Of a DNA stretch of 56,852 nt, positions 1 to 56,852 are shown piece after piece. Made by a program: the position numbers and the translations under genes. The notes below the pieces were generated by a model that was not told the DNA's origin, did no database searches, and was given only the letters and a program-made list of their open reading frames with translations. The stretch covers positions 1 to 56,852 of the forward strand of contig JAZSDW010000028.1 in assembly GCA_045531355.1 (NCBI GenBank). Reading direction: 5' to 3'. Source of the DNA: Clostridia bacterium. Its GTDB lineage: Bacteria > Bacillota > Clostridia > UMGS1883 > UMGS1540. Positions within the stretch are counted from its first letter, which is position 1; every line of letters starts with the position of its first letter.

Positions 1-1460
1 ATGTCTATCCGTCGACGGAGCTTCTCGAAAAGCCAAAACCGAGCAAGCAGGACGGGCCGGAAAACCTGCGCGAAAATGCAAAAAAACTTGTGGATACGCT
101 GAAGAGTTTCGGCGTGGAGGCAAAGGTTTTGGAGGTTACGCGCGGGCCGAGCATCACGCGCTATGAGCTGCAACCGTCGGCGGGCGTAAAGGTCAGCAAA
201 ATCGTAAATCTTGCCGACGATATTGCCTTAAATCTTGCTGCCGTGGGCGTGCGGATTGAGGCACCGATTCCCGGAAAGGCCGCCGTCGGCATTGAGGTGC
301 CGAATAAGAATACGGCCATGGTCACTTTGCGAGAAATGCTGGAAACGCCGGAATTTAAGGACTTTAAAGCGAAAACGGCGTTCGCCGTCGGCAAGGATAT
401 TACGGGGAAAACGACCGTGGCGGACCTGTCGAAAATGCCGCATCTTCTGATTGCCGGCGCGACAGGTTCGGGAAAGAGCGTCTGCATTAACACGCTGATT
501 TCCAGCCTTATCTACAAAGCCTCGCCGAGCGAGGTGCGCCTTTTAATGATTGACCCGAAGGTGGTGGAGCTGAAGGTGTATAACGGCCTTCCCCACCTTT
601 TGATTCCGGTTGTTACCGACCCGAGAAAGGCTGCAGGCGCCCTAAACTGGGCGGTGACCGAGATGCTGCGGCGCTACAAGCTATTTTCTGATTGCAATGT
701 GCGGAATCTCGCCGGCTATAACGAGTATCTTACGAGTGAAGGCGAAAAAACGATGGAAAGCATCATCATCGTGGTGGATGAGCTTGCCGACCTTATGATG
801 GCGGCGCCGCACGAGGTGGAGGACGCGATTTGCCGTCTGGCACAGATGGGGCGCGCGGCGGGGATGCACCTTGTAATTGCAACCCAGCGGCCGAGCGTGG
901 ATGTTATCACCGGACTTATTAAAGCCAATATTCCGTCGCGCATAGCCTTTGCCGTTTCCAGCCAGATTGACAGCCGCACTATTTTGGATATGATGGGTGC
1001 GGAGAAGCTCTTGGGGAAGGGCGATATGTTGTATCTCCCCTTTGGCGCATCTAAACCCGTTCGCCTGCAAGGCGCGTTTGTCTCCGACAGGGAGGTTGAA
1101 AAGCTCGTCGAGTTTGTTAAGGGCGACGAAGAGGCGGAATATGACGAGGAAATTATGGAAAAACTGGAGCATGCCGACTCGCCGGAGGAAGAGGATCCGG
1201 GCGATAGCGACGCCCTTTTAAAAGAAGCAATTGCAATTGTGGTTGAGAGCGGACAAGCTTCCGTGTCGATGATTCAGCGGCGGCTGAAGGTTGGGTATAG
1301 CCGTGCCGGGCGAATTGTAGACCAGATGGAGGCAAGAGGCATTATCGGCCCGCATGAGGGGAGTAAACCTCGGCAGGTGCTCATTACAAAACAGCAGTAT
1401 TATGAAATGACTGTCATGCAAGACGAGGGCGGCGATGGAAAACAGGCGCCGACCGTATAA
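1..1460 (+). CDS. ftsK: DNA translocase FtsK/SpoIIIE, motor plus gamma domains (5' end outside window; frame is open from nt 3)
   Basis: Walker [10 protein letters not shown], Walker [10 protein letters not shown], and C-terminal winged-helix [24 protein letters not shown]. The frame upstream of the tracked Met at 90 stays open and FtsK-like to the window edge. Confidence 0.9.
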
Positions 1461-1573
1461 AAGGGAGAGCCTATAGAAAAGGATTCGGGCAAAACCCCCC
1501 AATAAAAAAGGAAGCAAAAAGGAAAGAAGCAAGACGCAGTTTTCTGCGTCTTGCTCTTTTTAAGCCCTTTTAT
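1439..1573. repeat. Direct repeat copy A (about 135 bp), covering the last 22 nt of ftsK plus its terminator
   Basis: Near-identical by eye to 1672-1807 (a few mismatches, one small indel). Confidence 0.85.
1528..1561 (+). terminator. Rho-independent terminator of ftsK
   Basis: 12-bp stem agcaagacgcag / ctgcgtcttgct with a tttt loop, followed by a T-run. Confidence 0.75.
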
Positions 1574-1579
1574 TCTATG

Positions 1580-1660
1580 AACAAAATTCGCCGCTCGGCG
1601 TACGCGGGTACGCCGTCGGGTGCCCAGCCCTTTGGGCTGGCTCGTTTTGTCCATTCGGCA
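1580..1660 (+). repeat. Two-hairpin intergenic repeat element, copy 1
   Basis: Hairpins at 1596-1615 (cggcgtac gcgg gtacgccg) and 1624-1640 (ccagccc ttt gggctgg). Alignable to the reverse complement of 17389-17472, with compensatory changes in the stems. Confidence 0.6.
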
Positions 1661-1671
1661 CCCGTTTTCCC

Positions 1672-1807
1672 AAAACAGGCGCCCACCGTATAAAAGGGAG
1701 AGCCATATAGAAAAGGATTCGGGCAAAACCCCTCAATAAAAAAGGAAGCAAAAAGGAAAGAAGCAAGACGCAGTTTTCTGCGTCTTGCTCTTTTTAAGCC
1801 CTTTTAT
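1672..1807. repeat. Direct repeat copy B (about 135 bp)
   Basis: Duplicate of 1439-1573, including a second copy of the terminator hairpin. Confidence 0.85.
1762..1795. terminator. Duplicated terminator hairpin, possibly bidirectional (also downstream of minus-strand gene 1820-2059)
   Basis: Same 12-bp stem as 1528-1555. A T-run follows on the plus strand and a T-rich tract follows on the minus strand. Confidence 0.55.
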
Positions 1808-1819
1808 GTTCAATAAGCT

Positions 1820-2059
1820 TCAGCGTCTTGAGAGAAGAATGTCCAAAAACAGACCAAGCACCAGCCCTTCCGAAAAAAGCGTAACGGCTGTTTGGCAGAT
1901 TTGTTGGGATAAAACGAGGGTGCGATAGGAAATGGCGGGAGGTAGGTACAGATAAACGGCCATTGCCATAAGAAAGAGCGCGGGCACAAAACCGGCAAAA
2001 ACAATCCGGCGCGGCAGGCCGCAAAGGCCGTCCAGCGATAAAAAAAGCTTGCGAAGCAT
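1820..2059 (-). CDS. Small hydrophobic membrane protein (79 aa), function unknown
   Basis: Internal ATG at 2059 is preceded by AAGGAGGG with 7-nt spacing. Two hydrophobic segments are visible. The longer tracked ORF (to 2269) lacks an RBS. Confidence 0.5.
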   Translation of the reverse strand: MLRKLFLSLDGLCGLPRRIVFAGFVPALFLMAMAVYLYLPPAISYRTLVLSQQICQTAVTLFSEGLVLGLFLDILLSRR

Positions 2060-2225
2060 GTCAAAACCCTCCTTTACATTCATTTTACAGGACGGGCGCA
2101 GACAATGCAAGCCTAAAAGTCTGGAAAAAAGGGCAGAAAAAGGTGGCAGAAAAAGAAGGAGACCGCCTTCCTTCGCATTTTCGCGAAAGAAAACGGCCGG
2201 GAGAAAGGGGAAAACACATGAAAAC

Positions 2226-3686
2226 TTAGCTATAGAATAATGGCTCTGGGCGGCCTTCAATGCGGGCACACCAGACGGGGCGTTTTTCGCCGGGCTGCGT
2301 GTCCTCGGTATAGCTTAAGAACAAATCTAAAATCCGGATTTGTTCTTCTTCGCCCTGGAGCTGCGCATACAGACCGTCGATGGCCTGCAGCATCGGAAGA
2401 TTTTCCAGCGGAGCGCCGGAGCCGGAGAAGCGACGCAGAAGGTGTCGGTATACAATGATGCGGCCGTTTTTCACGCGCATCTCTACACCATGCCGCATTT
2501 GCGGCGTGGAAATTGCAATCGGCGTGCCCTCGAAATAATAGTCCATCGTGAAGGTGTAATCCCCTGCCGCGTTTTCGACAAGGTCGGAAGAAATCAGGGC
2601 TTCAAACGGCTGGTCCGGCACAAGGCTTTTCCAGACGCTGGCGGCAAATTCGGCAGCGCCGTTTAAGGAATTATAAAGCGTTGCGGTGCCTTGCGCATCG
2701 GGCAGAATACCAACGCCCTTTTCCTCATCCACGGCATAAAATTCGACGAGACCGTCGGTGCCTACGCTGATGGAGCCGTAATTTTCAACAAAATGCTCTT
2801 TGCCGTCCGTGCCGGTGTGGTGGTTGACGCCGCGCTCGCGATAGCCAAAAACCGAAAGGAGCGCTTCCATATCAGAAGAGCCGGCAATTGGATTTTCACC
2901 GACGATGGCAACGCTACGGCTGGTGCGCGGAGAAATCAGAAGGAGTGGATCCATAACAACCTTCTGGCTTACGCCGCCGCCGATGCCCACTTGACTATCG
3001 TGCAGGTTAAGTTCAAACGCAAAGGAATAATTTTCCGATTCCGCTAAAGCGGAGATACGGTCATAAAGCTCGTTTTTATACGGATAATTGATGTGATATT
3101 TCGTAATGATACCGGTCTGGGCATCGCGCACATACAGAAGGACATCCTGCCCCTGTGCCTCAATCGGTGTTAAAATCAGCTCTCGCAGTGCTGCTTTGTC
3201 AGCTTCAAGCCATGTATATTTCGCACCCGTTACCTCTGCAAAAAGGCGGGGAGAAAACGCGGTGGAATACGAAATATAGATAGATTTGGAGTCGAGCAGT
3301 TCATCATTTCGCAAAACACCGTACCATTCCGACTCAGGCACCTCATTTTTCAAAAACACCAGACTTTCGTCCCGGAGAACGGTGGTAAAAAAATTGCTGA
3401 TTGCGTCATAATACGCCGCGTAGGACGCATCGCTGTTATAATAGACGCTGCGGAATTCGCCGTTCGTAACCACAAGCTTCTGCGGTTTTGCGAGGTTTGC
3501 CATAGGGCTGACATACGGCTGCTCTTTCTTGAAAATTTTTGAAAAAAAAGTGCGCTCCGGAAGGGTCGCGAAAAAATCGTACCCGCGAGGCCAAACGCCA
3601 TTTCCGAACCACACCGTTGCGGCCAGCGCCGTGGCGCTGCAGATAAGCAAGATCAAAATACAAGTTTTCAGCTTTTCTTTCTTCAT
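2226..3686 (-). CDS. Membrane-anchored extracytoplasmic protein (486 aa); YycH-like architecture, tentative
   Basis: N-terminal TM segment CILILLICSATALAATVWF followed by a roughly 450-aa soluble domain. No motif that I can name with certainty. Confidence 0.35.
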   Translation of the reverse strand: MKKEKLKTCILILLICSATALAATVWFGNGVWPRGYDFFATLPERTFFSKIFKKEQPYVSPMANLAKPQKLVVTNGEFRSVYYNSDASYAAYYDAISNFFTTVLRDESLVFLKNEVPESEWYGVLRNDELLDSKSIYISYSTAFSPRLFAEVTGAKYTWLEADKAALRELILTPIEAQGQDVLLYVRDAQTGIITKYHINYPYKNELYDRISALAESENYSFAFELNLHDSQVGIGGGVSQKVVMDPLLLISPRTSRSVAIVGENPIAGSSDMEALLSVFGYRERGVNHHTGTDGKEHFVENYGSISVGTDGLVEFYAVDEEKGVGILPDAQGTATLYNSLNGAAEFAASVWKSLVPDQPFEALISSDLVENAAGDYTFTMDYYFEGTPIAISTPQMRHGVEMRVKNGRIIVYRHLLRRFSGSGAPLENLPMLQAIDGLYAQLQGEEEQIRILDLFLSYTEDTQPGEKRPVWCARIEGRPEPLFYS

Positions 3687-3701
3687 ACCGATTGCCGCCG
3701 A

Positions 3702-4181
3702 TTACCAGCCGCCGAACATGGCGCGGAAATTTGCCGCAAAGCCACGAATACTGTCTAAGAGGCTCTGATCTAAAAGCGTGATATCCAGCCGCACAAGCTG
3801 ATAATTTCCTTCGCCGAGCTCAGCACGGAGAAGGAGCGCGTTTGTTTCCTTAGCAAGATCCACTTCCTGCAAATAAATGCCGCCGGCATTTACATATTTT
3901 ACGAGCGGATTTCCATAGCCGTCCCGCTTCAGGCGGAACACACCGCTTGTGGCATCGTAGCTGTAAAGCGCAACCTCCGCTCCGCTTACACAAACGGCAG
4001 AAAGTGTGTAATTCTGTTTTGTGGTAGAAGAAACGGAGGTTTCCGGCTTCTTCACAGTCATAAGGCCGGAGGCTGTGCCACCGTCATAAGCGCTGACTTC
4101 TTCCGGCGCAGCCAGACAACTAAGGCTGGAGAGGCCGAAAAGAACGGCGCAAAGTATGCAAATAAAAACCTTCTTTTTCAT
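3702..4181 (-). CDS. Secreted protein of unknown function (159 aa)
   Basis: Signal peptide MKKKVFICILCAVLFGLSSLSCLA, and the ORF is the only long frame in this span. Confidence 0.6.
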   Translation of the reverse strand: MKKKVFICILCAVLFGLSSLSCLAAPEEVSAYDGGTASGLMTVKKPETSVSSTTKQNYTLSAVCVSGAEVALYSYDATSGVFRLKRDGYGNPLVKYVNAGGIYLQEVDLAKETNALLLRAELGEGNYQLVRLDITLLDQSLLDSIRGFAANFRAMFGGW

Positions 4182-4336
4182 AACAATAGTCCTTCCCGGT
4201 TGATAGGAGGATTGCCCACCTTTCTTTTTACTGTACCCTTATTATACACCCAGCATATTACAGAACTGTTACATAGCAATATCTTTTGGTTAACATTCTC
4301 GAAAAAGGCGGGGTTTGGGGAAAAAAGCAGAATCCG

Positions 4337-5671
4337 TCAGATTGCCGGCACCGGCGTGGGGCGTCCGGCGTCCCAGACCTCGGAAACCGGGAACAGGTCC
4401 GCCAGCATCTCGGGGTTGTGGTACATTCTGTAGCCGTCCAGATTCCGCCGCCCCTGCCGGAGATATTCGTCCGTCAGCTGCACCCAATAGGGGCTCGAGT
4501 CGACATTGCAGAAATAGCGGTATCCGCATTCGCGGAGAATATTATATTTTTCATTTTCGCTCGTATAGGGCTCAATGCCGGCAATATCCTCGCCGTGCGC
4601 GTAGATGATAATATTGGTGTCACCCAAAATCGGCTGCACCTCATTTTCCCATTTCATCGCATCGGCACGAAGGTCCTCGGCGCTGACCGAGCCGTAAAGC
4701 CGGTGCCCCCAGCTATGGCTCGCAAACACCCAGCCGAGCTCGCGCATTCGGTCTGCTACGGCGCGTGCCTTTTCGATTTCAGCTTCGTCGTAGCCTTCGC
4801 CCGTCGGACAGGTACGGTAGCCCAAGACGCCGTCATATCCGGTAATTGCAAGCGTAGCGCGGGCGCCGCGGTAGGAAAAATCGGGATGTTCTTTAATAAA
4901 GGCTTCCAGAATCGGAACAAGGTCGTAATCCCCGCGGACAATCGTGCCGTCGTCTTTTACATATTCGCAGGTGGGGTACCCGTCATCCCCAATGACAAGG
5001 CGGGCGGCAAATCCGTCCCCGGTCATATACTGATAGTAGCTCACATCGTCCTGGCTGATTACCAGCGGCTTTTTCCCTTCCGGCAGGAGGATTTCGCCGG
5101 GCACCATACGGGTGACGCCGTTTTCGTCTGTCTGGGGCGACGCAATATCGTCGAGATTCACAAGAACAAACCCGCGCTCGTACATAATGCGGAGCATGGC
5201 AGAAAATTCGCTGGTGGTGGTCATATACTGGTTATAACCGTCCTCGGTATATTCGCCGTCAAACGCTTTGGCATTGTCGACAATCAGCGTGTGGAAAAAG
5301 ACATGTGTAACCGCATGCGGGTCTGCCGGCAAAAGGGCGGCTTTCGCTTCCGCAAAGCGGGCGGAGGCAGCAGAAAGGCGTTCGTCTTTCGAAAAGGCTT
5401 CGTGTCCTTCTAAAAGCGCAATGGCCGCGTCATAATCATAGCCGGCCGAAAGCCGCTCGGCATCGGCAAGAACGGCTTCTATCGCGCCGGGCGAAGGCGC
5501 GGGCGTTTCTTTTTGCGGGGCGCCGGTGAAAAGGCGGACAATACCGCGCACGCCGAAAAACAATGCGGCGACTAAAAGCGCCACGACCGTATAAAATATA
5601 ACAAAAAAGATAATTCGCTGTTTCCTTTGCCGCTTCTGGCGCTGGATGCGTTGTTCTTCTGTAAGAGCCAT
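4337..5671 (-). CDS. Polysaccharide deacetylase (NodB homology) family protein, N-terminally membrane-anchored
   Basis: ASHSWGHRLYG His motif and TM segment IIFFVIFYTVVALLVAALFF. Start moved to ATG 5671 (MALTEEQ), which follows GGAGGA. Confidence 0.7.
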   Translation of the reverse strand: MALTEEQRIQRQKRQRKQRIIFFVIFYTVVALLVAALFFGVRGIVRLFTGAPQKETPAPSPGAIEAVLADAERLSAGYDYDAAIALLEGHEAFSKDERLSAASARFAEAKAALLPADPHAVTHVFFHTLIVDNAKAFDGEYTEDGYNQYMTTTSEFSAMLRIMYERGFVLVNLDDIASPQTDENGVTRMVPGEILLPEGKKPLVISQDDVSYYQYMTGDGFAARLVIGDDGYPTCEYVKDDGTIVRGDYDLVPILEAFIKEHPDFSYRGARATLAITGYDGVLGYRTCPTGEGYDEAEIEKARAVADRMRELGWVFASHSWGHRLYGSVSAEDLRADAMKWENEVQPILGDTNIIIYAHGEDIAGIEPYTSENEKYNILRECGYRYFCNVDSSPYWVQLTDEYLRQGRRNLDGYRMYHNPEMLADLFPVSEVWDAGRPTPVPAI

Positions 5672-5882
5672 TTCGATTCCTCCTTTGCTTCTTATTTGCA
5701 AGTGTACCATATTTTATAGAAATTGTCAAGTCCAAACGCGGGCGGGAAAAGGGGAAGAAAAATAAAAAATTTTAGAAAATATATAGGCAATCTCCTTTTT
5801 CTGTGATATAATACAGTTTATAGTATATACCCGGGGGAAGTTCTCGGCCAAGGCCGAAATTAAAACGAAAGAGGAGAAGAAA

Positions 5883-7511
5883 ATGCTTTCAGATATTGAA
5901 ATCGCCCTGGCGGCGAAAATGAAACCTATTTCGGAGATTGCAGAGGAGCTCGGCGTTCGGCCGGAGGAGCTGGAGCCGTACGGGCATTATAAGGCCAAGC
6001 TTTCCCCCGCGCTCTGGGACAGAATTCGAGAAAGGGAAGACGGCAAGCTCGTGCTTGTAACCGCCATTAACCCCACACCCGCGGGTGAAGGGAAAACGAC
6101 GATATCGGTTGGCCTTGCCCAGGCGCTTTGCCGCCGCGGCAAAAAGGCGATTGCGGCCCTGCGGGAGCCGTCACTCGGCCCGGTGATGGGAATTAAAGGC
6201 GGCGCCGCCGGCGGTGGATATGCACAGGTTGTGCCAATGGAGGACATCAATCTCCATTTTACCGGCGATATGCACGCCATAACGGCTGCCAACAACCTCC
6301 TTTCCGCGATGATCGATAACCATATCCAGCAGGGGAATGCCCTTGGGATTGACCCGCGGCGTATCGTTTTCCGCCGGGTGCTTGATATGAACGACCGGGC
6401 GCTTCGCCATGTTACCGTCGGTCTCGGCGGGCCGATGGACGGCGTGCCGCGTGAGGACGGGTTTATGATTACCGTAGCAAGCGAAGTCATGGCCATTTTG
6501 TGCCTCTCCTCGGATTTTGCCGATATGAAAGAGCGGCTCGGGAAAATTGTGGCGTGCTATACCTACGATAAAAAGCCGGTCACAGCGGCCGATCTCGGGG
6601 CGCAGGGCGCAATGGCAGTGCTTCTAAAAGATGCGATAAAGCCAAATCTTGTGCAGACGCTTGAAAATACGCCCTGTATTCTGCACGGCGGCCCGTTTGC
6701 CAATATTGCGCACGGATGCAACAGCATTCTTGCCACGCGCTATGCCTTAAAGCTCGGCGAAATCTGTGTAACCGAGGCAGGCTTCGGTGCAGACCTCGGC
6801 GCCGAAAAGTTTCTGGATATTAAATGCCGTCTTGGCGGCCTTAAGCCCGATGCGATTGTTCTTGTGGCAACACTTCGTGCGCTTCGCTACCATGCGCGGG
6901 AGGATAAATTCGAAAACCTCGGCAAGCACATTGAAAACATGCAAAGCTATGGCGTCCCCGTTTTGGTTGCCGTAAACCGCTTTGCGGACGATACGGACGC
7001 CGAAATCAAAGAACTTTGCGAATACTGTGCGGAAAAAGGCGCGGCGTGCGCGCCGGCCGAGGTGTTCGCAAAAGGTGGCGCGGGCGGCGAAGCACTGTGC
7101 GAAAAGCTTCTTGACATTCTCGAAAATGAGCCGGCAGACTTTTCCGTCCTTTATCCGGACGAAATGCCGCTCCGCGAGAAAATTGAAACGATTGCCGAAA
7201 AAATTTACGGCGCTTCGGGCGTGGACTTTACGCCGGCGGCGCTGAAAAAGCTTTCGGAATATGAAGAGGAAGGCTATGGACAGTATCCGGTCTGCATGGC
7301 AAAAACGCAGTATTCCCTTTCGGACAATCCGAAGCTTTTAGGGCGCCCGCGGGATTTCCGTATCACGGTGCGCGAGGTCAAGATTTCTGCCGGCGCCGGT
7401 TTTGTTGTCGCGCTTACCGGCGAGATTATGACAATGCCGGGGCTTCCGAAGGTGCCGGCGGCCGAGAAAATTGATATAGACAAAAACGGCGTAATAACAG
7501 GCCTTTTCTAG
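5883..7511 (+). CDS. fhs: Formate--tetrahydrofolate ligase
   Basis: Full-length FTHFS-like sequence with nucleotide-binding [13 protein letters not shown] is GAGGAG. An extended -10 (TGaTATAAT) lies at 5804-5812. Confidence 0.93.
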
Positions 7512-7520
7512 GAGAAAACG

Positions 7521-7928
7521 ATGGAAGTAATTACAAATTCAGCGGCAGAAACCGAAGCGTTTGGCGAAAAACTGGCCGCGCGCTATCCCGCGCCCCACAT
7601 TTTTTGTCTCACCGGGGACCTTGGCGCGGGCAAAACGGCCATGACACGCGGCATTGCGCGTGGGTACGGCTTTTCGGGGCGCGTAACCTCTCCGACCTTT
7701 ACGATTATGCAGGTATATGAAGGAGACGAGACGGTGCACCACTTTGACCTCTATCGCATCGACGAGGAGGAGGAACTGGACGCGATTGGGTTTGACACCT
7801 TTTTAAAGACGGGTATTTCCGTTATCGAATGGCCGGATGCCTTTTATAACCGCATCGGGCCCTGCACAAAAATTACGATTCGCCGCCTTTCTGACACGGC
7901 ACGGCGAATTGAGGAGGAGCAGATATGA
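7521..7928 (+). CDS. tsaE: tRNA t6A37 biosynthesis ATPase TsaE
   Basis: GDLGAGKT P-loop, size of about 135 aa, HFDLYR motif. Confidence 0.85.
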
Positions 7929-8341
7929 AATCATTTCGCAAGGAACTATATTTTAACATTCCAAAAAGACGGGCGCTCGTAAATATTACAGACGAGGTGG
8001 CGGCGGCCATCAACGAAAGCGGCATCCGCGAGGGGCTGGTGCTTGTCAACGCCATGCACATTACGGCGAGCGTATTTATCAATGACGATGAGCCGGGGCT
8101 GCATCAGGATTTCGAGGCGTGGCTCGAAACGCTGGCGCCGGAAAAGCCGTACAGCCGCTATGCCCATAACGGCTTTGAGGACAACGGCGACGCACATCTC
8201 AAAAGAACCGTAATGGGGCGCGAGGTCGTCGTCGCGGTGACGGATGGGCGGCTCGATTTCGGCCCGTGGGAACAGATTTTTTATTACGAGCTGGACGGCA
8301 AACGGCAAAAGCGGGTTCTTATCAAAATCATCGGAGCGTGA
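7925..8341 (+). CDS. YjbQ/UPF0047 family (secondary thiamine-phosphate synthase-like) protein
   Basis: Typical YjbQ N-terminus (ITDEV...G...GL..V...HITASV.INDDE) and C-terminal [11 protein letters not shown]. Overlaps tsaE by 4 nt. Confidence 0.8.
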
Positions 8342-8346
8342 GAAAA

Positions 8347-9147
8347 ATGGAGATACAAAAAGCGAAGCGTATAGTAATTAAGGTGGGCACTTCCACCTTG
8401 ACGCACGAAACCGGCAGGCTGAATCTGCGGCGGATTGAGCATCTGACGCGGGTGCTTTCCGGCCTTAAAAATATGAACAAGGAAATTATTTTGGTTTCGT
8501 CCGGCGCGGTCGGCGTCGGCATGGCGAAGCTGGATATGAACGCGCGCCCGAAGGAAACGCGGGAAAAACAGGCCGCGGCAGCCGTGGGGCAATGTGAACT
8601 GATGGGCATCTATGGGCGCTTTTTTGCGGAATACGGCTATAAAGTGGCGCAGATTCTTATGACAAAAGATGTTCTCGACCATGCCGAGCGGGAGAAAAAT
8701 GTTGCCGGCACGATTGACACACTTCTTTCCTATGGCGCCATTCCGATTTTTAATGAAAATGACCCGGTTTCGTCCTACGAACTGGAATTTGGCGATAATG
8801 ACACGCTCTCCGCGGCCACGGCCGTGGTGTCCAGAGCGGACCTTCTCATTATTTTGTCGGACATTGACGGGCTTTACGACAGCGACCCGCGCACCTCGGA
8901 TGAGGTGCGGATGATTCGCACGGTACGGGAAATCACGCCGGAAATTGAAAAAATGGCCGGCGGAAGCGCCTCCGGCCTCGGCACCGGCGGTATGGCAACG
9001 AAAATCAGCGCCGCCCGCATCGCCACGGAAAAGGGGATTGATGTGATTATTACAAACGGCGACCATCCGGAGATTTTATATGATATTTTAGAGGGGCGCC
9101 CGGTCGGCACCCGATTTTTAGGACAGGATGTGAAGGCATGCTCGTAG
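8347..9147 (+). CDS. proB: Glutamate 5-kinase (no PUA domain)
   Basis: AAK-family N-terminus RIVIKVGTSTLT. Start set at ATG 8347 (MEIQKAK), just after the yjbQ stop. Confidence 0.88.
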   Translation: MEIQKAKRIVIKVGTSTLTHETGRLNLRRIEHLTRVLSGLKNMNKEIILVSSGAVGVGMAKLDMNARPKETREKQAAAAVGQCELMGIYGRFFAEYGYKVAQILMTKDVLDHAEREKNVAGTIDTLLSYGAIPIFNENDPVSSYELEFGDNDTLSAATAVVSRADLLIILSDIDGLYDSDPRTSDEVRMIRTVREITPEIEKMAGGSASGLGTGGMATKISAARIATEKGIDVIITNGDHPEILYDILEGRPVGTRFLGQDVKACS

Positions 9148-10373
9148 AGATGGGAAAGCGGGCAAAAGCCGCTGCCCGGCGGCTGGCGCTCTGCAGCGAA
9201 GAAGAAAAAAACCGTGCCCTTTTTGAAATGGCGGCAGCGCTTCGAAATAGCGCCGATGCAATTTTATCTGCCAACGCCCGCGATGTGGCGGCGGCAAGAG
9301 CCCGCAAAACGAGCGAGGCGCTTTTAGATCGGCTTTTGTTGACAAGGGAACGGATTGAGGCAATGGCTTCGGACATGGAAGCGGTGGCCGCGCTTACGGA
9401 CCCTTTGGGGGAGGTGCTCGAAACGGTGGAGCGGCCAAATGGCCTTGTCATTCGCCGGGTGCGGGTACCGATGGGCGTTATCGGCATCATTTATGAATCG
9501 CGCCCCAATGTAACTGCCGACGCGGCATCGCTCTGTATCAAAACGGCAAACGCCGTCATTTTAAAGGGCGGGAGCGACGCGCTTGTGACCAACGCTGCCA
9601 TTGCGGCGACGCTTCGCGAGGGGCTTTTTAGGGCAGGCCTTCCGGCGGACGGCGTGCAGCTTGTGGAAAGCACCGACCGCGCGGCGGCAAAAGCGCTGAT
9701 GCAACTGCGCGAATATGTTGACCTGCTTATCCCCCGCGGCGGCGCGGCGCTTATCCGGAGCACGGTAGAAAATGCCACCGTTCCCGTCATTGAAACCGGC
9801 ACGGGCAATTGTCATATTTATATAGACCGTGCGGCAGACCTTGCGATGGGGCGAGAGATTATTGTCAATGCCAAGGCGAGTCGGCCGGGCGTTTGCAATG
9901 CGGCGGAAACGCTTCTTGTGCATAAAGATATCGCAGCAGAATTTCTGCCCGGTGCCTTTGCGGCGCTTTCGGAAAAAGGCGTCCTGGTGCGCGGCTGCGA
10001 AAAAACGAGAACCTTTATCCCGTGCGAGGTGGCGACGGAAGAAGATTTTGCTACCGAATTTTTAGATTATATTCTGGCCGTGCGCGTCGTAGAATCCATA
10101 GAGGAGGCGCTTTTGCATATTGCAGCGTATTCCACGAAGCATTCTGAAGCGATTGTCACGGGCGACCGTGCGGCGGCAGAACAGTTTTTATCGGGAGTGG
10201 ATGCGGCGGCCGTTTATGTGAATGCGTCCACGCGCTTTACCGACGGCGGCGAGTTCGGCCTCGGCGCCGAAATCGGTATCAGCACGCAGAAATTGCACGC
10301 CCGTGGGCCGATGGGGCTGCGGGAGCTTACGACATACCAGTACAGAATAGAAGGAACAGGACAGATTCGATAA
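9138..10373 (+). CDS. proA: Gamma-glutamyl phosphate reductase
   Basis: ProA-like aldehyde dehydrogenase sequence with NAAETLLVH around the catalytic Cys (GVCNAAE). Overlaps proB by 10 nt. Confidence 0.9.
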   Translation: MLVEMGKRAKAAARRLALCSEEEKNRALFEMAAALRNSADAILSANARDVAAARARKTSEALLDRLLLTRERIEAMASDMEAVAALTDPLGEVLETVERPNGLVIRRVRVPMGVIGIIYESRPNVTADAASLCIKTANAVILKGGSDALVTNAAIAATLREGLFRAGLPADGVQLVESTDRAAAKALMQLREYVDLLIPRGGAALIRSTVENATVPVIETGTGNCHIYIDRAADLAMGREIIVNAKASRPGVCNAAETLLVHKDIAAEFLPGAFAALSEKGVLVRGCEKTRTFIPCEVATEEDFATEFLDYILAVRVVESIEEALLHIAAYSTKHSEAIVTGDRAAAEQFLSGVDAAAVYVNASTRFTDGGEFGLGAEIGISTQKLHARGPMGLRELTTYQYRIEGTGQIR

Positions 10374-10388
10374 AAAGGAGGGCGTACA

Positions 10389-11318
10389 ATGGCAGAGATT
10401 ACCGTTTTGCTTCGAAAGCTGATTGAGGAATTTTCACTTGAGGTTGTCTATGGAACACCGGATTTAGAGACGCGCATCGTCTGCTCGAAGGATGTGCTTC
10501 GCCCCGGCATGCAGCTTGCAACCGGATTTTTTGATTACTTTGATAATACCCGGATTTCCATTTTAGGTAAAATGGAAAATACTTATTTAGAGCAGCAGCC
10601 CCCTGCGCGACGGTTACATCTTCTGGAAGAGCTTTTCAAGACGCAAATCCCCTGTTTTTTAATTACGCGCGGGCTGCCCGTTTTACCGGAAATCATCACG
10701 GCGGCAAAAAAGCATCAGGTGCCCGTTCTGCGGACGGAGCATAACACCTCGTCCTTTATTGCGGCACTGATTGCTTCGCTGAATATTCATCTGGCACCGC
10801 GGATTACAAGGCACGGCGTCTTGGTCGAAGTGTATGGCGAAGGGATTTTGCTTCTCGGGGAAAGCGGCGTCGGTAAAAGCGAAACGGCGATTGAGCTTGT
10901 CAAGCGCGGCCACCGGCTCGTGGCAGATGATGCGGTAGAAATCAAGAAGGTATCATCGAAAACGCTTGTCGGAAGTGCGCCGGAAATGATTCGGCACTTT
11001 ATCGAGCTTCGCGGCATCGGCATTGTCGATGTCCAGCGGCTTTACGGAACCGGTGCGGTCAAGGAAACGGAGCGCATCGACTTTATTTTAAATTTTGAGC
11101 CGTGGCAGGCCGGAAAATTTTATGATCGGCTGGGGCTGGACAGCGAATTTACCGAGCTTTTGGAAGTCAAAATTCCGTCGCTTACAGTGCCGGTCAAGCC
11201 CGGACGAAACCTTGCAGTTATCGTGGAGGTGGCGGCCATGAATAATAAGCAGAAAAAGCAGGGCTATAACGCGGCGGCGGCGCTGAATGAGCGCTGGATG
11301 CAGAAAAAACCGGAATAA
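10389..11318 (+). CDS. hprK: HPr kinase/phosphorylase
   Basis: P-loop GESGVGKSE and LVADD / ELRGIGI signature stretch. Confidence 0.9.
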   Translation: MAEITVLLRKLIEEFSLEVVYGTPDLETRIVCSKDVLRPGMQLATGFFDYFDNTRISILGKMENTYLEQQPPARRLHLLEELFKTQIPCFLITRGLPVLPEIITAAKKHQVPVLRTEHNTSSFIAALIASLNIHLAPRITRHGVLVEVYGEGILLLGESGVGKSETAIELVKRGHRLVADDAVEIKKVSSKTLVGSAPEMIRHFIELRGIGIVDVQRLYGTGAVKETERIDFILNFEPWQAGKFYDRLGLDSEFTELLEVKIPSLTVPVKPGRNLAVIVEVAAMNNKQKKQGYNAAAALNERWMQKKPE

Positions 11319-11338
11319 GAGAGAGAAAGGGACATACG

Positions 11339-12271
11339 ATGTATTATATTGGAGTGGATGTAGGCGGTACCAATATAAAGGCGGGACTGATAGATGCGAA
11401 GGGGAATATCTGCAAAAAAGCCCAGGCACCCACGGGCGGCCATCGTCCCGGCGAAGAAATCGGGGCGGATATTGCTCGCCTTGCAAAAGAGGTTGCCGAG
11501 GATGCTGGCGGGGAAGTTGCGGCCTGCGGCATCGGGATTCCCGGAATCTGTGATGCGAAAGCCGGTACGGTTCTTGCGGCGGCGAACTTGAATTTTGAGA
11601 ATTTTCCGCTTCGCGCGGTCGTAGAAAAAGCGCTTTCGATACCGGTTTGGATTGGCAACGATGCCAACTGCGCGGCGCTTGGGGAATATGCAAAGCTTCC
11701 CGAGCCGGTCGACAGTATGATTATGGTTACGCTCGGTACGGGGATTGGCGGCGGGCTCGTTTTAGACGGACGGCTTTATACCGGCGCAAACGGCCTTGCC
11801 GGCGAGGTGGGACATATCCTTCTTCGCCATGGCGGCGAAAAGTGCGGCTGCGGCAGACGCGGGTGCTGGGAAGCGTATGCGTCCACCTCGGCGCTCATTC
11901 GCCAGACGAAAGCGTATGCGCTCGAAAATCCCAAAAGCGCCGTAAGAATGGCATGCGGCGAGGATTTTTCCGCCCTTTCCGGCCGGACGGCCTTTGACCT
12001 TTACAAGGCAGGAGATGTCGGCGGAAGCAGCGTGGTGGAAACATGGATGGACTATGTTGCCGCCGGTCTTGCAGATTTAGTACACATCTTCCAGCCGTCG
12101 CTTATCTTAATCGGCGGCGCAATCAGCCGCGAGGGAGAGGCGCTTTTGGCACCGATTCGCCGGAAGCTGGAAAAGGAGTTATATTCGGATTCTTTGCCAA
12201 GGCCCAAAATCCGGGCGGCGGCACTTGGAAATGATGCCGGCCTTATCGGCGCGGCATTTTTAGGAAAATAA
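11339..12271 (+). CDS. glcK: ROK family glucokinase
   Basis: N-terminal GVDVGGTNIK, Zn-binding CGCGRRGCWEAY, EVGH motif. Confidence 0.85.
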   Translation: MYYIGVDVGGTNIKAGLIDAKGNICKKAQAPTGGHRPGEEIGADIARLAKEVAEDAGGEVAACGIGIPGICDAKAGTVLAAANLNFENFPLRAVVEKALSIPVWIGNDANCAALGEYAKLPEPVDSMIMVTLGTGIGGGLVLDGRLYTGANGLAGEVGHILLRHGGEKCGCGRRGCWEAYASTSALIRQTKAYALENPKSAVRMACGEDFSALSGRTAFDLYKAGDVGGSSVVETWMDYVAAGLADLVHIFQPSLILIGGAISREGEALLAPIRRKLEKELYSDSLPRPKIRAAALGNDAGLIGAAFLGK

Positions 12272-12280
12272 GGAGAAGCT

Positions 12281-13168
12281 ATGAACGAGGTTTTTCGGAA
12301 AATTGAAGCAATTTGCCCGGCGGAGCGCGGGGCAGATATGCGACAGTATACGACCTTTAAAATTGGCGGTAAAGCGGACCTTCTGGCAAGCCCCTCTTCG
12401 CCAGAAATGCTTCGGGAGGTGCTTTCGCTTTGCGCTTTTGTGCCGCATAGCATTATCGGCAACGGCTCCAACCTTCTGGTGGGAGACGGCGGGTATCGCG
12501 GTGTTTTAATCCGCATCGGAAACGGCATGGGTAACATAGAGCGCCGTGGCGAAACAATTATCGCTGAAGCCGGCGCCAGCCTTGCTGCCGTGGCGCGAAC
12601 GGCGCTGGAGGCAGGACTGTGTGGGATGGAGCCGCTCTCGGGAATTCCCGGCACTGTAGGCGGCGCGTGTGTCATGAATGCTGGCGCGTATGGCGGCGAG
12701 ATGCGCGATGTGGTAAAAAGCGTTTCGTTTCTCACGAAAAACGGAGAGCTATGCCAAGCGGAAGACCACGGCTTTTCTTATCGGCACAGCCGCTACATGG
12801 AGGAGGAAGCCGTCATTCTTTCCGTAGAATTTTCGCTAAAGTACGGGGACAGGGACGCGATTCGCGAAATGATGGAGCAACTTTCCGTAAAGCGGCGTGA
12901 AAAGCAACCGCTGACAATGCCGAGCGCGGGGAGCGCGTTCCGCCGCCCGCAAAACGGATATGCAGCACAGATGATTGACGAGGCAGGGCTTCGCGGTTTT
13001 TCGATAGGCGGCGCGGCCGTTTCCGAAAAACATGCCGGATTTGTGGTAAATACCGGCGGCGCGACGGCGAAAGAGGTTCGCGCACTTCTTACACACATTG
13101 AGGAAACCGTATTCCGGAAATTCGGGGTTCGTCTAGAGCCGGAAATCCGATTTCTGGGCGAGTTTTAA
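12281..13168 (+). CDS. murB: UDP-N-acetylenolpyruvoylglucosamine reductase
   Basis: FAD-binding TTFKIGG, GNGSNLLV, and PSAGSAFRRP active-site stretch. Confidence 0.9.
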   Translation: MNEVFRKIEAICPAERGADMRQYTTFKIGGKADLLASPSSPEMLREVLSLCAFVPHSIIGNGSNLLVGDGGYRGVLIRIGNGMGNIERRGETIIAEAGASLAAVARTALEAGLCGMEPLSGIPGTVGGACVMNAGAYGGEMRDVVKSVSFLTKNGELCQAEDHGFSYRHSRYMEEEAVILSVEFSLKYGDRDAIREMMEQLSVKRREKQPLTMPSAGSAFRRPQNGYAAQMIDEAGLRGFSIGGAAVSEKHAGFVVNTGGATAKEVRALLTHIEETVFRKFGVRLEPEIRFLGEF

Positions 13169-13185
13169 TTACGAAGGGAAACAAA

Positions 13186-14688
13186 ATGAGAAAGCTATGG
13201 TTTTTGTTGGTGCTCAGTTGTCTTTTTCCGCTGGGGGCTTCCGCGGCCACGGCAACGGTGTTTGATGCAGCGCCGGTCTTTACCGATAACATGGTGTTGC
13301 AAGCCGACCGGGAAATCGTCATTTATGGCACTTCGCCCGAGGAGGGCGCGGCGCTAACTGTTTTTCTAGAAGAAGAGAGGCAAGAGGTCACGGTGGAAGA
13401 AGGGCGCTGGGAAGCGCGTTTTGCGGCGCGGCCGGCCGGTGGCGAGCCGTTTGCCATCCAGATTGTAGGTAGTGGCGAGGGCGAGCATATTTTTATTGAA
13501 AATGTAACAGTAGGCGATGTGTGGCTTGTTTTAGGGCAATCGAATGTGGAGTTTTCCGCAACGGCAATCCCCGACTGGGACGCGCGATGCTATCAGCTTC
13601 CCAAAAATGCCCGGCTTCTGACCTTTACGAGCGCCGACCTTGCCGCAACCCCAAAAGGTGCGCGCAGCCGCACCTGGCGGCCGATGACCTGGCTTTCGGC
13701 GGCGCAAGCGAGCGCACTCGGCGTTCTTCTCTGCGATGAGATTTCCCTTTCCACGGGCTTTGAAAGGCCACAAGGGCTGATTTCCGCCGGCTTTCGCGGG
13801 CAGGAGCTTTCGGCGTTTTTGCCGCCGGCGCTTGCCGAGGGAATGGAAACAGGGGCAAAGGAGACAAGCCGGATTTACGAGGCCGTTTTGGCGGACATCG
13901 ACCGGTTCCCTATCCGGGGACTTGTCTGGTATCAGGGCGAGGCCAACGGCGCGTATTATAAGGAATATATAGAAAAATTTTCGGCATTTATCCGCGAGTG
14001 GCGCAAAAAAGCCGGTCATTTTCCGGTGTATGTCGTAGAGCTTGCACCCTGCTTTCCCGGCGAGGAGGCGGAAAGGCAATATCTCGATTTCGGCACAGTG
14101 CGCGGCGTTATGGGCACGCTTCCTTTATTTCTCGAGGACACATGGATATGCCCGGCGAGCGACCTTTTTTCCGACCGCGCGTATGTAAACAGTCTGCACC
14201 CGCCGAATAAAACAGCGCTTTCCTACCGGGTGCTGGGTGCGATATTAGAAAAGAGCTACGGGATTGGAAATGCCACCGCGCCGCAAATAGAAAGTATTGC
14301 GTATGGCGAAGCGGAAAACGAGGTACACCTTGCGTTTTCCATGCCGTTATATTTTAAGGAAACGCCCCGCGGCTTTTCCGGCATTGACGAAAGCTGGGAA
14401 GAGGCCGAGCTTTTATCTGTTTCGGTTGAAGGCAACGCGGTGCGCCTTACTTTTGACCGCGAAATCTGCATTGTGCGCTACGGCGCGCGGGCGGACGATG
14501 TGCATGGGGAATCGCTTTCCCTTTGCGGCGAAAACGGGCAGATTCTGCCCCAGCTTTGGTATATGCTTCGCGAGCCGAGCGGGAATAAAATAAGCGCGCT
14601 TGCACGCAGAATGCTTTGGCCCCTTTTCCTTTTTGCTCTACTCGGCGGCGCGGGGCTTTGGTGGATACGAAAGAAAAAGAAAGGATGA
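13186..14688 (+). CDS. Sialate O-acetylesterase-like (SASA/DUF303, SGNH-type) hydrolase with signal peptide and C-terminal TM anchor
   Basis: GQSNVEF and VWYQGEANG motifs. Signal peptide LVLSCLFPLGASA. C-terminal LWPLFLFALLGGAGLWWIRKKKK. Confidence 0.6.
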   Translation: MRKLWFLLVLSCLFPLGASAATATVFDAAPVFTDNMVLQADREIVIYGTSPEEGAALTVFLEEERQEVTVEEGRWEARFAARPAGGEPFAIQIVGSGEGEHIFIENVTVGDVWLVLGQSNVEFSATAIPDWDARCYQLPKNARLLTFTSADLAATPKGARSRTWRPMTWLSAAQASALGVLLCDEISLSTGFERPQGLISAGFRGQELSAFLPPALAEGMETGAKETSRIYEAVLADIDRFPIRGLVWYQGEANGAYYKEYIEKFSAFIREWRKKAGHFPVYVVELAPCFPGEEAERQYLDFGTVRGVMGTLPLFLEDTWICPASDLFSDRAYVNSLHPPNKTALSYRVLGAILEKSYGIGNATAPQIESIAYGEAENEVHLAFSMPLYFKETPRGFSGIDESWEEAELLSVSVEGNAVRLTFDREICIVRYGARADDVHGESLSLCGENGQILPQLWYMLREPSGNKISALARRMLWPLFLFALLGGAGLWWIRKKKKG

Positions 14689-14695
14689 GTCACAA

Positions 14696-15715
14696 ATGAG
14701 AAAACTGCGTATACTGTCCCTTTGTCTTCTGCTTTTTCTTCTGACCGGCGCCGGACGCGCGCTGGCGCTGGAGGGTGTTTATGCCGAAACATGTCCTTTG
14801 AATGTGCGGCCGCAGGTGCAGAAAGGAGAAGACGGGGCAACGCTTTTGCTCGCAGTCTTTAATGCAACCGGACATGCGGTGGACTATATCGAGTTTTCTA
14901 TGTATATTTTAAACGAATTAGGCGAGCCTGCCAAAAACGGCGAAACGCATTTCTTCCGTGCTTACGCGGAGAATCTCGCGCTGGAACCGTATGCCGAACG
15001 CGCGATTTCCTGGTCGCTTGCGTCGTATCCGGGCGCGGCTGATTATGCGCAGTTTCGCATGGAAAAGGTCGTGTTTTCCGAAGGAACACAATGGACAAGG
15101 CCGGAAACGGTTTATGCGCAGGCGTATCTGTATGCTAAAAACCCAAAAACGACGGACGGCGCGTATCTTCTGGATGCGGAAAGAACGCTGACACTTGTTG
15201 ACTATTCCTATTCTTCATATGCCCGCACCTGGTATATCTGGAACGACGGGCCGGGCTGGGTGCCCTTTTCGCATGACCTCGTTGCCAAATGTCAGATCTG
15301 GCAGCCGGGTGCCGCGATAAAGCTTGTGATAAACGACGACGAGTCGCTGTATACAATAGAAAGCTTCCGCGTGGCGCTTTCGCCGGGCGAAATCTGCGTG
15401 CAGGCTTATGAAACCGGAAAGGTCGAGAATGCCCTGCCGTCCGGTATGGATGAAGCACAGCCTTCCTTCTTTATGGAAACGAAGCTTCCGGTCGGGCACG
15501 AACCCGTGCTCCTCGGCCTTTGGGATTTTACGGAGAGCGCGGATAGAGCCTGGGCAATCTGGGACGGCGAAAACTGGATAGATTTTTCTTTTGACCGCGG
15601 GCCGGTCTGCCAGATCTGGCGGCCGGGTATTACCTATATCCGCCTTTCGTATCCGGATGCCGCGGCGGTTTATGCCATTTCCGTCCAGATGGAGGAAGAA
15701 AATCGTGTTTACTAA
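14696..15715 (+). CDS. Secreted protein of unknown function with an internal tandem module
   Basis: Start at ATG 14696 (MRKLRILSLCLLLFLLTGAGRALA). Two similar roughly 55-60-aa modules share the pattern W.IW(D/N)G..W..FS.....CQIW.PG. Confidence 0.6.
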   Translation: MRKLRILSLCLLLFLLTGAGRALALEGVYAETCPLNVRPQVQKGEDGATLLLAVFNATGHAVDYIEFSMYILNELGEPAKNGETHFFRAYAENLALEPYAERAISWSLASYPGAADYAQFRMEKVVFSEGTQWTRPETVYAQAYLYAKNPKTTDGAYLLDAERTLTLVDYSYSSYARTWYIWNDGPGWVPFSHDLVAKCQIWQPGAAIKLVINDDESLYTIESFRVALSPGEICVQAYETGKVENALPSGMDEAQPSFFMETKLPVGHEPVLLGLWDFTESADRAWAIWDGENWIDFSFDRGPVCQIWRPGITYIRLSYPDAAAVYAISVQMEEENRVY

Positions 15716-17225
15716 AGTACATACCGCATGCCTTGTCGGTATCGACGGGCACGCTGTTACCGTTGAAACGGATGTTTCACAAGGCCTTCCGCAGTTTGAG
15801 GTGGTAGGGCTTCCGGATGCGACAGTCAGGGAAGCACGCGAGAGAGTGCGTGCGGCTATTAAAAATTGCGGCTACGAATTTCCCGCCCGGCGACTAACGG
15901 TAAACCTCGCGCCGGCGGACATCAAAAAGGCCGGCAGTATGTTTGACCTGCCGATTGCCGTTTCCATTCTGCTTGCAACGGGAGAGGCAACGGGCGATGC
16001 GGCGGATTATGTGCTGATTGGCGAATTATCCCTTGCCGGCGAGCTTCGTCCGGTGCCGGGCGTTTTGCCGCTCGTCATGGGTGCGGTAATGGCGGGAAAG
16101 AAAAAGGTCATTGTACCGCATGAAAATGCAAAAGAGGGCGCACTTTGCGAAGACGCCGCCGTATATGGCGCCGGGAACTTGCGCGAGGTGCTCGAACATA
16201 TCGAAGGGAAAAAGAGCCTTGAAAGAGAAACGGCCGACATCGGCGCACTTCTTTCCGGGGCGCACGACTTGGGGGGCGATTTTGCCGAGGTACGCGGTCA
16301 GGAAAGCGTGAAGCGCGCGCTGGAAATCGCGGCAGCCGGGGGCCATAATATTCTGATTGTCGGTTCGCCCGGCTCCGGGAAAAGTATGCTCGCAAAGCGC
16401 TTGCCGTCTATTTTGCCGCCGCTAACGGCTTCGGAAGCGCTGGAGGTAACGCGGATTCATAGCGTATGCGGAACGCTCCCGCCCGAGGCACCGCTGGTGG
16501 TAGCGCGTCCGTTCCGTGCGCCGCATCATAGCGCATCTACCGTGGGGCTTGCCGGCGGCGGGACATCGGTGCGGCCGGGTGAAATTTCGCTTGCCCACAG
16601 AGGTGTACTCTTTTTAGATGAGCTCCCCGAATTTCACCGCGATGCGATGGAGGTTTTGCGCCAGCCAATGGAAGACGGCAAAGTGACGGTCACGCGGGCT
16701 TCTGCCACGCTGACTTTTCCAAGCGATTTTATGCTGGTTGCGGCAATGAACCCTTGCCGCTGCGGCTATTATGGCGATAAAAAGCACCGTTGCCGCTGTA
16801 CGGCGTCCTCGATTGCCCGCTACACCGGCCGCATCAGCGGACCGCTGCTTGATAGAATTGACATCCGGGTCGAGGCCGAGACGGTCACCTATTCCCAGCT
16901 TTCTGCCCCGCCGGCAGAAAAAAGTGCCGATATCCGGGCACGCGTTATCCGCGCGAGACAGCGGCAGGCGGCGCGGCTTGCTCCGCTAGGGCTTTTGTAT
17001 AACGCCCAGCTTTCGGCAGATGTGGAAAAGCATTGTCTGCTTTCCGCCCCGGCCGCGGCAATGGCAAAGGAGGCGTTCTCCTCGCTCGATTTAAGCGCCA
17101 GAAGCTATACGCGCATTTTAAAGGTTGCCAGAACGATTGCCGACCTTGACGGCGCAGAAACGATTCAGGACTATCATCTAGGCGAGGCGTTTCGTTATCA
17201 CAAAACAGGCAATCTTGTCGGATAA
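15705..17225 (+). CDS. comM: YifB/ComM family Mg-chelatase-like AAA+ ATPase
   Basis: GSPGSGKSMLAKRLPSILPPL, VLFLDELPEF, and the C-rich CRCGYYGDKKHRCRC. GTG start at 15705 gives the family-typical N-terminus VFTKVHTACL and overlaps the upstream stop. Confidence 0.88.
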   Translation: MFTKVHTACLVGIDGHAVTVETDVSQGLPQFEVVGLPDATVREARERVRAAIKNCGYEFPARRLTVNLAPADIKKAGSMFDLPIAVSILLATGEATGDAADYVLIGELSLAGELRPVPGVLPLVMGAVMAGKKKVIVPHENAKEGALCEDAAVYGAGNLREVLEHIEGKKSLERETADIGALLSGAHDLGGDFAEVRGQESVKRALEIAAAGGHNILIVGSPGSGKSMLAKRLPSILPPLTASEALEVTRIHSVCGTLPPEAPLVVARPFRAPHHSASTVGLAGGGTSVRPGEISLAHRGVLFLDELPEFHRDAMEVLRQPMEDGKVTVTRASATLTFPSDFMLVAAMNPCRCGYYGDKKHRCRCTASSIARYTGRISGPLLDRIDIRVEAETVTYSQLSAPPAEKSADIRARVIRARQRQAARLAPLGLLYNAQLSADVEKHCLLSAPAAAMAKEAFSSLDLSARSYTRILKVARTIADLDGAETIQDYHLGEAFRYHKTGNLVG

Positions 17226-17235
17226 AGATGCAAAA

Positions 17236-17274
17236 GGGACTGTAAAAAACAATCGTTTTTACAGCCCCTTTTTT
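17236..17274 (+). terminator. Rho-independent terminator of comM
   Basis: gggactgtaaaaa / tttttacagcccc stem followed by tttttt. Confidence 0.7.
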
Positions 17275-17278
17275 AGAG

Positions 17279-17358
17279 CAATTCATTTCTTTAAGTATCA
17301 AATCCTATTTGCTCATTATATTTTTCCCTTTTTGCGGTCTGGACTTTTTTACAGCCCC
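17279..17358. repeat. Direct repeat copy 1 (about 80 bp)
   Basis: attcatttctttaagtatcaaatcctatttgctcattata...tttgcggtctggactttttt recurs at 17524-17604 with 2-3 differences. Confidence 0.85.
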
Positions 17359-17388
17359 ATTTTAAAGGGGATAGGAAAAATGTTTCAG

Positions 17389-17472
17389 AACAAGCAAATT
17401 GAGCCAAAGCCTTTGGCTTTGGGCTACCCGAAGGCGTACAGGGGTACGCCGAGAGGCGAAATTTGTTTGTAG
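17389..17472 (-). repeat. Two-hairpin intergenic repeat element, copy 2 (inverted relative to 1580-1660)
   Basis: Hairpins at 17402-17418 (agccaaag c ctttggct) and 17433-17450 (ggcgtac aggg gtacgcc). The flanking aacaaa(t)ttcgcc tract is shared with copy 1. Confidence 0.6.
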
Positions 17473-17523
17473 CAAAAAGGCGCTTGAATGAAGAAAAATC
17501 GAAAGAATGAGATTTTTCAACAC

Positions 17524-17604
17524 AAATTCATTTCTTTAAGTATCAAATCCTATTTGCTCATTATATGTTTCCCTTTTTGCGGTCTGGACTTTTTTTACAT
17601 CCCC
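17524..17604. repeat. Direct repeat copy 2 (about 80 bp)
   Basis: See 17279-17358. Confidence 0.85.
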
Positions 17605-17620
17605 TTTTTTAAAAGAGGGG

Positions 17621-17649
17621 TTTACAAACCTTGGTTTTTATGGTATACT
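17621..17649 (+). promoter_or_regulatory. Sigma-A type promoter of mgtE
   Basis: TTTACA, 17-nt spacer, TATACT, with TGg immediately upstream of the -10. Confidence 0.6.
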
Positions 17650-17843
17650 ATATGTAATCTTTTAGAAAAGGAAGTGAGCTTGTGGACAGTTATCCCGGTC
17701 GATTATGTATGACTTTTTGGGCAGTTTACAGGCTTTTTCTGTGCTGCCCTATCCGGGTAGCAATCGGATAAAAGAAGGGCAGAAGCCTTTTTCTGTCCAG
17801 TCTTTTTCTTTTGCTGCCCAAATACAGAAAGGGTGGTTTTTTT
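17650..17843 (+). promoter_or_regulatory. Structured 5' leader of mgtE with terminator/antiterminator alternatives
   Basis: gggcag (17719-24), ctgccc (17744-49), gggcag (17777-82) and ctgccc (17814-19). The candidate terminator gggcagaa / ttctgtcc (17777-17798) is followed by tctttttctttt. Confidence 0.45.
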
Positions 17844-19175
17844 ATGCTCGAAACAATTTTAGACCTTTTATCGTCCCGCCGCTACGGCGCACTCCGTACG
17901 CTTTTGGCATCTGCTAACATCGTTGATATTGCGGAGCTTTTTGACGAACTTGACGAAAACGATTCGCTGCTTGTTTTTCGGCTTTTGCCAAAAGAAATGG
18001 CTGCCGATGTTTTCAGCTACATGGAAAAAGATGCGCAAAAGCACATCGTGGAAAGCATTACAGACCGCGAGCTTTCCGGCATCATTGAAAACCTTTTCCT
18101 CGACGATGCGGTTGACTTTATTGAAGAAATGCCGGCAAGCGTTGTCAAGCGCGTGCTCAAAAATGCAAATGGGGAGAAGCGGGCGCTCCTTAACCGGTTT
18201 TTAAATTATGCCGAGGATTCTGCCGGAAGTCTTATGACGATTGAGTTCGTCGGTTTGAAAAAGGAAATGACTGTGCAGGATGCGTTTGATACCATCCGGC
18301 GCACAGGGCCGGATAAAGAAACGATTTACACCTGCTATGTCATGAACGAAAACCGGAAGCTGGAAGGAATTGTTTCCGTTAAAACCTTGCTTTTAAGCGA
18401 TAAAGACGCCAAAATTGCGTCCATTATGGATACGCAGGTCATTTTCGTTTCGACCGACGATGATAAAGAAGAAATTACCGCACTGTTCCAGAAATACGAT
18501 TTTCTTTCGCTCCCGGTTGTCGACAGGGAACGGCGGCTCGTCGGCATTATCACAATTGACGATGCTGTAGAAGCGTTGCAGCAGGAAAACACGGAGGACT
18601 TTGAGCTGATGGCGGCGCTCACGCCTTCGGAAGAACCATACCTTAAGACCGGCGTTTTCGGGCATGCCCGCCGGCGCGTGTTCTGGCTTCTGCTTCTCAT
18701 GCTTTCCTCGGCGCTTTCCGGCACGATTCTCACCACTTTTGAGGATGCGTTTAAGGTCATGCCGATTTTAGTTTCGTTTATCCCGATGCTGATGAACACG
18801 GGCGGTAACTGTGGTTCGCAGGCCTCCACGCTGATTATCCGCGGTCTTTCTCTTGGCGAAATTTCGGGGCGGGATACGCTTCGCGTCTGGTGGTGCGAGG
18901 CACGCGTGGCCGTGCTTTGCGGTATTGTTCTTTCCGCCGTAAACCTTCTGCGCATCTGGATTTTTGAAGGGGACCTCCTTTTAGGCCTCGTTGTAAGCGT
19001 CAGCCTTCTGGCAACCGTGGTGCTTGCAAAATCTGTTGGCTGTCTTTTGCCAATCGGTGCAAAGAAGCTTGGGATGGATCCCGCGATTATGGCATCGCCC
19101 ATTATTACAACGATTGTCGATATTTGCGCGCTGGCGCTGTATTTTACGGTGGCAAAGTTTATGCTGCACCTTTAG
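17844..19175 (+). CDS. mgtE: Magnesium transporter MgtE
   Basis: MgtE N-domain, CBS pair and TM domain with PMLMNTGGNCGSQAS. Start set at ATG 17844 (MLETILDLL), which follows AGAAAGGGTGG. Confidence 0.9.
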   Translation: MLETILDLLSSRRYGALRTLLASANIVDIAELFDELDENDSLLVFRLLPKEMAADVFSYMEKDAQKHIVESITDRELSGIIENLFLDDAVDFIEEMPASVVKRVLKNANGEKRALLNRFLNYAEDSAGSLMTIEFVGLKKEMTVQDAFDTIRRTGPDKETIYTCYVMNENRKLEGIVSVKTLLLSDKDAKIASIMDTQVIFVSTDDDKEEITALFQKYDFLSLPVVDRERRLVGIITIDDAVEALQQENTEDFELMAALTPSEEPYLKTGVFGHARRRVFWLLLLMLSSALSGTILTTFEDAFKVMPILVSFIPMLMNTGGNCGSQASTLIIRGLSLGEISGRDTLRVWWCEARVAVLCGIVLSAVNLLRIWIFEGDLLLGLVVSVSLLATVVLAKSVGCLLPIGAKKLGMDPAIMASPIITTIVDICALALYFTVAKFMLHL

Positions 19176-19184
19176 GGCAATATC

Positions 19185-19226
19185 AAAAAAGCCATACAGT
19201 CCTTTTGGGGATTGTATGGCTTTTTT
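19185..19226. terminator. Bidirectional terminator between mgtE (+) and 19229-19999 (-)
   Basis: aaaaaagccataca / tgtatggctttttt stem flanked by A- and T-runs. Confidence 0.7.
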
Positions 19227-19228
19227 AT

Positions 19229-19999
19229 TTAGTAGGTAGAAAGAAAACGGTGGCAAAACGCCTCGTCCGTTTCCATGCGGAAAAGCTTTGCGGCCGACAT
19301 GGCGAAATAGAGCATCGGCGGAAAAAGCGGCTTTTGCATGCAAAACTTTCCGGGGAAGGTAAGGGTAATGCTTTCCCAAATTTTTGCCAGGTCATCTCCA
19401 TGCGGTCCTTCGATATAAAGAGGACATGCCTCCTCATGAATATCCGCCAGAAGCGAAAGATACCCCTCGATAGCTTCCTTCGCAATTTCCAGCGATGCGG
19501 CGTCGCCCTCGTGACACCCCTTTTGCACCACGCGCACATAGGATAGCCGTTTTTCTTCGGAAAGCGTTTTAAAATACGCGTCTATTTCCTCGATTGGAAG
19601 TCCCACAGCCACCTCGAGAGCGTAGCGCAGATACCCGGTGCCGCTTTTGGCCCTTTGCATCGCTTTTCCCAAAACGAAAGTGCTTCCGAGCTTTGCGCTT
19701 CGCTCCACCTTTTTCGTAATCAGCGTGGTTTCTGCATCTATGCGAAGCACGGCGCCGCCTTCCTCCAGCTGACAGCCCCTTAAAAGGGCTTCTTTTTCTG
19801 TTTCCGTCTTTACGCGCCAGCTTTTGGGGCAAAGAATTTGCACACCGCCGAGATACGCGGCCACGCGCCCCTTCGGTAAGTTTTCAAAAAGCGGTTCCAA
19901 AAGGGCGCCTTCTCTTTTCCGGAGCACGACGCCATTTTCCGTGCAGAGAAGGCTCTCTATATTCTCTTTTTGTTTGACGAGCACAGCAATATATCGCAT
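19229..19999 (-). CDS. Hypothetical protein (256 aa), translationally coupled to the upstream glycosidase gene
   Basis: The ATG at 19999 (MRYIAVLV) overlaps the upstream TAA by 1 nt (TAATG). No recognisable motif. Confidence 0.55.
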   Translation of the reverse strand: MRYIAVLVKQKENIESLLCTENGVVLRKREGALLEPLFENLPKGRVAAYLGGVQILCPKSWRVKTETEKEALLRGCQLEEGGAVLRIDAETTLITKKVERSAKLGSTFVLGKAMQRAKSGTGYLRYALEVAVGLPIEEIDAYFKTLSEEKRLSYVRVVQKGCHEGDAASLEIAKEAIEGYLSLLADIHEEACPLYIEGPHGDDLAKIWESITLTFPGKFCMQKPLFPPMLYFAMSAAKLFRMETDEAFCHRFLSTY

Positions 20000-21957
20000 T
20001 ATTCCCAAATCGGCACGGCTTCAAAATGAACCGCGTCTTCCCGAAGCGTAAAACGAACGCCACTCGTGTTAAGGCTATCTTCCAAAAGCGTCCTTGCGCC
20101 AATAGAGGCCCGGGACGCCACCGTAACGAAGCGAATGCCGTTTTTCTCCTTCATCTCCGTCTTTTCACCGGTGCTTATGATAAAAACATCTTTTCCGTTT
20201 CCGTGCAAGGTATCCGTAAGCATGTTTTCAAAAAGTTCGGCCTCCGCCGTATCCGGAAACGCTTCCAAAGGGGACGAAAGAAGGAAAAAGACATTTTTCG
20301 CCGCCGTTTCCTCGCAGATTTCCAGAATATACCGCCACTGCGCGGCATTTTGGGTTCGAATTCCGCTTTTGGAATCTATCGTGACAAACAGGCTGTTCTC
20401 CAGCGCCGTAGACGAAAATTTAGTAACGCCTATTGCCGCTTTGGACGCGTTTTCCCCAAAAGTATACACTATGTCCGCTTCCTCGGCTATGTGCGCAAGG
20501 CGCGCCGCCGTCAGGATATTGAGGAAGGTTTTTCCCTCCGGTGCACCCGGCAGAAGCAAAACGCTCGTACCCTCCTCCGGTTTTTTCTTTTCAAACGGCG
20601 TTGCCTTCGGCAAGGCCTCTATCGTACCAGTCCCTTTAATGCCTGCACATTCTGCATAAACGGTGCAGCTGCCGCTGTGTGCCGGATAGAAAATATTCCC
20701 CACGAAAGTGCCGTCGGGCGAGGAATAGGTAATAGGTTTATCGGCAATATATACAGGGTTATGATGCGCGTCATACGCCCCTAAATACAAATGCACCCCT
20801 TCGCCGGCAATTGCCCTTGTGGCAAAGTTTACCTCCAGCGTTTCCAGTTCGCCCTGCGGCCCTACAAATTTTACGCCAAGCGCCGTAGCCACAGCGCGCT
20901 CTCCGCCGGACGGAAGGTTGACAACGGAAAGCGTATCGCTTGCCCCTTCCCGTGCGACCATGGTTGTACTGCCGCCGCCATCAAGATTGATGGCATCCAC
21001 CGCGCCGAGTTCTATCATGTAGTTTGCCAGTTCCGTTTGCGTCATGCCGGCCGTGGCAGTCTGACGCCCGTCCACTGTCACAAAAAGCAGCGTTTTTCCG
21101 TCTTCTTTGATGCCGGCGGCTGTGCGCGGATGTGTGCCGGCTATAACATTTGTAAACGCCGCCACTTTCCCGCCTGAAACAAGCACCGAGCCGCCGCCGA
21201 TGGCCGTTTCCAGCTTCCCGAGGTCCGGCGTGAGCGTATAGGAAAGGGTGATTTCGTCGCCGGCCTTGAAATTATCGACAAGATAGGTGCTCGTTTCTGT
21301 GGAAATCGCTAGCACAAAGCCATTTTCCGGCACCTCGACGCCGTCCATATCCTGCCGCACTTCCAGCACCACACCGTCTTTTGCCACAAGCTCAGAAACG
21401 CCGTCGTGGCTGCCGGGCGTTTTTCCGCCCCAAGCATCGGTGTATAAAACCATCGACTGCATGGAATGGTACTTATTGATGTGCAGAATCTCCGCTGTAT
21501 ATCCTTCCGGACACTCGACAAAAAGCTGCATATCGAGATATGCGGTCAGAAATTCGCCTTCCTCCGTTTCCAAAAGCGCAGCAAGACCTGTGTCATGCGC
21601 CGGAGAAGAAATCACCTCGCCACCTTCTATGGTAAGCCCGAGCGGTGTGCCCTCCCAATTGAAGAAATCACCATTTATGGCCGCAACCATCCCGCTTTCT
21701 TCCGCCATTGCCTTCACCGTTTTCAGCTTCTGAATCCCGCGGCTGTCAAAAAGCGTGCAAATTTCCAGGTTTTCGTTTTCGGTGTCAATTTCCAGAATAT
21801 TCGCACGATGCCAGCCGGTGTCAGAAAAGCGAACATCCTTTGTAAGCACCACACCCTCCGTGATAATGGTTTCCGTTTTTTTCGTCCAAATCTCTGCCGC
21901 GCTTCCTTGCATTTCCAAAAAAAGAACCGCCGCAAAAGCGAGCCAAATTTTTCGCAT
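19999..21957 (-). CDS. Secreted phosphodiester glycosidase (NAGPA/DUF2233) family protein with extra C-terminal domains
   Basis: AINGDFF and INLDGGGSTTM motifs. Start set at ATG 21957 (MRKIWLAFAAVLFLEMQGSA signal peptide), preceded by AAAGGAGAG. Confidence 0.7.
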   Translation of the reverse strand: MRKIWLAFAAVLFLEMQGSAAEIWTKKTETIITEGVVLTKDVRFSDTGWHRANILEIDTENENLEICTLFDSRGIQKLKTVKAMAEESGMVAAINGDFFNWEGTPLGLTIEGGEVISSPAHDTGLAALLETEEGEFLTAYLDMQLFVECPEGYTAEILHINKYHSMQSMVLYTDAWGGKTPGSHDGVSELVAKDGVVLEVRQDMDGVEVPENGFVLAISTETSTYLVDNFKAGDEITLSYTLTPDLGKLETAIGGGSVLVSGGKVAAFTNVIAGTHPRTAAGIKEDGKTLLFVTVDGRQTATAGMTQTELANYMIELGAVDAINLDGGGSTTMVAREGASDTLSVVNLPSGGERAVATALGVKFVGPQGELETLEVNFATRAIAGEGVHLYLGAYDAHHNPVYIADKPITYSSPDGTFVGNIFYPAHSGSCTVYAECAGIKGTGTIEALPKATPFEKKKPEEGTSVLLLPGAPEGKTFLNILTAARLAHIAEEADIVYTFGENASKAAIGVTKFSSTALENSLFVTIDSKSGIRTQNAAQWRYILEICEETAAKNVFFLLSSPLEAFPDTAEAELFENMLTDTLHGNGKDVFIISTGEKTEMKEKNGIRFVTVASRASIGARTLLEDSLNTSGVRFTLREDAVHFEAVPIWE

Positions 21958-22181
21958 ATCATTCTCTCCTTTGTAAACCGCCTCCGCCTGCGAAGGTAAA
22001 AAGCTTAAAAACGCCCATTTGAAAGGGCAAAATCCAGATGCTTTTATTATAGCACATTTCGAAAAAAAATAAAAGGACAAATCGCGAGTTCCCAAAAAAT
22101 ACTGCAAAAATTTTTGTTTTTTCCTCTCGGCTTTCAGAATTTTGTAAACCACCATTTTGCTAATAAAAACGCATTTCTTAC

Positions 22182-22277
22182 TTTTCCACACATTTGCGGA
22201 ATTTTGTGCGAAAACCATGTGGAAAATGTGGATAACTTCTTGGATAACTCTTTTAAACGCGCTTTTTGTGTGGAAAA
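22182..22277. promoter_or_regulatory. DnaA-box cluster
   Basis: TTTTCCACA at 22182-90 (+). tgtggaaaa at 22218-26 and tgtggataa at 22227-35 (the latter is the reverse complement of the perfect TTATCCACA) abut each other. tgtggaaaa again at 22269-77. Weaker box TTATCCAAG (rc) at 22239-47. Confidence 0.6.
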
Positions 22278-22382
22278 CTTTTTCCCCACCTCCAGTTTGC
22301 TTTTGTTTATTTTTTCCAATTGGTTTACATAATTCATGCGTAATTTTTTCCAAAAAAATCCAACTGACAAAAGAAGCGTTTT

Positions 22383-22419
22383 TTCGGCAAAGGAATCACA
22401 GGGCAGCGCGGCGAATATT
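22383..22419 (+). promoter_or_regulatory. Candidate sigma-H type promoter of the spoIIA operon, with an adjacent 0A-box-like heptamer
   Basis: AAAGGAATC (22389-97), 12 nt, then GGCGAATAT (GAAT at 22413-16), about 40 nt upstream of the spoIIAA ATG. TTCGGCA at 22383-89 is one mismatch from TTCGACA. Confidence 0.4.
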
Positions 22420-22456
22420 CTTTTAACTGTAAAATTTTTCCAATTGGGAGGCTAGT

Positions 22457-22792
22457 ATGGAACTCGTATGCAAAAAGACGGGCCGCGCACTGGTTGCCAC
22501 GCTCCGCGGAGAGCTGGACCACCATAACGCTGCCTATGTACGCACGGAACTGGAGGACCGGTTTTCTTCCATCGGAATGCGAAACCTTATCTTCGACCTT
22601 TCCGAACTGCGCTTTATGGATAGCTCCGGTCTTGGCATTTTAATCGGCCGCTACAAAACGGTTGCAGCACTCGGCGGCCAGACCCGGATTGCCGCACCCA
22701 CGAAAGAAGCGGACAGGCTGTTACGGCTCTCGGGGCTTGACAGAATTATCCCCATTTATGAAACGCTGGAGGCCGCAGAGGCAGGGCTATAG
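22457..22792 (+). CDS. spoIIAA: Anti-sigma F factor antagonist
   Basis: STAS domain with phosphorylatable-Ser context FMDSSGLGILIGRY. First gene of the AA-AB-sigF triad. Confidence 0.9.
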   Translation: MELVCKKTGRALVATLRGELDHHNAAYVRTELEDRFSSIGMRNLIFDLSELRFMDSSGLGILIGRYKTVAALGGQTRIAAPTKEADRLLRLSGLDRIIPIYETLEAAEAGL

Positions 22793-22806
22793 AAAGGAAA
22801 AACGCT

Positions 22807-23226
22807 ATGAAAAACAAAATTAAGCTGATTATGGACGCGCGTTCCATAAACGAGGGATTCGCCCGCGCGGCGGCAGCCGCCTTTGCGGCACGGCTGGACC
22901 CCACTTTAGAGGAGCTCGCCGACATCAAAACGGCGATAAGCGAGGCCGTTACAAATGCCATTATCCATGGCTACGAAGGAAGAGAAGGGCGCGTTTGTCT
23001 GGAAATGGAAGCGGCAGGGCGGCTTTTGACCTTCACCATTCGCGACCGTGGCCGCGGAATTGCCGATGTGGAGAAGGCGATGCGTCCGCTTTATACCTCC
23101 AAACCGCACCTCGAGCGAAGCGGCATGGGCTTTACGGTGATGGAAAGCTTTATGGATAGCCTTTCCGTCATTTCAAAGGTGGACGAAGGGACGCGTGTGA
23201 CAATGACCAAACGAATCCATGAATGA
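22807..23226 (+). CDS. spoIIAB: Anti-sigma F factor (serine kinase)
   Basis: GHKL ATPase motifs EAVTNAIIHG, DRGRGI and SGMGFTVM. Confidence 0.9.
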   Translation: MKNKIKLIMDARSINEGFARAAAAAFAARLDPTLEELADIKTAISEAVTNAIIHGYEGREGRVCLEMEAAGRLLTFTIRDRGRGIADVEKAMRPLYTSKPHLERSGMGFTVMESFMDSLSVISKVDEGTRVTMTKRIHE

Positions 23227-23938
23227 CGCTACATACGCCGCCATCCGCGCCGCAAAGGCAGGGGACGCCGCGGCACTGGAGACACTTACGAAGGAAAACG
23301 CGCCGCTGATTCGCAGCATTACGAGCCGTTTCCGCGGACGCGGCACCGAGGACGAGGATTTGTTTCAGCTCGGCGCCATCGGCTTTATCAAGGCCGTTCG
23401 GGGCTTTGACACAACGCGCGGTCTTGCCCTTTCCACCTATGCGGTGCCGCTTATCATGGGCGAGGTGCGCCGCCATCTTCGGGACAACGGGATTTTAAAG
23501 GTCAGCCGCAGCATGCGCGAGCTTGCCGCTTCTGCTGCTTCCGTCACGCATACGCTGACCGGCAAAACCGGCGAAGTGCCATCTATTTCTATGGTTGCGG
23601 AAGCGCTCGGCGTCGAAGCCGAAACCCTTGCCGCCGCCCTTACGGCCGTGCAGCCGCCGGATTCCCTTTCCCGCCCGCTTGCAGACGGAGAAGGAAGCCT
23701 TGGAGACCTTCTTGTGGGAAGCGAGGATATTGCCGAGACGGCCGCCGATCGCCTGACGCTTCTGCAGCTTCTGGAGAGCGGTGGCGAGCTGGAGCGGCGC
23801 GTGATTTTTTATCGCTATTACAAGGATAAAACCCAGACGGAAACGGCAAAGCTTCTGGGGATTTCGCAGGTGCAGGTTTCCCGCGCAGAAAAAAAGGCGC
23901 TCACCCGCCTGCGCACGCTCTTAACCGGCGACGCATAA
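23219..23938 (+). CDS. sigF: Sporulation sigma factor F
   Basis: Sigma-70 regions 2-4 (DLFQLGAIGFIKAVRGFD; QTETAKLLGISQVQVSRAEKKAL). Overlaps spoIIAB by 8 nt. Confidence 0.88.
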   Translation: MNDATYAAIRAAKAGDAAALETLTKENAPLIRSITSRFRGRGTEDEDLFQLGAIGFIKAVRGFDTTRGLALSTYAVPLIMGEVRRHLRDNGILKVSRSMRELAASAASVTHTLTGKTGEVPSISMVAEALGVEAETLAAALTAVQPPDSLSRPLADGEGSLGDLLVGSEDIAETAADRLTLLQLLESGGELERRVIFYRYYKDKTQTETAKLLGISQVQVSRAEKKALTRLRTLLTGDA

Positions 23939-23943
23939 ATTCA

Positions 23944-23972
23944 TTGACAATCCGGCGTTTTTGTGATATACT
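23944..23972 (+). promoter_or_regulatory. Sigma-A promoter of rnpB
   Basis: TTGACA, 17 nt, TATACT, ending 6 nt before the P1 stem of RNase P RNA. Confidence 0.65.
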
Positions 23973-23978
23973 CTTCCC

Positions 23979-24318
23979 GTGAGCAAGCCGGGCAATCGCG
24001 GCGAAGCCTTCATAGCTTCGGTGAGGAAAGTCCGAGCACCACAGGGCAAGGGTGCCAGATAACATCTGGTGGAGGCGACTCTAAGGATAGTGTAACAGAA
24101 AACAACCGCCGATTTTTCGGTAAGGATGGAAAGGCGAGGTAAGAGCTCACCGGCGGTATGGAGACATATCGGCCGTATAAACCCCACCCGGTGCAACACC
24201 AACCGGAGAGATAAGCTGGCCCGGCGCTTCTCCGACCGGTGGCTAAAGCCGTATAGCAATATGCGGCGTAGATAGATGATTGTCTAAGACAGAACTCGGC
24301 TTACAGACTTGCTCACAC
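23979..24318 (+). ncRNA. rnpB: RNase P RNA (bacterial, Firmicutes type B-like)
   Basis: Universally conserved GAGGAAAGTCCGAGC (P4 5' strand) and ACAGAACTCGGCTTACAG (P4 3' strand). P1 pairing is gtgagcaag (23979-87) with cttgctcac (24308-16). Confidence 0.9.
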
Positions 24319-24332
24319 ACTTGCAAACGATG

Positions 24333-24366
24333 CCGCAAAATGAGAGAATTTCATTTTGCGGTTTTT
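24333..24366 (+). terminator. Terminator of rnpB
   Basis: ccgcaaaatga / tcattttgcgg stem followed by ttttt. Confidence 0.7.
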
Positions 24367-24370
24367 GCAT

Positions 24371-24418
24371 GAAAAGGAGCTGTAAATTAACTGCGCGTTA
24401 ATTTACAGCTCCTTTTTT
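24371..24418. terminator. Terminator hairpin downstream of lon (minus strand), bidirectional shape
   Basis: 15-bp stem ggagctgtaaattaa / ttaatttacagctcc flanked by A/T runs. Confidence 0.65.
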
Positions 24419-24433
24419 GTGGTCTAGACTTTT

Positions 24434-26809
24434 TTAGGCGTGAATGCCCTGTGTTTCTGTTTCAGCCGCAAAATATGTCTCGTTTTCGTCCTCGTGTTTC
24501 GTCGCCAAAAGCGCCTTTTCCAGCACTTCGTCCATTGTGGAAACCGGAATGATTTCCACATGCTCCAAAACTTCCTTTCCAACCTCGTCTAAATCGCGCA
24601 CATTTTCCTTTGGAATCAGCACGCGCTTTTTGCCGAGGCGATACGCCGCCAGAAGCTTTTCCCGGATGCCGCCTACGGGCAGCACCCGCCCGCGGAGCGT
24701 AACTTCGCCTGTCATTGCAATATCGCCGCATACGGCGCGGTGGGAAAGCGCAGAGGCAATCGCCGTCGTAATCGTAATGCCGGCAGATGGGCCATCTTTC
24801 GGCACGGCGCCCTCCGGCACATGCAGATGAATGTCCTTCGTCTTATAAAAATCAGGTGCAATGCCGAGCGCATCGGTGCGGGTGCGGATGTAGCTGATGG
24901 CAGCTTCAGCCGACTCCTTCATTACATCGCCAAGGCTTCCTGTAAGCTTCGTTTTTCCGCTTCCGTCCATTACGGCAACCTCTATGCGGAGCGTTTCGCC
25001 GCCAACGGCCGTCCACGCAAGGCCATGGGCTGTGCCAACCTCGTCCGTCCCCGTTTCCATATCGCGAATATATTTTGCCTTGCCCAGCATGCTTTCACAA
25101 GCGGCGGCCGTGACCACAATTTTTTCTTCGCCGCGCTCAATGCGTGCGGCAAGCCGCCGGCAAAGGCGTTCCAGTTCCCTTTGCAATTGCCGGACGCCCG
25201 CTTCACGCGTATAGCTTTGCAAAATGAATCGTACGGCATCTTTTCGCACAGAGATGCCGTGTCCGTCCAGCCCGTGTGCCTGCATCGCCGCCGGAAGCAA
25301 ATGCCGCATCGCAATCTCCAGCTTTTCCGTTTCGGTATAGCCGGAAATTTCAATCACCTCCATGCGGTCATACAGCGGCGCGGGGATAGCATCCGCGCGG
25401 TTGGCGGTTGTAATAAACATCACATGCTCAAGAGGAAAGGGGACCTCCAGATAATGGTCGCGGAAGGTGTGGTTTTGCGCCGGATCCAGCACCTCTAAAA
25501 GCGCCGCCGACGGGTCGCCCTTGAAATCTGCCCCCATCTTGTCAATTTCATCGAGCAAAACGAGCGGATTTTCACTTCCGGCACGCCGCACGGCGTCCGC
25601 AATCCGCCCGGGCATCGAGCCGATATAGGTTTTGCGATGGCCGCGGATATCCGCCTCGTCATGCACGCCGCCGAGGGAAATCCGCACATAGTTTCGTCCG
25701 AGCGCCTCGGCCACAGAGCGGGCAATCGAGGTTTTTCCGACGCCGGGCGGGCCGACAAGACATAAAATCTGCCCCTTCATGTCTCCGGCCAGCTTCCGCA
25801 CCGCGAGATATTCCATAATCCGTTCCTTGACTTTGGTAAGCCCAAAATGATCCCTTTCCAAAATGCGGGCAGCACGGCGCAGGTTCGTATTTTCAACCGT
25901 GCGAATCCCATACGGCATTTCAAGAAGCGTTTCCAGATAGGTATAGGTTACATTCGCCTCGGGGGACGACGGTGGCTGACGGCGTAGCTTCAAGAGCTCC
26001 CGCTCGGCCTTTTCCCGCACTTCGTCCGGCAGCGCGCGCGAATAGATTTTATTTTCAAAGGCCGCAAGCTCTTCATCATAATCATCGCCAAGCTCGCGAG
26101 AGATGACCTGCAGCTGTTCTCTTAAAAAGGCTTCCTTCCGGTGCTGCGCCAGATTTTCCTGCACCCGGGCGGTAATAGAGTTTTCCGTCTTTTGCACCAA
26201 AAGCTCGCCTTCCATAATATCAAGAAAAAGCCGGGCGCGCTGCGCCACATTTCTTTCCTCTAAAATGGCTTGCTTATCCTCGGCGCGGACGAAGAAATTA
26301 AATGCCAGAAAATCGAGATATTTCCCGAGGTCCGTTTCATTTTGTGCCACCTGATACACTTCTCGGCTCGCGCGGGGGTTAATGGAAAGATATTCGGAGA
26401 AAATACCATCGATAATGCGCCGTGTTGCTTCCTCTTCTTCCGGCTCTATCCCGCGGCGGATAGAGCGGCACTGCTGAACCGTGCAGGAAAGAAATTCGCC
26501 TTCGGTCTCTATGTCTGTGCGCCTTGCGCGGTATAAGCCTTCCACCAGAACGCGGACATGGTTTTGCGGCAAACGCAGAAGCTGACGGATTTTCGCGACC
26601 GTACCGACCTCGTAAATCCGCTTTTCGTCCGGCTCGTTTTCCGTTGCGTCCATTTGCGTGGCAAAAAAGGCAACTTGCCCGTTTTGCATGGCGGCCTCCA
26701 GCGCTTTTATGGATGGTTCTCTTGCTACATCAAAGTGCAAAATCGTATATGGGAAAATGACAATGCCCCGCACAGGGATAAGCGGCATCGTCAACAGTTG
26801 TTTTGGCAT
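24434..26809 (-). CDS. lon: ATP-dependent Lon protease (LonA)
   Basis: LON N-domain, Walker [10 protein letters not shown], catalytic Ser in [10 protein letters not shown]. Confidence 0.93.
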
Positions 26810-26840
26810 GCTATGTGCTCCTTTCCGTTGTCTTTTCTAC

Positions 26841-26869
26841 AGTATAGCGCATTTCGGCCTATATTTCAA
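26841..26869 (-). promoter_or_regulatory. Sigma-A promoter of lon
   Basis: On the minus strand: TTGAAA, 17 nt, TATACT. Confidence 0.55.
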
Positions 26870-26950
26870 GTGTTTATGCAAAGTTCTGCGCTTTTTCGCG
26901 CATGTAATTTCAGGGAGGCGGGGGAACTGTGCCCATTTCAAATTGCATAT

Positions 26951-26989
26951 AAAAAAGAGAAATCTGCTTTTTGCTGATTTCTCTTTTTA
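26951..26989. terminator. Terminator downstream of the sugar kinase gene
   Basis: agagaaatc / gatttctct stem flanked by an A-run and a T-run. Confidence 0.6.
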
Positions 26990-27008
26990 TATCGGGAGTT
27001 CTTTTCGA

Positions 27009-28088
27009 TTAGCGCTTTACGCGGGCATTCCCTTCCCAGATGCTCCAGACCTGCTCTTCGTCTGCCGGCTGTGCATAGTCGGTGAGGAAGGTTGTGGCCA
27101 TCGCACCGCTGGCCCAGCCGAACTGAATCCATTTTTCCGGTGCCCACTGTTTCAGAATCGCATAGAGGAGACCGCCGACAAATCCATCGCCACCGCCGAT
27201 GCGGTCGAGAACATGAATTTCGCGCGGTTCTACAACATGCCAGTTATCGCCTTCCAGCATGATGCCGCCCCACAGGTGGCAGTTTGTATGCACAACCTGC
27301 CGCAGCGTGGTTGCATACACCGAGGTGTTGGGGTACGCTTTCTTCACTTCCATAATCATGCCTTTGAAGGACTCAATCTTCGAGCCGATGTCCTTGCCGC
27401 CGGCTTCGGGGCCCTTCATACCGAGACAAAGCTGGAAATCTTCCTCATTGCCGATTAAGATATCCGAAACGCTTGCGATTTCTGCAAAGCTCTTTGCCAG
27501 CTCTTCTTCGCGGTTAATCCAGAAGGAAGCGCGGTAATTTAAGTCAAAGGAAATCAGCGTGCCATACTTTTTCGCCGCACGCGCAAGTTCCAGACAGAAG
27601 GTAGTCGTATCAGGAGAAAGCGCCGCAATCAGGCCGGAAAGGTGCAGAATCTGCACGCCCTCTTCGCCGAAAATGCGCTCCAAATCAAAATCTTTAATGT
27701 TCAGCGTTCTGCCGACTTCGCCGGCTCTGTCGTTTTGTACGCGCGGGCCGCGGGAGCCGTAGCCGCTGTCTGCAATATTAAACTGGTGCCGGTATCCCCA
27801 CGGGCCGCCCTGTTCCACTTCCTTGCCCTCATAGGCCATGTGGCGGGCAGAGAGATTGCTCTTGATAAACTGTGCAATCGGGCTTCCCTTTACGAAGGTT
27901 GTGAGAACCTTTACGGGGAGGCCGAGATAGGACGAGACGCTTGCAACATTGGTTTCTGCGCTTGTTGCCTGCATCACAAACCGGTCGCTCGCGTTTACCG
28001 GCTGGCCGTTTTCCGGCGTGATTCTGACGCCCATGCTGGTAGGAACGACTAAGGACCACTTGCAGTTTTCTTTTAGTTTCATGCTCAT
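27009..28088 (-). CDS. PfkB-family sugar kinase (2-dehydro-3-deoxygluconokinase-like)
   Basis: PfkB signature DRIGGGDGFVGGLLY near the C-terminus. Overall KDG-kinase-like length. Confidence 0.65.
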   Translation of the reverse strand: MSMKLKENCKWSLVVPTSMGVRITPENGQPVNASDRFVMQATSAETNVASVSSYLGLPVKVLTTFVKGSPIAQFIKSNLSARHMAYEGKEVEQGGPWGYRHQFNIADSGYGSRGPRVQNDRAGEVGRTLNIKDFDLERIFGEEGVQILHLSGLIAALSPDTTTFCLELARAAKKYGTLISFDLNYRASFWINREEELAKSFAEIASVSDILIGNEEDFQLCLGMKGPEAGGKDIGSKIESFKGMIMEVKKAYPNTSVYATTLRQVVHTNCHLWGGIMLEGDNWHVVEPREIHVLDRIGGGDGFVGGLLYAILKQWAPEKWIQFGWASGAMATTFLTDYAQPADEEQVWSIWEGNARVKR

Positions 28089-28112
28089 TTTAAATACCTC
28101 TCTTTATATAAT

Positions 28113-28859
28113 TTATAAAATTTTTCGTAAGAAGGATTGGGTGCGCGGATTCTTCGGCTTTGAAAAGACCTCCTCGGGCGTTCCCTTTTCCACCACAGCC
28201 CCTTCGTCCATAAACACCACCGTGTCGGCAACCTCGCGGGCAAAACCCATCTCATGCGTAACAATGACCATCGTCATGCCCTCACGGGCAAGCTGCTTCA
28301 TAACATCGAGCACCTCGCCGACCATTTCCGGATCGAGCGCACTCGTCGGCTCGTCAAAGAGCATCACATCGGGATTCATGCAAAGCGCGCGCACAATGGC
28401 GATGCGTTGCTTCTGCCCGCCGGAAAGCTGAGAGGGATAGGCCGCCGCGCGGTCCTGAAGGCCAACGCGGGCAAGAAGCGCTCTGGCCTTTTCCTCGGCC
28501 TCTGCCTGCGGCATTTTTAAAAGTTTTGTCGGTGCCAGCGTCATGTTGCGAAGCACGGTATAGTGCGGAAACAGGTTGAACTGCTGAAACACCATGCCCA
28601 TTTTCCGGCGCATCCGGTTAATGTCGACCTTATGGTCGGTAATGTCGGTGTTCTCAAAATAAATGTGCCCGCCCGTCGGCTCCTCTAAAAGGTTGAGAGA
28701 GCGAAGGAAGGTGGATTTCCCGCTTCCGGAAGGGCCGATAATCACGACAACCTCTCCGCGGTGGATTTCCATGTCCACCTCATTTAAGGCATGAATGGTG
28801 CCCTTAAAGCATTTTGAAAGCTTTTCGGTGCGGATAATCACTTCGCCTTTATCTTTCAC
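28113..28859 (-). CDS. Amino-acid ABC transporter ATP-binding protein
   Basis: [27 protein letters not shown]. GlnQ/polar amino acid type. Confidence 0.88.
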
Positions 28860-30231
28860 TACTACGCAGCCTCCTTTCGAGAAGCGTTACAAGATGCTGC
28901 AGCGTGAGCACCATCACGAGATAAATGACGGCCACGCAAATCAGCGGCATAAAGGCGCTGTAGGTTGCCGCCCGGATTGCGTTCCCGGCATACATTAAAT
29001 CGCCAAGCCCGATATAGAAGGCGATGGAGGTTTCCTTAAGGAGTACAACAAACTCATTGGCAAGTGCCGGCAAAACGGCTTTAAACGCCTGCGGGAATAC
29101 GATGTAGAGCATTGTGGGCATATAGCCAAAGCCAAGGCTTCGCCCGGCCTCCATCTGGCCATCGTCAACGCTCATGATACCGCCGCGGACGATTTCCGCC
29201 ACATACGCGCCGGAATTGAGACCGAAGCAGATAACGGCAGCCAAAAATTTGTCCACCCCAAGCGGCATGAAGATGACGAAATAAATAATCATAATCTGCA
29301 CCACGACGGGCGTGCCGCGGATGACGGTAAGATACACACGGCAAACTCTGTCAAAAAGCCGAAGGAGAAGCCCGTGCCGCGTTGTTTTAAGATATGTGCA
29401 CCGCACAAACGCCACTAAAAATCCGAGCACAATCCCTATAAGAAGTGCAAATACCGTAAGCTTTATCGTAACCCATAGCCCGGTGAAAATGGTTTTCCAC
29501 CTTCCGGATTCAATAAAGTTACGCGTAAAATCTTTTTTAAGGCTGTTCCAAAAGGCACCGAGTGGCGTGGCCGTGTCCGGCTTTGCGTTTTGACGGAGCT
29601 CTATACATTGCAGAAAGCCTTTTTTTAGGTTTGCGGAAGAGACCGGCTTTTCAGTGCGTTCGCCATTTGGCGAAACAATAACCGTTGTATTTTTTTCGGC
29701 AATATCCTTTCCAATATCTGCAATGCCGCCGTAAACGAGGTTTACCGCCGCATCACTCGCGTAAAGTGCAAGGCCGTTCTTCGTATCGTAGAGATAAATT
29801 TCGCCCGCTGCCTCTTTTTCCGGCGCCGTAGCCAGAAGGGAAAGGAGCATCGGCTCAAATTCCAGCTTGAAATCCAGGGCAGACTTGAACATCGTGCCGT
29901 TTTTCTTCTTCTCGTCAGCCGACAAAAACGCATCATACTCCGGGCTTATCGCCGCATGAATATCCAGCGTTTTGACGCTGCAAGTCAGCACAATATCCTT
30001 TTCCTCGCCGTAGCGGATGTCCGTAACCGAAATGGTGCTTCTTTCGGCCACCGCTTGCATGACCTTCGAGACGGCAATATTGTCCATTTCCGTATTGACA
30101 AACTGCTCCGCTTCTTCAAGAGAAAGCGTGCGTGCTTTCGTTTCATTTTGCAGTGCCGTAAAAACGCCGCATGCGGCAAGCACCAAAAGGCAGAGAACAA
30201 GCCCTATCGTAATGATTCTTTTCTTGCGCAT
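28849..30231 (-). CDS. Amino-acid ABC transporter permease with a roughly 220-aa N-terminal extracytoplasmic extension
   Basis: The C-terminal half is HisM/GlnP-like (EAGRSLGF...P). The N-terminus is a TM segment plus a soluble domain. Start set at ATG 30231, which follows AAGGAG. Confidence 0.8.
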
Positions 30232-30334
30232 AGTTTTCTCCTTCATTTGCAGACTTTTAAGCCCTTATGGAAACGGCAAATCCTTTGCCTCTTGCATAAA
30301 AGCTAAAAAGCACTAAACCGAAAAAAGTGCCCTG

Positions 30335-30360
30335 CCCGGCATCCGCAAAGGGATGCCGGG
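30335..30360 (-). other. Intra-operon stem-loop between the binding-protein and permease genes
   Basis: cccggcatcc / ggatgccggg 10-bp stem. On the minus strand a T-run follows 9 nt later, so this is a possible partial terminator that would favour binding-protein excess. Confidence 0.4.
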
Positions 30361-30397
30361 CGGAGCAAACGCCCAAAGGAGCCTTTCATTCAGGTTC

Positions 30398-31132
30398 TTA
30401 CTCTGCTTTGATATATTTTGCGATGATGTTGTCAATCGTGCCATCGCTTGTCAGCTTTTCGAGCGCCTTGTTGATATCAGCAAGCAATGTGCCATTTTCC
30501 TTCTTGATGGCAATTGCATAGTCCTCAACGGCATATTCTGTTTCCAGAATCTTCAGGCCTTCGTTTTCCTTCACGAATGCCTTTGCCGGCTCGTTGTCAA
30601 TGATAACGGCGTCTACATCGCCACCCTTTAAGGCGATAACCGCATCAGCGCCCTTGCCGTAGCTTGTTACATTTTCCTCGCCGTAGTCATCCTTCGAATA
30701 CATGTCGCCGGTGGTGCCGAGCTGGGTACCGATTTTCTTGCCTTCAAGGTCGTCCAGCGTGGCAATTGCGGAATCTTCGGGGACGATAACAACCTGTACG
30801 CCTGTGGCGTAGCTGGCAGAAAAGTCAACCTCTTCCTTGCGTTCGTCCGTCACGGTCATGCCGGCCATACCGAAATCAACTTCGCCCTGCTGTACGGAAG
30901 CGATAATGGAATCAAATTCCATATCTACAACCTCAAGTGTTGTGCCGAGCTCTTTTGCAATTGCTTCTGCAATTTCCACATCGATGCCGACAAATGCTTC
31001 GCCCTCTTTGTATTCATACGGCGGGAACGCAGCGTTTGTGCCCATCTTCAGGGGTGTTGCCGTTTCCTTCTGGCAAGCCACAAAGGAAAATGCCATTACC
31101 AGAGCCAATAAAAATAATAATGTTTTTTTCAT
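30398..31132 (-). CDS. Amino-acid ABC transporter substrate-binding lipoprotein
   Basis: Lipobox FSFVAC. Family 3 SBP-like sequence (GIDVEIA, DFGMAGMT). Confidence 0.85.
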   Translation of the reverse strand: MKKTLLFLLALVMAFSFVACQKETATPLKMGTNAAFPPYEYKEGEAFVGIDVEIAEAIAKELGTTLEVVDMEFDSIIASVQQGEVDFGMAGMTVTDERKEEVDFSASYATGVQVVIVPEDSAIATLDDLEGKKIGTQLGTTGDMYSKDDYGEENVTSYGKGADAVIALKGGDVDAVIIDNEPAKAFVKENEGLKILETEYAVEDYAIAIKKENGTLLADINKALEKLTSDGTIDNIIAKYIKAE

Positions 31133-31220
31133 GGTTTCTACCTCCAGAAAATTTTTTAATCGCCTATATTATACCGCGTCTGCATGGAAATTGCAAGCTT
31201 TTTTAGAAATTTGTGGATTT

Positions 31221-32963
31221 TTATATCCCGTGCGTTTCTCCTGAAAATTCCTCCGGTCCCTTTGGGACAACATACACCGTATGCTGCTTTTCATACAGTA
31301 CCATACCGGGGCGGGCGCCTGAAGGCTTCCACACATGTTTTGCGCGGGTATAGTCCACCGGCACCTGTGCGCTTTCCCGTGCACTGCTGTGCCACGCGGC
31401 AAGCTCTGCCGCACGCCGCACGACGCTGTCCGGCGCCTCGCGGTGCTGTGTGCGAATCAGCACATGGGAACCGGGGTGCTCCTTCGTATGCAGCCAGATG
31501 TCCTCGGCGCGGGAAAGACGGAGCGTAACGAAATCGTTTTGCCGGTTGTTTCGGCCGACTAAGACGGAAAAGCCCTCAATCTCGTACTCCAGCGGCGCCG
31601 CCGGCGCCTCCTTCTGCTTTTTGCCGCGCGTCTCGCTTTTGATGTAGCCGCCCGACGAAAGCTCCTGCCGGATTTCCATAAGTGCCGCCTCATCCTCCGC
31701 GCGCGCAATCGATTCAAGCACCGACGCCATATACTGCGCCTCTGCTTCGGCTTTTTTCAGCTCCTCCCGCACCACGACGGCGGCCGTCTTCATCTTGCGG
31801 TACTTTTTAAAATACGCCTCGGCATTTTGCGCGGGTGTTTTAGCACAGTCAAGCGGAATGGTTACCGGTGCCATGTCCGCATAAAAATTTTCGAGCGTAA
31901 TCTGCCGCATCCCCGTTTCGGCGCGGTAGAGATTCGCATAGAGAAGCTCCCCGTATATCCGGCTTTCTTCCATTGTTTCCGTATCGGAAAGCGTTGCGAG
32001 GTGAATCCCGATTTTCTTTTGAGCGCGTTCCAAAAGTGCCGTTACGCGTTTTTTAAGCGTTGCACTCTTTTGCCGCATCCGGTCGGACCTATCGCGCTTT
32101 TCATAAAACCGCTCTAAAATGCGAGAAAAAGTTTCTTCGGTTTCTATCTGCAAAAGTCCTTTTGCCGCATAAGGGACATACGCCGTAAAATCCACCGTTT
32201 CGCCCTCGGGCGAAAGGAGAAGGGAAGGCGAAAAATCCTCCCGCCGCACTGCATCAAAAAATGCGGCAAAGCTCTCGGCAATTTTTTCTTCGTTTCCGCC
32301 GACCATTGCATCCTCGTTGCATGTGGCCCGCGCCGCAATCGAACGCGCAGCCATAGGGCTAATGCCGCGAAAAAGCGTTGTGAGGGCTTTCGGTGCGGTA
32401 GAAAGCACCATATCGGAAAGAAGCCTTATGCAGGTTTCCCTGTCGACGGAAAGCGGATTCGTTTTGTCCTGCAGGGGCGGCGGTGCGTAGGGAAGCCCCG
32501 GCAGAATGCTGCGGCCGGCCGTAAGGTCTGTGTGATGTGCCGCCTCAATAATTTTCCCCTTCGCGTCGGTCAGAATAATATTCGGGTTTCGGCCGGCAAA
32601 TTCGGCATAGAGTATCCGCTCGGTTTTGTCGCCCAGCTCATTATAGGTGCTGACGGTGATGCGGATCAGCCGCTCAAAATCCGGCTGACATATCTCCATA
32701 ATCTTTCCGCCGGAAAGGTGTTTGCGAAGAAGCATGCAAAAAAGCGGTGCCTCGGCCGGGTTTTTCTTCCGCACCTCAGTAATATGGATCCGCGGATTTG
32801 CATGGCCGGCACTGATTAAAAGGCGTAGATTTTCCCGCGGCGTTCGAACCGCCAGAATAATTTCGTCCTTTTCCGGCTGATAAATTTTGTCAATGCGCCC
32901 GTCACGAAGCCGCGTACGCAGTTCTGCGGCCATACAGGCAATCGCCGTAGCATCCAGTGGCAT
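31221..32963 (-). CDS. rqcH: NFACT-family ribosome quality control protein RqcH (FbpA-like)
   Basis: NFACT-N start MPLDATAIACMAAELRTRL.GRIDKIYQP and C-terminal NFACT-R (WLHTKEHPGSHVLI). Start set at ATG 32963. Confidence 0.8.
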   Translation of the reverse strand: MPLDATAIACMAAELRTRLRDGRIDKIYQPEKDEIILAVRTPRENLRLLISAGHANPRIHITEVRKKNPAEAPLFCMLLRKHLSGGKIMEICQPDFERLIRITVSTYNELGDKTERILYAEFAGRNPNIILTDAKGKIIEAAHHTDLTAGRSILPGLPYAPPPLQDKTNPLSVDRETCIRLLSDMVLSTAPKALTTLFRGISPMAARSIAARATCNEDAMVGGNEEKIAESFAAFFDAVRREDFSPSLLLSPEGETVDFTAYVPYAAKGLLQIETEETFSRILERFYEKRDRSDRMRQKSATLKKRVTALLERAQKKIGIHLATLSDTETMEESRIYGELLYANLYRAETGMRQITLENFYADMAPVTIPLDCAKTPAQNAEAYFKKYRKMKTAAVVVREELKKAEAEAQYMASVLESIARAEDEAALMEIRQELSSGGYIKSETRGKKQKEAPAAPLEYEIEGFSVLVGRNNRQNDFVTLRLSRAEDIWLHTKEHPGSHVLIRTQHREAPDSVVRRAAELAAWHSSARESAQVPVDYTRAKHVWKPSGARPGMVLYEKQHTVYVVPKGPEEFSGETHGI

Positions 32964-33003
32964 ATTCGTTCCCCTTTTTTCTGCGCGCAGGCAAGCGCTT
33001 CTC

Positions 33004-33046
33004 AAAAAATATCCTGCAATTTATATTGTATATAAATCGCAGGATA
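33004..33046 (-). terminator. Terminator of the SDR/aldolase operon
   Basis: 18-bp arms aatatcctgcaatttata / tataaatcgcaggatatt (1 mismatch). On the minus strand this is followed by tttttt. Confidence 0.6.
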
Positions 33047-33109
33047 TTGTCAACCTGTTTTTTCGTTACGCTTTCGAAATGCGCGCGGTGCTGGCGCGTC
33101 TATCTTTCA

Positions 33110-33892
33110 TTATTTTGCGGTGTATCCGCCGTCGATTTCAATGGATGAGCCGGTAATGTAGGCCGACGCATCGGATGCCAAAAATACAATTGCGCCTTTA
33201 ACATCCGTTTCGTTTGCCATTCTGTTTAAGAAGGTTTTGGCGCTGTAACGCTTTACAAATTCTTCGGGCTGGTTATTAAAGAAACCGCCTAAATTCAGCA
33301 CATTACAACAGATATTGTATTTTCCGTAACGGCTTGCCAGAAACTTCGTGTAGTTGTGCATGCCGCCCTTGTGGAAGAAATAATCGCCTGCAAAGTCGGT
33401 GCTCATCTCCGTATCTTTGTAAAGCTCGTAGTCCGGACCTAAAATGCCCATATAAGAGCCGATATTGATAATTCTGCCGCCGCCGTTTTCGGCCATGTGG
33501 TCCCCAAACGCGCGGGAAATAATCATAAGTCCCGTGGCGTTTACATGCATGCTTTTATCAAAGAGGTCATTGTCGCCATAATAGCCCTGCGTGCACCGCA
33601 GAACGGAATTGTTGACTAATATGCTGACTTTGTCGCCATTTTTTGTGATTTCGTTTAAAAAGCGTTCCACGCTTGCCTGGTCGCTCTGGTCTACCTGTCC
33701 GCCGTAAACCGCATAGCCCCTTTCGCGCATTTCCGCGGCATATTTTTCGTTTGCTTCGAGTGTTCTCGACGCTGTATATACCTTCGCGCCCGCCTCGGCA
33801 AGCGCCTCCACGATTTGTCTGCCGTACAGGCCGCTGCCGCCGGTAACAACCGCAACTTTTCCATCCAGTCTGAAACTATCTAAAATATTCAT
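33110..33892 (-). CDS. SDR family oxidoreductase
   Basis: Rossmann motif VTGGSGLYG, LVNNS motif, size of about 260 aa. Confidence 0.75.
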   Translation of the reverse strand: MNILDSFRLDGKVAVVTGGSGLYGRQIVEALAEAGAKVYTASRTLEANEKYAAEMRERGYAVYGGQVDQSDQASVERFLNEITKNGDKVSILVNNSVLRCTQGYYGDNDLFDKSMHVNATGLMIISRAFGDHMAENGGGRIINIGSYMGILGPDYELYKDTEMSTDFAGDYFFHKGGMHNYTKFLASRYGKYNICCNVLNLGGFFNNQPEEFVKRYSAKTFLNRMANETDVKGAIVFLASDASAYITGSSIEIDGGYTAK

Positions 33893-33904
33893 CGTACACC
33901 CCTC

Positions 33905-34678
33905 TTAAAGTTTCTGTATGCCTTCTACCAGTTCCTTATAGTATGCGCCGAGTGCCACAACATCCGCCCCCATGCTGATAAAGTTATAGCCTTCGTCCAT
34001 CAAAGCCTTCCCATTGCCGAGCCCACCGACAACGCCGGCAATTTTGCCGTGCTTCCGTGCCGTGGCCGCAACAAGCTTCCGCGTTTTTGTAAGCGTTTCA
34101 TCGCCGAACTGGCACGGTTTTCCGATGCCCTGGCTAAAATCGGCGGGGCCGAAGAAAATCATGTCAATGCCGGGAAGCGCGCAAATTTCTTCGAGTTCCG
34201 GAAGCGGCTCGGGGTCTTCAATCTGAATGACCGTAAAGCGTTCTTCGTTTGCCTCTTTTATGTAGTCAAGCGCATCGACAAGACAGTATTTCCCGTCGGC
34301 ATTGCCGCCGTCAAGCGGTCTTCGGCCAATGGGGTGAAATTTTGTGTAGTACACAACCTGCTTTGCATCGGCAAGACTCATCACATGCGGAACCATAATG
34401 CCCGTGGAATCCGCCTCGAGCGGCCGTATAACATCTGAATACCCGCCCGCTCTTGACACTCTTGTCAGCACATCGCAATCATAAATTTTGGCGGCTCTTA
34501 TCATATTTTCGATTTCCGCATAATCCGACGGCACATGCTCCATATCCACCCAGATGCAGTCAATCCCGCTCATAGCCGCAATTTCTGCAACGCGCGGGTC
34601 GCACAGATTCAGCTTTGTGCAAAATGCAGTTTCGCCATTTCTGATTTTCCGCAGAACTTTACTCTTTCGCATATTCAC
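33905..34678 (-). CDS. HpcH/HpaI family 2-keto-3-deoxy-acid aldolase
   Basis: HpcH-like sequence (WVDMEH, IQIE, FFGPADF). The GTG start overlaps the upstream stop. The alternative start is ATG 34672. Confidence 0.7.
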   Translation of the reverse strand: MNMRKSKVLRKIRNGETAFCTKLNLCDPRVAEIAAMSGIDCIWVDMEHVPSDYAEIENMIRAAKIYDCDVLTRVSRAGGYSDVIRPLEADSTGIMVPHVMSLADAKQVVYYTKFHPIGRRPLDGGNADGKYCLVDALDYIKEANEERFTVIQIEDPEPLPELEEICALPGIDMIFFGPADFSQGIGKPCQFGDETLTKTRKLVAATARKHGKIAGVVGGLGNGKALMDEGYNFISMGADVVALGAYYKELVEGIQKL

Positions 34679-35622
34679 TTCGCTTCTACCTCTTTTCTGA
34701 TTTCGTCGAGCATGACGCGCCTGCCACCTTCGTTGCGGCTGCGGATGCCGGCAATAATAATTTCCATAAGCTCTATTGTTTCTTCAAACGGATAGGGACG
34801 AACGCCTGTTTCCAGATATTCCACAAATTCATCCAGCTGCTTGTGGAACGCATAATAGCTGTCTTGCAGCGACGCAACCGCGCTTCCGGCCGTTCCCACT
34901 AATTTCAGGGGGGATGCGGCCATGTCATAAATCAAGGCGAGGTTTACATCGATGCCGTCTTTATGCACAAGGTGCACAATATTATTATTTTCGCCACCGG
35001 TGTTCTGCACCGAAACATACCCGGGACCCGTAATTCTATATACAGGCTCAAGAGCGTGGATGCCGTACCGCTCCCAGCTTTTATTCATGGTCATATTGAT
35101 ATAGCGAAGCTTTCCGAGCTCGTTTGTCGACGCAAAGTACGGCATATATTCCTTTGTATACCGGAGAGAGCTTGACGACATGATTTTCGCGCCGTCTTTT
35201 ACCCACCCTATAAAGGTTTTCAAATCCTCGACATTGTCTGCAAGCGGTTTATCGACAAACACGGGAAGCCCCGCCTTTACGAACGGCTCTGCACGCCACA
35301 CATGCTCCCAGCCCTTGTCGGTACCGATAATAACGGCATCGACCTCGCCGATAACATCTTCAGGTTTGTCAACAATATTCGGAATCAGCGAAGCTTTCGA
35401 CACCTTCTTCGCGTCCTCTTTATCATCCGTCCAGATGTGCGTGATTTTTGCGCCTCTAACACCGAAATTCTCCGGCGGCTCTTTTTCGAGATACCGCGGA
35501 ATTACGGGGTATCCGCAATCCTCCATCGCTTCTTTGTTGTAACCGTTGAACATTGCACTCCACGAATAGGGGTGGCCGTTTCCGTCTACCATTCCAAGCA
35601 TTGCAATTTTAAATTCTTTCAT
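34675..35622 (-). CDS. Gfo/Idh/MocA-like oxidoreductase
   Basis: N-terminal Rossmann-like fold of about 315 aa. RBS is AAGGAGGG. Family assignment is by overall resemblance only. Confidence 0.5.
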   Translation of the reverse strand: MKEFKIAMLGMVDGNGHPYSWSAMFNGYNKEAMEDCGYPVIPRYLEKEPPENFGVRGAKITHIWTDDKEDAKKVSKASLIPNIVDKPEDVIGEVDAVIIGTDKGWEHVWRAEPFVKAGLPVFVDKPLADNVEDLKTFIGWVKDGAKIMSSSSLRYTKEYMPYFASTNELGKLRYINMTMNKSWERYGIHALEPVYRITGPGYVSVQNTGGENNNIVHLVHKDGIDVNLALIYDMAASPLKLVGTAGSAVASLQDSYYAFHKQLDEFVEYLETGVRPYPFEETIELMEIIIAGIRSRNEGGRRVMLDEIRKEVEAK

Positions 35623-35773
35623 GTTACACCCTCCTTTGGAAATATGATAATATAACGCCCGAAAAAAAACAATACTCTCATGGAGCCACTTTTTTTGGAA
35701 ATGTCCCTTTTTTGCAGTTTTTTGTTGATTTTTTCAAAAAATTTCAGTATACTAAGGAAAAGGAGGTGCTCAT

Positions 35774-36625
35774 ATGCTGCAAATTGTACAAAAGAACCTG
35801 AAATTTAAGTTGGACGGCTTTTCTGTAAGCGCCAGTGTAGATCATCTTATCCGTGCCGACGACATGCCGTCCGATATTCTGATGCAGAATTTTCATTACC
35901 ACGCCATCTACGAGCTTTTTATCGTGGAAGAAAGCCCGCTGACTGTGTATACAGAATCGGGCACCGCGATTTATCGCAGCGGTATCGTCTGCATTCCGCC
36001 CTTTTTAAAACACCGCACTAAGCGAAAGTGCGGCATCCGGATTTTGTTTTCTCTGGATAAGAACACCACAAGCGGCGATTTTGCAAAATTTATGCACGCC
36101 ACCTTTTCGGCCCAAGCGCCAGTTATTTTGCAGACAAATACGGCGCTTTCGTTTTATGCCGCACAGCTCGCCTCCATTTTAAGTCTGGATACACGCGCTG
36201 CAAATGAAATTGCGTCCTCGCTTGTCCGTCTTATTTTTTACAGTATTTTCTCCGGCAATTACGAACTAAAAAATGCGCCGAGCAAGGAAGCCTTCCTTGC
36301 GACAAACGAAAGCTATTTATCGCGCATTGATGTTATGATTGATTCGTTTGCAGAGAACATCAACCTCCAACTGGTGGCAGACCGCCTGGGGCTGAGCACG
36401 AAGCAAGCCTCAAGAATCATTAAAAAGAACTATAAAAAACCGCTTTCCCAGCTTTTGTGCGAAAAGCGCCTTTCCGTCGCTGCGGAGCTTCTTCTCCGGA
36501 GCGACAAAACGATTCTGGAGATTGTTGACTTTGTCCATTTTCCGTCCGAAAGCTATTTTTACCGCAAATTCAAAGAAGCCTTTGGCTGTACGCCGCTGGC
36601 GTATAGGAAACAAAACCGTCTGTAA
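35774..36625 (+). CDS. AraC family transcriptional regulator (divergent from the oxidoreductase/aldolase operon)
   Basis: C-terminal double HTH (VADRLGLSTKQASRIIKK; FPSESYFYRKFKEAFGCTPLAYR). N-terminal cupin-like domain. Confidence 0.85.
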   Translation: MLQIVQKNLKFKLDGFSVSASVDHLIRADDMPSDILMQNFHYHAIYELFIVEESPLTVYTESGTAIYRSGIVCIPPFLKHRTKRKCGIRILFSLDKNTTSGDFAKFMHATFSAQAPVILQTNTALSFYAAQLASILSLDTRAANEIASSLVRLIFYSIFSGNYELKNAPSKEAFLATNESYLSRIDVMIDSFAENINLQLVADRLGLSTKQASRIIKKNYKKPLSQLLCEKRLSVAAELLLRSDKTILEIVDFVHFPSESYFYRKFKEAFGCTPLAYRKQNRL

Positions 36626-36641
36626 ACTTTTGCGCTGCGAA

Positions 36642-36678
36642 AGAAAAGCCGGCGTGCCCTTTGGCACGCCGGCTTTCT
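36642..36678. terminator. Bidirectional terminator between araC-like gene and hup
   Basis: gccggcgtgcc / ggcacgccggc stem flanked by A- and T-runs. Confidence 0.7.
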
Positions 36679-36689
36679 TTTTGTTATTC

Positions 36690-36962
36690 TTATTTTACGA
36701 GATCCTTCAGCGCCTTGCCGGCCTTAAATACCGGAACATTGGCGGCAGGAATCTGCACCGTGGCACCGGTTTGCGGGTTTTTGCCCGTGCGAGCGGCGCG
36801 TGTGCGCGTTTCGAATGCGCCGAAACCAATCAGCTGCACCTTTTCACCGCTTTTTAATGCCTCGGTAATCGTGGCGATTGCTGCGCCAACGGCCTTTTCC
36901 GCGTCCTTCTTGGACAGCTCTGCCTTGGCAGCAACTGCCGAAATGAGTTCTGCTTTATTCAC
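36690..36962 (-). CDS. hup: DNA-binding protein HU
   Basis: (M)[10 protein letters not shown]...[24 protein letters not shown] start at 36962 follows GGAAGGAG and gives the canonical 90 aa. Confidence 0.9.
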
Positions 36963-36996
36963 ATCTTTCACTCCTTCCGTTTCCTAGCATGTTCCC

Positions 36997-37025
36997 ATTG
37001 TATCACTCCGGAACCGGAATTTCAA
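36997..37025 (-). promoter_or_regulatory. Sigma-A promoter of hup
   Basis: On the minus strand: TTGAAA, 17 nt, TACAAT. Confidence 0.55.
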
Positions 37026-37067
37026 GCTTTTTGTGAAAAAATGTTAGTTTTTTGGGGATTTTTTCTC

Positions 37068-37625
37068 TTATTTCTGTGCGTTTAGATAAGCGGCTCTGCC
37101 TTCTTCGTAGAGATTTCTGCCGGTGCTATCAATAATGACAACGAGCGGCATATCCTCAACATAAAGCTTTCTTAGCGCTTCGGCGCCCAAATCCTCATAG
37201 GCAATAAGCTCCGCGCTTTTGATGCACTTTGCCAGCAGTGCGCCCGCGCCGCCGATGGCGCCAAAATATACGCCGTCATTCTCCTTCATCGCCTCTACGA
37301 CCTCAGGGAGCCGTGCACCCTTTCCAATCATACCGCGTGCGCCGACGCGCATCATGGTAGGCGCATAGGCGTCCATTCTTCCGCTTGTCGTAGGGCCTGC
37401 CGAGCCGATGACCTGTCCCGGCTTTGCCGGCGTAGGACCTACATAATAGATGGTCGCATCCTGCGGGTCAAACGGCAATTTCTCGCCGCGAGAGAGTGCC
37501 TCGCACATTCTTTTGTGGCCCGCGTCACGCGAGGTATAAATTGTACCGGTAAGAAGCACCTCATCGCCGGCCTTTAAGGTTTTTGCAAGCTCTCTTGTCA
37601 GCGGCAGGGTTATTTTTCTCGCCAT
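37068..37625 (-). CDS. Fe-S hydro-lyase beta subunit (class I fumarate hydratase / tartrate dehydratase family)
   Basis: Beta-subunit-like sequence (GTIYTSRDAGHKR, GPTTSGRMD). Lies 1 nt after the alpha subunit gene. Confidence 0.82.
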   Translation of the reverse strand: MARKITLPLTRELAKTLKAGDEVLLTGTIYTSRDAGHKRMCEALSRGEKLPFDPQDATIYYVGPTPAKPGQVIGSAGPTTSGRMDAYAPTMMRVGARGMIGKGARLPEVVEAMKENDGVYFGAIGGAGALLAKCIKSAELIAYEDLGAEALRKLYVEDMPLVVIIDSTGRNLYEEGRAAYLNAQK

Positions 37626-37626
37626 T

Positions 37627-38469
37627 TTAAAGCACCTCCGTCTTGTGTCTTGTCACATGGCAGTTGATATTCACTGCGCACGGCATGCCGGCAATATGCG
37701 TCGGCATCGTTTCGATATTGAGCCCAATAGCTGTCGTTTTGCCACCAAAGCCCTGCGGGCCTATGCCGAGCCGGTTGATTTTTTCGAGCATTTCCTTCTC
37801 AAGGTCGGCATAATACGGGTCGGGATGCGCGGAATCAATCGGCCGCATCAGCGCTTTTTTCGCAAGAAGCGCCGCTTTGTCAAAGGTGCCGCCAATGCCA
37901 ACGCCCACCACCATAGGCGGACAGGGATTCGGCCCCGCCGTTTCCACAACCTCCAGAATAAAGTCCTTGATGCCTTCAATGCCATGCGAGGGCTTGAACA
38001 TCCGGATCTGGCTCATGTTTTCACTGCCGAAGCCCTTGGGACCTACGGTAATTTTCACTTTTTCGCCCGGAACAATTTCCGTATAAATCATAGCGGGGGT
38101 GTTGTCGCCGGTGTTGCCGCGGCGCACCGGGTCCTTCACAACGGATTTCCGGAGATACCCCTTGTCATAGCCGCGACGCACGCCCTCATGAATAGCCTCG
38201 GAAAGGTCGCCACCCACAAAGTGCACATCCTGCCCGATTTCAAGGAATACACACGCCATACCGGTGTCCTGGCAAATCGGCACATTTTCGCGGTCCGCAA
38301 TCTCATAGTTTTCGATGATGTTATCGAGAACGCCTTTTGCAATCTCGCCGTCCTCACACGCCCGGCATCCCTTAATGGCGCATTTTACATCTTCCGGAAG
38401 ATGGTTATTTGCATCGATGCAAAGCTTTTCAACTGTATCGGTAATACAGCTTACATGAATTTCACGCAT
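37627..38469 (-). CDS. Fe-S hydro-lyase alpha subunit (class I fumarate hydratase family)
   Basis: Alpha-subunit-like sequence with cluster Cys residues (PICQDTG, GVGIGGT, NINCHV). Confidence 0.82.
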   Translation of the reverse strand: MREIHVSCITDTVEKLCIDANNHLPEDVKCAIKGCRACEDGEIAKGVLDNIIENYEIADRENVPICQDTGMACVFLEIGQDVHFVGGDLSEAIHEGVRRGYDKGYLRKSVVKDPVRRGNTGDNTPAMIYTEIVPGEKVKITVGPKGFGSENMSQIRMFKPSHGIEGIKDFILEVVETAGPNPCPPMVVGVGIGGTFDKAALLAKKALMRPIDSAHPDPYYADLEKEMLEKINRLGIGPQGFGGKTTAIGLNIETMPTHIAGMPCAVNINCHVTRHKTEVL

Positions 38470-38481
38470 AACAATTCTCCT

Positions 38482-39738
38482 TTAGAATAAGATGATTAAA
38501 AACTGCGATATCAAAACAACGGCAATCAGCGCAATCGGATAGGTCGCTGCGTATGCCGCCGCAACCTCTTCCGTACCGGCGGTATTGATAAGCGTGCCGA
38601 GTGCGGGTGTGCTCGTCATGCCGCCTGTAAGCGACCCCAGATTATTGAGGAGGGATAGGCGAAGCACATATTTTGCAAAGAAAAAGCCGATAATCATAGG
38701 CACAGTTGTCATAATGATGCCGTACACAAAGTACATCGCGTCAAAGTTAGCAACAAAATCCGCGCCGCCCGGGATTCCGGCGCCTACAAGGAAGAGAACA
38801 AGCCCCAGCTCGCGCAGAAGCTTTAAGGTAGACTGCTCCGGCATAAGGCTGAGTTTGCCTATCTTTCCGAAATGGCCGAGCAAGAGTGCAACCAAAAGGC
38901 AGCCGCCCGTTGTCGTCAGCGAAAAACAGGTGCCGGAAAGGCCTGCAGATGAAAGCGGGATTTTAATTTTCCCGATTACCATGCCTAAAATGGCAGCGAG
39001 TGAAAATGCCGCAAAGCCGTGGCCGTCGAGCGAGAGAAGTTTCTTTTCTGTCTTTTTCGCATCCACCACGCCGACGCTCGTAATTTTGGCGCGCTCGGCT
39101 GCCATATCAGCCTTCGTCAGCTTCGGAATGAGCTGCACGAAAAGCACAACGCCGATAACGCCGAATATGTAGGCAATTCCGTGGCCGACAGAAACGAGGC
39201 TTGTAAATTCTTCTGCCACCGTGGCCTTCGCCGCGGAAAAGGCAGGCGTTGAGGTGAGCGAGCCGGACATAAGACCGACAATCATCGCCACAAAGCCCTC
39301 GCGACTTTCGATAGAAGCACCATAGCCGATTGCATCACCGATATAAATGCAGGCGATTGCAGAAAGCCCACCGGCCAAAATAACGATAAAGCCGAGAAGA
39401 ACATAGGACTTAAAGTTTTTCTTCATATTGCCGAAGAATTTCGGACCGGCAATAAAACCGACTGAGGTTACGAATAAAACAAGGCCGAGCGTTTCAATAA
39501 TTTCCAGCGCCTTGTCAACAAACGAAACTGCCGCATCGCCCAAAAGAAGCTGATTTTCCAGCGGTGCAAAGCCGAGCGCACCAAATAAAAGTGCCACCAC
39601 AAACACACCCGCATCGCCGAGCGATACGCCGCGCACCGTAATCCGGCCGAGTGCGTAGCCGCCAAACAGAATTGCAAATACGCAAAACATCAGAAAGGTA
39701 ATTCCGGTTACGGGAATTACGCCGCCAAATAATGTCAT
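38482..39738 (-). CDS. AAE (aspartate:alanine exchanger / YidE-like) family permease; putative C4-dicarboxylate transporter
   Basis: Polytopic protein with two internally similar halves. No obvious central TrkA-C domains (418 aa). RBS is AAGGAG. Confidence 0.6.
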   Translation of the reverse strand: MTLFGGVIPVTGITFLMFCVFAILFGGYALGRITVRGVSLGDAGVFVVALLFGALGFAPLENQLLLGDAAVSFVDKALEIIETLGLVLFVTSVGFIAGPKFFGNMKKNFKSYVLLGFIVILAGGLSAIACIYIGDAIGYGASIESREGFVAMIVGLMSGSLTSTPAFSAAKATVAEEFTSLVSVGHGIAYIFGVIGVVLFVQLIPKLTKADMAAERAKITSVGVVDAKKTEKKLLSLDGHGFAAFSLAAILGMVIGKIKIPLSSAGLSGTCFSLTTTGGCLLVALLLGHFGKIGKLSLMPEQSTLKLLRELGLVLFLVGAGIPGGADFVANFDAMYFVYGIIMTTVPMIIGFFFAKYVLRLSLLNNLGSLTGGMTSTPALGTLINTAGTEEVAAAYAATYPIALIAVVLISQFLIILF

Positions 39739-39765
39739 GACAAATCTCCTTTTTTACATACCTTT

Positions 39766-39815
39766 GGGGCTATGGCAAATCTTTCCATTTGCCGTAGCCC
39801 CACCGTTTTCTTTTT
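39766..39815. other. 15-bp stem-loop in the only sizeable gap of the operon
   Basis: ggggctatggcaaat (39766-80) pairs with atttgccgtagcccc (39787-801). A T-rich run follows on the plus strand only. Confidence 0.5.
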
Positions 39816-41412
39816 ATCGTTCGTGCCGTGCGTAATTCGGAAGGAGCATCGGCGACATTCCCTCTTCATGAAGGCCCGCCTTCTCCAGTTCGTCCGCATA
39901 CGCAGCTACATGGTCAAGATTTGCGCTTCCGAGCACCGTTTCCTTCGCGCGCGCGGCCGCGGCCTTGCCCGCGTTTCTGCCGAACACGATAATATCGAGA
40001 AGGGAGTTTCCCATCAGGCGGTTTCTGCCGTGAATACCGCCAACGGCTTCGCCGGCCACAAGCAAGTTCGGAATAGCCTTCGTAAAGCCATCGCCGCCGA
40101 TTTCAAGCCCGCCGTTCTGATAGTGCAGCGTCGGATAAACAAGAATCGGCACTTTGCGCATATCAATGTCGTAGTTAAGATACATACGGAACATTGCCGG
40201 GATTCTCTTTTCAATTGTGCCCGGGCCGCCAATCATTTCAATCATCGGCGTGTCCAGCCATACGCCGCTGCCGAGTGGTGTTTCTACGCCTCGGCCCTCG
40301 GCGCATTCACGAATAATCGCGGATGCGGAAACATCTCTTGTTTCCAGCGGATGCGCATACGCTTCCCCGTCGCGGTTTACGAGCATCGCCCCGAGCGAGC
40401 GGACCTTTTCCGTTACGAGCGCGCCGAAAATCTGTGAGGGATAAGCAACGCCCGTAGGATGATACTGAATCGTATCCTGGTAAAGAAGCGGTGCACCGGC
40501 ACGGTAGCCTAAAATGAGGCCATCGGCGGTGGCGCCGTAATGGTTCGAGGTGGGGAAGTTCTGGTAATGGAGTCTGCCGGCGCCGCCGGTTGCAATCACA
40601 ACGGTTTTGGCGCGGGCCACTAAATAATCTCCGGTTTCCATATTCATAAGAACCGCACCGGCTACCTGTCCCTTGTCGTCCTTCAGAAGTTCAACGGCAG
40701 AGGTAAATTCCACCACCGGAATGCCACGGTTGATAACCTCGTCCCGGAGCGTACGCATAATTTCTGCGCCGGAATAGTCCTTGCACGCGTGCATTCTCTT
40801 GCGGCTTGTGCCGCCGCCGTGTGTTGTGACCATGCGGCCGTCGGCGTCCTTGTCGAACATAACACCGAGGTCGTTAAGCCAGCGAATGGCATCAGGTGCC
40901 TCCATAACGAGGCGACGAAGAAGCTCTGGACGCGCCGCAAAGTGGCCGCCGCCGAACGCATCGAGATAATGCTGCACCGGCGAATCGTTTTCCTTGTCGG
41001 CCGCCTGAATGCCGCCTTCCGCCATCATGGTGTTGGCATCGCCGATGCGAAGCTTTGTGACAATCATCACGCTCGCGCCGGCCTCATGGGCTTCAATCGC
41101 CGCAGAAGACCCGGCACCGCCGCCGCCAATCACCAGCACATCTACATCGTAATCGATTTTGGTAATATCAATGTCCTCGCCTAAAATACGGCTGTTCGAG
41201 TGAAGAAGCTGTGCAAGCTCCTTCGGGGCTTTCTGGCCTTTATTGGGGCCAATCTGTATCGTATCAAACCCATCTTGGCGATAGTCAGGATGGAAAGCCT
41301 TCAGCAGGGTATCCTTCTCTTCCGCCGTCATTCTTCTCGGCTCCGTTTTCATACGCGCTTCGCGTGTGGCTTCCACCTTTTTGATGGATGCAAGCATTTC
41401 TGCAGTAAACAT
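39814..41412 (-). CDS. Soluble fumarate reductase/succinate dehydrogenase-type flavoprotein (FrdA/SdhA/NadB superfamily), non-covalent FAD type
   Basis: GGGGAGSSAA dinucleotide fold, QYHPTG, TEKVRS (Arg kept), TLHYQNGG, GRNRLMGNSL. Asn replaces the FAD-linking His (GDANTMMAEGG compared with RSHTVAAEGG). Confidence 0.75.
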   Translation of the reverse strand: MFTAEMLASIKKVEATREARMKTEPRRMTAEEKDTLLKAFHPDYRQDGFDTIQIGPNKGQKAPKELAQLLHSNSRILGEDIDITKIDYDVDVLVIGGGGAGSSAAIEAHEAGASVMIVTKLRIGDANTMMAEGGIQAADKENDSPVQHYLDAFGGGHFAARPELLRRLVMEAPDAIRWLNDLGVMFDKDADGRMVTTHGGGTSRKRMHACKDYSGAEIMRTLRDEVINRGIPVVEFTSAVELLKDDKGQVAGAVLMNMETGDYLVARAKTVVIATGGAGRLHYQNFPTSNHYGATADGLILGYRAGAPLLYQDTIQYHPTGVAYPSQIFGALVTEKVRSLGAMLVNRDGEAYAHPLETRDVSASAIIRECAEGRGVETPLGSGVWLDTPMIEMIGGPGTIEKRIPAMFRMYLNYDIDMRKVPILVYPTLHYQNGGLEIGGDGFTKAIPNLLVAGEAVGGIHGRNRLMGNSLLDIIVFGRNAGKAAAARAKETVLGSANLDHVAAYADELEKAGLHEEGMSPMLLPNYARHER

Positions 41413-41424
41413 GGCTTTCCCTCC

Positions 41425-42099
41425 TTATTTCTCAATCTCTCTTGTATTATAAAGCTCTTGCATTTCGCTAATCGGCTTTGCCATAACCTTTTCAATCAGC
41501 TCGTCATACGCGCCCTCGTTAATTTCGGCAACGCGTGCAGTAAGGTGCTCTGTCTTCGGAGCAATATATTTACCGACAAGGCGACGGGAAAGAAGACCAA
41601 CCATCGGATGAGAAATGCCGGCCGGGCAACGAACCGAGCAGCAACCGCAGCTTACGCAGTCAAACGATTCCTCGGCACACTTTTCAAATTCGCCGCGCTG
41701 GGCGTAGGCGATATACTGCATAACATTCAGGCTCTGCGTACACGCCTTCGTGCAGGCATTACAGCCGATGCAGCTGTAAATTTCCGGATACAGCTCCATC
41801 ATCACGCGCTGTTCGGGACGGATTTCCTTAATATCATAGGTTCTCTTATCGGTCGGGAAGAACGGGATGCTTGCAACATACATGCCCTCCTGCACCTGCG
41901 TTTGGCACGCGAGACAGGTTTTCAGCTCGTTTTTCCCCTTTATCCGGTAAATCGTTGCGCACGCGCCGCAAAATCCGTGGCGGCAGCCGCAGCCTCTCTT
42001 AAGCGTATAGCCCGCATATTCCATAGCCGTCATAATGGTAAGGTCGCCGGGTACGCTATACTTTTTACCGAAAAAATATACATTTACCATATTTTCCAT
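41425..42099 (-). CDS. SdhB/FrdB-like iron-sulfur subunit
   Basis: 2Fe-2S motif CRHGFCGAC...C, then CIGCNACTKAC and CVSCGCCSVRCP ferredoxin motifs. Ends 12 nt upstream of the flavoprotein gene. Confidence 0.7.
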   Translation of the reverse strand: MENMVNVYFFGKKYSVPGDLTIMTAMEYAGYTLKRGCGCRHGFCGACATIYRIKGKNELKTCLACQTQVQEGMYVASIPFFPTDKRTYDIKEIRPEQRVMMELYPEIYSCIGCNACTKACTQSLNVMQYIAYAQRGEFEKCAEESFDCVSCGCCSVRCPAGISHPMVGLLSRRLVGKYIAPKTEHLTARVAEINEGAYDELIEKVMAKPISEMQELYNTREIEK

Positions 42100-42116
42100 C
42101 GTTTCTGGCTCCTCTC

Positions 42117-42971
42117 TTAATACTCGCTTGGCATTTCATCTATTTCATCGCAGCGGAACACCGGCCCGTCCTTGCAGACATATTTAGAGCCAATATTGCA
42201 TCTGCCGCATTTGCCGACGCCGCACTTCATACGAAGCTCCAATGTGGTATAGACCTGCTCCTTGGAAAATCCCATTTCCATAAGCCCCGCAAGCACAAAT
42301 TTAATCATAATCGGCGGCCCGCAAAGGAGAGCCGTTTTGTCGGTCGAAAAGCCGATTTCCTTAAGGTACGCCGGCACAAAGCCCACATGGCCGTCCCAGC
42401 CTTCCTGTTCCCGGTCAATCGTCAGATAAACATTTACGCCCTCCGTCTTTTCCCAAACCTCGCGGATTTCCTTCAGCTGTACAAGGTCATCTGCCGAGCG
42501 GGAACCGTAGAGGATATCCACTGTTCCATAATCCGCGCGATTGTCAAGTACATAGTTAATTACAGAGCGAAGCGGTGCAAGGCCGATACCGCCGGCAATA
42601 AACAGAAGGTTTTTCCCCTTCAGCTCCGTTTCGACCGGGAAATGATTGCCGTACGGCCCGCGGACGGTAATCTCGTCTCCGACCGAAAGGCTATGGAGAT
42701 AATCTGTAAGCTCGCCGCATTTTTTGATGCTGAATTCCTGAAACTCCAAATTTGTGGGCGAGGAGGTAATCGAGAACATCGCCTCACTCACGCCCGGCGC
42801 ACAAAGCATTGCGCATTGGCCAGGCATGTGTTCAAAAAGCTTCCCGCCGCCCGGCGCATTGACGCGGAAGGTCTTAACATCCGGCGTTTCCTGCCGGATA
42901 TCCGTAATGATGCCTACTTTCGGAATCAGCGTATCTTCATAATACTTGTCATGGCAATTACATTCACACAT
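42117..42971 (-). CDS. FAD/NAD(P)H-binding oxidoreductase with C-terminal 2Fe-2S (FlxA / HydG / AsrB / PyrK-like)
   Basis: FNR-like fold (FSITSSP, FIAGGIGLAPLRS) and C-terminal CGVGKCGRC...C. Confidence 0.75.
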   Translation of the reverse strand: MCECNCHDKYYEDTLIPKVGIITDIRQETPDVKTFRVNAPGGGKLFEHMPGQCAMLCAPGVSEAMFSITSSPTNLEFQEFSIKKCGELTDYLHSLSVGDEITVRGPYGNHFPVETELKGKNLLFIAGGIGLAPLRSVINYVLDNRADYGTVDILYGSRSADDLVQLKEIREVWEKTEGVNVYLTIDREQEGWDGHVGFVPAYLKEIGFSTDKTALLCGPPIMIKFVLAGLMEMGFSKEQVYTTLELRMKCGVGKCGRCNIGSKYVCKDGPVFRCDEIDEMPSEY

Positions 42972-44001
42972 TTTCTTTGCCCTCCTTTTCAGAAAATGCC
43001 TTCATTACTTTTGCAATATTCAGGCCCGTGGGGCACTTTTCCACGCACCGGCCGCAGCCCACGCAAGAGAACATGCCGTCGTACCTTGCCGGATAATACA
43101 CAAGCTTGTGCATAAACCGCTGGCGATATCGTTGCATTTGGCTGGTGCGGTTGTTGCCGTGCGCCATCATCGTAAAGTCTGCATACATGCAGGAGTCCCA
43201 GCAGCGATAGCGCTGCACACCCTGGCTCGTCGTATAATCCTTAATATCGTAGCACTGGCAGGTGGGGCAGACAAAAGTACAGGTCCCACAGGCAATGCAC
43301 GGCTTATACAGCTCTTCCCAAAGGGGAGAGTCAAACTTTTCCTTCTCCACTGCAGCGCCCCAGCCTTCCGTTGTTAAGCCGGCATAGGGGAGGCGTTTCA
43401 TAATTCCGCGGATGCTTTCCTTTTCCGCCTCAACATCCGCCTCGTCGGCAGAAGCAAAAAGTGCTTCGAGCGTTTCGGTCAGCGCTTCGCCCTTTTCGGT
43501 GTTCGCCTTCCAGTAAAGCATATCGCCGATAAAATAGGTGTCAACATCTGCACCCGGTTCGGCACTGTCTATGCCAAAAGTCCCGCAAAAGCAGCTTTCT
43601 TCCGGTGCATGGCACGCGAGCGCCACCACAGTGCCGTGTTCTCTTCTTGCTTTATAGAAGGAATCGACCGGCTCGGAGAGAAAGACATTGTCAAGCACCG
43701 CAAAGCCGCGCGCGTCGCAGGCACGAACGCCAAATACCACAAAGTCCTCGTCCATGCGCTCGCCCGGTGTGACAGAAAGGTGTCCATCCGTCTTTTCACA
43801 GGTATAGAGCGTTTCGCTCTGCGGGAAAAAGACATCTTTTGCAGATTTAACCGTTTTGAGCGTGTCTAAATCCACTTTTGCACCCTCGCTCCAGAGCGCA
43901 AAATTGGTCTGCCCGCCGTCCTCCACCGGCAAAAACAGGCTGGCATTTTCGGAAATGGCGGCAAAAAGCGCCGAAAGCTTTTCCTTTTGTATCTTTTTCA
44001 T
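42964..44001 (-). CDS. Polyferredoxin-type Fe-S protein (FlxB / AsrA / sulfhydrogenase beta-like)
   Basis: CIACGTCTFVCPTCQC and CVGCGRCVEKCP motifs. Start set at ATG 44001 (MKKIQKEKL). Confidence 0.65.
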   Translation of the reverse strand: MKKIQKEKLSALFAAISENASLFLPVEDGGQTNFALWSEGAKVDLDTLKTVKSAKDVFFPQSETLYTCEKTDGHLSVTPGERMDEDFVVFGVRACDARGFAVLDNVFLSEPVDSFYKARREHGTVVALACHAPEESCFCGTFGIDSAEPGADVDTYFIGDMLYWKANTEKGEALTETLEALFASADEADVEAEKESIRGIMKRLPYAGLTTEGWGAAVEKEKFDSPLWEELYKPCIACGTCTFVCPTCQCYDIKDYTTSQGVQRYRCWDSCMYADFTMMAHGNNRTSQMQRYRQRFMHKLVYYPARYDGMFSCVGCGRCVEKCPTGLNIAKVMKAFSEKEGKENV

Positions 44002-44005
44002 ACTG

Positions 44006-44980
44006 TCAACCCCTTTCCCGGCCGGCACCCGGCTCGATATCATCGGTACGGAAATCCGTCAGAGGGCCGCGGGCTTCTGCGTCCGCACCGGCCTGGTATT
44101 CACCATAAAACGCGTCGATGTCGCTGATGAATTTCCGGTTTAAAAGGTGCAAGGGAATATTCTCGGGACAAACGCGGCTACACTCGCCGCAATCGGTACA
44201 TCTTCCCGCCACATGGAAGGCGCGGATGATGTGAAACATCTTTTCTTCAAACGGATCGACATTTGCTTTCTTCGCGCTGTCAAACTTCGTGCTGTCAAAG
44301 ACGCACTTGCGGCAACTGCACGCAGGACATACATTCCGGCAGGCGTTACAGCGGATGCAGCGCGAAAGCTCGCTCTGGAAAAAGGCAAACTTTTCTTCCG
44401 GTGACATCTTCTCGATGGCGCGCACCTTCTCCATACGGTCGGCATCGTTTGTCTCACGGCTCTCGCCGATGATTTCGTCAAAAATCATGTGCGTTTTGCC
44501 TTTGCAGACATGGCACCGCTCGAGCATGGCGTCCCGGTACGGCAGTTCCTTGTCGCCATAAAGCGTTTGCACCTTTAAAGTCTCGCTCGGTGCAAAGGCG
44601 TCTGCTCCCTCGACCGTCAATATGCCGCGGATGCCTGCTTCCTTTATCTTTTCGGCGCTGATTTTCCCTGCACAGCCAACGCCGACAATATATGCCTTTT
44701 CTCTGTCTACTCTGTGTTCCTTTAAAAGCTGGTTAAAACTATAAGTGTCGCAGGGTTTTAAGAACACGAGCGTCTTGCCTTCCTTTTTGGAAGCTTCAAT
44801 CATATATTTACTTAAGTTTGCGCCGCAAAAGCCGTTATACACAAAACTCGAGAGCTCTTCTTCTGTTTCAAAGAACGCCGGCTCGGGATTGTAGGCGAGG
44901 TCGCCATGCTTCCAGCCCAGAACGCGTGCGACCGAGCCATCTGCAAGATGGGCTTTGGCGCATTCGATTACTGCTTGCAT
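44006..44980 (-). CDS. Fe-S protein (FlxC-like)
   Basis: CIRCNACRNVCPACSC and CTDCGECSRVCP motifs. Start at ATG 44980 (MQAVIECAK) follows GGGGGA. The longer tracked ORF overlaps the mvhD-like gene. Confidence 0.6.
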   Translation of the reverse strand: MQAVIECAKAHLADGSVARVLGWKHGDLAYNPEPAFFETEEELSSFVYNGFCGANLSKYMIEASKKEGKTLVFLKPCDTYSFNQLLKEHRVDREKAYIVGVGCAGKISAEKIKEAGIRGILTVEGADAFAPSETLKVQTLYGDKELPYRDAMLERCHVCKGKTHMIFDEIIGESRETNDADRMEKVRAIEKMSPEEKFAFFQSELSRCIRCNACRNVCPACSCRKCVFDSTKFDSAKKANVDPFEEKMFHIIRAFHVAGRCTDCGECSRVCPENIPLHLLNRKFISDIDAFYGEYQAGADAEARGPLTDFRTDDIEPGAGRERG

Positions 44981-45405
44981 CTTAAATCCCCCAATCGTAC
45001 ATTCTCGCCGAGCGAACGGATTTTTTCCACAAAATCGTTCATAACGGCGGAAAAGCGAACGCCCTCGGCAGCGGATACCCATTCTACACGGGTGCGGCCT
45101 TCCTCCACGCCAAGATAGTCGAGCATGGAGAAGAGAAGCGTCATTCTTCTTCTTGCATAATAGTTTCCTGTAGAATAGTGGCAGTCGCCGGGGTGGCACC
45201 CGCAGAGAATGACCCCGTCGGCGCCCTTTTCAAAAGCACGCAGAATGAACATAGGGTTAACTCTGCACGAGCATGGAACGCGGATAATTTTTACATCCGC
45301 CGGATACGAAAGGCGGCTGGAGCCGGCAAGGTCCGCACCGGCATAGCTGCACCAGTTGCAGCAAAACGCAACAATTTTAGGTCTGAATTCTTTTTCTACC
45401 GGCAT
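44968..45405 (-). CDS. MvhD/FlxD-like protein (methyl-viologen-reducing hydrogenase delta subunit family)
   Basis: FCCNWCSYAGADLAG, RVPCSCRV, CGCHPGDCHY. Confidence 0.85.
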   Translation of the reverse strand: MPVEKEFRPKIVAFCCNWCSYAGADLAGSSRLSYPADVKIIRVPCSCRVNPMFILRAFEKGADGVILCGCHPGDCHYSTGNYYARRRMTLLFSMLDYLGVEEGRTRVEWVSAAEGVRFSAVMNDFVEKIRSLGENVRLGDLRCKQ

Positions 45406-47384
45406 ATTGCATCCACCTCCGCAAGAATTTGTCTGTTAGAAAAGCCCTTTAAATCCATCGCGCCGGACGGACAGGCAACCGTACACGCGCCGCATCCCTG
45501 ACAGAGCGCGCTGTTTACAACCGCAATGCGCCGTACCTCACGCACACCGTGGTCATTGATTTCGCGTTCCTCGTATCCAATCGCGCCGTAGGGGCAGACA
45601 TTCTGACAAACGGAGCAGCCGTTACAAAGAAGCGTGTCGGACTCGGCAGTACACGGATTCGTCATAAGCTTATCCTTTGCCAGAAGACCGATAACCTTTA
45701 CTGCCGCCGCGCCTGCCTGCGAAACCGTTTCCGGAATATCCTTCGGCCCCTGGCAAACGCCGGAGAGGAATACGCCGGCCGTCGGCGATTCAACCGGGCG
45801 AAGCTTCGGGTGCGCTTCGGTTAAGAAATTATTCGTATCAATGCTTGCCGCGAGCATGGTGGCAATCTTCCGGACACTCGGCTCCGGCTCAATAGCAGTA
45901 GCCAAAACAACCATGTCCGCATCCATCTGAATCTGACGCTGGTCGAGAAGGTCGGAGGCCTGCACCCGAAGGCGGCCATCGGGCTGGGGCACAACCTTGC
46001 CCACCTGCCCCTTGATATAGTCTACGCCGTATTCCTCCACGGCACGGCGGTAAAACTCGTCAAAATTCTTGCCGGGGGTACGCACATCAATATAGAACAC
46101 CGTCACATGCACATCCGGATACTTATCGCGAATGAGCATGGCGTGCTTTGCGGTATACATGCAGCAGATTTTGGAGCAATACGGCTTTCCCCTGTGGTCG
46201 TCACAACGGCTGCCAACGCACTGCACAAACACAATTTCCTTAGGGGCTTTCCCGTCGGAAAGGCGCTCCAAATGCCCCTTTGTCGGCCCCGCCGCATTCA
46301 TGATGCGCTCAAGCTCTAAAGAGGTAATCACATCCTGACTTTCGCCATACGCATACTCGCCGTACTTTTCGAGATTAATCGTATCAAACCCTGTTGCGAC
46401 GACGATGGCGCCGTACGCTTCGGTAATGATTTCATCCTTCTGGTTATAATCAATCGCGCCTGCCTGGCAAATCTTTTCGCAGAGGCCGCACTTGCCAGTT
46501 TTAAATTTCACGCAAGCCTCGCGGTCAATGACCGGCACATTCGGAATGGCCTGTGCGAAGGGCGTGTAGATTGCGCTTCTTGTGCCGAGACCGCGGTTAA
46601 ATTCGCTCGGCGTCTTTTTCGAAGGACATTTTTCCTGGCAAAGACCGCAGCCGGTGCATTTTGTAATGTCCACGCTTCTGGCCTTCTTCCGGATATCTAC
46701 CGAGAAATTACCGACAAAGCCGGAAACCTTTTCCACTTCGCTATAGGTGTGAATCGTAATATTTTCATGCGCCGCCGCTTCCACCATTTTTGGTGTCAGG
46801 ATACAGGCAGAGCAGTCGAGTGTGGGGAAGGTTTTGTCGAGCTGGCTCATTCTGCCGCCGATGCTCGGCGATTTTTCCACGATGTCGACCTTGTAGCCGG
46901 CGTCGGCAATATCCAGCGCCGTCTGAATGCCCGCAATACCGCCGCCGATAACGAGCGCGCGCTTGGTAACAAGGCTCTCGCCCGGCTTAAGGTGCGTGTT
47001 GAGATGCAATTTCGCAATCGCCGCACGGCCGAGGATGACGGCCTTTTCCGTCGCTTCCTCTATATCCTTATGAATCCACGAGCAATGCTCACGGATGTTG
47101 GCAATTTCCACCATGTAGGGGTTGAGGCCTGCCCGCTCGGCCGCCTTTCTGAAGGTGGCCTCGTGCATACGGGGCGAACAGGAACAAACAACGATACCGG
47201 AAAGGTTTTTCTCTTTGATTGCCGCGGCAATTCTGGCCTGTCCTGCCTCCGAGCACATATACGGATAATCTTCGGCGTGTACTACGCCCGGCTCTTTCCT
47301 TAAAATTTCTGCGACACGCCCGACATCGACCGTTGCCGCGATGTTACTGCCACAATGACAAATAAATACGCCTACCTTCTGCAC
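45396..47384 (-). CDS. hdrA: Heterodisulfide reductase subunit A-like flavoprotein
   Basis: N-terminal FICHCGSNI, FAD fold VIGGGIAGIQTALD, and several CxxCxxCxxxC(P) motifs. GTG start at 47384 follows AGGAGGTG. Confidence 0.85.
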   Translation of the reverse strand: MQKVGVFICHCGSNIAATVDVGRVAEILRKEPGVVHAEDYPYMCSEAGQARIAAAIKEKNLSGIVVCSCSPRMHEATFRKAAERAGLNPYMVEIANIREHCSWIHKDIEEATEKAVILGRAAIAKLHLNTHLKPGESLVTKRALVIGGGIAGIQTALDIADAGYKVDIVEKSPSIGGRMSQLDKTFPTLDCSACILTPKMVEAAAHENITIHTYSEVEKVSGFVGNFSVDIRKKARSVDITKCTGCGLCQEKCPSKKTPSEFNRGLGTRSAIYTPFAQAIPNVPVIDREACVKFKTGKCGLCEKICQAGAIDYNQKDEIITEAYGAIVVATGFDTINLEKYGEYAYGESQDVITSLELERIMNAAGPTKGHLERLSDGKAPKEIVFVQCVGSRCDDHRGKPYCSKICCMYTAKHAMLIRDKYPDVHVTVFYIDVRTPGKNFDEFYRRAVEEYGVDYIKGQVGKVVPQPDGRLRVQASDLLDQRQIQMDADMVVLATAIEPEPSVRKIATMLAASIDTNNFLTEAHPKLRPVESPTAGVFLSGVCQGPKDIPETVSQAGAAAVKVIGLLAKDKLMTNPCTAESDTLLCNGCSVCQNVCPYGAIGYEEREINDHGVREVRRIAVVNSALCQGCGACTVACPSGAMDLKGFSNRQILAEVDAICR

Positions 47385-47388
47385 AAAA

Positions 47389-47778
47389 TCACCTCCTGTT
47401 TCTTCTGAATGCACTGACTAAAAGCTGCTGGGGTGTTTCCGCCTCCACCAGCGTCCCCACAGTATCGGGGGAAAGTCCCTCGCCATCTCTCTGCCGCACG
47501 ACCATCTGTCTGGCCGCGTCAATCAGGCGTGCCGGCTCTACGCTTCTCGGGCAGCGCTCGATGCACGCAAAGCATGCAAGGCATTTCCAGAGAGAAGCGG
47601 AAGAAGCGAGCGCCTCTATGTCGCCGCGAAGCACATAGGACACAAACTGATGGGGCTTTATATCCATTTCCTCGTATGCGGGACAAGTGGCCGAGCACTT
47701 GCCGCATTTCATACATTTATAGGGATTCACACCGCTGATTTCCCGGATGCGTTCCACCTTTGTTTCCGTCGTATTCAC
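47389..47778 (-). CDS. hdrC: Heterodisulfide reductase subunit C-like
   Basis: CMKCGKCSATCP and CLACFACIERCP. Overlaps the hdrB stop by 4 nt. Confidence 0.85.
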   Translation of the reverse strand: MNTTETKVERIREISGVNPYKCMKCGKCSATCPAYEEMDIKPHQFVSYVLRGDIEALASSASLWKCLACFACIERCPRSVEPARLIDAARQMVVRQRDGEGLSPDTVGTLVEAETPQQLLVSAFRRNRR

Positions 47779-48563
47779 CGAAGTGCTCCCTCCTTTACAC
47801 CGAGCGCCTCTGCCAGAAGCTCTGTAAAATAATAGACCGGCAGCTTGTCGCTCTTATTTAAATTATACATGCAAAGCGGACAGGCCGTAAGCAGCATTTC
47901 CGCCCCAAATCCCGCCGCATTTTCCATAATCGTATCGCACATGTTCTTCGCGCGCTGGCCATCAGAAAGCGAGGCATAGCCGCCGCAGCACTCGTTCCGC
48001 ATGGCATAGGAAACGGGCTCAGCGCCTATTGCGCGGATAAAGTCCTCTATAATCGTCGGGCTTTCCGGGTCATCAAAGGCCATAATCTGCCCCGGACGAA
48101 GCAGAAGGCAGCCGTAATAAGCACCGATTTTTCTGCCGGTAAGCGGGTTCTTTACTTTTTTTGCGAGTTCGTCGAAGCCCACCTTGTCCCGCAGAACCTC
48201 CAGAAAGTGCAAAACCTCGGTTTCGCCCTGATACGGCACTTCATTTTGCATATAGAGATTGGCCGCATCCCGGATTTTCGGCACATGCTTCATATCGTCA
48301 TTGACACGCTTTAAGACATGGTGGCAAGCCGAGCAAAGCGTTACAAGCGCCTGCCCCTTTTCTCTGGCGGCGCAAAGCGCGCGCACAGAAGAAAGCTTTG
48401 TGGCAATTTCGTCTGTTCCCAGCGGATACACACCGCCGCAGCACTGCCAATCCTCGACTTCCTCCAGCGTAAAGCCCAGCGCCTTTGCCGATGCTCTTGC
48501 ATACGCATCCAGCGCCTTCGCCTTCGTGCGCAGCGTACAGCCGGGATAATAGCTATACATCAT
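47775..48563 (-). CDS. hdrB: Heterodisulfide reductase subunit B-like (two CCG domains)
   Basis: YYPGCT, WQCCGG and NECCGG motifs. Confidence 0.85.
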   Translation of the reverse strand: MMYSYYPGCTLRTKAKALDAYARASAKALGFTLEEVEDWQCCGGVYPLGTDEIATKLSSVRALCAAREKGQALVTLCSACHHVLKRVNDDMKHVPKIRDAANLYMQNEVPYQGETEVLHFLEVLRDKVGFDELAKKVKNPLTGRKIGAYYGCLLLRPGQIMAFDDPESPTIIEDFIRAIGAEPVSYAMRNECCGGYASLSDGQRAKNMCDTIMENAAGFGAEMLLTACPLCMYNLNKSDKLPVYYFTELLAEALGVKEGALR

Positions 48564-48575
48564 TTGTCGCTCCTC

Positions 48576-49523
48576 CTACTCTAAATCCAACTGTTTAATA
48601 ACATCCTTCAGTACATTGGCGCTGTGGTGCAGCTTCTTATATTCCTCCGCATCCAGCGGAACCGGCAGCTTGCCGAGAACGCCACCGCAGCCGATTCTGG
48701 TCAGCGTACTGATGCACACATCCTCTAAATCATATTCCCCGTGCATCATCGAGGAAACCGTTACAATCGAGGTTCTCGGCGCTACCAGAATGTTACAGAG
48801 GCGGCAAACGCTCATCGCAACGGCATAGTAGGTTGCGCCCTTTCCTTCAATAATCATGCCGCCGGATTTGCGGACACGCTCTTCCATCGTCTCTCTGTCC
48901 ATCGGGGGCAGATTGTCGCCACATGCTTTGGCAAGCTGGGTGTATTCCTCCACACTCACCGTCGAAATGCGCGCGCAGGACCAGGGCACGAACGAAGTGT
49001 CACCATGCTCACCGAAAATATAGGCATGAATGCTCTTTTGCGCTACGCCGAAATGCTCCGAAAGCGCATGACGGAGACGCGAGGTATCGAGAAGCGTTCC
49101 CGAACCGAGAACCTGCCTTTCCGGAAGCCCGGATTTCTTCATAAACACATAGGTGATAATGTCTACGGGGTTGCTTACAACGATATACACCGCATCCGGC
49201 GCCGCCTTGGCAATCTTCGGCGCAATTTCCTTTATAATATCCACATTCGTCTGCGCGAGGTCAATACGGCTCTGCCCTGGCTTTCTTGCGACACCCGAGG
49301 TAATAATTACAATATCAGAGCCTTTTGCATCTTCGTAATCCCCGCTGGTAACCGAAATGGCATCGCGGAAGCTTGTGCCCTGCATAATGTCCATAACCTC
49401 GCCGCCGGCTTTCTTCTTGTTAATGTCAATGAGAACAATTTCTGTCGCCAGACTCTCCGTAGAAAGGGTGTAGGCAATCGTTGCGCCTACGCTTCCGGCT
49501 CCGATAATAGTAATCTTGCTCAT
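48576..49523 (-). CDS. LDH-family NAD-dependent 2-hydroxyacid dehydrogenase with Arg at the Q102-equivalent position (predicted malate/oxaloacetate preference)
   Basis: IIGAGSVGA, the LDH active-site signature IFGEHGDTS, and DTSRLR. The specificity loop reads SGVARKPGQSRIDL (Arg codon at 49284-49286), where LDHs have Gln. Confidence 0.8.
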   Translation of the reverse strand: MSKITIIGAGSVGATIAYTLSTESLATEIVLIDINKKKAGGEVMDIMQGTSFRDAISVTSGDYEDAKGSDIVIITSGVARKPGQSRIDLAQTNVDIIKEIAPKIAKAAPDAVYIVVSNPVDIITYVFMKKSGLPERQVLGSGTLLDTSRLRHALSEHFGVAQKSIHAYIFGEHGDTSFVPWSCARISTVSVEEYTQLAKACGDNLPPMDRETMEERVRKSGGMIIEGKGATYYAVAMSVCRLCNILVAPRTSIVTVSSMMHGEYDLEDVCISTLTRIGCGGVLGKLPVPLDAEEYKKLHHSANVLKDVIKQLDLE

Positions 49524-49576
49524 GTTTTTCGTCCTTTCTTTTTCGGCGTATGCCGTATACTACTTCACTATTATTT

Positions 49577-49605
49577 TTTATATCACATTGTTAAAAATTT
49601 ATCAA
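49577..49605 (-). promoter_or_regulatory. Candidate operon promoter overlapped by a Rex-like operator
   Basis: On the minus strand: TTGATA, 17 nt, TGaTATAAA. The 18-mer TTGTTAAAAATTTATCAA (49588-49605) compares with the Clostridial Rex consensus TTGTTAANNNNTTAACAA at 1 mismatch. Confidence 0.45.
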
Positions 49606-49729
49606 GTCTTTTTTGCGAAAAAACGCAAAAAAATTGCAAAAAGAGCATTTTGACGAAAAAATCTTTGAAAAATCGTCAAAGAACCGTGATTTTTCTCTAT
49701 TTTTTGCAATTTTTCGCGATCGGTGTTCC

Positions 49730-50281
49730 TTAAATCGTTATAACGCCCAGCGCACTTAAGACAGAGGTCAGTAAAATCAATAAAATGCACATCGGTGCAA
49801 TATAGCGAATCATAACGATGAAGAGTTTTTTGCCCGCAAAGCGGCCGGTTTTCTCAACCTCCGAAACGAGCGCATCCGGCTTTAGCAAAAAGGCAGGTTA
49901 AAAAGGCTACAATGGGCATTAAAAGGCTATTGGAAATAAAGTCAAAGAAATCGAGGAAGGTAAAGCCCAGAATGCGGATGCGCGACCAAAGGCCGTTTCC
50001 GAGCAAAGAGGGAATCCCCAAAAGTACAGACCCGGCCAGTACGGCAAGGCAGCTCGTCATGCGCTTCCAGCCGAAGCGGTCCTGCAAAATGGAAACCACC
50101 GTTTCCATCAGGGAAATGGACGAGGTCAGCGCCGCAAAAAACACGAGCAGGAAAAAAAGGCCGCCCAAAATTTCGCCGTCAGATACGGGAACCGCCAGAT
50201 GTTTCCGAGTCCCACGGCCGAGCCGGCCGCTGCCAGCACAAAACCGATTTTTCCTGTAAAGATGCTTCTTCCCTGTTGCAT
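49730..50281 (-). pseudogene. Decayed neurotransmitter:sodium symporter (NSS/SNF) family transporter gene
   Basis: ATG 50281 follows GGGAGGAAG and gives [37 protein letters not shown]. The reading then jumps frame to ..[26 protein letters not shown].. (tracked ORF 49854-50420). A third frame encodes PDALVSEVEKTGRFAGKKLFIVMIRYIAP...VITI stop. Confidence 0.75.
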
Positions 50282-50349
50282 TTTTCTTCCTCCCTGTTGG
50301 ATTTTCCACTCTTAGCATGTGCAAATTGATTCCATGGATTGCCTTTTGT

Positions 50350-51084
50350 TTACGCGCCCTCGGGCACGAACGCGGGCATGGGACGAAGCTTAAAGAGATT
50401 CGCCCGGTGCCGTCGGTCAATCTTTTCCTTTATGTCAGCATCCGGAATCGCATTGTTTCGGATATAGGCGTCGAGCACCTTATAGGTAAAGCCGAGGTTT
50501 TCCTCGTCACTTTTGCCGCAAAGGCCGTCAATCGGCGTTTTGTAGACGAGCGCAGGGGGAAGCCCCAATGCTGTCCCGATTTCGAGAATTTCCGTAACGG
50601 TCAGATTCGCAAGCGGCGAAAAATCGCCGGCTGCATCGCCGTATCTTGTCGAATAGCCCACATAATCCTCGGACAGGTTGCAGGTATTGGCAACGCGCCC
50701 GTCAAGGCTTTGCGAAACGGCATACAGCGTTGCCATACGGATGCGGGGGGGAAGATTCGTTCTTGTCTGCGCCGTCACCGCCAAATCCGCCGGAAGGCTC
50801 GCAAGCACGCCCTCTACGGCCGCGGCAATATTCACCTCATAATGCCGGATGCCGAGATGCCGGACAAGCGTATACGCCGCATCAATATCGGCCTGCTCGC
50901 CGCAGGGCATCAAAACGCCGACAACGCGTTCTTTCCCAAGTGCCCTTTCGCACAGCGCCGCCACAACCGAGCTGTCCTTGCCGCCGGAAATGCCGATAAC
51001 CGCCGGCGACGCGGGGCCGTTTTCCTTAAAAAAATCCCGAATCCATGCTATGCAATCCTTCGTGACCTTCTCCGCATCAAACAT
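50350..51084 (-). CDS. nadE: Ammonia-dependent NAD+ synthetase
   Basis: PP-loop GISGGKDSSV and NadE-like length (244 aa). Confidence 0.85.
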   Translation of the reverse strand: MFDAEKVTKDCIAWIRDFFKENGPASPAVIGISGGKDSSVVAALCERALGKERVVGVLMPCGEQADIDAAYTLVRHLGIRHYEVNIAAAVEGVLASLPADLAVTAQTRTNLPPRIRMATLYAVSQSLDGRVANTCNLSEDYVGYSTRYGDAAGDFSPLANLTVTEILEIGTALGLPPALVYKTPIDGLCGKSDEENLGFTYKVLDAYIRNNAIPDADIKEKIDRRHRANLFKLRPMPAFVPEGA

Positions 51085-51144
51085 GTTTCTCTCCTTTTCA
51101 AAAAACGGACAGGGAGCACCGCTCCCTTATCCGCTTCTTCGTTC

Positions 51145-52566
51145 TTATGCTTTTTCTACGCCTAACAAATCAAGGTGTCTGCCGATGTGGCGGACGAGCG
51201 CCTCGGTGTATACGGCCTCATGCTCGCGCCAAAGCGCGTAGAGCCTGTCACGGAAGGTAAAGCTGCCGTCCGCATTTTTGCGGCTTAAAATAAGGCCGTA
51301 GGTAATATGAATGAGCTGGCGGGCATCATTCTGGTCAAAATAGGACGGAAGCGCCGCGTCGGTAAGTGTATCGAGCGCCGGAATCTTCGAAAGGTCCGTC
51401 GTTACATGGTAATACTTTGTAGCCTCGTCAAACGCTTCGAGCGCATACGCGTGCACCTCACGGTAGAACTTCGGGTCCACCATACTGATAACGCGCATCG
51501 CTTCCAGCCAGTTTGTGCCCGCGGTCTTGACATGAAAAATGCCGCGTGTCTTTTCGCCGATAATCGGGAAGGTCGAAAATTTGTCCGAGCCGGAATGGAT
51601 GCTCAGCTTATAGCCAAAGTGGCGTGCAAGCTGACTATGTACCGTCATCTCGCTCGTAAACTGGTCAAGGTCGCCGATATAGTCAATTCCCTTCTGGAAC
51701 TCACCGCAGAAGCGCGGGGCCATCGTTTCAAATTTCACGCCGCGACGAATCAGTTCGTTCGCAACAAAGAAATGCTGCAGAGGCGTGGTGGGGGTAAGCG
51801 TTTCGTCAATCGAGATTTCAAAGTCGGCATTGTATGTACCGCCTTTGAAAAATTCTTCATAAATGGAAACGGCAAAATCAATTGCCTTTCCGTATACGAG
51901 CACAATGCGGCGAAGCTCTTCTTCGGTAAAGGAAATCGAAATCCCTTCGCCGATGTCGAAGCTTTTTGAAAGATAAAGCCCTTCCAGCTCTGCATTTTTC
52001 TCATACCGTGCCGCGACTTCCGCATCGGTTAAATCTGCGGCGGCGTTGTCGATATAGTCCGAGCAGTCGAGCGTAATCATCGTAAAGCCAAGATCCAGCG
52101 CGTAGCGGACATCCTCGGGCTTTTTCAAATGGTCGCCATCCGCGCCAAAGCCCTTTTCGTATCCGTCACGATACGCCGTAAAAGACGCACAGTCCAGAAC
52201 ATCTTCGTAGGTGCGGTCCGTCAGCGTCAGCTCGCGCATCGACTGCTGCGCCAAAACCGGATACGCATCATATTTCTCAAACACGGCAATATGGCCGGGC
52301 GTTGCAATCCCGAGTCTGTCCCCAACGCCAAAGCTCCGCTCTTTACCTAAAACGCGGATGGGAGCGGTAAATGGGAACAGGCTGCGCAGTGTGCAGGCGT
52401 TCTCATGGTTTAAGGGTGCCACCACCGTGTCTTTTCCGTCAATTTTACATTTCTCGCCGACAAAGCCGACATCACCTTCCGCATAAATTGCGGTTTTTCC
52501 ATCGGCTTCTGCCATATAAATGCGGACGCCATCCTTCTCGCGGACGGACTTTTCAAATATCTTCAT
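51145..52566 (-). CDS. uxaE: Tagaturonate/fructuronate epimerase UxaE-like protein
   Basis: Overall resemblance to the UxaE family (SFGVGDRLGIATPGHI, GADGDHLK). Start set at ATG 52566, which follows GGGAGGAAAG. Confidence 0.5.
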   Translation of the reverse strand: MKIFEKSVREKDGVRIYMAEADGKTAIYAEGDVGFVGEKCKIDGKDTVVAPLNHENACTLRSLFPFTAPIRVLGKERSFGVGDRLGIATPGHIAVFEKYDAYPVLAQQSMRELTLTDRTYEDVLDCASFTAYRDGYEKGFGADGDHLKKPEDVRYALDLGFTMITLDCSDYIDNAAADLTDAEVAARYEKNAELEGLYLSKSFDIGEGISISFTEEELRRIVLVYGKAIDFAVSIYEEFFKGGTYNADFEISIDETLTPTTPLQHFFVANELIRRGVKFETMAPRFCGEFQKGIDYIGDLDQFTSEMTVHSQLARHFGYKLSIHSGSDKFSTFPIIGEKTRGIFHVKTAGTNWLEAMRVISMVDPKFYREVHAYALEAFDEATKYYHVTTDLSKIPALDTLTDAALPSYFDQNDARQLIHITYGLILSRKNADGSFTFRDRLYALWREHEAVYTEALVRHIGRHLDLLGVEKA

Positions 52567-52599
52567 ATTTCTTTCCTCCCCTGAATACTGACTAGGAAA

Positions 52600-52628
52600 A
52601 GTATACCACAACGGCAAAATCTTGTCAA
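52600..52628 (-). promoter_or_regulatory. Sigma-A promoter of the uxaE-like gene
   Basis: On the minus strand: TTGACA, 17 nt, TATACT. Confidence 0.55.
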
Positions 52629-52641
52629 GAAAAAATAATGG

Positions 52642-52670
52642 TTTACAAATCCGGAAATCTGTGGTATAAT
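52642..52670 (+). promoter_or_regulatory. Sigma-A promoter of pfp
   Basis: TTTACA, 17 nt, TGgTATAAT. Confidence 0.6.
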
Positions 52671-52707
52671 AATGTATAAATTAACATAAGAAAGAGGAGA
52701 GTTTAGT

Positions 52708-54366
52708 ATGGATATTTCAGCATTGCAAAAAGCAAGGTATGCGTATGTGCCGAAACTTCCGGAAATGCTGCAGAGCGGTATCGCCAGTATCAGCGTGCAG
52801 GAAGGGGCGGAAACGAAAAGCGTAGCCGATTGCGAAAAAATTCAGGCCCTGTTCCCGAACACCTACGGCAAGAAGGAAATCGTGTTTAAGAAGGGTACAA
52901 ACACCTCGCAGGCTAAAAAGCAGGTCGTCGGCGTCATTCTTTCCGGCGGACAGGCGCCGGGCGGGCACAATGTTATCTGCGGCCTTTATGATGCACTGAA
53001 GGCTACAAACCCTGAAAATGTTCTTTACGGCTTTAAGGGCGGCCCGAGCGGTCTGATTGAAGATGACTATCTGATTTTTGACGATGCGTATATCGATGCG
53101 TACAGAAATACGGGCGGTTTTGATATTATCGGTTCCGGCAGAACGAAGCTGGAGACAAACGAGCAGTTCGCGCTCGTGGCCGAGGTTTGCAAAAAGCACG
53201 GCATTACCGCTATCGTCATTATCGGCGGAGATGATTCGAATACCAACGCCGCCGTTTTGGCAGAATATTTTGCCGCACATGATGCGGGCGTGCAGGTTAT
53301 CGGTTGCCCGAAAACGATTGACGGCGACCTTAAAAACGAAGATATCGAATGCTCCTTCGGCTTTGATACGGCAACCAAGACCTACAGCGAGCTGATTGGT
53401 AATATCGAAAGAGACGCAAACTCCGCCAAAAAATACTGGCACTTTGTGAAGGTGATGGGCCGCTCGGCTTCCCATGTTGCGCTCGAATGTGCGCTGGAAA
53501 CGCAGCCGAACATCTGCCTTGTTTCGGAAGAAGTTGCCGCAAAGAAAATGTCCCTCTCCCAAATTGCAGACTATATCGCCGATGCGGTAGCCGCAAGATC
53601 GGCAAAAGGCATGAACTTCGGCGTTGCCATTATCCCGGAAGGCGTTGTGGAATTTGTGCCGGAATTTTCCGCACTGATTCAGGAAATCAACGAGCTTCTC
53701 GCCGGCAGCCGTGCGGACGAATTTAATGCGCTCCCCTCTTGGGACGAAAAATATGCGTTTATTGAAAAAGGGCTCTCGAAAGCCGCCATGGAAGTGTTCG
53801 CCATTTTGCCGCAGGGCATCCAGCAGCAGCTCTTCCTCGAAAGAGATCCGCACGGCAATGTGCAGGTTTCCCTGATTGAGTCGGAAAAGCTCTTCTCGGC
53901 GCTCGTTGCCGATAAGCTCGCCGCCAGAAAGCGCGCCGGCGCCTTTAGCGGCAAGTTCAGCCCGCTCCACCACTTCCTCGGCTACGAAGGCCGTTGCGCC
54001 TTCCCGTCGAACTTTGACGCGGACTATTGCTACTCCCTCGGCTACAACGCCTTTATGCTGATTCAGTACGGCTACAACGGCTACCTGTCGAAGATTTCCA
54101 ACCTGTCAAAGCCGGCCGCCGAATGGATTGCAGGCGGTATGCCGATTACGAAGATGATGAACATCGAAAGAAGACACGGCGAGGATAAGCCGGTTATCCG
54201 CAAAGCACTCGTAGAGCTTGACGGAAAGCCCTTCCGCTTCTTTGAAGCGCACCGCGACACCTGGGCAATCGAAACCTCGTATCTCTACCCGGGCGCAATT
54301 CAGTACTATGGTCCCAGCGAGGTTTGCGACCGTACGACGGTAACGCTCGCGCTCGAAAAAGAATAA
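52708..54366 (+). CDS. pfp: Diphosphate--fructose-6-phosphate 1-phosphotransferase (PPi-dependent PFK, long form)
   Basis: PFK motifs [17 protein letters not shown] and MGRSASH. The 552-aa length is typical of PFP. Confidence 0.88.
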
Positions 54367-54378
54367 AAAGCATAAACG

Positions 54379-54411
54379 AAAGGCCACCGATTCGGTGGCC
54401 TTTCTCTTTTT
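54379..54411. terminator. Bidirectional terminator between pfp and the cotJC remnant
   Basis: aaaggccaccg / cggtggccttt stem with T-runs on both strands. Confidence 0.75.
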
Positions 54412-54925
54412 ATCGCGAATACTTATAGCCCGGCAGGTACATTTTATTTTTCTCGCATTGGCCGTCCTGCACCCTTCGAAGCGCTTCGCCAAAGCGCTGG
54501 AAGTGTACGACCTCTCTTGCGCGCAGGAACTTGATAATGTCTGCGACATCCGGGTCGTCGCACATGCGGAGAATGTTGTCATAGGTCGCACGCGCCTTTT
54601 GCTCGGCTGCGAGATCCTCTGTCAAATCCGCAATCGGGTCGCCCTTGCTCTGCAAATACGCGGCCGTAAACGGTACGCCCGCGGCCGAGGCGGGATATAC
54701 AGCAACATTATGGTCCACATAATAATCGCCAAAGCCCTTCTCCCTTGCCTCCTCAGGCGAAAGGTTCCTCGTCAGCTGATGCACAATCGTGCCAATCATT
54801 TCGAGATGCGCCAATTCCTCCGTGCCAATATCGTTTAAAATGCCTTTTGTCACATCGTCCGGCATCGAAAACCGCTGGGACAAATACCGCAGCGAAGCAC
54901 CCAGCTCGCCGTCCGGTCCGCACAA
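54410..54925 (-). pseudogene. cotJC: 5'-truncated CotJC / manganese-catalase-family spore coat gene
   Basis: Similarity starts at GPDGELGASLRYLSQRF. About 30 N-terminal residues typical of the family are missing, along with any cotJA/cotJB. The tracked start is a TTG, and the upstream in-frame sequence is unrelated and A/T-rich. Confidence 0.6.
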
Positions 54926-54987
54926 TCGTAATTGTTTGAGTACTGTTAATAGCAGTTTTATGCTGCTGTTTTTTTATGCAAAGAAAT

Positions 54988-55025
54988 AGAAGTATTTTTT
55001 TCAAAGCTATTGACAAAATACTTCT
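54988..55025. promoter_or_regulatory. Perfect 11-bp inverted repeat bracketing the -35 of the island promoter (candidate operator)
   Basis: agaagtatttt (54988-98) and aaaatacttct (55015-25), separated by 16 bp. Confidence 0.5.
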
Positions 55026-55038
55026 GTGGGAGTATAAT
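55010..55038 (+). promoter_or_regulatory. Consensus sigma-A promoter of the island genes
   Basis: TTGACA, 17 nt, TATAAT. Confidence 0.7.
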
Positions 55039-55076
55039 GTAAGTGTGTAACTCCATGGAAGTACGGAGATGATGAA

Positions 55077-55754
55077 ATGAGTAAGTTTACTATATATCAC
55101 GGTTCGCCTGAAATTATTGAAAAACCACAGTTCGGCAAGGGTAAAACCTATAACGATTACGGCAGAGGTTTTTATTGCACAGAACATATTGAACTTGCAA
55201 AAGAATGGGCTTGTACCGAAGATGTAGACGGCTTTGTAAATAAATATGAGATTGATATGTCAAACCTTAAGGTTTTGAATCTTTCATCTGATGAATATAC
55301 CATTTTACATTGGCTTGCAATGCTGATGAAGTATAGAAAGGTTCGTTTATCTACTCCGGTTATGAAACGTGGTCGTGAATGGCTTATCGAACATTTTATG
55401 CCTGATACAGAAGGCTATGATGCGATTATCGGCTACCGTGCTGACGATTCTTACTTCTCCTTTGCAAGAGCATTTGTTAATAACGAAATTTCACTCAATC
55501 AGTTGTCTTATGCTATGCGACTTGGGAAACTTGGAGAGCAGGTTGTTTTAAAGAGCAAAAAGGCATTCGATGAGATTAAATTTGTGTCTTATGAAGTTTG
55601 CGACAACACAATCTATTATGCAAAGCGCAAAGCACGAGACGACGAAGCAAGAGAAGCATTTAATGCCGAACTTGAAAAAGAAGATTTAAACGGACTTTAT
55701 ATGAGAGATATTATTCGTGAGGAGGTAACCCCTGATGATGCGCGCTTACGATGA
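55077..55754 (+). CDS. DUF3990-like protein with H-Y-type ADP-ribosyltransferase-like N-terminal motifs
   Basis: IYHGS (His codon at 55098-100), then GRGFYCT 25 residues later. RBS is GGAGA. A/T-rich codon usage unlike the bulk of the window. Confidence 0.55.
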   Translation: MSKFTIYHGSPEIIEKPQFGKGKTYNDYGRGFYCTEHIELAKEWACTEDVDGFVNKYEIDMSNLKVLNLSSDEYTILHWLAMLMKYRKVRLSTPVMKRGREWLIEHFMPDTEGYDAIIGYRADDSYFSFARAFVNNEISLNQLSYAMRLGKLGEQVVLKSKKAFDEIKFVSYEVCDNTIYYAKRKARDDEAREAFNAELEKEDLNGLYMRDIIREEVTPDDARLR

Positions 55755-56376
55755 GCAGTATTTAGACGATGCAATGCGAAATCTTGGCGAAGCTGCAGAT
55801 TATGCAGTCAATGCTTGCAACATGACACTCCAGAATTTTTTTGATTTGTTTGTTACAACGGGATTTGCTACACAGTTTGGAAATGGTGTACCTAAAATCA
55901 TTTCGGGATTGTCTGGAACAGAGCTTATTCACGAAATCATTGTAAAGGCAGGTATTGAACAAGACCTTCCGGAAGTGCAGACAGAATATGATTGTTCCCC
56001 TGAATATTGGTGCGGATGGATTGTAGCTTACTATCAATGGCACACGGGCAGAACATTTAAAGATATTTTTCAGAATGTATCTGCAAAAGAAATTGAAAAG
56101 CTTTATCCAACACTTCACGAAGCACATGAAGATAAATTTGTTGATGTTGTAAATTCAATAATCGAAAGAAAAACTACAACAACTAAATTGCAGGAACTTC
56201 GCAAAAACATTGGTTACTCTCAAAGAGAACTTGCCGAAAAGTCAGGAGTTAACTTAAGAACTTTGCAACAGTATGAACTGAAGGCAAAGGATATAAATAA
56301 AGCTGCAACAACAACTCTTCTTGCACTCTCAAAAACACTTGGATGCAAGATAGAAGATTTGTTGGAGAATGTGTGA
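55735..56376 (+). CDS. Fusion of an uncharacterised (DUF3791-like) N-domain with a C-terminal XRE-family HTH
   Basis: C-terminus LQELRKNIGYSQRELAEKSGVNLRTLQQYE is a classic HTH_3 sequence. Overlaps the upstream gene by 20 nt. Confidence 0.6.
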   Translation: MMRAYDEQYLDDAMRNLGEAADYAVNACNMTLQNFFDLFVTTGFATQFGNGVPKIISGLSGTELIHEIIVKAGIEQDLPEVQTEYDCSPEYWCGWIVAYYQWHTGRTFKDIFQNVSAKEIEKLYPTLHEAHEDKFVDVVNSIIERKTTTTKLQELRKNIGYSQRELAEKSGVNLRTLQQYELKAKDINKAATTTLLALSKTLGCKIEDLLENV

Positions 56377-56393
56377 TTTGGAGGAAAGAAAAA

Positions 56394-56852
56394 ATGGCTG
56401 ATATTAAAAAGTCGCAGGAACGTGAAGAATTGTTCCGTACCATATATAAAATAGCAACCGACCTTGTTCACGCAGGACATGTTGCAGAATGGGATTTTAA
56501 ATCATATGTTCTTGGAACAATGTTTTATCGCTACATTTCCGAGAATTTTACTGCATATATAAATGCCGGAGAGCATGCGGCAGGAAATAAAGATTTTGAT
56601 TATGCAAAAATGTCGGACAGCGATGCAGAAACAGCAAGAGAAGGTCTTATTCAGGAAAAAGGATTTTTCATTCTTCCTTCAGAGCTTTTCTGCAATGTAC
56701 GAGAAAGAGCTGATAAGGATGAGAACTTAAACGAAACTTTGGAGCAGGTTTTTGCTCACATTGAAAGTAGTGCAGCAAGTGGAGATGCAGAGAACGATTT
56801 TGCAGGCCTTTTTGATGATTTTGATGTAAATGCAAAAGCTATCGGGGAAACT
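56394..56852 (+). CDS. hsdM: Type I restriction-modification system methyltransferase subunit HsdM (3' end outside window)
   Basis: Open frame from ATG 56394 (after GGAGGAAAG) to the window edge, not in the ORF track. HsdM N-terminal domain sequence LFRTIYKIATDL...KSYVLGTMFYRYISENF. Confidence 0.75.
   Translation, partial: MADIKKSQEREELFRTIYKIATDLVHAGHVAEWDFKSYVLGTMFYRYISENFTAYINAGEHAAGNKDFDYAKMSDSDAETAREGLIQEKGFFILPSELFCNVRERADKDENLNETLEQVFAHIESSAASGDAENDFAGLFDDFDVNAKAIGET

Follow-up and report, generated by a model that had tools for sequence, protein, structure and literature searches.

The minus strand of the 56,852-nucleotide window (the whole stretch of DNA analysed, from a gut Clostridia bacterium) carries 13 intact, co-directional open reading frames (ORFs) between positions 37068 and 49523 (Table 1). 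ORF and domain analysis gives their transcription order as mdh, hdrB, hdrC, hdrA, mvhD/flxD, flxC, flxB, flxA, frdB-like, frdA-like, an AAE permease gene, fumA, and fumB. With the best start codons, that of flxC being picked by ribosome-binding site and orthologue length, the successive gaps are 12, -4, 4, -10, -13, 4, -8, 17, 12, 75, 12, and 1 nt, and a GGAGG-like Shine-Dalgarno site precedes each of the 13 genes. A sequence-only reading of this DNA had described thirteen packed minus-strand genes with gaps of -13 to +17 nt and a single 75-nt gap at 39739-39813, values that the recomputed gaps reproduce. Its domain calls for the Hdr subunits, MvhD/FlxD, the Fe-S proteins, the FNR-fold protein, the AAE permease, and the two-subunit class I fumarase also hold. 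As it had stated, no SdhC/D- or FrdC/D-type membrane anchor is encoded; no gene for one fits inside the cluster (37068-49523), and dsrC appears absent, no DsrC-like small ORF being seen on inspection of the window's ORFs of at least 60 aa.

Table 1. Genes and signals of the cluster, in transcription order.
Feature	Position	Strand	Evidence
Promoter-like site, TTGATA-17 nt-TGnTATAAA, extended -10 TG	49577..49605	-	~50 nt 5' of mdh ATG; by eye from sequence
LDH-family dehydrogenase, 315 aa, predicted malate dehydrogenase (mdh)	48576..49523	-	Ldh_1_N and Ldh_1_C domains
HdrB-like subunit, 262 aa, two CCG domains	47775..48563	-	PF02754 x2
HdrC-like subunit, 129 aa, 2x[4Fe-4S]	47389..47778	-	Fer4_8 and Fer4_17; best NCBIfam matches are HdrC models
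HdrA, 662 aa from GTG at 47384, FAD and multiple Fe-S clusters, putative bifurcating subunit	45396..47384	-	HdrA2 model, 800 bits
MvhD/FlxD, 145 aa	44968..45405	-	PF02662 FlpD 5e-55; aligns to C-terminal MvhD domain of HdrA2
FlxC-like Fe-S protein, 324 aa from ATG at 44980	44006..44980	-	Fer4_8; weak FrhB_FdhB_C match
FlxB-like Fe-S protein, AsrA/HydB-type, 345 aa from ATG at 44001	42964..44001	-	Fer4_22; sulfhydrogenase beta and AsrA model matches
FlxA-like FNR-fold FAD/NAD(P)H protein, 284 aa, C-terminal 2Fe-2S	42117..42971	-	FAD_binding_6, NAD_binding_1, DHODB_Fe-S_bind
FrdB-like Fe-S subunit, 224 aa	41425..42099	-	Fer2_4 and Fer4_7; N-terminal 2Fe-2S and two CxxCxxCxxxC motifs
FrdA-like flavoprotein, 532 aa, predicted catalytic fumarate reductase subunit	39814..41412	-	PF00890 6e-69
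16-bp stem-loop within the 75-nt frdA-permease intergenic gap	39765..39802	-	Transcribed strand without U-run
AAE-family (AspT/YidE/YbjL-type) permease, 418 aa	38482..39738	-	Asp-Al_Ex domain x2; YidE_YbjL duplication domain
Class I fumarate hydratase alpha subunit (fumA), 280 aa	37627..38469	-	NF004885, 421.8 bits (cutoff 276)
Class I fumarate hydratase beta subunit (fumB), 185 aa	37068..37625	-	NF005310, 289.7 bits (cutoff 238)

The genes at the two ends of the cluster encode putative C4-acid enzymes. The first, earlier called an LDH-family, MDH-like dehydrogenase, retains that name with a refinement: it passes the NCBIfam cutoffs for both L-LDH and MDH, yet its specificity loop (GVARKPGQSR) has an arginine at the Q102R position (Arg102), which is typical of MDH. 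An mdh orthologue lies upstream in 42 of 52 related loci, and every matched orthologue upstream of hdrB keeps the RKPG loop. Fumarase is present in 39 of 40 informative loci, as class I FumAB in 28 and as the unrelated class II FumC in 11; fumarases of two non-homologous kinds have joined the cluster. A homologue of the permease, a candidate C4-dicarboxylate or succinate transporter, occurs within or near it in 31 of 40 loci.

The gene frdB-like adjoins the flavoprotein gene in 77/77 loci, and a natural fusion of FrdB to FrdA (P0123) speaks for an FrdAB complex. The proposed SdhB-like identity of the Fe-S subunit stands for its architecture of one 2Fe-2S and two 4Fe-4S clusters, with four cysteines in each of both cluster motifs; sequence likeness is weak, both to SdhB (E ~1e-5) and to TfrB. 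The SdhA-like assignment of the flavoprotein is likewise borne out by catalytic residues and fold, with the reservation that most of the SdhA/FrdA C-terminal domain is missing and a conserved 87-aa N-terminal extension is present. His318, Thr334/Glu335, Arg359, His430, and Arg465 align with the catalytic residues of SdhA and are invariant across the FrdA-like family, save that Thr334 is Ser in some members. Asn127 replaces the covalent-FAD histidine, and the FAD is predicted to be bound non-covalently. Active-site conservation and fold lend further support to a role as fumarate reductase.

Another substrate or direction is very improbable. The flavoprotein could act as an L-aspartate oxidase-like enzyme or an enoate/2-enoate reductase, or the whole system could work by confurcation, oxidising succinate in a ferredoxin- and NAD-linked manner, the reaction being formally reversible. 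The flavoprotein reaches no curated family cutoff, with NadB models nearly level with those of SdhA/FrdA, and aspartate:alanine antiporters are among the members of the AAE permease family. Against this, the top 50 fold matches of its AF2 model (pLDDT 87.7) consist entirely of flavoproteins from fumarate reductase or succinate dehydrogenase, the best being E. coli FrdA and mycobacterial Sdh1 SdhA, with no NadB among them. Unlike NadB, the flavoprotein has an Fe-S partner of its own, nadA and nadC were not found nearby, and the cluster has recruited both fumarase classes and an Arg102 MDH. Moreover, the published carrier Pseudoclostridium thermosuccinogenes excretes succinate (PMC7282089).

The association of these subunits with Flx-Hdr is real and widespread, and not due to chance. 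All 56 related Clostridia loci with sufficient flanking sequence have a complete, colinear hdrB-hdrC-hdrA-mvhD-flxC-flxB-flxA-frdB-frdA, and they span Oscillospiraceae, Acutalibacteraceae, Lachnospiraceae, Christensenella, and Anaerovoracaceae; the linkage is accordingly not unique to this genome, a point the sequence-only reading had left to be checked. Maledivibacter halophilus carries the same genes in another order (fumC-frdB-frdA-hdrB-hdrC-hdrA-mvhD-flxC-flxB-flxA). A functional link between FrdAB and Flx-Hdr is supported by this constant linkage, by the two fumarase types, by the Maledivibacter rearrangement, and by the FrdB-FrdA fusion. A Bathyarchaeota contig encodes hdrA-mvhD-hdrC-hdrB-frdB-frdA without flx, which suggests that electron input is variable.

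Comparative genomics strongly backs, and active site and fold further support, the earlier proposal of a joint action of Flx-Hdr and an anchorless FrdAB within a cytoplasmic branch leading from oxaloacetate/malate to succinate. On sequence grounds there is good support for a fumarate reductase that is driven by NAD(P)H, needs no quinone, and uses Flx-Hdr; flavin-based bifurcation to ferredoxin is a plausible extension. We estimate a probability of about 60% that the operon is a quinone-independent reductive C4 branch in which FlxABCD-HdrABC feeds FrdAB, with HdrA as the most likely bifurcating subunit. In this scheme, the Arg102-type enzyme would reduce oxaloacetate to malate, FumAB would dehydrate malate to fumarate, and the soluble FrdAB-type enzyme (non-covalent FAD; 2Fe-2S and 2x4Fe-4S subunit) would reduce fumarate to succinate, a C4 acid crossing the membrane via the AAE permease. 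Without a membrane anchor, FrdAB would draw its electrons from the co-encoded FlxABCD-HdrABC, with which it may form a physical complex. FlxA, which matches HydG, AsrB, and PyrK-type models and is the predicted NAD(P)H entry point, would oxidise the donor, probably NADH, though NADPH could serve instead. FlxB, FlxC, and MvhD would relay electrons to the HdrA flavin, from which one electron would go uphill to ferredoxin via the HdrA ferredoxin domains and the other downhill through HdrC and HdrB to FrdB, the FrdA FAD, and fumarate. The net reaction would be 2 NAD(P)H + Fd(ox) + fumarate -> 2 NAD(P)+ + Fd(red) + succinate. The potentials of NAD (-320 mV), fumarate (~+30 mV), and ferredoxin (~-420 to -500 mV) would make it exergonic.

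Transfer from HdrB/C to FrdB is probably direct and thiol-free. Thiols are not needed when CCG proteins like SdhE work with SdhB, and the HdrB-like subunit is nearest by score to SdhE of methylmenaquinol:fumarate reductase, a CCG-domain protein that partners the Fe-S subunit of a fumarate reductase (146.7 bits, against 129.2 for HdrB, both below cutoff), which provides a precedent for electron transfer between an SdhB and a CCG protein. HdrB-like also aligns with methanogen HdrB (5ODC_B, 2e-29) over both CCG cysteine sets, and this retention of the disulfide-reducing motifs leaves room for a thiol intermediate. Flx-Hdr might then bifurcate onto a disulfide, either of low molecular weight or carried by a DsrC-like protein, with FrdAB and the HdrB CCG site acting as a split TfrAB-like thiol:fumarate reductase. 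The flavoprotein's best-scoring curated model is indeed TfrA (330 bits), FrdB-like and HdrB-like (224 and 262 aa) add up to about the 488 positions of the TfrB model, of which each covers a different part, and a DsrC-like carrier has been suggested for a symbiont cluster (PMC11636981). We nevertheless regard such an intermediate as unlikely: a domain search found no CCG domain in FrdB-like itself, no thiol-carrier or DsrC-like gene was seen in the cluster or among the window's ORFs of at least 60 aa, or found conserved beside the cluster in relatives, and, each cluster having a single CCG protein, the carrier would need to be reduced and reoxidised at one and the same site.

Relatives of FrdAB also occur apart from Hdr. 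In 42 of 53 environmental loci, close relatives from the same FrdAB family (45-48% identity, shared N-terminal extension) form a frdB-frdA-nuoF-like triad without any Hdr/Flx, and WOR-3 encodes the frdAB pair alone. The catalytic module can thus do without Hdr, and a NuoF-like NADH-oxidising subunit as sole partner keeps a simple NADH:fumarate reductase in play. Flx-Hdr could by analogy be a mere wire to FrdAB, with no ferredoxin reduced and no energy conserved, and sequence holds no proof of bifurcation. A soluble five-subunit NADH-dependent fumarate reductase has been characterised in Hydrogenobacter thermophilus and is described without ferredoxin coupling (PMC13147460). Such a non-bifurcating NAD(P)H:fumarate oxidoreductase is possible but doubtful here. 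Seven extra genes are strictly kept in all 56 loci, and HdrA, complete with ferredoxin-type domains, matches the structurally solved, bifurcating methanogen HdrA over its full length (691 bits, ~55% identity, cluster motifs kept), which is awkward for a simple downhill wire of ~350 mV. In P. thermosuccinogenes, added H2 abolishes succinate formation, which the authors consider consistent with ferredoxin coupling (PMC7282089).

The bifurcating mechanism favoured here is not new. The same hypothesis was published in 2020 for the 'succinate operon' of P. thermosuccinogenes, whose equivalent genes are co-regulated (PMC7282089), and that paper cites a 2019 preprint as having proposed it for the same organism. 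The idea was also raised for rTCA clusters of Endoriftia-type tubeworm symbionts in 2019 and 2024 (PMC6315080, PMC11636981, PMC13147460). The sequence-only reading knew of no characterised example, and the literature searched indeed yielded no biochemical characterisation of any member, but it overstated the novelty. In 2026, the idea was still termed a suggestion.

The operon span of 37068-49605 given earlier needs correction at its upper end: the first gene ends at 49523, and bases 49524-49605 are leader and predicted promoter. An Rfam search found no element in the leader. The promoter-like site is overlapped by another, weaker promoter match, and the stem-loop downstream of frdA may function in mRNA processing or stability, or in partial attenuation.

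The operon carries a FlxABCD-HdrABC set in which HdrA, HdrB and HdrC are encoded together and FlxD, FlxC, FlxB and FlxA lie directly downstream of the Hdr genes. HdrA, of the FAD plus multiple Fe-S type, matches the methanogen bifurcating HdrA of known structure over its whole length (691 bits) and keeps every Fe-S motif, whether N-terminal, inserted or C-terminal. HdrB contains two CCG domains, both of whose cysteine sets align with methanogen HdrB. Domain searches identify HdrC by two 4Fe-4S domains, the Fe-S proteins MvhD/FlxD and FlxC, an AsrA/HydB-type FlxB with a Fer4_22 domain, and a FlxA that joins an FNR-fold FAD/NAD(P) module to a DHODB-type 2Fe-2S domain. Every domain expected of a Flx-Hdr complex is in place. 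As the sequence-only reading had noted for dsrC, ORF inspection revealed no DsrC-like gene in the cluster or elsewhere in the window; the acceptor position of the Flx-Hdr unit is taken by frdBA, not DsrC. The cluster encodes no membrane anchor or quinone-site subunit, and a permease of the AAE (Asp-Al_Ex) family is its sole membrane protein. An anchor gene could not be hidden because the intergenic gaps are too small, so that the anchorless state described earlier stands on both gene content and gap size.

The flavoprotein (532 aa, FAD_binding_2) passes the cutoff of no curated model. TfrA ranks first (NF004900, 330 bits against 718), followed by SdhA/FrdA and then NadB (250-253 bits against 453-639). 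Aligned with E. coli SdhA (1NEK_A), it keeps QYHPTG (His318), Thr334-Glu335, the Arg359-Asp pair, His430 and Arg465, which comprise the catalytic His/Arg/His/Arg set and the Thr-Glu of quinol:fumarate and succinate:quinone reductases. Across a 10-sequence family alignment with identity down to 41%, His318, Glu335, Arg359, His430 and Arg465 are invariant, and Thr334 is Ser in some members. The histidine of the covalent 8-alpha-histidyl FAD linkage, SdhA His45, is replaced by Asn127 (ANTMMAEGG vs SHTVSAQGG). The protein is without most of the SdhA C-terminal domain and has a conserved 87-residue N-terminal extension with an FHPDY motif, confidently folded in the AF2 model (pLDDT 87.7, pTM 0.89). 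Each of its 50 best PDB fold matches is the flavoprotein of a fumarate reductase or a succinate dehydrogenase; E. coli FrdA leads them, and 1KF6_A is among them.

Assignment as NadB was rejected on the scores below cutoff, the dedicated Fe-S partner, the fumarase and MDH neighbours and the absence of NadB from the top 50 folds. TfrA was rejected at the family level, as the best-scoring model but one whose cutoff lies well above the score. AprA, a flavoprotein of the FrdA superfamily whose partner is the Hdr-like Qmo complex, was rejected too; the likeness is analogous only, with no apr-type model among the best matches and no sat or aprB.

The FrdB-like partner (224 aa) has a 2Fe-2S motif and two CxxCxxCxxxC motifs, and the CCG domain is absent. 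It reaches 29.9 bits with the TfrB model NF004898 (cutoff 385) and does not have the fused SdhB-like/CCG architecture of TfrB. Methanogen TfrAB is likewise soluble and anchorless, with an SdhB-like module that works with CCG domains; however, TfrB fuses its Fe-S and CCG modules, whereas the window encodes them in separate genes six positions apart, and both window proteins score far under the equivalog cutoffs. CoM and CoB thiols are not expected in Clostridia. A thiol-mediated scheme akin to a split TfrB is a competing explanation of the mechanism, and the intact CCG sites of HdrB speak for it. SdhE is the best NCBIfam match of HdrB (146.7 bits, below the cutoff of 500). It is the CCG-domain protein that works with the Fe-S subunit of methylmenaquinol:fumarate reductase, and in type E SdhABE/MfrABE enzymes it partners SdhAB. 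Those enzymes are quinone-linked and membrane-associated, whereas the window encodes its CCG protein within a standard hdrBCA unit whose HdrA is of the bifurcation type.

Relatives of the flavoprotein are abundant. All 8000 scored word-sharing candidates fall at E <= 1e-30, and the best 120 of these share 87-92% identity; about one in ten matches names its source, and these are Ruminococcaceae, Oscillospiraceae or Clostridia MAGs. A first syntenic locus came from a 90%-cluster relative (P0099), and a scan with one genome per species confirmed at least 596 relatives. The best 80 of these (70-92% identity) belong to Oscillospiraceae, Acutalibacteraceae, Lachnospiraceae (Dorea, Blautia, Mediterraneibacter, Fusicatenibacter, Sporofaciens and Ohessyouella), Christensenella tenuis and Anaerovoracaceae. 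Linkage was counted by tblastn with the 13 window proteins at informative loci among these best 80. The series hdrB-hdrC-hdrA-mvhD-flxC-flxB-flxA-frdB-frdA is complete and colinear at 56 of 56 loci, so that the adjacency for which the sequence-only reading had called for comparative genomics is not unique to this genome. An upstream mdh is found at 42 of 52 loci, an AAE permease within the cluster or close to it at 31 of 40, and a fumarase in the cluster at 39 of 40. Such conservation of gene order strongly supports a functional linkage of Flx-Hdr and FrdAB.

The fumarase is not always the same enzyme. In the window, the alpha and beta subunits of a class I fumarase both exceed curated cutoffs, and class I fumAB lies downstream at 28 of the 39 fumarase-bearing loci; at the other 11, for example in Christensenella tenuis, a class II fumC stands between mdh and hdrB. 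Judged from these loci, the alternation is a non-orthologous displacement. Since the two fumarase classes are unrelated and alternate in the cluster, the pattern argues strongly for fumarate as the substrate of the cluster enzyme. The dehydrogenase belongs to the LDH/MDH family, and HMM scores would label it an L-LDH. In its specificity loop, however, it reads GVARKPGQSR, and RKPG is kept in all matched orthologues. Arg at position 102 specifies oxaloacetate in this family. A different substrate, or operation in the reverse direction, could be proposed instead, but the recruitment of fumarase and MDH to the cluster and the fold of the flavoprotein both speak against it.

In the best-supported reading of the electron path, FlxA would oxidise NAD(P)H, and FlxB, FlxC and MvhD would pass the electrons on to the HdrA flavin. 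The high-potential electron would then move through HdrC and HdrB to FrdB, the FAD of FrdA and fumarate, while the low-potential electron would reach ferredoxin. Midpoint potentials of -320 mV for NAD, about +30 mV for fumarate/succinate and -420 to -500 mV for ferredoxin make the coupled reaction clearly exergonic. Energetically it is comparable to Bcd-Etf, a likeness already claimed from the sequence and borne out by these textbook values. Bifurcation is plausible but unproven; the subunits would presumably form one complex with thiol-free transfer, and either NADH or NADPH may be the donor.

Alternatively, Flx-Hdr may merely conduct electrons to FrdAB without bifurcation. This simpler scheme is favored by more distant relatives with NuoF-type partners and by an enzyme from Hydrogenobacter. 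In relatives of 45-48% identity, environmental and for the most part gammaproteobacterial, neither hdr nor flx occurs within 10 kb on either side. At 42 of 53 informative environmental loci (L082-L156), a frdB-frdA-nuoF-like triad is found instead, whose third gene encodes 418 aa with Complex1_51K and NADH_4Fe-4S domains; the unit is possibly a soluble NADH:fumarate reductase in minimal form. As summarized in a later paper, among soluble bacterial fumarate reductases that depend on NADH, have several subunits and use a catalytic subunit of FrdA type, the only one characterized is the Hydrogenobacter thermophilus enzyme (Miura et al., 2008, in PMC13147460). By that description it differs from the window system in having five subunits encoded at dispersed loci, and the summary reports no ferredoxin coupling (PMC13147460).

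Other relatives vary the partners of FrdAB. A 50%-clustered search returned few full-length clusters with the N-terminal extension. In the alignment, one relative (P0123, 727 aa) is a natural fusion in which the FrdB-like Fe-S subunit precedes the FrdA-like flavoprotein in a single chain. Maledivibacter halophilus has the same content in another order, fumC-frdB-frdA-hdrB-hdrC-hdrA-mvhD-flxC-flxB-flxA, and Bathyarchaeota-named proteins (~56% identity) are encoded in porABG-hdrA-mvhD-hdrC-hdrB-frdB-frdA, where flx is absent. A WOR-3 contig carries frdBA alone. By these varied neighborhoods, FrdAB acts as a soluble catalytic module to which one or another electron-input module is joined; Hdr-MvhD recurs among its partners, and in Clostridia NAD(P)H enters through Flx. 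With a probability of roughly 45%, slightly short of even odds, Hdr-MvhD and anchorless FrdAB would form a conserved thiol-free bifurcating core shared by gut Clostridia and lineages as far away as Bathyarchaeota, its input modules being exchangeable (FlxABC in Clostridia, another in archaea).

A full-length family member with the N-terminal extension (P0132/P0285) is annotated in Prochlorococcus sp. MIT 1201, with 45% identity by alignment and 46% in the representative search. An anaerobe-type flavoprotein is unexpected in this oxygenic phototroph.

The idea put forward in the sequence-only reading proved not to be new, having already been published (PMC7282089, PMC6315080, PMC11636981). In the co-regulated 'succinate operon' of Pseudoclostridium thermosuccinogenes, a fumarate hydratase gene is accompanied by seven genes for Flx-Hdr, two for fumarate reductase and one for a putative succinate transporter (PMC7282089, 2020). 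For this organism, NADH-driven fumarate reduction tied to ferredoxin reduction has been hypothesized (PMC7282089; Koendjbiharie and van Kranenburg, 2019, preprint), and H2 suppresses its succinate formation (PMC7282089). The window operon agrees in content and order with the published description, the basis of this comparison. It differs in that an MDH gene leads it, that two subunit genes at its 3' end encode a class I fumarase where the published operon has one fumarase gene at the 5' end, and that its host is of Oscillospirales type, a mesophile of gut or rumen.

In Desulfovibrio vulgaris, the proposed acceptor of FlxABCD-HdrABC is the DsrC disulfide (Ramos et al., 2015, cited in PMC7282089 and PMC6315080). 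As cited there, the complex has the same seven subunits in the same hdrB/C/A - flxD/C/B/A arrangement as the window, where DsrC is missing and frdBA has joined the operon as the likely acceptor module. In tubeworm symbionts, tfrAB interspersed with flxABCD-hdrABC was proposed to encode such a complex (PMC6315080, 2019), co-expression data were added later (PMC11636981, 2024), and Flx-Hdr-linked fumarate reduction was still termed a suggestion in April 2026 (PMC13147460). The cluster of these symbionts and Thioflavicoccus shares with the window an anchorless AB-type fumarate reductase beside Flx-Hdr and the proposal that NADH drives simultaneous reduction of fumarate and ferredoxin (PMC6315080, PMC11636981, PMC13147460); in contrast, it serves an autotrophic rTCA cycle in Gammaproteobacteria and includes korABCD. 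Gammaproteobacterial relatives of the P0127 group, the expected counterparts of that published cluster, have no hdr or flx within 10 kb on either side and mostly a NuoF-like gene. A few environmental relatives (loci L092 and L094) lie beside pntAB transhydrogenase-like and aconitase-like genes, a setting that recalls the symbiont rTCA clusters, with no flx-hdr within 10 kb. Since the retrieved gammaproteobacterial relatives have NuoF-like or pntAB/aconitase-like neighbors and no hdr or flx, a tie to the symbiont cluster is not drawn.

The literature searched contained hypotheses only and no enzymology for any Flx-Hdr-linked fumarate reductase, in agreement with the earlier remark that no characterized example was known. 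Novelty is thus limited: the operon is of a previously proposed, biochemically uncharacterized kind, its local differences being the 5' MDH and the 3' split class I fumarase. What is added to the published hypothesis is the scale and strictness of the linkage, together with independent genomic support from the fumarase displacement, the Maledivibacter rearrangement, archaeal hdr-frd without flx and the FrdB-FrdA fusion. Cultured carriers fit for biochemistry are Christensenella tenuis, Fusicatenibacter faecihominis, Sporofaciens musculi, Ohessyouella blattaphilus and Maledivibacter halophilus. If the proposal is true, many gut and rumen Clostridia would save energy from fumarate reduction via ferredoxin, for example through hydrogenases or Rnf, and would need neither quinones nor a membrane-bound reductase for it, and hundreds of gut and rumen species would possess a major overlooked route to succinate and reduced ferredoxin. 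Models of succinate and propionate flux, redox balance and H2 production in these habitats would change. Flx-Hdr would gain a defined acceptor outside sulfate reducers, with fumarate as the long-sought physiological high-potential acceptor and the first non-disulfide substrate for an HdrABC-type bifurcase.

ORFs and domain searches confirmed the 13 co-directional genes, all intact, and the re-measured gaps reproduce the tight packing reported from the sequence (successively 12, -4, 4, -10, -13, 4, -8, 17, 12, 75, 12 and 1 nt). Although gene content and packing hold, the operon end earlier set at 49605 is not coding but the -35 box of a promoter-like site. With start codons picked from ribosome-binding site and orthologue length, a GGAGG-like ribosome-binding site precedes every gene. 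An Rfam search matched no riboswitch or other element in the leader. The hairpin between frdA and the permease is not an intrinsic terminator on the transcribed strand, where it has no U-run; its T-run lies on the opposite strand. A role in processing or stabilizing the mRNA is possible. Between fumB and the HU gene there is no terminator. Upstream, the SNF-family remnant joins an N-terminal motif and a C-terminal segment within ~190 codons and looks like an internally deleted pseudogene.

Features of the window and of related loci, with positions on the contig or locus named
Feature	Position	Strand	Remarks
Flx-Hdr/fumarate reductase operon	37068-49523	-	13 genes
Promoter-like site	-35 box at 49605		TTGATA-17-TATAAA, extended -10 TG; upstream of operon; read from sequence
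SNF-family sodium-dependent transporter remnant	49740-50420	-	directly upstream of operon promoter
Perfect 16-bp hairpin	39765-39802	-	in the only sizeable operon gap (75 nt, frdA to permease)
HU-type DNA-binding protein gene	36690-36971	-	immediately after fumB; own promoter-like site TTGAAA-17-TACAAT with TG (within 36645-37025)
Strong GC-rich terminator hairpin	36645-36676		3' of HU gene; common to AraC-family gene
AraC-family regulator gene	35774-36625		convergent to HU gene
Bathyarchaeota-type cluster	L157: 744-9415		three-subunit 2-oxoacid:ferredoxin oxidoreductase, then hdrA-mvhD-hdrC-hdrB-frdB-frdA, no flxABC; Hdr-fumarate reductase genes thus adjoin a ferredoxin-dependent enzyme
frdB-frdA-nuoF-like triad	L087: 9366-12891		example from environmental relatives
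frdBA with pntAB-like and aconitase-like genes	L092, L094: about 4000-11600
Formate-tetrahydrofolate ligase (FTHFS)	5883-7511	+	866 bits
RNase P RNA, bacterial class A	23980-24319	+	274.6 bits
spoIIAA/spoIIAB-like ORFs and sigma-F-like sigma factor gene	22457-23938		adjoin RNase P RNA

The genes around the operon are ordinary chromosomal genes of a spore-forming Clostridia bacterium. The FTHFS gene stands alone, other Wood-Ljungdahl genes not being found nearby. The spoIIAA/spoIIAB-like ORFs and the sigma-F-like gene suggest that the host belongs to the spore-forming Clostridia.

Follow-up and report, generated by a model that had tools for sequence, protein, structure and literature searches.

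The window, meaning the whole 56,852-nt stretch of Clostridia bacterium DNA analyzed here, contains a tightly packed run of minus-strand genes (Table 1). The first ORF starts with the ATG at 49523 and encodes a 315-aa protein, and it is followed by hdrBCA-flxDCBA-frdBA-transporter-fumAB. As the first-pass annotation of this DNA had described, the gene heads an operon with the fumarase and the fumarate reductase module. The same annotation had placed the stop codon 12 nt from the hdrB start, with an AGGAGG in between. The distance is correct (TAG at 48578-48576, ATG at 48563) and the AGGAGG is present, but it shares its first two bases with the end of the stop codon, so that only the remainder is intergenic.

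Table 1. Coordinates of the predicted operon and of the features discussed in the text (positions within the window)
Feature	Coordinates	Strand	Basis or detail
LDH/MDH-superfamily gene, predicted NADH-dependent L-malate dehydrogenase, operon gene 1	48576..49523	-	ORF, Pfam, NCBIfam, trees
Arg80 codon AGA, residue 102 in normalised LDH numbering; substrate-discriminating, mobile loop	49284..49286	-	gapless PDB alignment
mdh-like/hdrB junction: TAG stop, AGGAGG (48577-48572), 8-nt spacer, hdrB ATG at 48563	48564..48578	-	sequence
Rex-like inverted repeat TTGATAAATTTTTAACAA	49588..49605	-	upstream of the gene; covers -35 and spacer of a promoter-like TTGATA-17-TATAAA
HdrB-like, two CCG domains	47775..48563	-	Pfam CCG 3.9e-17; NCBIfam SdhE/HdrB best, below cut-offs
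HdrC-like 4Fe-4S dicluster protein	47389..47778	-	Pfam Fer4_8 and related families
HdrA-like flavoprotein	45396..47414	-	NCBIfam HdrA2 799.8 bits, below equivalog cut-off; Pfam matches
MvhD/FlxD-like protein	44968..45405	-	Pfam FlpD 5.2e-55
FlxC-like (FrhB/FdhB C-terminal domain and 4Fe-4S)	44006..44980	-	Pfam; start 44980 picked from ORF
FlxB-like Fer4_22 iron-sulfur protein	42964..44043	-	Pfam Fer4_22 2.2e-31
FlxA-like FAD/NAD(P)-binding oxidoreductase	42117..42971	-	NCBIfam sulfhydrogenase gamma, AsrB, PyrK-like, below cut-offs
Fumarate reductase iron-sulfur subunit-like	41425..42099	-	weak NCBIfam matches including TfrB N-terminus
Fumarate reductase flavoprotein, TfrA-like	39814..41412	-	NCBIfam TfrA 330 bits, SdhA/FrdA families, below equivalog cut-offs
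AspT/YidE/YbjL-family transporter, candidate C4-dicarboxylate/succinate carrier	38482..39738	-	TIGR01625 duplication domain 132.9 bits vs. 71.95
Class I fumarate hydratase alpha subunit	37627..38469	-	NF004885 421.8 bits vs. cut-off 276
Class I fumarate hydratase beta subunit	37068..37625	-	NF005310 289.7 bits vs. cut-off 238

The Rex-like box upstream of the gene is a putative Rex site. Of 42 loci, 24 have a box with up to two mismatches to TTGTTAAnnnnTTAACAA in the 350 nt preceding the homologue; the background is 0.019 per 350 nt. A scan for consensus promoters and terminators revealed no significant enrichment (17 found vs. 11.3 ± 3.3), and the TTGATA-17-TATAAA site was missed because the scan restricts which base may end the second hexamer.

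The 315-aa protein belongs to the lactate/malate dehydrogenase (LDH/MDH) superfamily, with both Pfam domains exceeding the gathering score (Ldh_1_N, 151.5 bits vs. a cut-off of 27, 2e-44; Ldh_1_C, 106.6 bits vs. 22.6, 1.8e-30). The L-LDH scaffold motifs noticed earlier (IFGEHGDTS, DTSRLR and GSGTLLD, with the specificity loop SGVARKPGQSRIDL) are all in the translation. The protein is 40–48% identical to many solved LDHs, and its top PDB matches are all deposited as L-LDH. It exceeds the cut-offs of two L-LDH HMMs (TIGR01771, 333.2 vs. 303.55; NF000824, 339.5 vs. 339, i.e., 0.5 bit over) and falls below that of the MDH equivalog TIGR01763 (217.5 vs. 351.85). With both NCBIfam L-LDH cut-offs passed and the name L-lactate dehydrogenase carried by public homologues, the expectation that similarity-based annotation would label the gene ldh was borne out.

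In phmmer alignments the specificity loop paired without gaps with solved LDHs (query TSGVARKPGQSRIDL over 4m1q TAGAAQKPGETRLDL and 1a5z AAGVPQKPGETRLQL). Because these alignments are gapless through the loop, Arg80 falls in the Gln102 column and Arg86 in the Arg109 column. The Arg codon lies where it had been reported (AGA, read at 49286-49284 and counted from the ATG), and the loop shift away from the Gln102 position that had been named as grounds for refuting the malate prediction was not found. Catalytic and substrate-carboxylate residues occupy the aligned columns (R86, D146, R149 and H173, equivalent to 109, 168, 171 and 195, respectively). Arg was present at the 102-equivalent position in 114 of 114 scorable sequences from the 120 best-matching homologues (identity 65% or higher), in 44 of 44 named genome loci (at least 46% identity) and in all 22 tree members of the gene's clade. 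Since it is invariant among the homologues and the named loci, Arg80 is not a chance residue. PDB 1y6j, deposited as an L-LDH, itself has Arg in the 102 column.

The remaining specificity positions give a mixed signature: Q68, R102, S199, T246 and V250 (Q48, Arg80, S177, T231 and V235 of the protein), where Q68 and R102 are MalDH-like, T246 and V250 are LDH-like and S199 is neither. Compared with a canonical L-LDH, the protein lacks Gln102 (Arg80) as well as His68 and the acidic residue 199 (Q48, S177), both part of the LDH signature (PMC9486893), and it has Thr246 together with a conservative variant of Ile250 (V235). Only R102 is in common with the type-3 MalDH signature (R102/M199/A-or-S246/P250); M199, A246 and P250 were found in 8 of 8 TIGR01763 reference sequences. 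Within the clade of 22, Q68 and S199 are each present in 20 members, and residue 250 is mostly V (15 members), otherwise I (6) or C (1). The role of D/E199 is to keep the charge neutrality of the LDH site (PMC9486893). An acidic residue 199 is rare with Arg102 (one E among 48 Arg-group sequences), and E199 occurs in 48 of 71 Gln102 sequences.

The retention of Thr246 and of a beta-branched residue 250, regarded as pro-pyruvate and anti-oxaloacetate (PMC9486893), counts against an MDH reading of the protein. The statements that Q102R converts an LDH into an MDH and that natural LDH-like MDHs have Arg there agree with the literature: the Geobacillus LDH becomes an MDH upon Gln102Arg replacement (Wilks et al., 1988, as cited in PMC3268733), and Clostridium cellulolyticum Ccel_0137 is a natural case (PMC3268733). 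An engineered R102 on a T246/I250 scaffold is an efficient MDH, and therefore the scaffold supports oxaloacetate reduction.

A careful IQ-TREE run was rooted on eight TIGR01763 MDHs, with our own sequence set rather than the published one. The clade of the window protein (22 members) was monophyletic, with a support of 100/99. This clade, which follows a ladder of other all-Arg lineages, is excluded from a 54-row group with all 36 Gln102 rows, in agreement with FastTree. In both IQ-TREE and FastTree the clade is placed between the type-3 malate dehydrogenases and the LDHs, among Arg lineages. Deep branches of the careful tree are moderately supported (80–90), with a bootstrap that had not fully settled, and the 1y6j-like group and the window protein's clade are separate branches of a polytomy. 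A constraint uniting these two in one clade was not rejected (AU p = 0.82), and the constrained tree was better than the quick free tree. The quick IQ-TREE topology, in which the LDH crown contained the 1y6j-like Arg group, was dropped, being 64 log-likelihood units worse than the careful tree. A recent Gln-to-Arg reversal inside an LDH subclade was also rejected, with no Gln102 sequence in or beside the clade in the IQ-TREE and FastTree trees. The proposed check by alignment and phylogenetic placement therefore came out in favor of the earlier claim, with Arg in the 102 column and the clade outside the group of all Gln102 sequences. An all-Arg lineage outside the Gln102 group, combined with a mixed MDH/LDH signature, suggests that Arg102 is probably ancestral and was not switched from Gln.

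Only two Ldh_1_N genes were found in the 94%-complete draft genome. The second one encodes a canonical LDH (H68/Q102/E199/T246/I250), so that the pyruvate job is already covered. Ldh_2, Mqo, malic enzyme (PF00390) and ATP-PEPCK were not found in this 94%-complete draft, and GTP-PEPCK is encoded outside the operon. Because no other MDH was found and GTP-PEPCK is present, the route from PEP to succinate is closed only if the enzyme is an MDH. A continuation from succinate to propionate was discarded, as no methylmalonyl-CoA mutase was found in the genome.

The linkage of the gene to the Flx-Hdr/fumarate reductase/fumarase cluster is conserved across Clostridia families, and the Hdr/Flx/Frd cluster is adjoined by the gene in 40 of 55 named loci. 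The linkage persists through changes of gene order or fumarase class: in two loci (L055 and L058) the gene has been relocated directly after fumAB, and Christensenella hongkongensis HKU16 (L052), with the order mdh-fumC-hdrBCA-flxDCBA-frdBA, has a class II fumarase gene separating it from hdrB. Judging from a similar gap, the same insert may be present in six further loci. In a sample of 200 genomes from the class, 41 have a homologue (at least 50% identity), and 38 of these also have a TfrA-like flavoprotein, on the same contig in 33; the flavoprotein is still present in 5 of 5 tested genomes in which the two genes are unlinked; these counts come from related, and hence not independent, genomes.

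These data suggest that (i) the gene is likely to encode an NADH-dependent L-malate dehydrogenase of the Arg102 "intermediate" lineages, acting as the first enzyme of a succinate branch; and (ii) what automatic annotation calls an LDH very probably provides the only malate dehydrogenase of the cell. The role with malate/oxaloacetate rather than lactate that the first-pass annotation predicted is thus supported by the Arg position, the tree, the canonical LDH paralogue and the operon linkage. We infer the substrate preference, the direction of the flux and the co-transcription. In the proposed active site, the 4-carboxylate of oxaloacetate would be the partner of Arg80 (102) on the mobile loop, Arg149 (171) binds the 1-carboxylate, Arg86 (109) polarises the carbonyl, and His173/Asp146 (195/168) act as the proton relay. 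The succinate-branch genes would be co-transcribed with the mdh-like gene first. PEP would be converted to oxaloacetate by the GTP-dependent PEPCK encoded elsewhere, oxaloacetate to malate by the Arg102 enzyme, malate to fumarate by FumAB, and fumarate to succinate by a Flx-Hdr-coupled, soluble FrdAB, with export via the AspT/YidE/YbjL-type carrier.

The protein also retains the FBP-site signature of LDHs, R173/H188/Y190 (present in 19, 20 and 21 of the 22 clade members, respectively). Because Arg102 is combined with a complete LDH-type FBP-binding signature, the clade might represent the first allosteric, fructose-1,6-bisphosphate-responsive malate dehydrogenase, a tentative prediction that we consider doubtful. 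Full homotropic and heterotropic regulation is unreported for any intermediate-group MalDH, and residue 68 is the "door" residue in allosteric LDHs (PMC9486893); Gln rather than His at this position in the clade counts against FBP responsiveness. If the prediction is true, glycolytic flux could gate carbon entry into the succinate branch, in which the final, Flx-Hdr-coupled step has been proposed to reduce ferredoxin.

Reduction of oxaloacetate and of pyruvate alike at rates that matter physiologically, which would make the enzyme MDH and LDH at once, is unlikely here. The engineered Geobacillus LDH became a highly specific MDH through Arg102 alone (Wilks et al., 1988, as cited in PMC3268733), and the A. 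fulgidus R102/T246 enzyme has undetectable activity with pyruvate (Table 1 of PMC9486893), although T246 and V/I250 are LDH-type residues, some T246 intermediate-group MalDHs accept both substrates (PMC9486893) and the ldh and mdh products of C. cellulolyticum overlap in activity (PMC3268733). A double role would apply especially to the many relatives without a second paralogue (of the 41 sampled genomes that carry a clade member, 28 have no second LDH-family match at E ≤ 1e-40), but the genome studied here has its separate Q102/H68/E199 LDH.

That the gene encodes a genuine L-lactate dehydrogenase, with NADH/NAD+ turnover merely co-regulated with the Flx-Hdr module, as modeled on the alcohol dehydrogenase linked to FlxABCD-HdrABC in Desulfovibrio, is very improbable. 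Arg102 is invariant, H68 and the acidic 199 are both lost, and the linkage tracks fumarase and fumarate reductase through rearrangements and fumarase-class replacement. Passing the TIGR01771 and NF000824 cut-offs would fit an LDH, as would the best PDB matches, all deposited as L-LDH, but the clade lies outside the group with all Gln102 sequences and the "LDH" match 1y6j has Arg102 as well. The kept R173/H188/Y190 also points to an LDH, as does the Rex-like box, ldh genes being classical Rex targets, whereas the same genome already has a canonical LDH paralogue. Reduction of another anionic 2-oxo acid (2-oxoglutarate to L-2-hydroxyglutarate, or sulfopyruvate to sulfolactate), with Arg102 facing some distal acidic group that is not the carboxylate of oxaloacetate, is hardly credible: Arg102 indicates only a negatively charged distal group and such enzymes might form 2-hydroxyglutarate (PMC3268733), but no gene of such a pathway is in the operon, the conserved neighbors are fumarase, with malate as its substrate, and fumarate reductase, and the search for another MDH that could supply these found none.

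We therefore favor a malate dehydrogenase. The L-LDH-named family (NCBI and JGI records) is large in gut and rumen Clostridia, ranging over Oscillospiraceae, Lachnospiraceae (including Faecalimonas, Tyzzerella and Agathobacter) and Christensenella, and it is very probably the MDH of their succinate-forming branch. Metabolic models that use the current names would predict lactate where succinate is formed and leave a gap between PEPCK and fumarase, so that a reassignment would affect both annotation and metabolic modeling. The gene also marks the start of an operon with a predicted Flx-Hdr-linked fumarate reductase, and the family is a bacterial, operon-anchored addition to the "intermediate" enzymes used to study the origin of LDH from MDH.

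The idea of an LDH-like MDH is not new for clostridia (PMC3268733), and a Flx-Hdr "succinate operon" has also been published. A specialist would not be surprised, because both the clostridial precedent and the rule equating Arg102 with MDH are already in print. C. cellulolyticum Ccel_0137 and C. thermocellum Cthe_0345, both with Arg81, were initially taken for LDHs by prediction, and Ccel_0137 is the main MDH of C. cellulolyticum by knockout (PMC3268733). Like the window protein, they are LDH/MDH-superfamily members from Clostridia that were predicted as L-LDH and have Arg in the Gln102 column; a true Gln102 LDH paralogue occurs alongside them, and T246, I/V250 and R173/H188/Y190 are shared as well. 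Their partner is an NADP malic enzyme (the "malate shunt"), whereas that of the window protein is the Flx-Hdr/fumarate reductase/fumarase operon. PDB 1Y6J, deposited as C. thermocellum L-LDH and which we take to be Cthe_0345, is about 40–45% identical to the window protein as read from the phmmer alignment, and its group has H68 and Q199 rather than Q68 and S199.

An "intermediate group" of MalDHs between type-3 MalDH and canonical LDH was described by Brochier-Armanet and Madern (2021, as presented in PMC9486893 and PMC10583557). In our own dataset the window clade likewise branches between TIGR01763 MDHs and Gln102 LDHs with a mixed signature, but its combination of Q68, R102, T246, V/I250 and S199 is outside the commonest ones listed in PMC9486893, in which the characterised members are archaeal (A. 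fulgidus and I. islandicus). With type-3 MDHs (TIGR01763, e.g., Bacillus and Chloroflexus) the protein shares R102, R109, D168, R171, H195, a non-His residue 68 and the predicted reaction, but it has S199/T246/V250 instead of M199/A246/P250, and the equivalog cut-off was failed. It resembles the Geobacillus stearothermophilus L-LDH in fold and catalytic residues (~235 bits to 1ldn); unlike the Gln102Arg variant, it would belong to a natural, ancient Arg lineage and is without H68 and an acidic 199.

The "succinate operon" of Pseudoclostridium thermosuccinogenes comprises fumarate hydratase, Flx-Hdr, fumarate reductase and a putative succinate carrier (PMC7282089; also in the Koendjbiharie and van Kranenburg 2019 preprint, as cited there). 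Both operons encode a predicted complex of Flx-Hdr with an anchorless FrdAB, a fumarase and a putative exporter, and both have a proposed upstream route through GTP-PEPCK. The P. thermosuccinogenes operon as listed in PMC7282089 is without an mdh, whereas an Arg102 dehydrogenase is part of the cluster here and in 39 further named loci.

The protein encoded by the first gene of the operon is, in our judgement, very likely an enzyme that acts primarily on oxaloacetate/malate and uses NADH. Every motif quoted in the first-pass annotation was present in its translation, and the Arg codon lay where it had been reported (see the table). A phmmer search against all PDB chains yielded 132 matches at E ≤ 1e-20, and the best 60 of these 132 were all deposited as L-lactate dehydrogenase (LDH), bar one with an uninformative name. 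The alignments ran without gaps through the specificity loop, TSGVARKPGQSRIDL over TAGAAQKPGETRLDL (4m1q) and over AAGVPQKPGETRLQL (1a5z); therefore, Arg80 is the equivalent of residue 102 and Arg86 that of residue 109 (normalised LDH numbering). The loop is not shifted, and the proposed Arg at the Gln102-equivalent position holds. NADH use is predicted because the second beta-strand ends in VLIDIN, whose Asp we take to lie where the acidic residue that specifies NAD is located.

All 114 sequences that matched a simple loop pattern among the best 120 homologues (at least 65% identity) carried Arg at position 102. When full-length homologues were aligned, Arg102 was found in every sequence at ≥50% identity, and position 102 was variable in 50%-identity cluster representatives with 34–50% identity to the query (about 30 Arg vs. 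71 Gln). Arg102 was likewise present in 44 of 44 loci with at least 46% identity, out of 55 loci from named genomes. Some relatives were much longer: P0148 (720 aa), P0212 (684 aa), P0003 (462 aa) and P0064 (490 aa). In P0148 and P0212 the LDH-like part is C-terminal (about residues 391–720) and is preceded by a region of roughly 400 aa; these two could be fused proteins or products of merged gene calls.

The family tree was rooted on eight sequences above the TIGR01763 cut-off. FastTree (139 sequences) and a careful IQ-TREE search (93 sequences, LG+G4, lnL −46879) agreed on the outgroup, then a ladder of all-Arg lineages, and then an unresolved four-branch node; deep supports were moderate (80–90) and the IQ-TREE bootstrap was not fully converged. 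The four branches are two all-Arg sequences; the all-Arg group around the study protein (the window's clade, support 100/99); relatives of PDB 1Y6J (the 1y6j-like clade, 10 Arg and 2 Pro, support 96/96); and a group of 54 rows with weak support. The last of these holds all 36 Gln102 sequences, the second paralogue of the same genome among them. The phylogenetic placement called for earlier thus leaves the window's clade outside the group with all Gln102 sequences, whose own support is weak. A quick-search tree nesting the 1y6j-like clade among LDHs was discarded, its log-likelihood being 64 units lower; an AU test did not reject a single group made up of the window's clade and the 1y6j-like clade (p = 0.82). 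Arg102 is most simply read as an ancestral state retained from malate dehydrogenases (MDHs), not as a reversal inside LDH, because the tree has an all-Arg ladder and confines Gln102 to the 54-row group. According to PMC9486893 and PMC10583557, the same topology was published by Brochier-Armanet & Madern (2021), with an "intermediate group" that branches between canonical LDH and type-3 MalDH.

Diagnostic positions 68, 102, 199, 246 and 250 were taken from PMC9486893. The study protein has Q, R, S, T and V, respectively, and its clade (22 sequences) has Q68 in 20, R102 in 22, S199 in 20, T246 in 21, and V (15), I (6) or C (1) at 250. The paralogue on contig 24 shows the canonical LDH set (H, Q, E, T, I), and the eight TIGR01763 references show E or Q, R, M, A and P. 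An acidic residue at 199 was present in 48 of 71 Gln102 sequences vs. 1 of 48 across four Arg102 groups, and this 199/102 covariation, across independent lineages, could allow better automatic discrimination of LDH from MDH. The LDH FBP-site signature R173/H188/Y190 is retained in the window's clade. As judged from sequence, the signature is mixed, with substrate-contact features leaning to MDH and scaffold features to LDH. The main alternative, a real dual oxaloacetate/pyruvate activity, is favoured by T246 and V250 and by what has been published on how some enzymes of the intermediate group behave; we regard it as improbable and prefer a primary oxaloacetate/malate activity.

Coordinates of the study gene, its operon and related loci
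Feature	Position	Strand	Remark
Study gene	48576-49523	minus	315 residues
Arg80 codon, AGA	49286-49284	minus	counted from ATG at 49523
Stop codon, TAG	48578-48576	minus
AGGAGG	48577-48572	minus	shares last two bases of stop
hdrB start, ATG	48563	minus
Rex-like inverted repeat	49588-49605	minus	overlaps promoter-like site upstream of study gene
HdrB-, HdrC-, HdrA-like proteins	downstream of study gene	same
MvhD/FlxD-like protein	downstream	same
FlxC-like	downstream	same	FrhB-like plus 4Fe-4S protein
FlxB-like	downstream	same	Fer4_22 protein
FlxA-like	downstream	same	FAD/NAD-binding protein
Fumarate reductase	downstream	same	small Fe-S protein and TfrA-like flavoprotein
AspT/YidE/YbjL-family carrier	downstream	same
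Class I fumarase	downstream	same	alpha and beta subunits
Stem-loop	39765-39802		16 bp, perfect-looking; between frdA and transporter gene, the operon's only sizeable intergenic gap; terminator-like by scan on plus (antisense) strand only
Canonical L-LDH paralogue	contig 24, L002:1483-2421	plus	312 aa; loop AAGAAQKPGESRTDL
GTP-dependent PEPCK	contig 9		555.7 bits
Carboxyltransferase domain	contig 75, 36575-38565	plus	pyruvate carboxylase/oxaloacetate decarboxylase alpha type; 337 bits to positions 530-991 of TIGR01235, then a biotinyl-domain match
454-aa protein gene	L052:10973-12337		between Arg102 gene and hdrB in Christensenella hongkongensis HKU16

The genes downstream are separated by small gaps or overlap. 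At the junction with hdrB, the 12 nt from stop to start and the AGGAGG were confirmed, but the motif runs into the stop codon and is not wholly between the genes as had been described. A promoter-like TTGATA-17-TATAAA with the overlapping Rex-like box lies about 55–80 nt upstream of the study gene. Of 42 loci, 24 had a Rex-like box upstream of the homologue (regions within L015–L053), all of them operon-linked, and the seven unlinked loci had none; the enrichment is overstated, as the background was crude and computed over mostly coding DNA. The box does not discriminate LDH from MDH.

When the 13 window proteins were compared by tblastn with the 55 named loci, the Arg102 gene adjoined the Hdr/Flx/Frd cluster in 40, among them Oscillospiraceae, Lachnospiraceae, Faecalimonas, Tyzzerella, Agathobacter, Ruminococcus sp. 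and the cultured C. hongkongensis HKU16. In two loci (L055 and L058) it is shifted to the far end, immediately 3′ of fumAB. In C. hongkongensis the inserted gene product has the fumarate-lyase signature GSSIMPGKVNP and a FumC-type N-terminus, and the part of that locus that was retrieved gave no match to the window's class I fumAB; the insert looks like a class II fumarase, assigned to this family by motifs alone, that replaced class I non-orthologously in the same operon. A gap of about 1.4–1.7 kb separates the Arg102 gene from hdrB in six more loci (L038, L049, L051, L053, L054 and L065). That the linkage persists through rearrangement and a change of fumarase speaks for a functional connection with malate. 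The Arg102 gene stands alone in seven loci of Lachnospiraceae and Merdiplasma (e.g., L048), and a TfrA-like flavoprotein (67–84% identity) was found elsewhere in all five of their genomes that were searched. In an even draw of 200 genomes of the class, a TfrA-like protein was present in 38 of 41 genomes with a homologue at ≥50% identity (33 on the same contig; not found in 3) and in 9 of 159 without one (not found in 150); these counts describe a pattern among related genomes and are no statistical test.

The assembly (1.38 Mb, 90 contigs, 94% complete) holds two Ldh_1_N genes, the study gene and the contig 24 paralogue, which has neither Hdr nor fumarate reductase genes near it. Since that paralogue is canonical, the genome pairs a Gln102 with an Arg102 paralogue. 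No Ldh_2, malate:quinone oxidoreductase, malic enzyme, ATP-PEPCK or methylmalonyl-CoA mutase was found in this 94% complete genome. With fumarase and fumarate reductase supplied by the operon, the route PEP → oxaloacetate → malate → fumarate → succinate is complete only if the study gene is a malate dehydrogenase, and in that case succinate looks like an end product. The contig 75 gene could encode an oxaloacetate decarboxylase or a transcarboxylase that works at this oxaloacetate node. Sequence does not reveal which way the flux runs: it could be reductive, starting from PEPCK, or oxidative, in malate or fumarate dismutation.

Mislabelling as ldh, which the first-pass annotation anticipated, is borne out by database naming. 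The protein passes the L-LDH models TIGR01771 (equivalog, 333.2 vs. cut-off 303.55) and, by 0.5 bit, NF000824 (339.5 vs. 339), fails the bacterial MDH equivalog TIGR01763 (217.5 vs. 351.85) and just passes the broad MDH subfamily NF004863 (286 vs. 283). Named homologues (NCBI, nr, JGI) are labelled L-lactate dehydrogenase.

Precedents exist for such enzymes. According to PMC3268733, Gln102Arg makes Geobacillus LDH an efficient MDH. Ccel_0137 of C. cellulolyticum and Cthe_0345 of C. thermocellum, initially predicted as LDH, carry Arg81 where the true LDH has Gln86, and knockout showed Ccel_0137, which is paired there with a malic enzyme, to be the principal MDH of C. cellulolyticum (PMC3268733). 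PDB 1Y6J from C. thermocellum, deposited as L-LDH and the best structural relative of P0139 (a representative in the 1y6j-like clade), carries Arg where canonical LDHs have Gln102 (loop TAGANRKPGETRLDL) and is probably the malate dehydrogenase paralogue of that species, in which case the misnaming reaches the structure database. Beside these clostridial LDH-like MDHs, the window's family forms another Arg lineage, but it differs in having Q68/S199 rather than H68/Q199 and in its genomic partner. The "succinate operon" of Pseudoclostridium thermosuccinogenes, for which a Flx-Hdr-coupled, ferredoxin-reducing fumarate reductase is proposed, not demonstrated, is listed without an mdh gene, but its module set is the same as that of the window operon (PMC7282089).

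Follow-up and report, generated by a model that had tools for sequence, protein, structure and literature searches.

A putative self-regulated DUF3990 gene pair of the toxin-antitoxin type, apparently carried by a mobile element, upstream of type I restriction-modification genes

RESULTS

Organization of the locus

The window, the whole stretch of 56,852 nucleotides analyzed here, carries a pair of overlapping genes close to its end. Gene 1 (55077 to 55754, forward strand) encodes a DUF3990 protein of 225 amino acids and is preceded by the ribosome binding site (RBS) GGAG at 55065 to 55068. Gene 2 (55735 to 56376, forward strand; 213 amino acids) encodes an N-terminal domain (N-domain) joined to an XRE-family helix-turn-helix (HTH) and has its own RBS, GAGGAGG, at 55719 to 55725, within gene 1. 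The two open reading frames (ORFs) overlap by 20 nt (55735 to 55754), and 17 nt separate the gene 2 stop codon from the ATG (56394) of hsdM, the methylase gene of a type I restriction-modification (R-M) system. The 5′ part of hsdM occupies 56394 to 56852 on the forward strand, and its ORF, which runs past the window end, matched HsdM_N in Pfam (2e-12) and the NCBIfam hsdM model TIGR00497 (3.8e-41). These ORFs, the overlap, and the gap agree with the coordinates given in an earlier first-pass annotation of this DNA. An exact-sequence look-up of the gene 1 and gene 2 proteins found no identical entry.

Upstream of the pair lies a 5′-truncated Mn-catalase (cotJC-like) gene on the reverse strand (54413 to 54942; Pfam Mn_catalase), which ends at an island junction. 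The 10-mer TGTTTGAGTA at 54933 to 54942 is a likely recombination-site arm on the attL side. Between the island edge and the cassette promoter, a consensus scan found a terminator-like hairpin on the forward strand (54948 to 54970), with a 9-bp stem followed by a T-run, that would shield the cassette from read-through. The promoter itself (55010 to 55038, forward strand) is of the sigma-70 type, with TTGACA and TATAAT separated by 17 nt and 12 of 12 consensus matches. Operator 1, the 16-nt palindrome TACTTCTGTGGGAGTA at 55019 to 55034, occupies the −35/−10 spacer and overlaps the −10 element; operator 2, the palindrome TAACTCCATGGAAGTA at 55048 to 55063, lies 9 nt past the −10 element and 13 nt before the ATG of gene 1. 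The interval between gene 2 and hsdM contained neither a terminator nor a strong promoter in the scan. Because there is no terminator before hsdM, the cassette promoter probably drives the type I R-M genes, and hsdM would be cargo that is probably co-transcribed from it.

Gene 1 likely encodes an ADP-ribosyltransferase-fold enzyme

Residues 5 to 169 of gene 1 matched Pfam DUF3990 (PF13151) over profile positions 2 to 152 of 152 (159.6 bits, cut-off 32.2; E = 5.9e-47), so that the profile search proposed in the first-pass annotation places gene 1 in this family, above the gathering threshold. The annotation had also stated that DUF3990 belongs to the ADP-ribosyl clan, and Pfam agrees (PMC7955679). 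In an AlphaFold model of gene 1 (pLDDT 88.7), a helical extension forms the C terminus from about residue 177 to 225. The top 50 matches of this model in the PDB were all H-Y-E ADP-ribosyltransferases (ARTs), among them PARP1/2/4, diphtheria-like toxins, and ExoA, with marginal scores (E = 1.8e-3 to 8e-2; TM about 0.3). Among the viral structures of BFVD, the matches were ART-PolyVal and PARP-like domains (best E = 4.7e-7; TM 0.52 to 0.57).

Comparisons at the sequence level gave less. The gene 1 profile found no ART among all PDB chain sequences, returning prion-protein noise only (E ≥ 0.018), and sequence-level ART support therefore rests on the Pfam clan. An hhalign comparison of a 94-sequence DUF3990 alignment with a PARP1 catalytic fragment was not significant (E = 0.11). 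Its register agreed with expectation, as Y33 and W44 of gene 1 stood opposite two tyrosines 11 residues apart, which we take to be Y896 and Y907 of PARP1. The ART-like fold proposed in the first-pass annotation was thus borne out to the extent that only H-Y-E ARTs appeared among the top 50 PDB matches, but the scores were marginal and the sequence-profile tests were not significant. Together, the model and the clan assignment suggest that gene 1 likely encodes an enzyme with an ART fold, from the H-Y-E lineage.

Conservation was assessed over 108 cluster representatives with 36 to 55% identity to gene 1. Residues conserved in at least 90% of them were H8, G9, G31, F32, Y33, T35, E43, W44, R121, A122, D123, and D124, with H8 found in 105, Y33 in 107, and W44 in 106 of the 108. 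The H and Y motifs quoted in the first-pass annotation are therefore present and conserved family-wide in this set. In the model, H8 lies in strand 4–10, Y33 in strand 32–35, and W44 (Y+11) in helix 38–45. This is the arrangement that marks H-Y-E ARTs, with a histidine ending strand 1, a tyrosine in strand 2, and a second aromatic residue about 11 positions further on.

No conserved glutamate was found in the DUF3990 alignments at the ART catalytic position, the start of strand 5. The acidic stretch GYRADDSYF had been suggested to supply the third catalytic position. Its RADD segment (R121-A-D123-D124), which follows strand 116–120, is conserved, but D115, at the start of that strand and present in 108/108 representatives, is the sole residue of its region invariant in both family alignments. 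The alignments favor D115, or else D123 or D124, over a glutamate as the third catalytic residue. An H-Y-D variant of the active site is possible in gene 1, and an aspartate at the catalytic position could mean a different chemistry. E154, in GEQVVL, was considered as a catalytic glutamate and rejected; it is not conserved and is replaced by methionine in a relative, L086.

Gene 2 joins a helical domain without a Pfam family to an XRE HTH

Residues 152 to 209 of gene 2 matched HTH_3 (E = 1.1e-9), and no Pfam match was found over residues 1 to 150, in keeping with the earlier description of an N-domain of no known family fused to an XRE HTH. The N-domain (residues 1 to 146; 55735 to 56172) is all-alpha in a model with a pLDDT of 90.4 and had no fold match in the PDB, where matches were confined to the C-terminal HTH (about residues 151 to 209; 56185 to 56361). 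Structural matches of the HTH included CapH, C.AhdI, C.BclI, SinR, P22 c2, and HipB (RMSD 1.1 to 2.2 Å), and the HTH is a putative autorepressor DNA-binding domain. W92, Q101, H128, and E129 are invariant in the N-domain, which we regard as a putative gene-1-binding, neutralizing domain; the invariant H128-E129 pair could, however, point to an enzymatic function in place of simple antitoxin binding. Searches for an internal duplication within the N-domain, and for similarity between it and the small downstream protein of three-gene systems, gave nothing significant.

DUF3791 proteins are the usual partners of DUF3990 proteins. With the threshold relaxed to E ≤ 5, neither gene 2 nor any of 30 relatives matched DUF3791, and hhalign comparison of gene 2 with two DUF3791 proteins was not significant. 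Residues 85 to 139 of gene 2 matched the partner protein of L086 (7e-5), which in turn matched DUF3791 at 0.0083, below the cut-off, so that the DUF3791 link to gene 2 is no more than a weak transitive hint. Some relatives, such as L086, carry the HTH as a fusion with the DUF3990 protein, and an HTH therefore does not by itself identify the antitoxin.

The two genes form an autonomous cassette with an occasional link to R-M genes

Gene 1 homologues fell into 2459 clusters at 50% identity (E ≤ 1e-3). A gene 2 homologue lay immediately 3′ of gene 1 in 79 of 80 species-level loci from many phyla, and the sole exception was a locus cut by a contig end. Across these loci the genes overlapped mostly by 20 or 23 nt, and there was no conserved third gene. 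A single RNA contig covered both genes, and similarity to RNA contigs was lost at 56376, the end of gene 2. The gene pair is an autonomous cassette, and a chance pair of ORFs is excluded. Like type II toxin-antitoxin (TA) genes, the two are adjacent, co-oriented, coupled, and inherited as a unit. The proposal that the pair forms one regulated module gains from both this pairing and the palindromic operators in its own promoter.

The first-pass annotation had further viewed the pair as attached to the type I R-M system. Neighboring genes, annotated with Pfam and PADLOC, did not bear this out as a rule. A co-oriented gene within 60 nt downstream of gene 2 was present in 18/70 loci, and about 3 of 10 tightly coupled downstream genes scanned in other species were defense genes (GajA, HsdR, and SIR2). 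Six close relatives (84 to 91% identity) had no R-M gene downstream, and the HsdM N-terminal fragment, used as an R-M probe, gave no matches in the 80 loci. Most neighbors were unrelated or came from mobile elements, and many copies of the cassette sat among housekeeping genes. The best reading is that the R-M link of the cassette is occasional and not defining. Enrichment near defense loci, a separate prediction of the annotation, was indicated by a rough count: among the top 25 families listed per gene set, genes adjacent to the cassette were about 4-fold richer in defense-model matches than genes 7 to 10 positions away (approximately 25/270 near versus 3/140 far; Fisher p of about 0.006, or 0.04 under stricter counting). 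Phage genomes contributed little, since gene 1 had no PHROGs family and its homologues were found in 6 of 50,697 phage records, on uncultured phage contigs.

Operators co-vary with the gene 2 recognition helix

A promoter matching the consensus at 10 or more of 12 positions lay upstream of gene 1 in 53/68 related loci. Over these 53 loci, a mean of 5.26 of the 7 arm pairs of operator 1 were complementary, compared with 1.93 ± 0.16 in shuffled sequences. In most loci operator 2 was identical to operator 1 of the same locus at 11 to 15 of 16 positions, and operators matched better within their own locus than between loci (permutation p < 2e-4). The operators stayed palindromic while their sequence shifted between lineages, and the half-site class (TACTTC/GAAGTA and TATCAC/GTGATA are two such classes) changed jointly with the HTH recognition helix (gene 2 residues 172 to 179). 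Since operators and recognition helix change together, autoregulation is indicated, and from these comparisons gene 2 appears to repress the cassette's own promoter, as in the autoregulation that characterizes type II TA modules. Part of this protein-DNA co-variation could reflect co-inheritance of neighboring DNA.

The truncated cotJC gene marks the insertion site of a mobile element

The Mn_catalase match of the truncated gene (1.4e-45) begins at profile position 29 of 284, and at the cotJC junction GC content falls from approximately 0.53 to 0.37. In a related locus, L081, the catalase fragment stops at the same point and the junction carries the same 10-mer; in another, L092, the 10-mer is inverted and lies between a serine recombinase gene and the cotJC 5′ end. 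The 10-mer alone is not statistically significant. The truncated cotJC gene is the mark of the insertion site of a mobile element carrying the cassette, which lies at the end of a low-GC island, apparently a serine-recombinase element, at truncated cotJC.

L081 shares roughly 1.4 kb of the cassette at approximately 93% DNA identity, in a block that begins at the promoter and ends with the stop codon of gene 2; beyond it, L081 carries different, restriction-like cargo. In the closest relative, the same 17-nt junction is followed by other methylase and Mrr-type genes. Cassettes were also found at the edges of integrative elements and on plasmids. The cargo directly after gene 2 is a type I R-M system here and methylase/Mrr genes, Gabija, HsdR, or SIR2 elsewhere.

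DISCUSSION

Relation to known systems

Both proteins matched a phage-defense candidate of PADLOC, gene 1 over its full length with PDC-M42A (PDLC04641; 5.8e-46) and gene 2 residues 2 to 136 with PDC-M42B (PDLC04642; 4.6e-8), and the earlier suggestion of a defense module is strengthened to that degree. PDC-M42, PDC-M10, and PDC-M13 share the DUF3990 family FAM_00403, and PDC systems were nominated because copies lie inside BREX, DISARM, or type I R-M loci (Payne et al., bioRxiv 10.1101/2024.01.29.577857), a context similar to that of the pair described here. PDC-M42 is defined as FAM_00403>>FAM_03189>>FAM_00360, whereas the present cassette has no conserved third gene over 80 loci and is followed by hsdM. 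One PDC-M42A model has about 67 extra N-terminal positions, the layout of the HTH-DUF3990 fusion in L086, while in the present pair the B-type partner bears the HTH. PDC-M42 is a candidate only and defines no mechanism. The DUF3990 pair is thus already a PADLOC candidate, and the promoter/operator architecture is the main new result.

Several characterized systems resemble the cassette in part. RES-Xre modules (ParST, MbcTA) likewise combine an NAD-using toxin of the ART clan with an XRE-type HTH antitoxin, and RES and DUF3990 belong to the same Pfam clan (PMC7955679). Gene 2 gave only weak matches, all below cut-offs, to the Xre_ParS and Xre-like-HTH antitoxin models; the toxin there is RES and not DUF3990, the antitoxin-binding domain differs, and here the toxin gene comes first. 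An upstream toxin gene is found in MqsRA-type modules and in the gene order of higBA and hicAB. MqsRA-type antitoxins bind the toxin through an N-terminal domain and, through a C-terminal XRE HTH, palindromes in their own promoter. The gene 2 HTH matched MqsA models far below cut-offs (TIGR03830 at 8e-6; PF15731 in 7/31 relatives), but MqsR is an RNase and not an ART, and the zinc-binding N-domain of MqsA is unrelated to the all-alpha domain here. DarTG is a two-gene TA system with an ART-fold toxin and a demonstrated anti-phage role. DarT and DUF3990 share a Pfam clan, but DarT is another family, and DarG, a macrodomain hydrolase, removes the modification, whereas gene 2 has no macrodomain.

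A toxin-antitoxin model and its alternatives

Our preferred reading, held with moderate confidence, is a two-gene module of the type II TA kind that is mobile and regulates itself. Domain identities, an ART-like fold class, strict pairing, cassette boundaries, and operator architecture with its co-variation come from in silico results; toxicity, NAD chemistry, neutralization by binding, a role in defense or addiction, and hsdM co-transcription are inferred, as follows. Gene 1, probably with an H-Y-D active site, would most likely act with NAD+ on an essential component of the cell, by ADP-ribosylation or another form of attack. Gene 2, translationally coupled to gene 1, would bind and neutralize the gene 1 protein with its all-alpha N-domain and, through its HTH, repress the operon at two operators, one over the −35/−10 spacer and the −10 element and the other over the transcript start. 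If the gene 2 protein were lost or titrated, by loss of the element or by phage shut-off of host expression, the enzyme would be freed and the promoter de-repressed, and the freed module would stabilize the mobile element, abort infection, or both. The cassette would form the recombinase-distal end of the element inserted at cotJC, its promoter probably driving the type I R-M genes too.

Three other explanations were weighed against this model. The pair might be non-toxic, with the DUF3990 protein reversibly modifying its partner or a small molecule, or having lost transferase activity, in a signal-responsive unit that does not kill. The catalytic glutamate is absent from gene 1, the invariant H-E of the gene 2 N-domain might be catalytic, and the HTH is found on either partner, all of which agree with such a unit. 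Nevertheless, the H, Y, and D residues are nearly invariant in a very large family, as expected of an active enzyme, the plasmid and mobile-island distribution is typical of addiction or defense modules, and the same domain occupies the C-terminal toxin position of T6SS Rhs effectors (PMC4524185, PMC10763514); we consider this explanation unlikely. An offensive function, which we think quite unlikely, would have the gene 1 ART modify host or competitor factors for anti-defense or takeover, in the manner of the ART-PolyVal or Alt/Mod enzymes of phages and conjugative elements, with gene 2 as a transcriptional regulator only. It draws on the ART-PolyVal domains that were the best fold matches in the viral library, on the placement of cassettes at integrative-element edges and on plasmids, and on the homologues in a few uncultured phage contigs. 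However, gene 1 has no PHROGs family and few matches in phage records, many copies sit among housekeeping genes, and a strict overlap with a conserved partner domain under tight self-repression fits a product that needs restraint.

The most improbable of the explanations, in our judgment, is that the cassette is a C-protein-like controller of R-M genes, in which the gene 2 HTH times hsdMSR expression upon entry into a new host and gene 1 is accessory. At this locus the arrangement is suggestive, as only 17 nt, holding neither a terminator nor a strong promoter, separate gene 2 from hsdM, and the closest relative keeps that junction before its methylase and Mrr-type genes. The HTH also superimposes on C.AhdI and C.BclI (RMSD 1.2 to 1.5 Å over approximately 60 residues), and the pair of palindromic operators is laid out like C-boxes. 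Beyond this locus the resemblance fades: the gene downstream is not conserved over the 80 species-level loci, only 18/70 loci have a co-oriented gene within 60 nt and 3/10 of those scanned are defense genes, and the six close relatives lack R-M genes downstream. C proteins are single, small, stand-alone HTH proteins that are consistently linked to R-M genes and unpaired with a conserved enzyme, whereas gene 2 is 213 amino acids long, carries an extra 146-amino-acid domain, and is always paired with DUF3990 and rarely with R-M genes.

Implications

Returning to the TA model, no experimental study of any DUF3990 protein was found in the literature searched. Should gene 1 turn out to encode an NAD-using toxin that an autorepressing partner keeps in check, DUF3990 would be a large new ART toxin family for TA and phage-defense biology, and the module would help explain how mobile elements of anaerobes stabilize themselves and express their restriction cargo. 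A bolder extension, which we regard as a speculation with little chance of being correct in full, is that DUF3990 proteins are an H-Y-D branch of NAD-dependent toxins and the cassette a portable "promoter plus sentinel" unit. One repressor would both restrain an abortive-infection or addiction toxin and drive defense cargo placed after gene 2, coupling establishment, expression, and retention of the island, and repressor specificity would have diversified into several non-cross-reacting operator classes. The operator classes observed here and their matching recognition helices offer a testable protein-DNA code and orthogonal repressor-operator pairs. DUF3990 cassettes abound in gut and rumen bacteria, and a count in rumen genomes gave 3324 instances of the related PDC-M13 layout (PMC13356809).

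An autonomous two-gene cassette

The open reading frames of gene 1 (55077-55754, + strand; 225 aa) and gene 2 (55735-56376, +; 213 aa) overlap by 20 nt, and hsdM starts after a 17-nt gap, as the first-pass annotation had described. The 5′ part of hsdM (from 56394, +) was recognized by HsdM_N (2e-12) and NCBIfam hsdM (3.8e-41), and the gene extends past the window end. The GAGGAGG ribosome-binding site of gene 2 lies within the 3′ end of gene 1. A Pfam search clearly identified gene 1 as DUF3990 (E 5.9e-47). Gene 2 likewise has the composition originally proposed, with an XRE-type HTH at residues 152-209 (1.1e-9) fused to an N-domain (residues 1-150) that matched no Pfam family. GC content falls from ~0.53 to ~0.37 at about 54950, which places the pair and hsdM in foreign DNA.

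Scanning a single genome from each species yielded at least 595 loci, and 80 with 51-94% identity were retained. Their hosts, all gut or rumen organisms, belong to Clostridia, Bacilli, Erysipelotrichales, Actinobacteria, Spirochaetes, Lentisphaerae, Bacteroidales, Betaproteobacteria and Elusimicrobia. A gene 2 homologue directly follows gene 1 in 79 loci, mostly with an overlap of 20 or 23 nt, and the remaining locus ends at a contig edge. Clustering of all neighbors of the 80 loci revealed no third conserved gene. The closest relative, locus L081, shares 96% protein identity and ~93% DNA identity across the cassette; DNA similarity runs from just upstream of the −35 box to the gene 2 stop codon, beyond which only the opening 11 nt of the following gene match. 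Bovine metatranscriptome contigs of 88-97% identity, in which DNA carry-over in the libraries is possible, span 55065-56376, and in one 4.1-kb contig that includes both genes, similarity stops at 56376. By these boundaries, the mobile unit is ~1.4 kb and comprises the promoter, gene 1 and gene 2. Judged by sequence, the gene pair is an autonomous cassette.

Predicted autoregulation by gene 2

The main new result is a set of promoter features that points to autoregulation of the cassette by gene 2. A perfect TTGACA-17-TATAAT promoter lies 5′ of gene 1 (55010-55038, +). Its spacer is occupied by a 16-nt palindrome, TACTTCTGTGGGAGTA (putative operator 1; 55019-55034), which overlaps the −10 box. 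A related palindrome, TAACTCCATGGAAGTA (putative operator 2; 55048-55063), is located 9 nt past the −10 box and 13 nt 5′ of the start codon. This arrangement is repeated in relatives of many phyla. At 53 loci with a good promoter, operator 1 had a mean of 5.26 complementary arm pairs out of 7, versus 1.93 ± 0.16 (maximum, 2.49) in 2000 shuffles. Downstream sequence from the same locus was a better match for operator 1 than downstream sequence from other loci (permutation p < 2e-4), and the two operators were identical at 11-15 of 16 positions in most loci.

Half-site sequence varies by lineage with symmetry retained, and follows HTH residues 172-179: NLRTLQQ occurs with TACTTC/GAAGTA, TLRMIQQ with GACTCT/AGAGA, SLRSIQM with TATCAC/GTGATA, and SIRNIQM with TGACAT/ATGATA. 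Shared ancestry adds to this co-variation because the DNA and the gene adjoin. Symmetric change in both arms and both operators is the pattern that a dimeric repressor would be expected to leave.

The gene 2 model is all-alpha (pLDDT 90.4). Structural matches (CapH, C.AhdI, C.BclI, SinR, P22 c2 and HipB) were confined to the last ~60 residues, and none was found for the N-domain. Residues W92, Q101 and H128-E129 (56008-56121) are invariant in this otherwise fast-evolving domain, and could form a catalytic site or a contact by which the active site of the partner is plugged.

Fold and candidate active site of gene 1

The AlphaFold model of gene 1, built from a 38-sequence alignment, was confident (pLDDT 88.7; pTM 0.83). 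All of its top 50 PDB matches were H-Y-E class ADP-ribosyltransferases (ARTs), namely PARP1/2/4, tankyrase, diphtheria toxin and a homologue, and exotoxin A, with weak scores (E 1.8e-3 to 8e-2; TM ~0.3). Among predicted viral structures, the best matches were ART-PolyVal and PARP-like (best E 4.7e-7; TM 0.52-0.57). The gene 1 profile gave only noise against PDB sequences. [quoted passage not shown] The evidence thus runs in the direction first proposed, toward an ART-like protein, with modest scores.

Conservation was assessed in 108 representatives (36-55% identity) taken from 2459 clusters with E ≤ 1e-3. The H and Y motifs picked out by the first-pass annotation are both conserved, as H8-G9 (end of strand 1) and G31-F32-Y33-x-T35 (strand 2). 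Also conserved are D27 and G29 in strand 2, E43-W44 in the helix that follows, R121-A-D123-D124, and Q155. D115, at the start of strand 116-120, is invariant (108/108). W44 lies 11 residues after Y33, and a second aromatic at +11 is the spacing in diphtheria toxin and PARP1. An hhalign comparison with a PARP1 fragment gave a sole local match, which fell in the Y33/W44 register and was not significant (E 0.11). With no conserved Glu in the alignment of 108 representatives, the third catalytic position would be an Asp, or else the chemistry differs. The candidates are D115, by topology, and D123/D124, which lie in the stretch GYRADDSYF previously suggested for this role.

A probable integrative element around the cassette

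An Mn-catalase (cotJC-like) gene (54413-54942, −) abuts the island and is missing the first ~28 profile positions. This 5′ truncation coincides exactly with the start of the low-GC island; L081 has a catalase fragment at 5687-5965. In locus L092, the cassette is nearly the same as here (95% identity for gene 2) and is followed by two small genes and a large serine recombinase, and then by the cotJC 5′ end (13364-13504), cotJB and cotJA. This suggests an integrative-element family targeting cotJC, a spore-coat operon gene. The 10-mer TGTTTGAGTA, not statistically significant on its own, occurs at the window junction (54933-54942) and the L081 junction (about 6060-6070) and is inverted at the L092 recombinase-side junction (13371-13380, −). 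Opposite orientation at the two end types is as expected for serine-recombinase attP arms. We read this as a serine-recombinase element targeting cotJC, with the cassette at the recombinase-distal end and variable cargo after gene 2: type I restriction-modification (R-M) here; DUF5655, large methylases and an Mrr-type nuclease in L081-83; and a 262-aa protein of no named family in L092.

At 3992-5965 of L081, the catalase fragment is flanked by a serine recombinase gene on the side away from the cassette-bearing element, a position at odds with one simple insertion that may reflect tandem or nested elements. The unrelated hsdM and L081 DUF5655 genes share the start ATGGCTGATAT (M-A-D-I; 56394-56404 in the window and 11477-11487 in L081), 17 nt past the gene 2 stop in both; this junction may be a recombination joint for cargo exchange behind the cassette. 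Around its cassette, L081 also carries further genes of defense type (270-2000 and 17769-18992), namely ASCH, Ham1p-like, SIR2_2 and SLFN/AlbA_2, and its element appears to be a defense island. In the window, a strong bidirectional terminator-like hairpin (54378-54404; 12-bp stem, 8 GC pairs) separates a PPi-phosphofructokinase-like gene (52708-54366) from the catalase gene.

Relation to known systems and to defense loci

PADLOC matched gene 1 to PDC-M42A (5.8e-46), and additionally to PDC-M10A and PDC-M13A/B, and gene 2 to PDC-M42B (4.6e-8). PDCs are phage defense candidates nominated by embedding in BREX, DISARM or type I R-M (bioRxiv 10.1101/2024.01.29.577857), and PDC-M13 is among the commonest PADLOC calls in rumen genomes (PMC13356809). 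The window cassette is a variant of the catalogued candidate, with the HTH on the partner and no third gene. No experiments on DUF3990 were found in the literature searched. The closest characterized analogues are RES-Xre and DarTG, toxin-antitoxin systems with an ART-clan toxin, as proposed for the cassette, and MqsRA, which has a cassette-like order, toxin gene first and an antitoxin with a C-terminal XRE HTH. On balance, the first-pass interpretation is supported in part, and we favor a mobile, self-repressed unit of toxin-antitoxin type with an ART-fold effector. Gene 1 would be toxic through NAD chemistry and gene 2 would neutralize it by binding; the cassette may act in defense, and hsdM may be co-transcribed with it.

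A role for the pair attached to the R-M system had also been proposed. Defense-type genes were ~4-fold commoner beside the pair than 7-10 genes away among the matches listed (roughly 25/270 versus 3/140; Fisher p ~0.006), and included Gabija, DRT reverse transcriptase, type I and type III restriction enzymes, AbiEi, PD-T4-6, SoFic, PDC-S01 and PDC-S09. A co-oriented gene begins within 60 nt downstream of gene 2 in 18 of 70 loci, and three of ten such genes scanned encode GajA, HsdR and a SIR2-like protein. Neighbors were very varied (124 Pfam families among 131 neighboring proteins, and 127 among 139). R-M was found downstream of the cassette in none of six close relatives, most of which have mobile-element surroundings (relaxase, recombinases, ParM-like protein, integrase, IS66). 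From gene content, the R-M link is real in this element and occasional with other defense cargo, and is not family-defining.

In distant plasmid relatives, the unit comprises three genes (DUF3791-DUF3990-small protein); one such unit adjoins the replication gene of a 17.5-kb Clostridium plasmid. Locus L086 has two DUF3990 pairs, separated by 3 kb on one contig. In the second, divergent pair (2595-3891), the DUF3990 protein itself bears the HTH, at its N-terminus, and a 149-aa partner that weakly resembles DUF3791 matches gene 2 residues 85-139; the DNA-binding domain can therefore belong to either partner. Locus L020 similarly has a second DUF3990 gene (238 aa) with a 142-aa partner without an HTH (2449-3586), and this pair shares the locus with a complete HTH-bearing pair.
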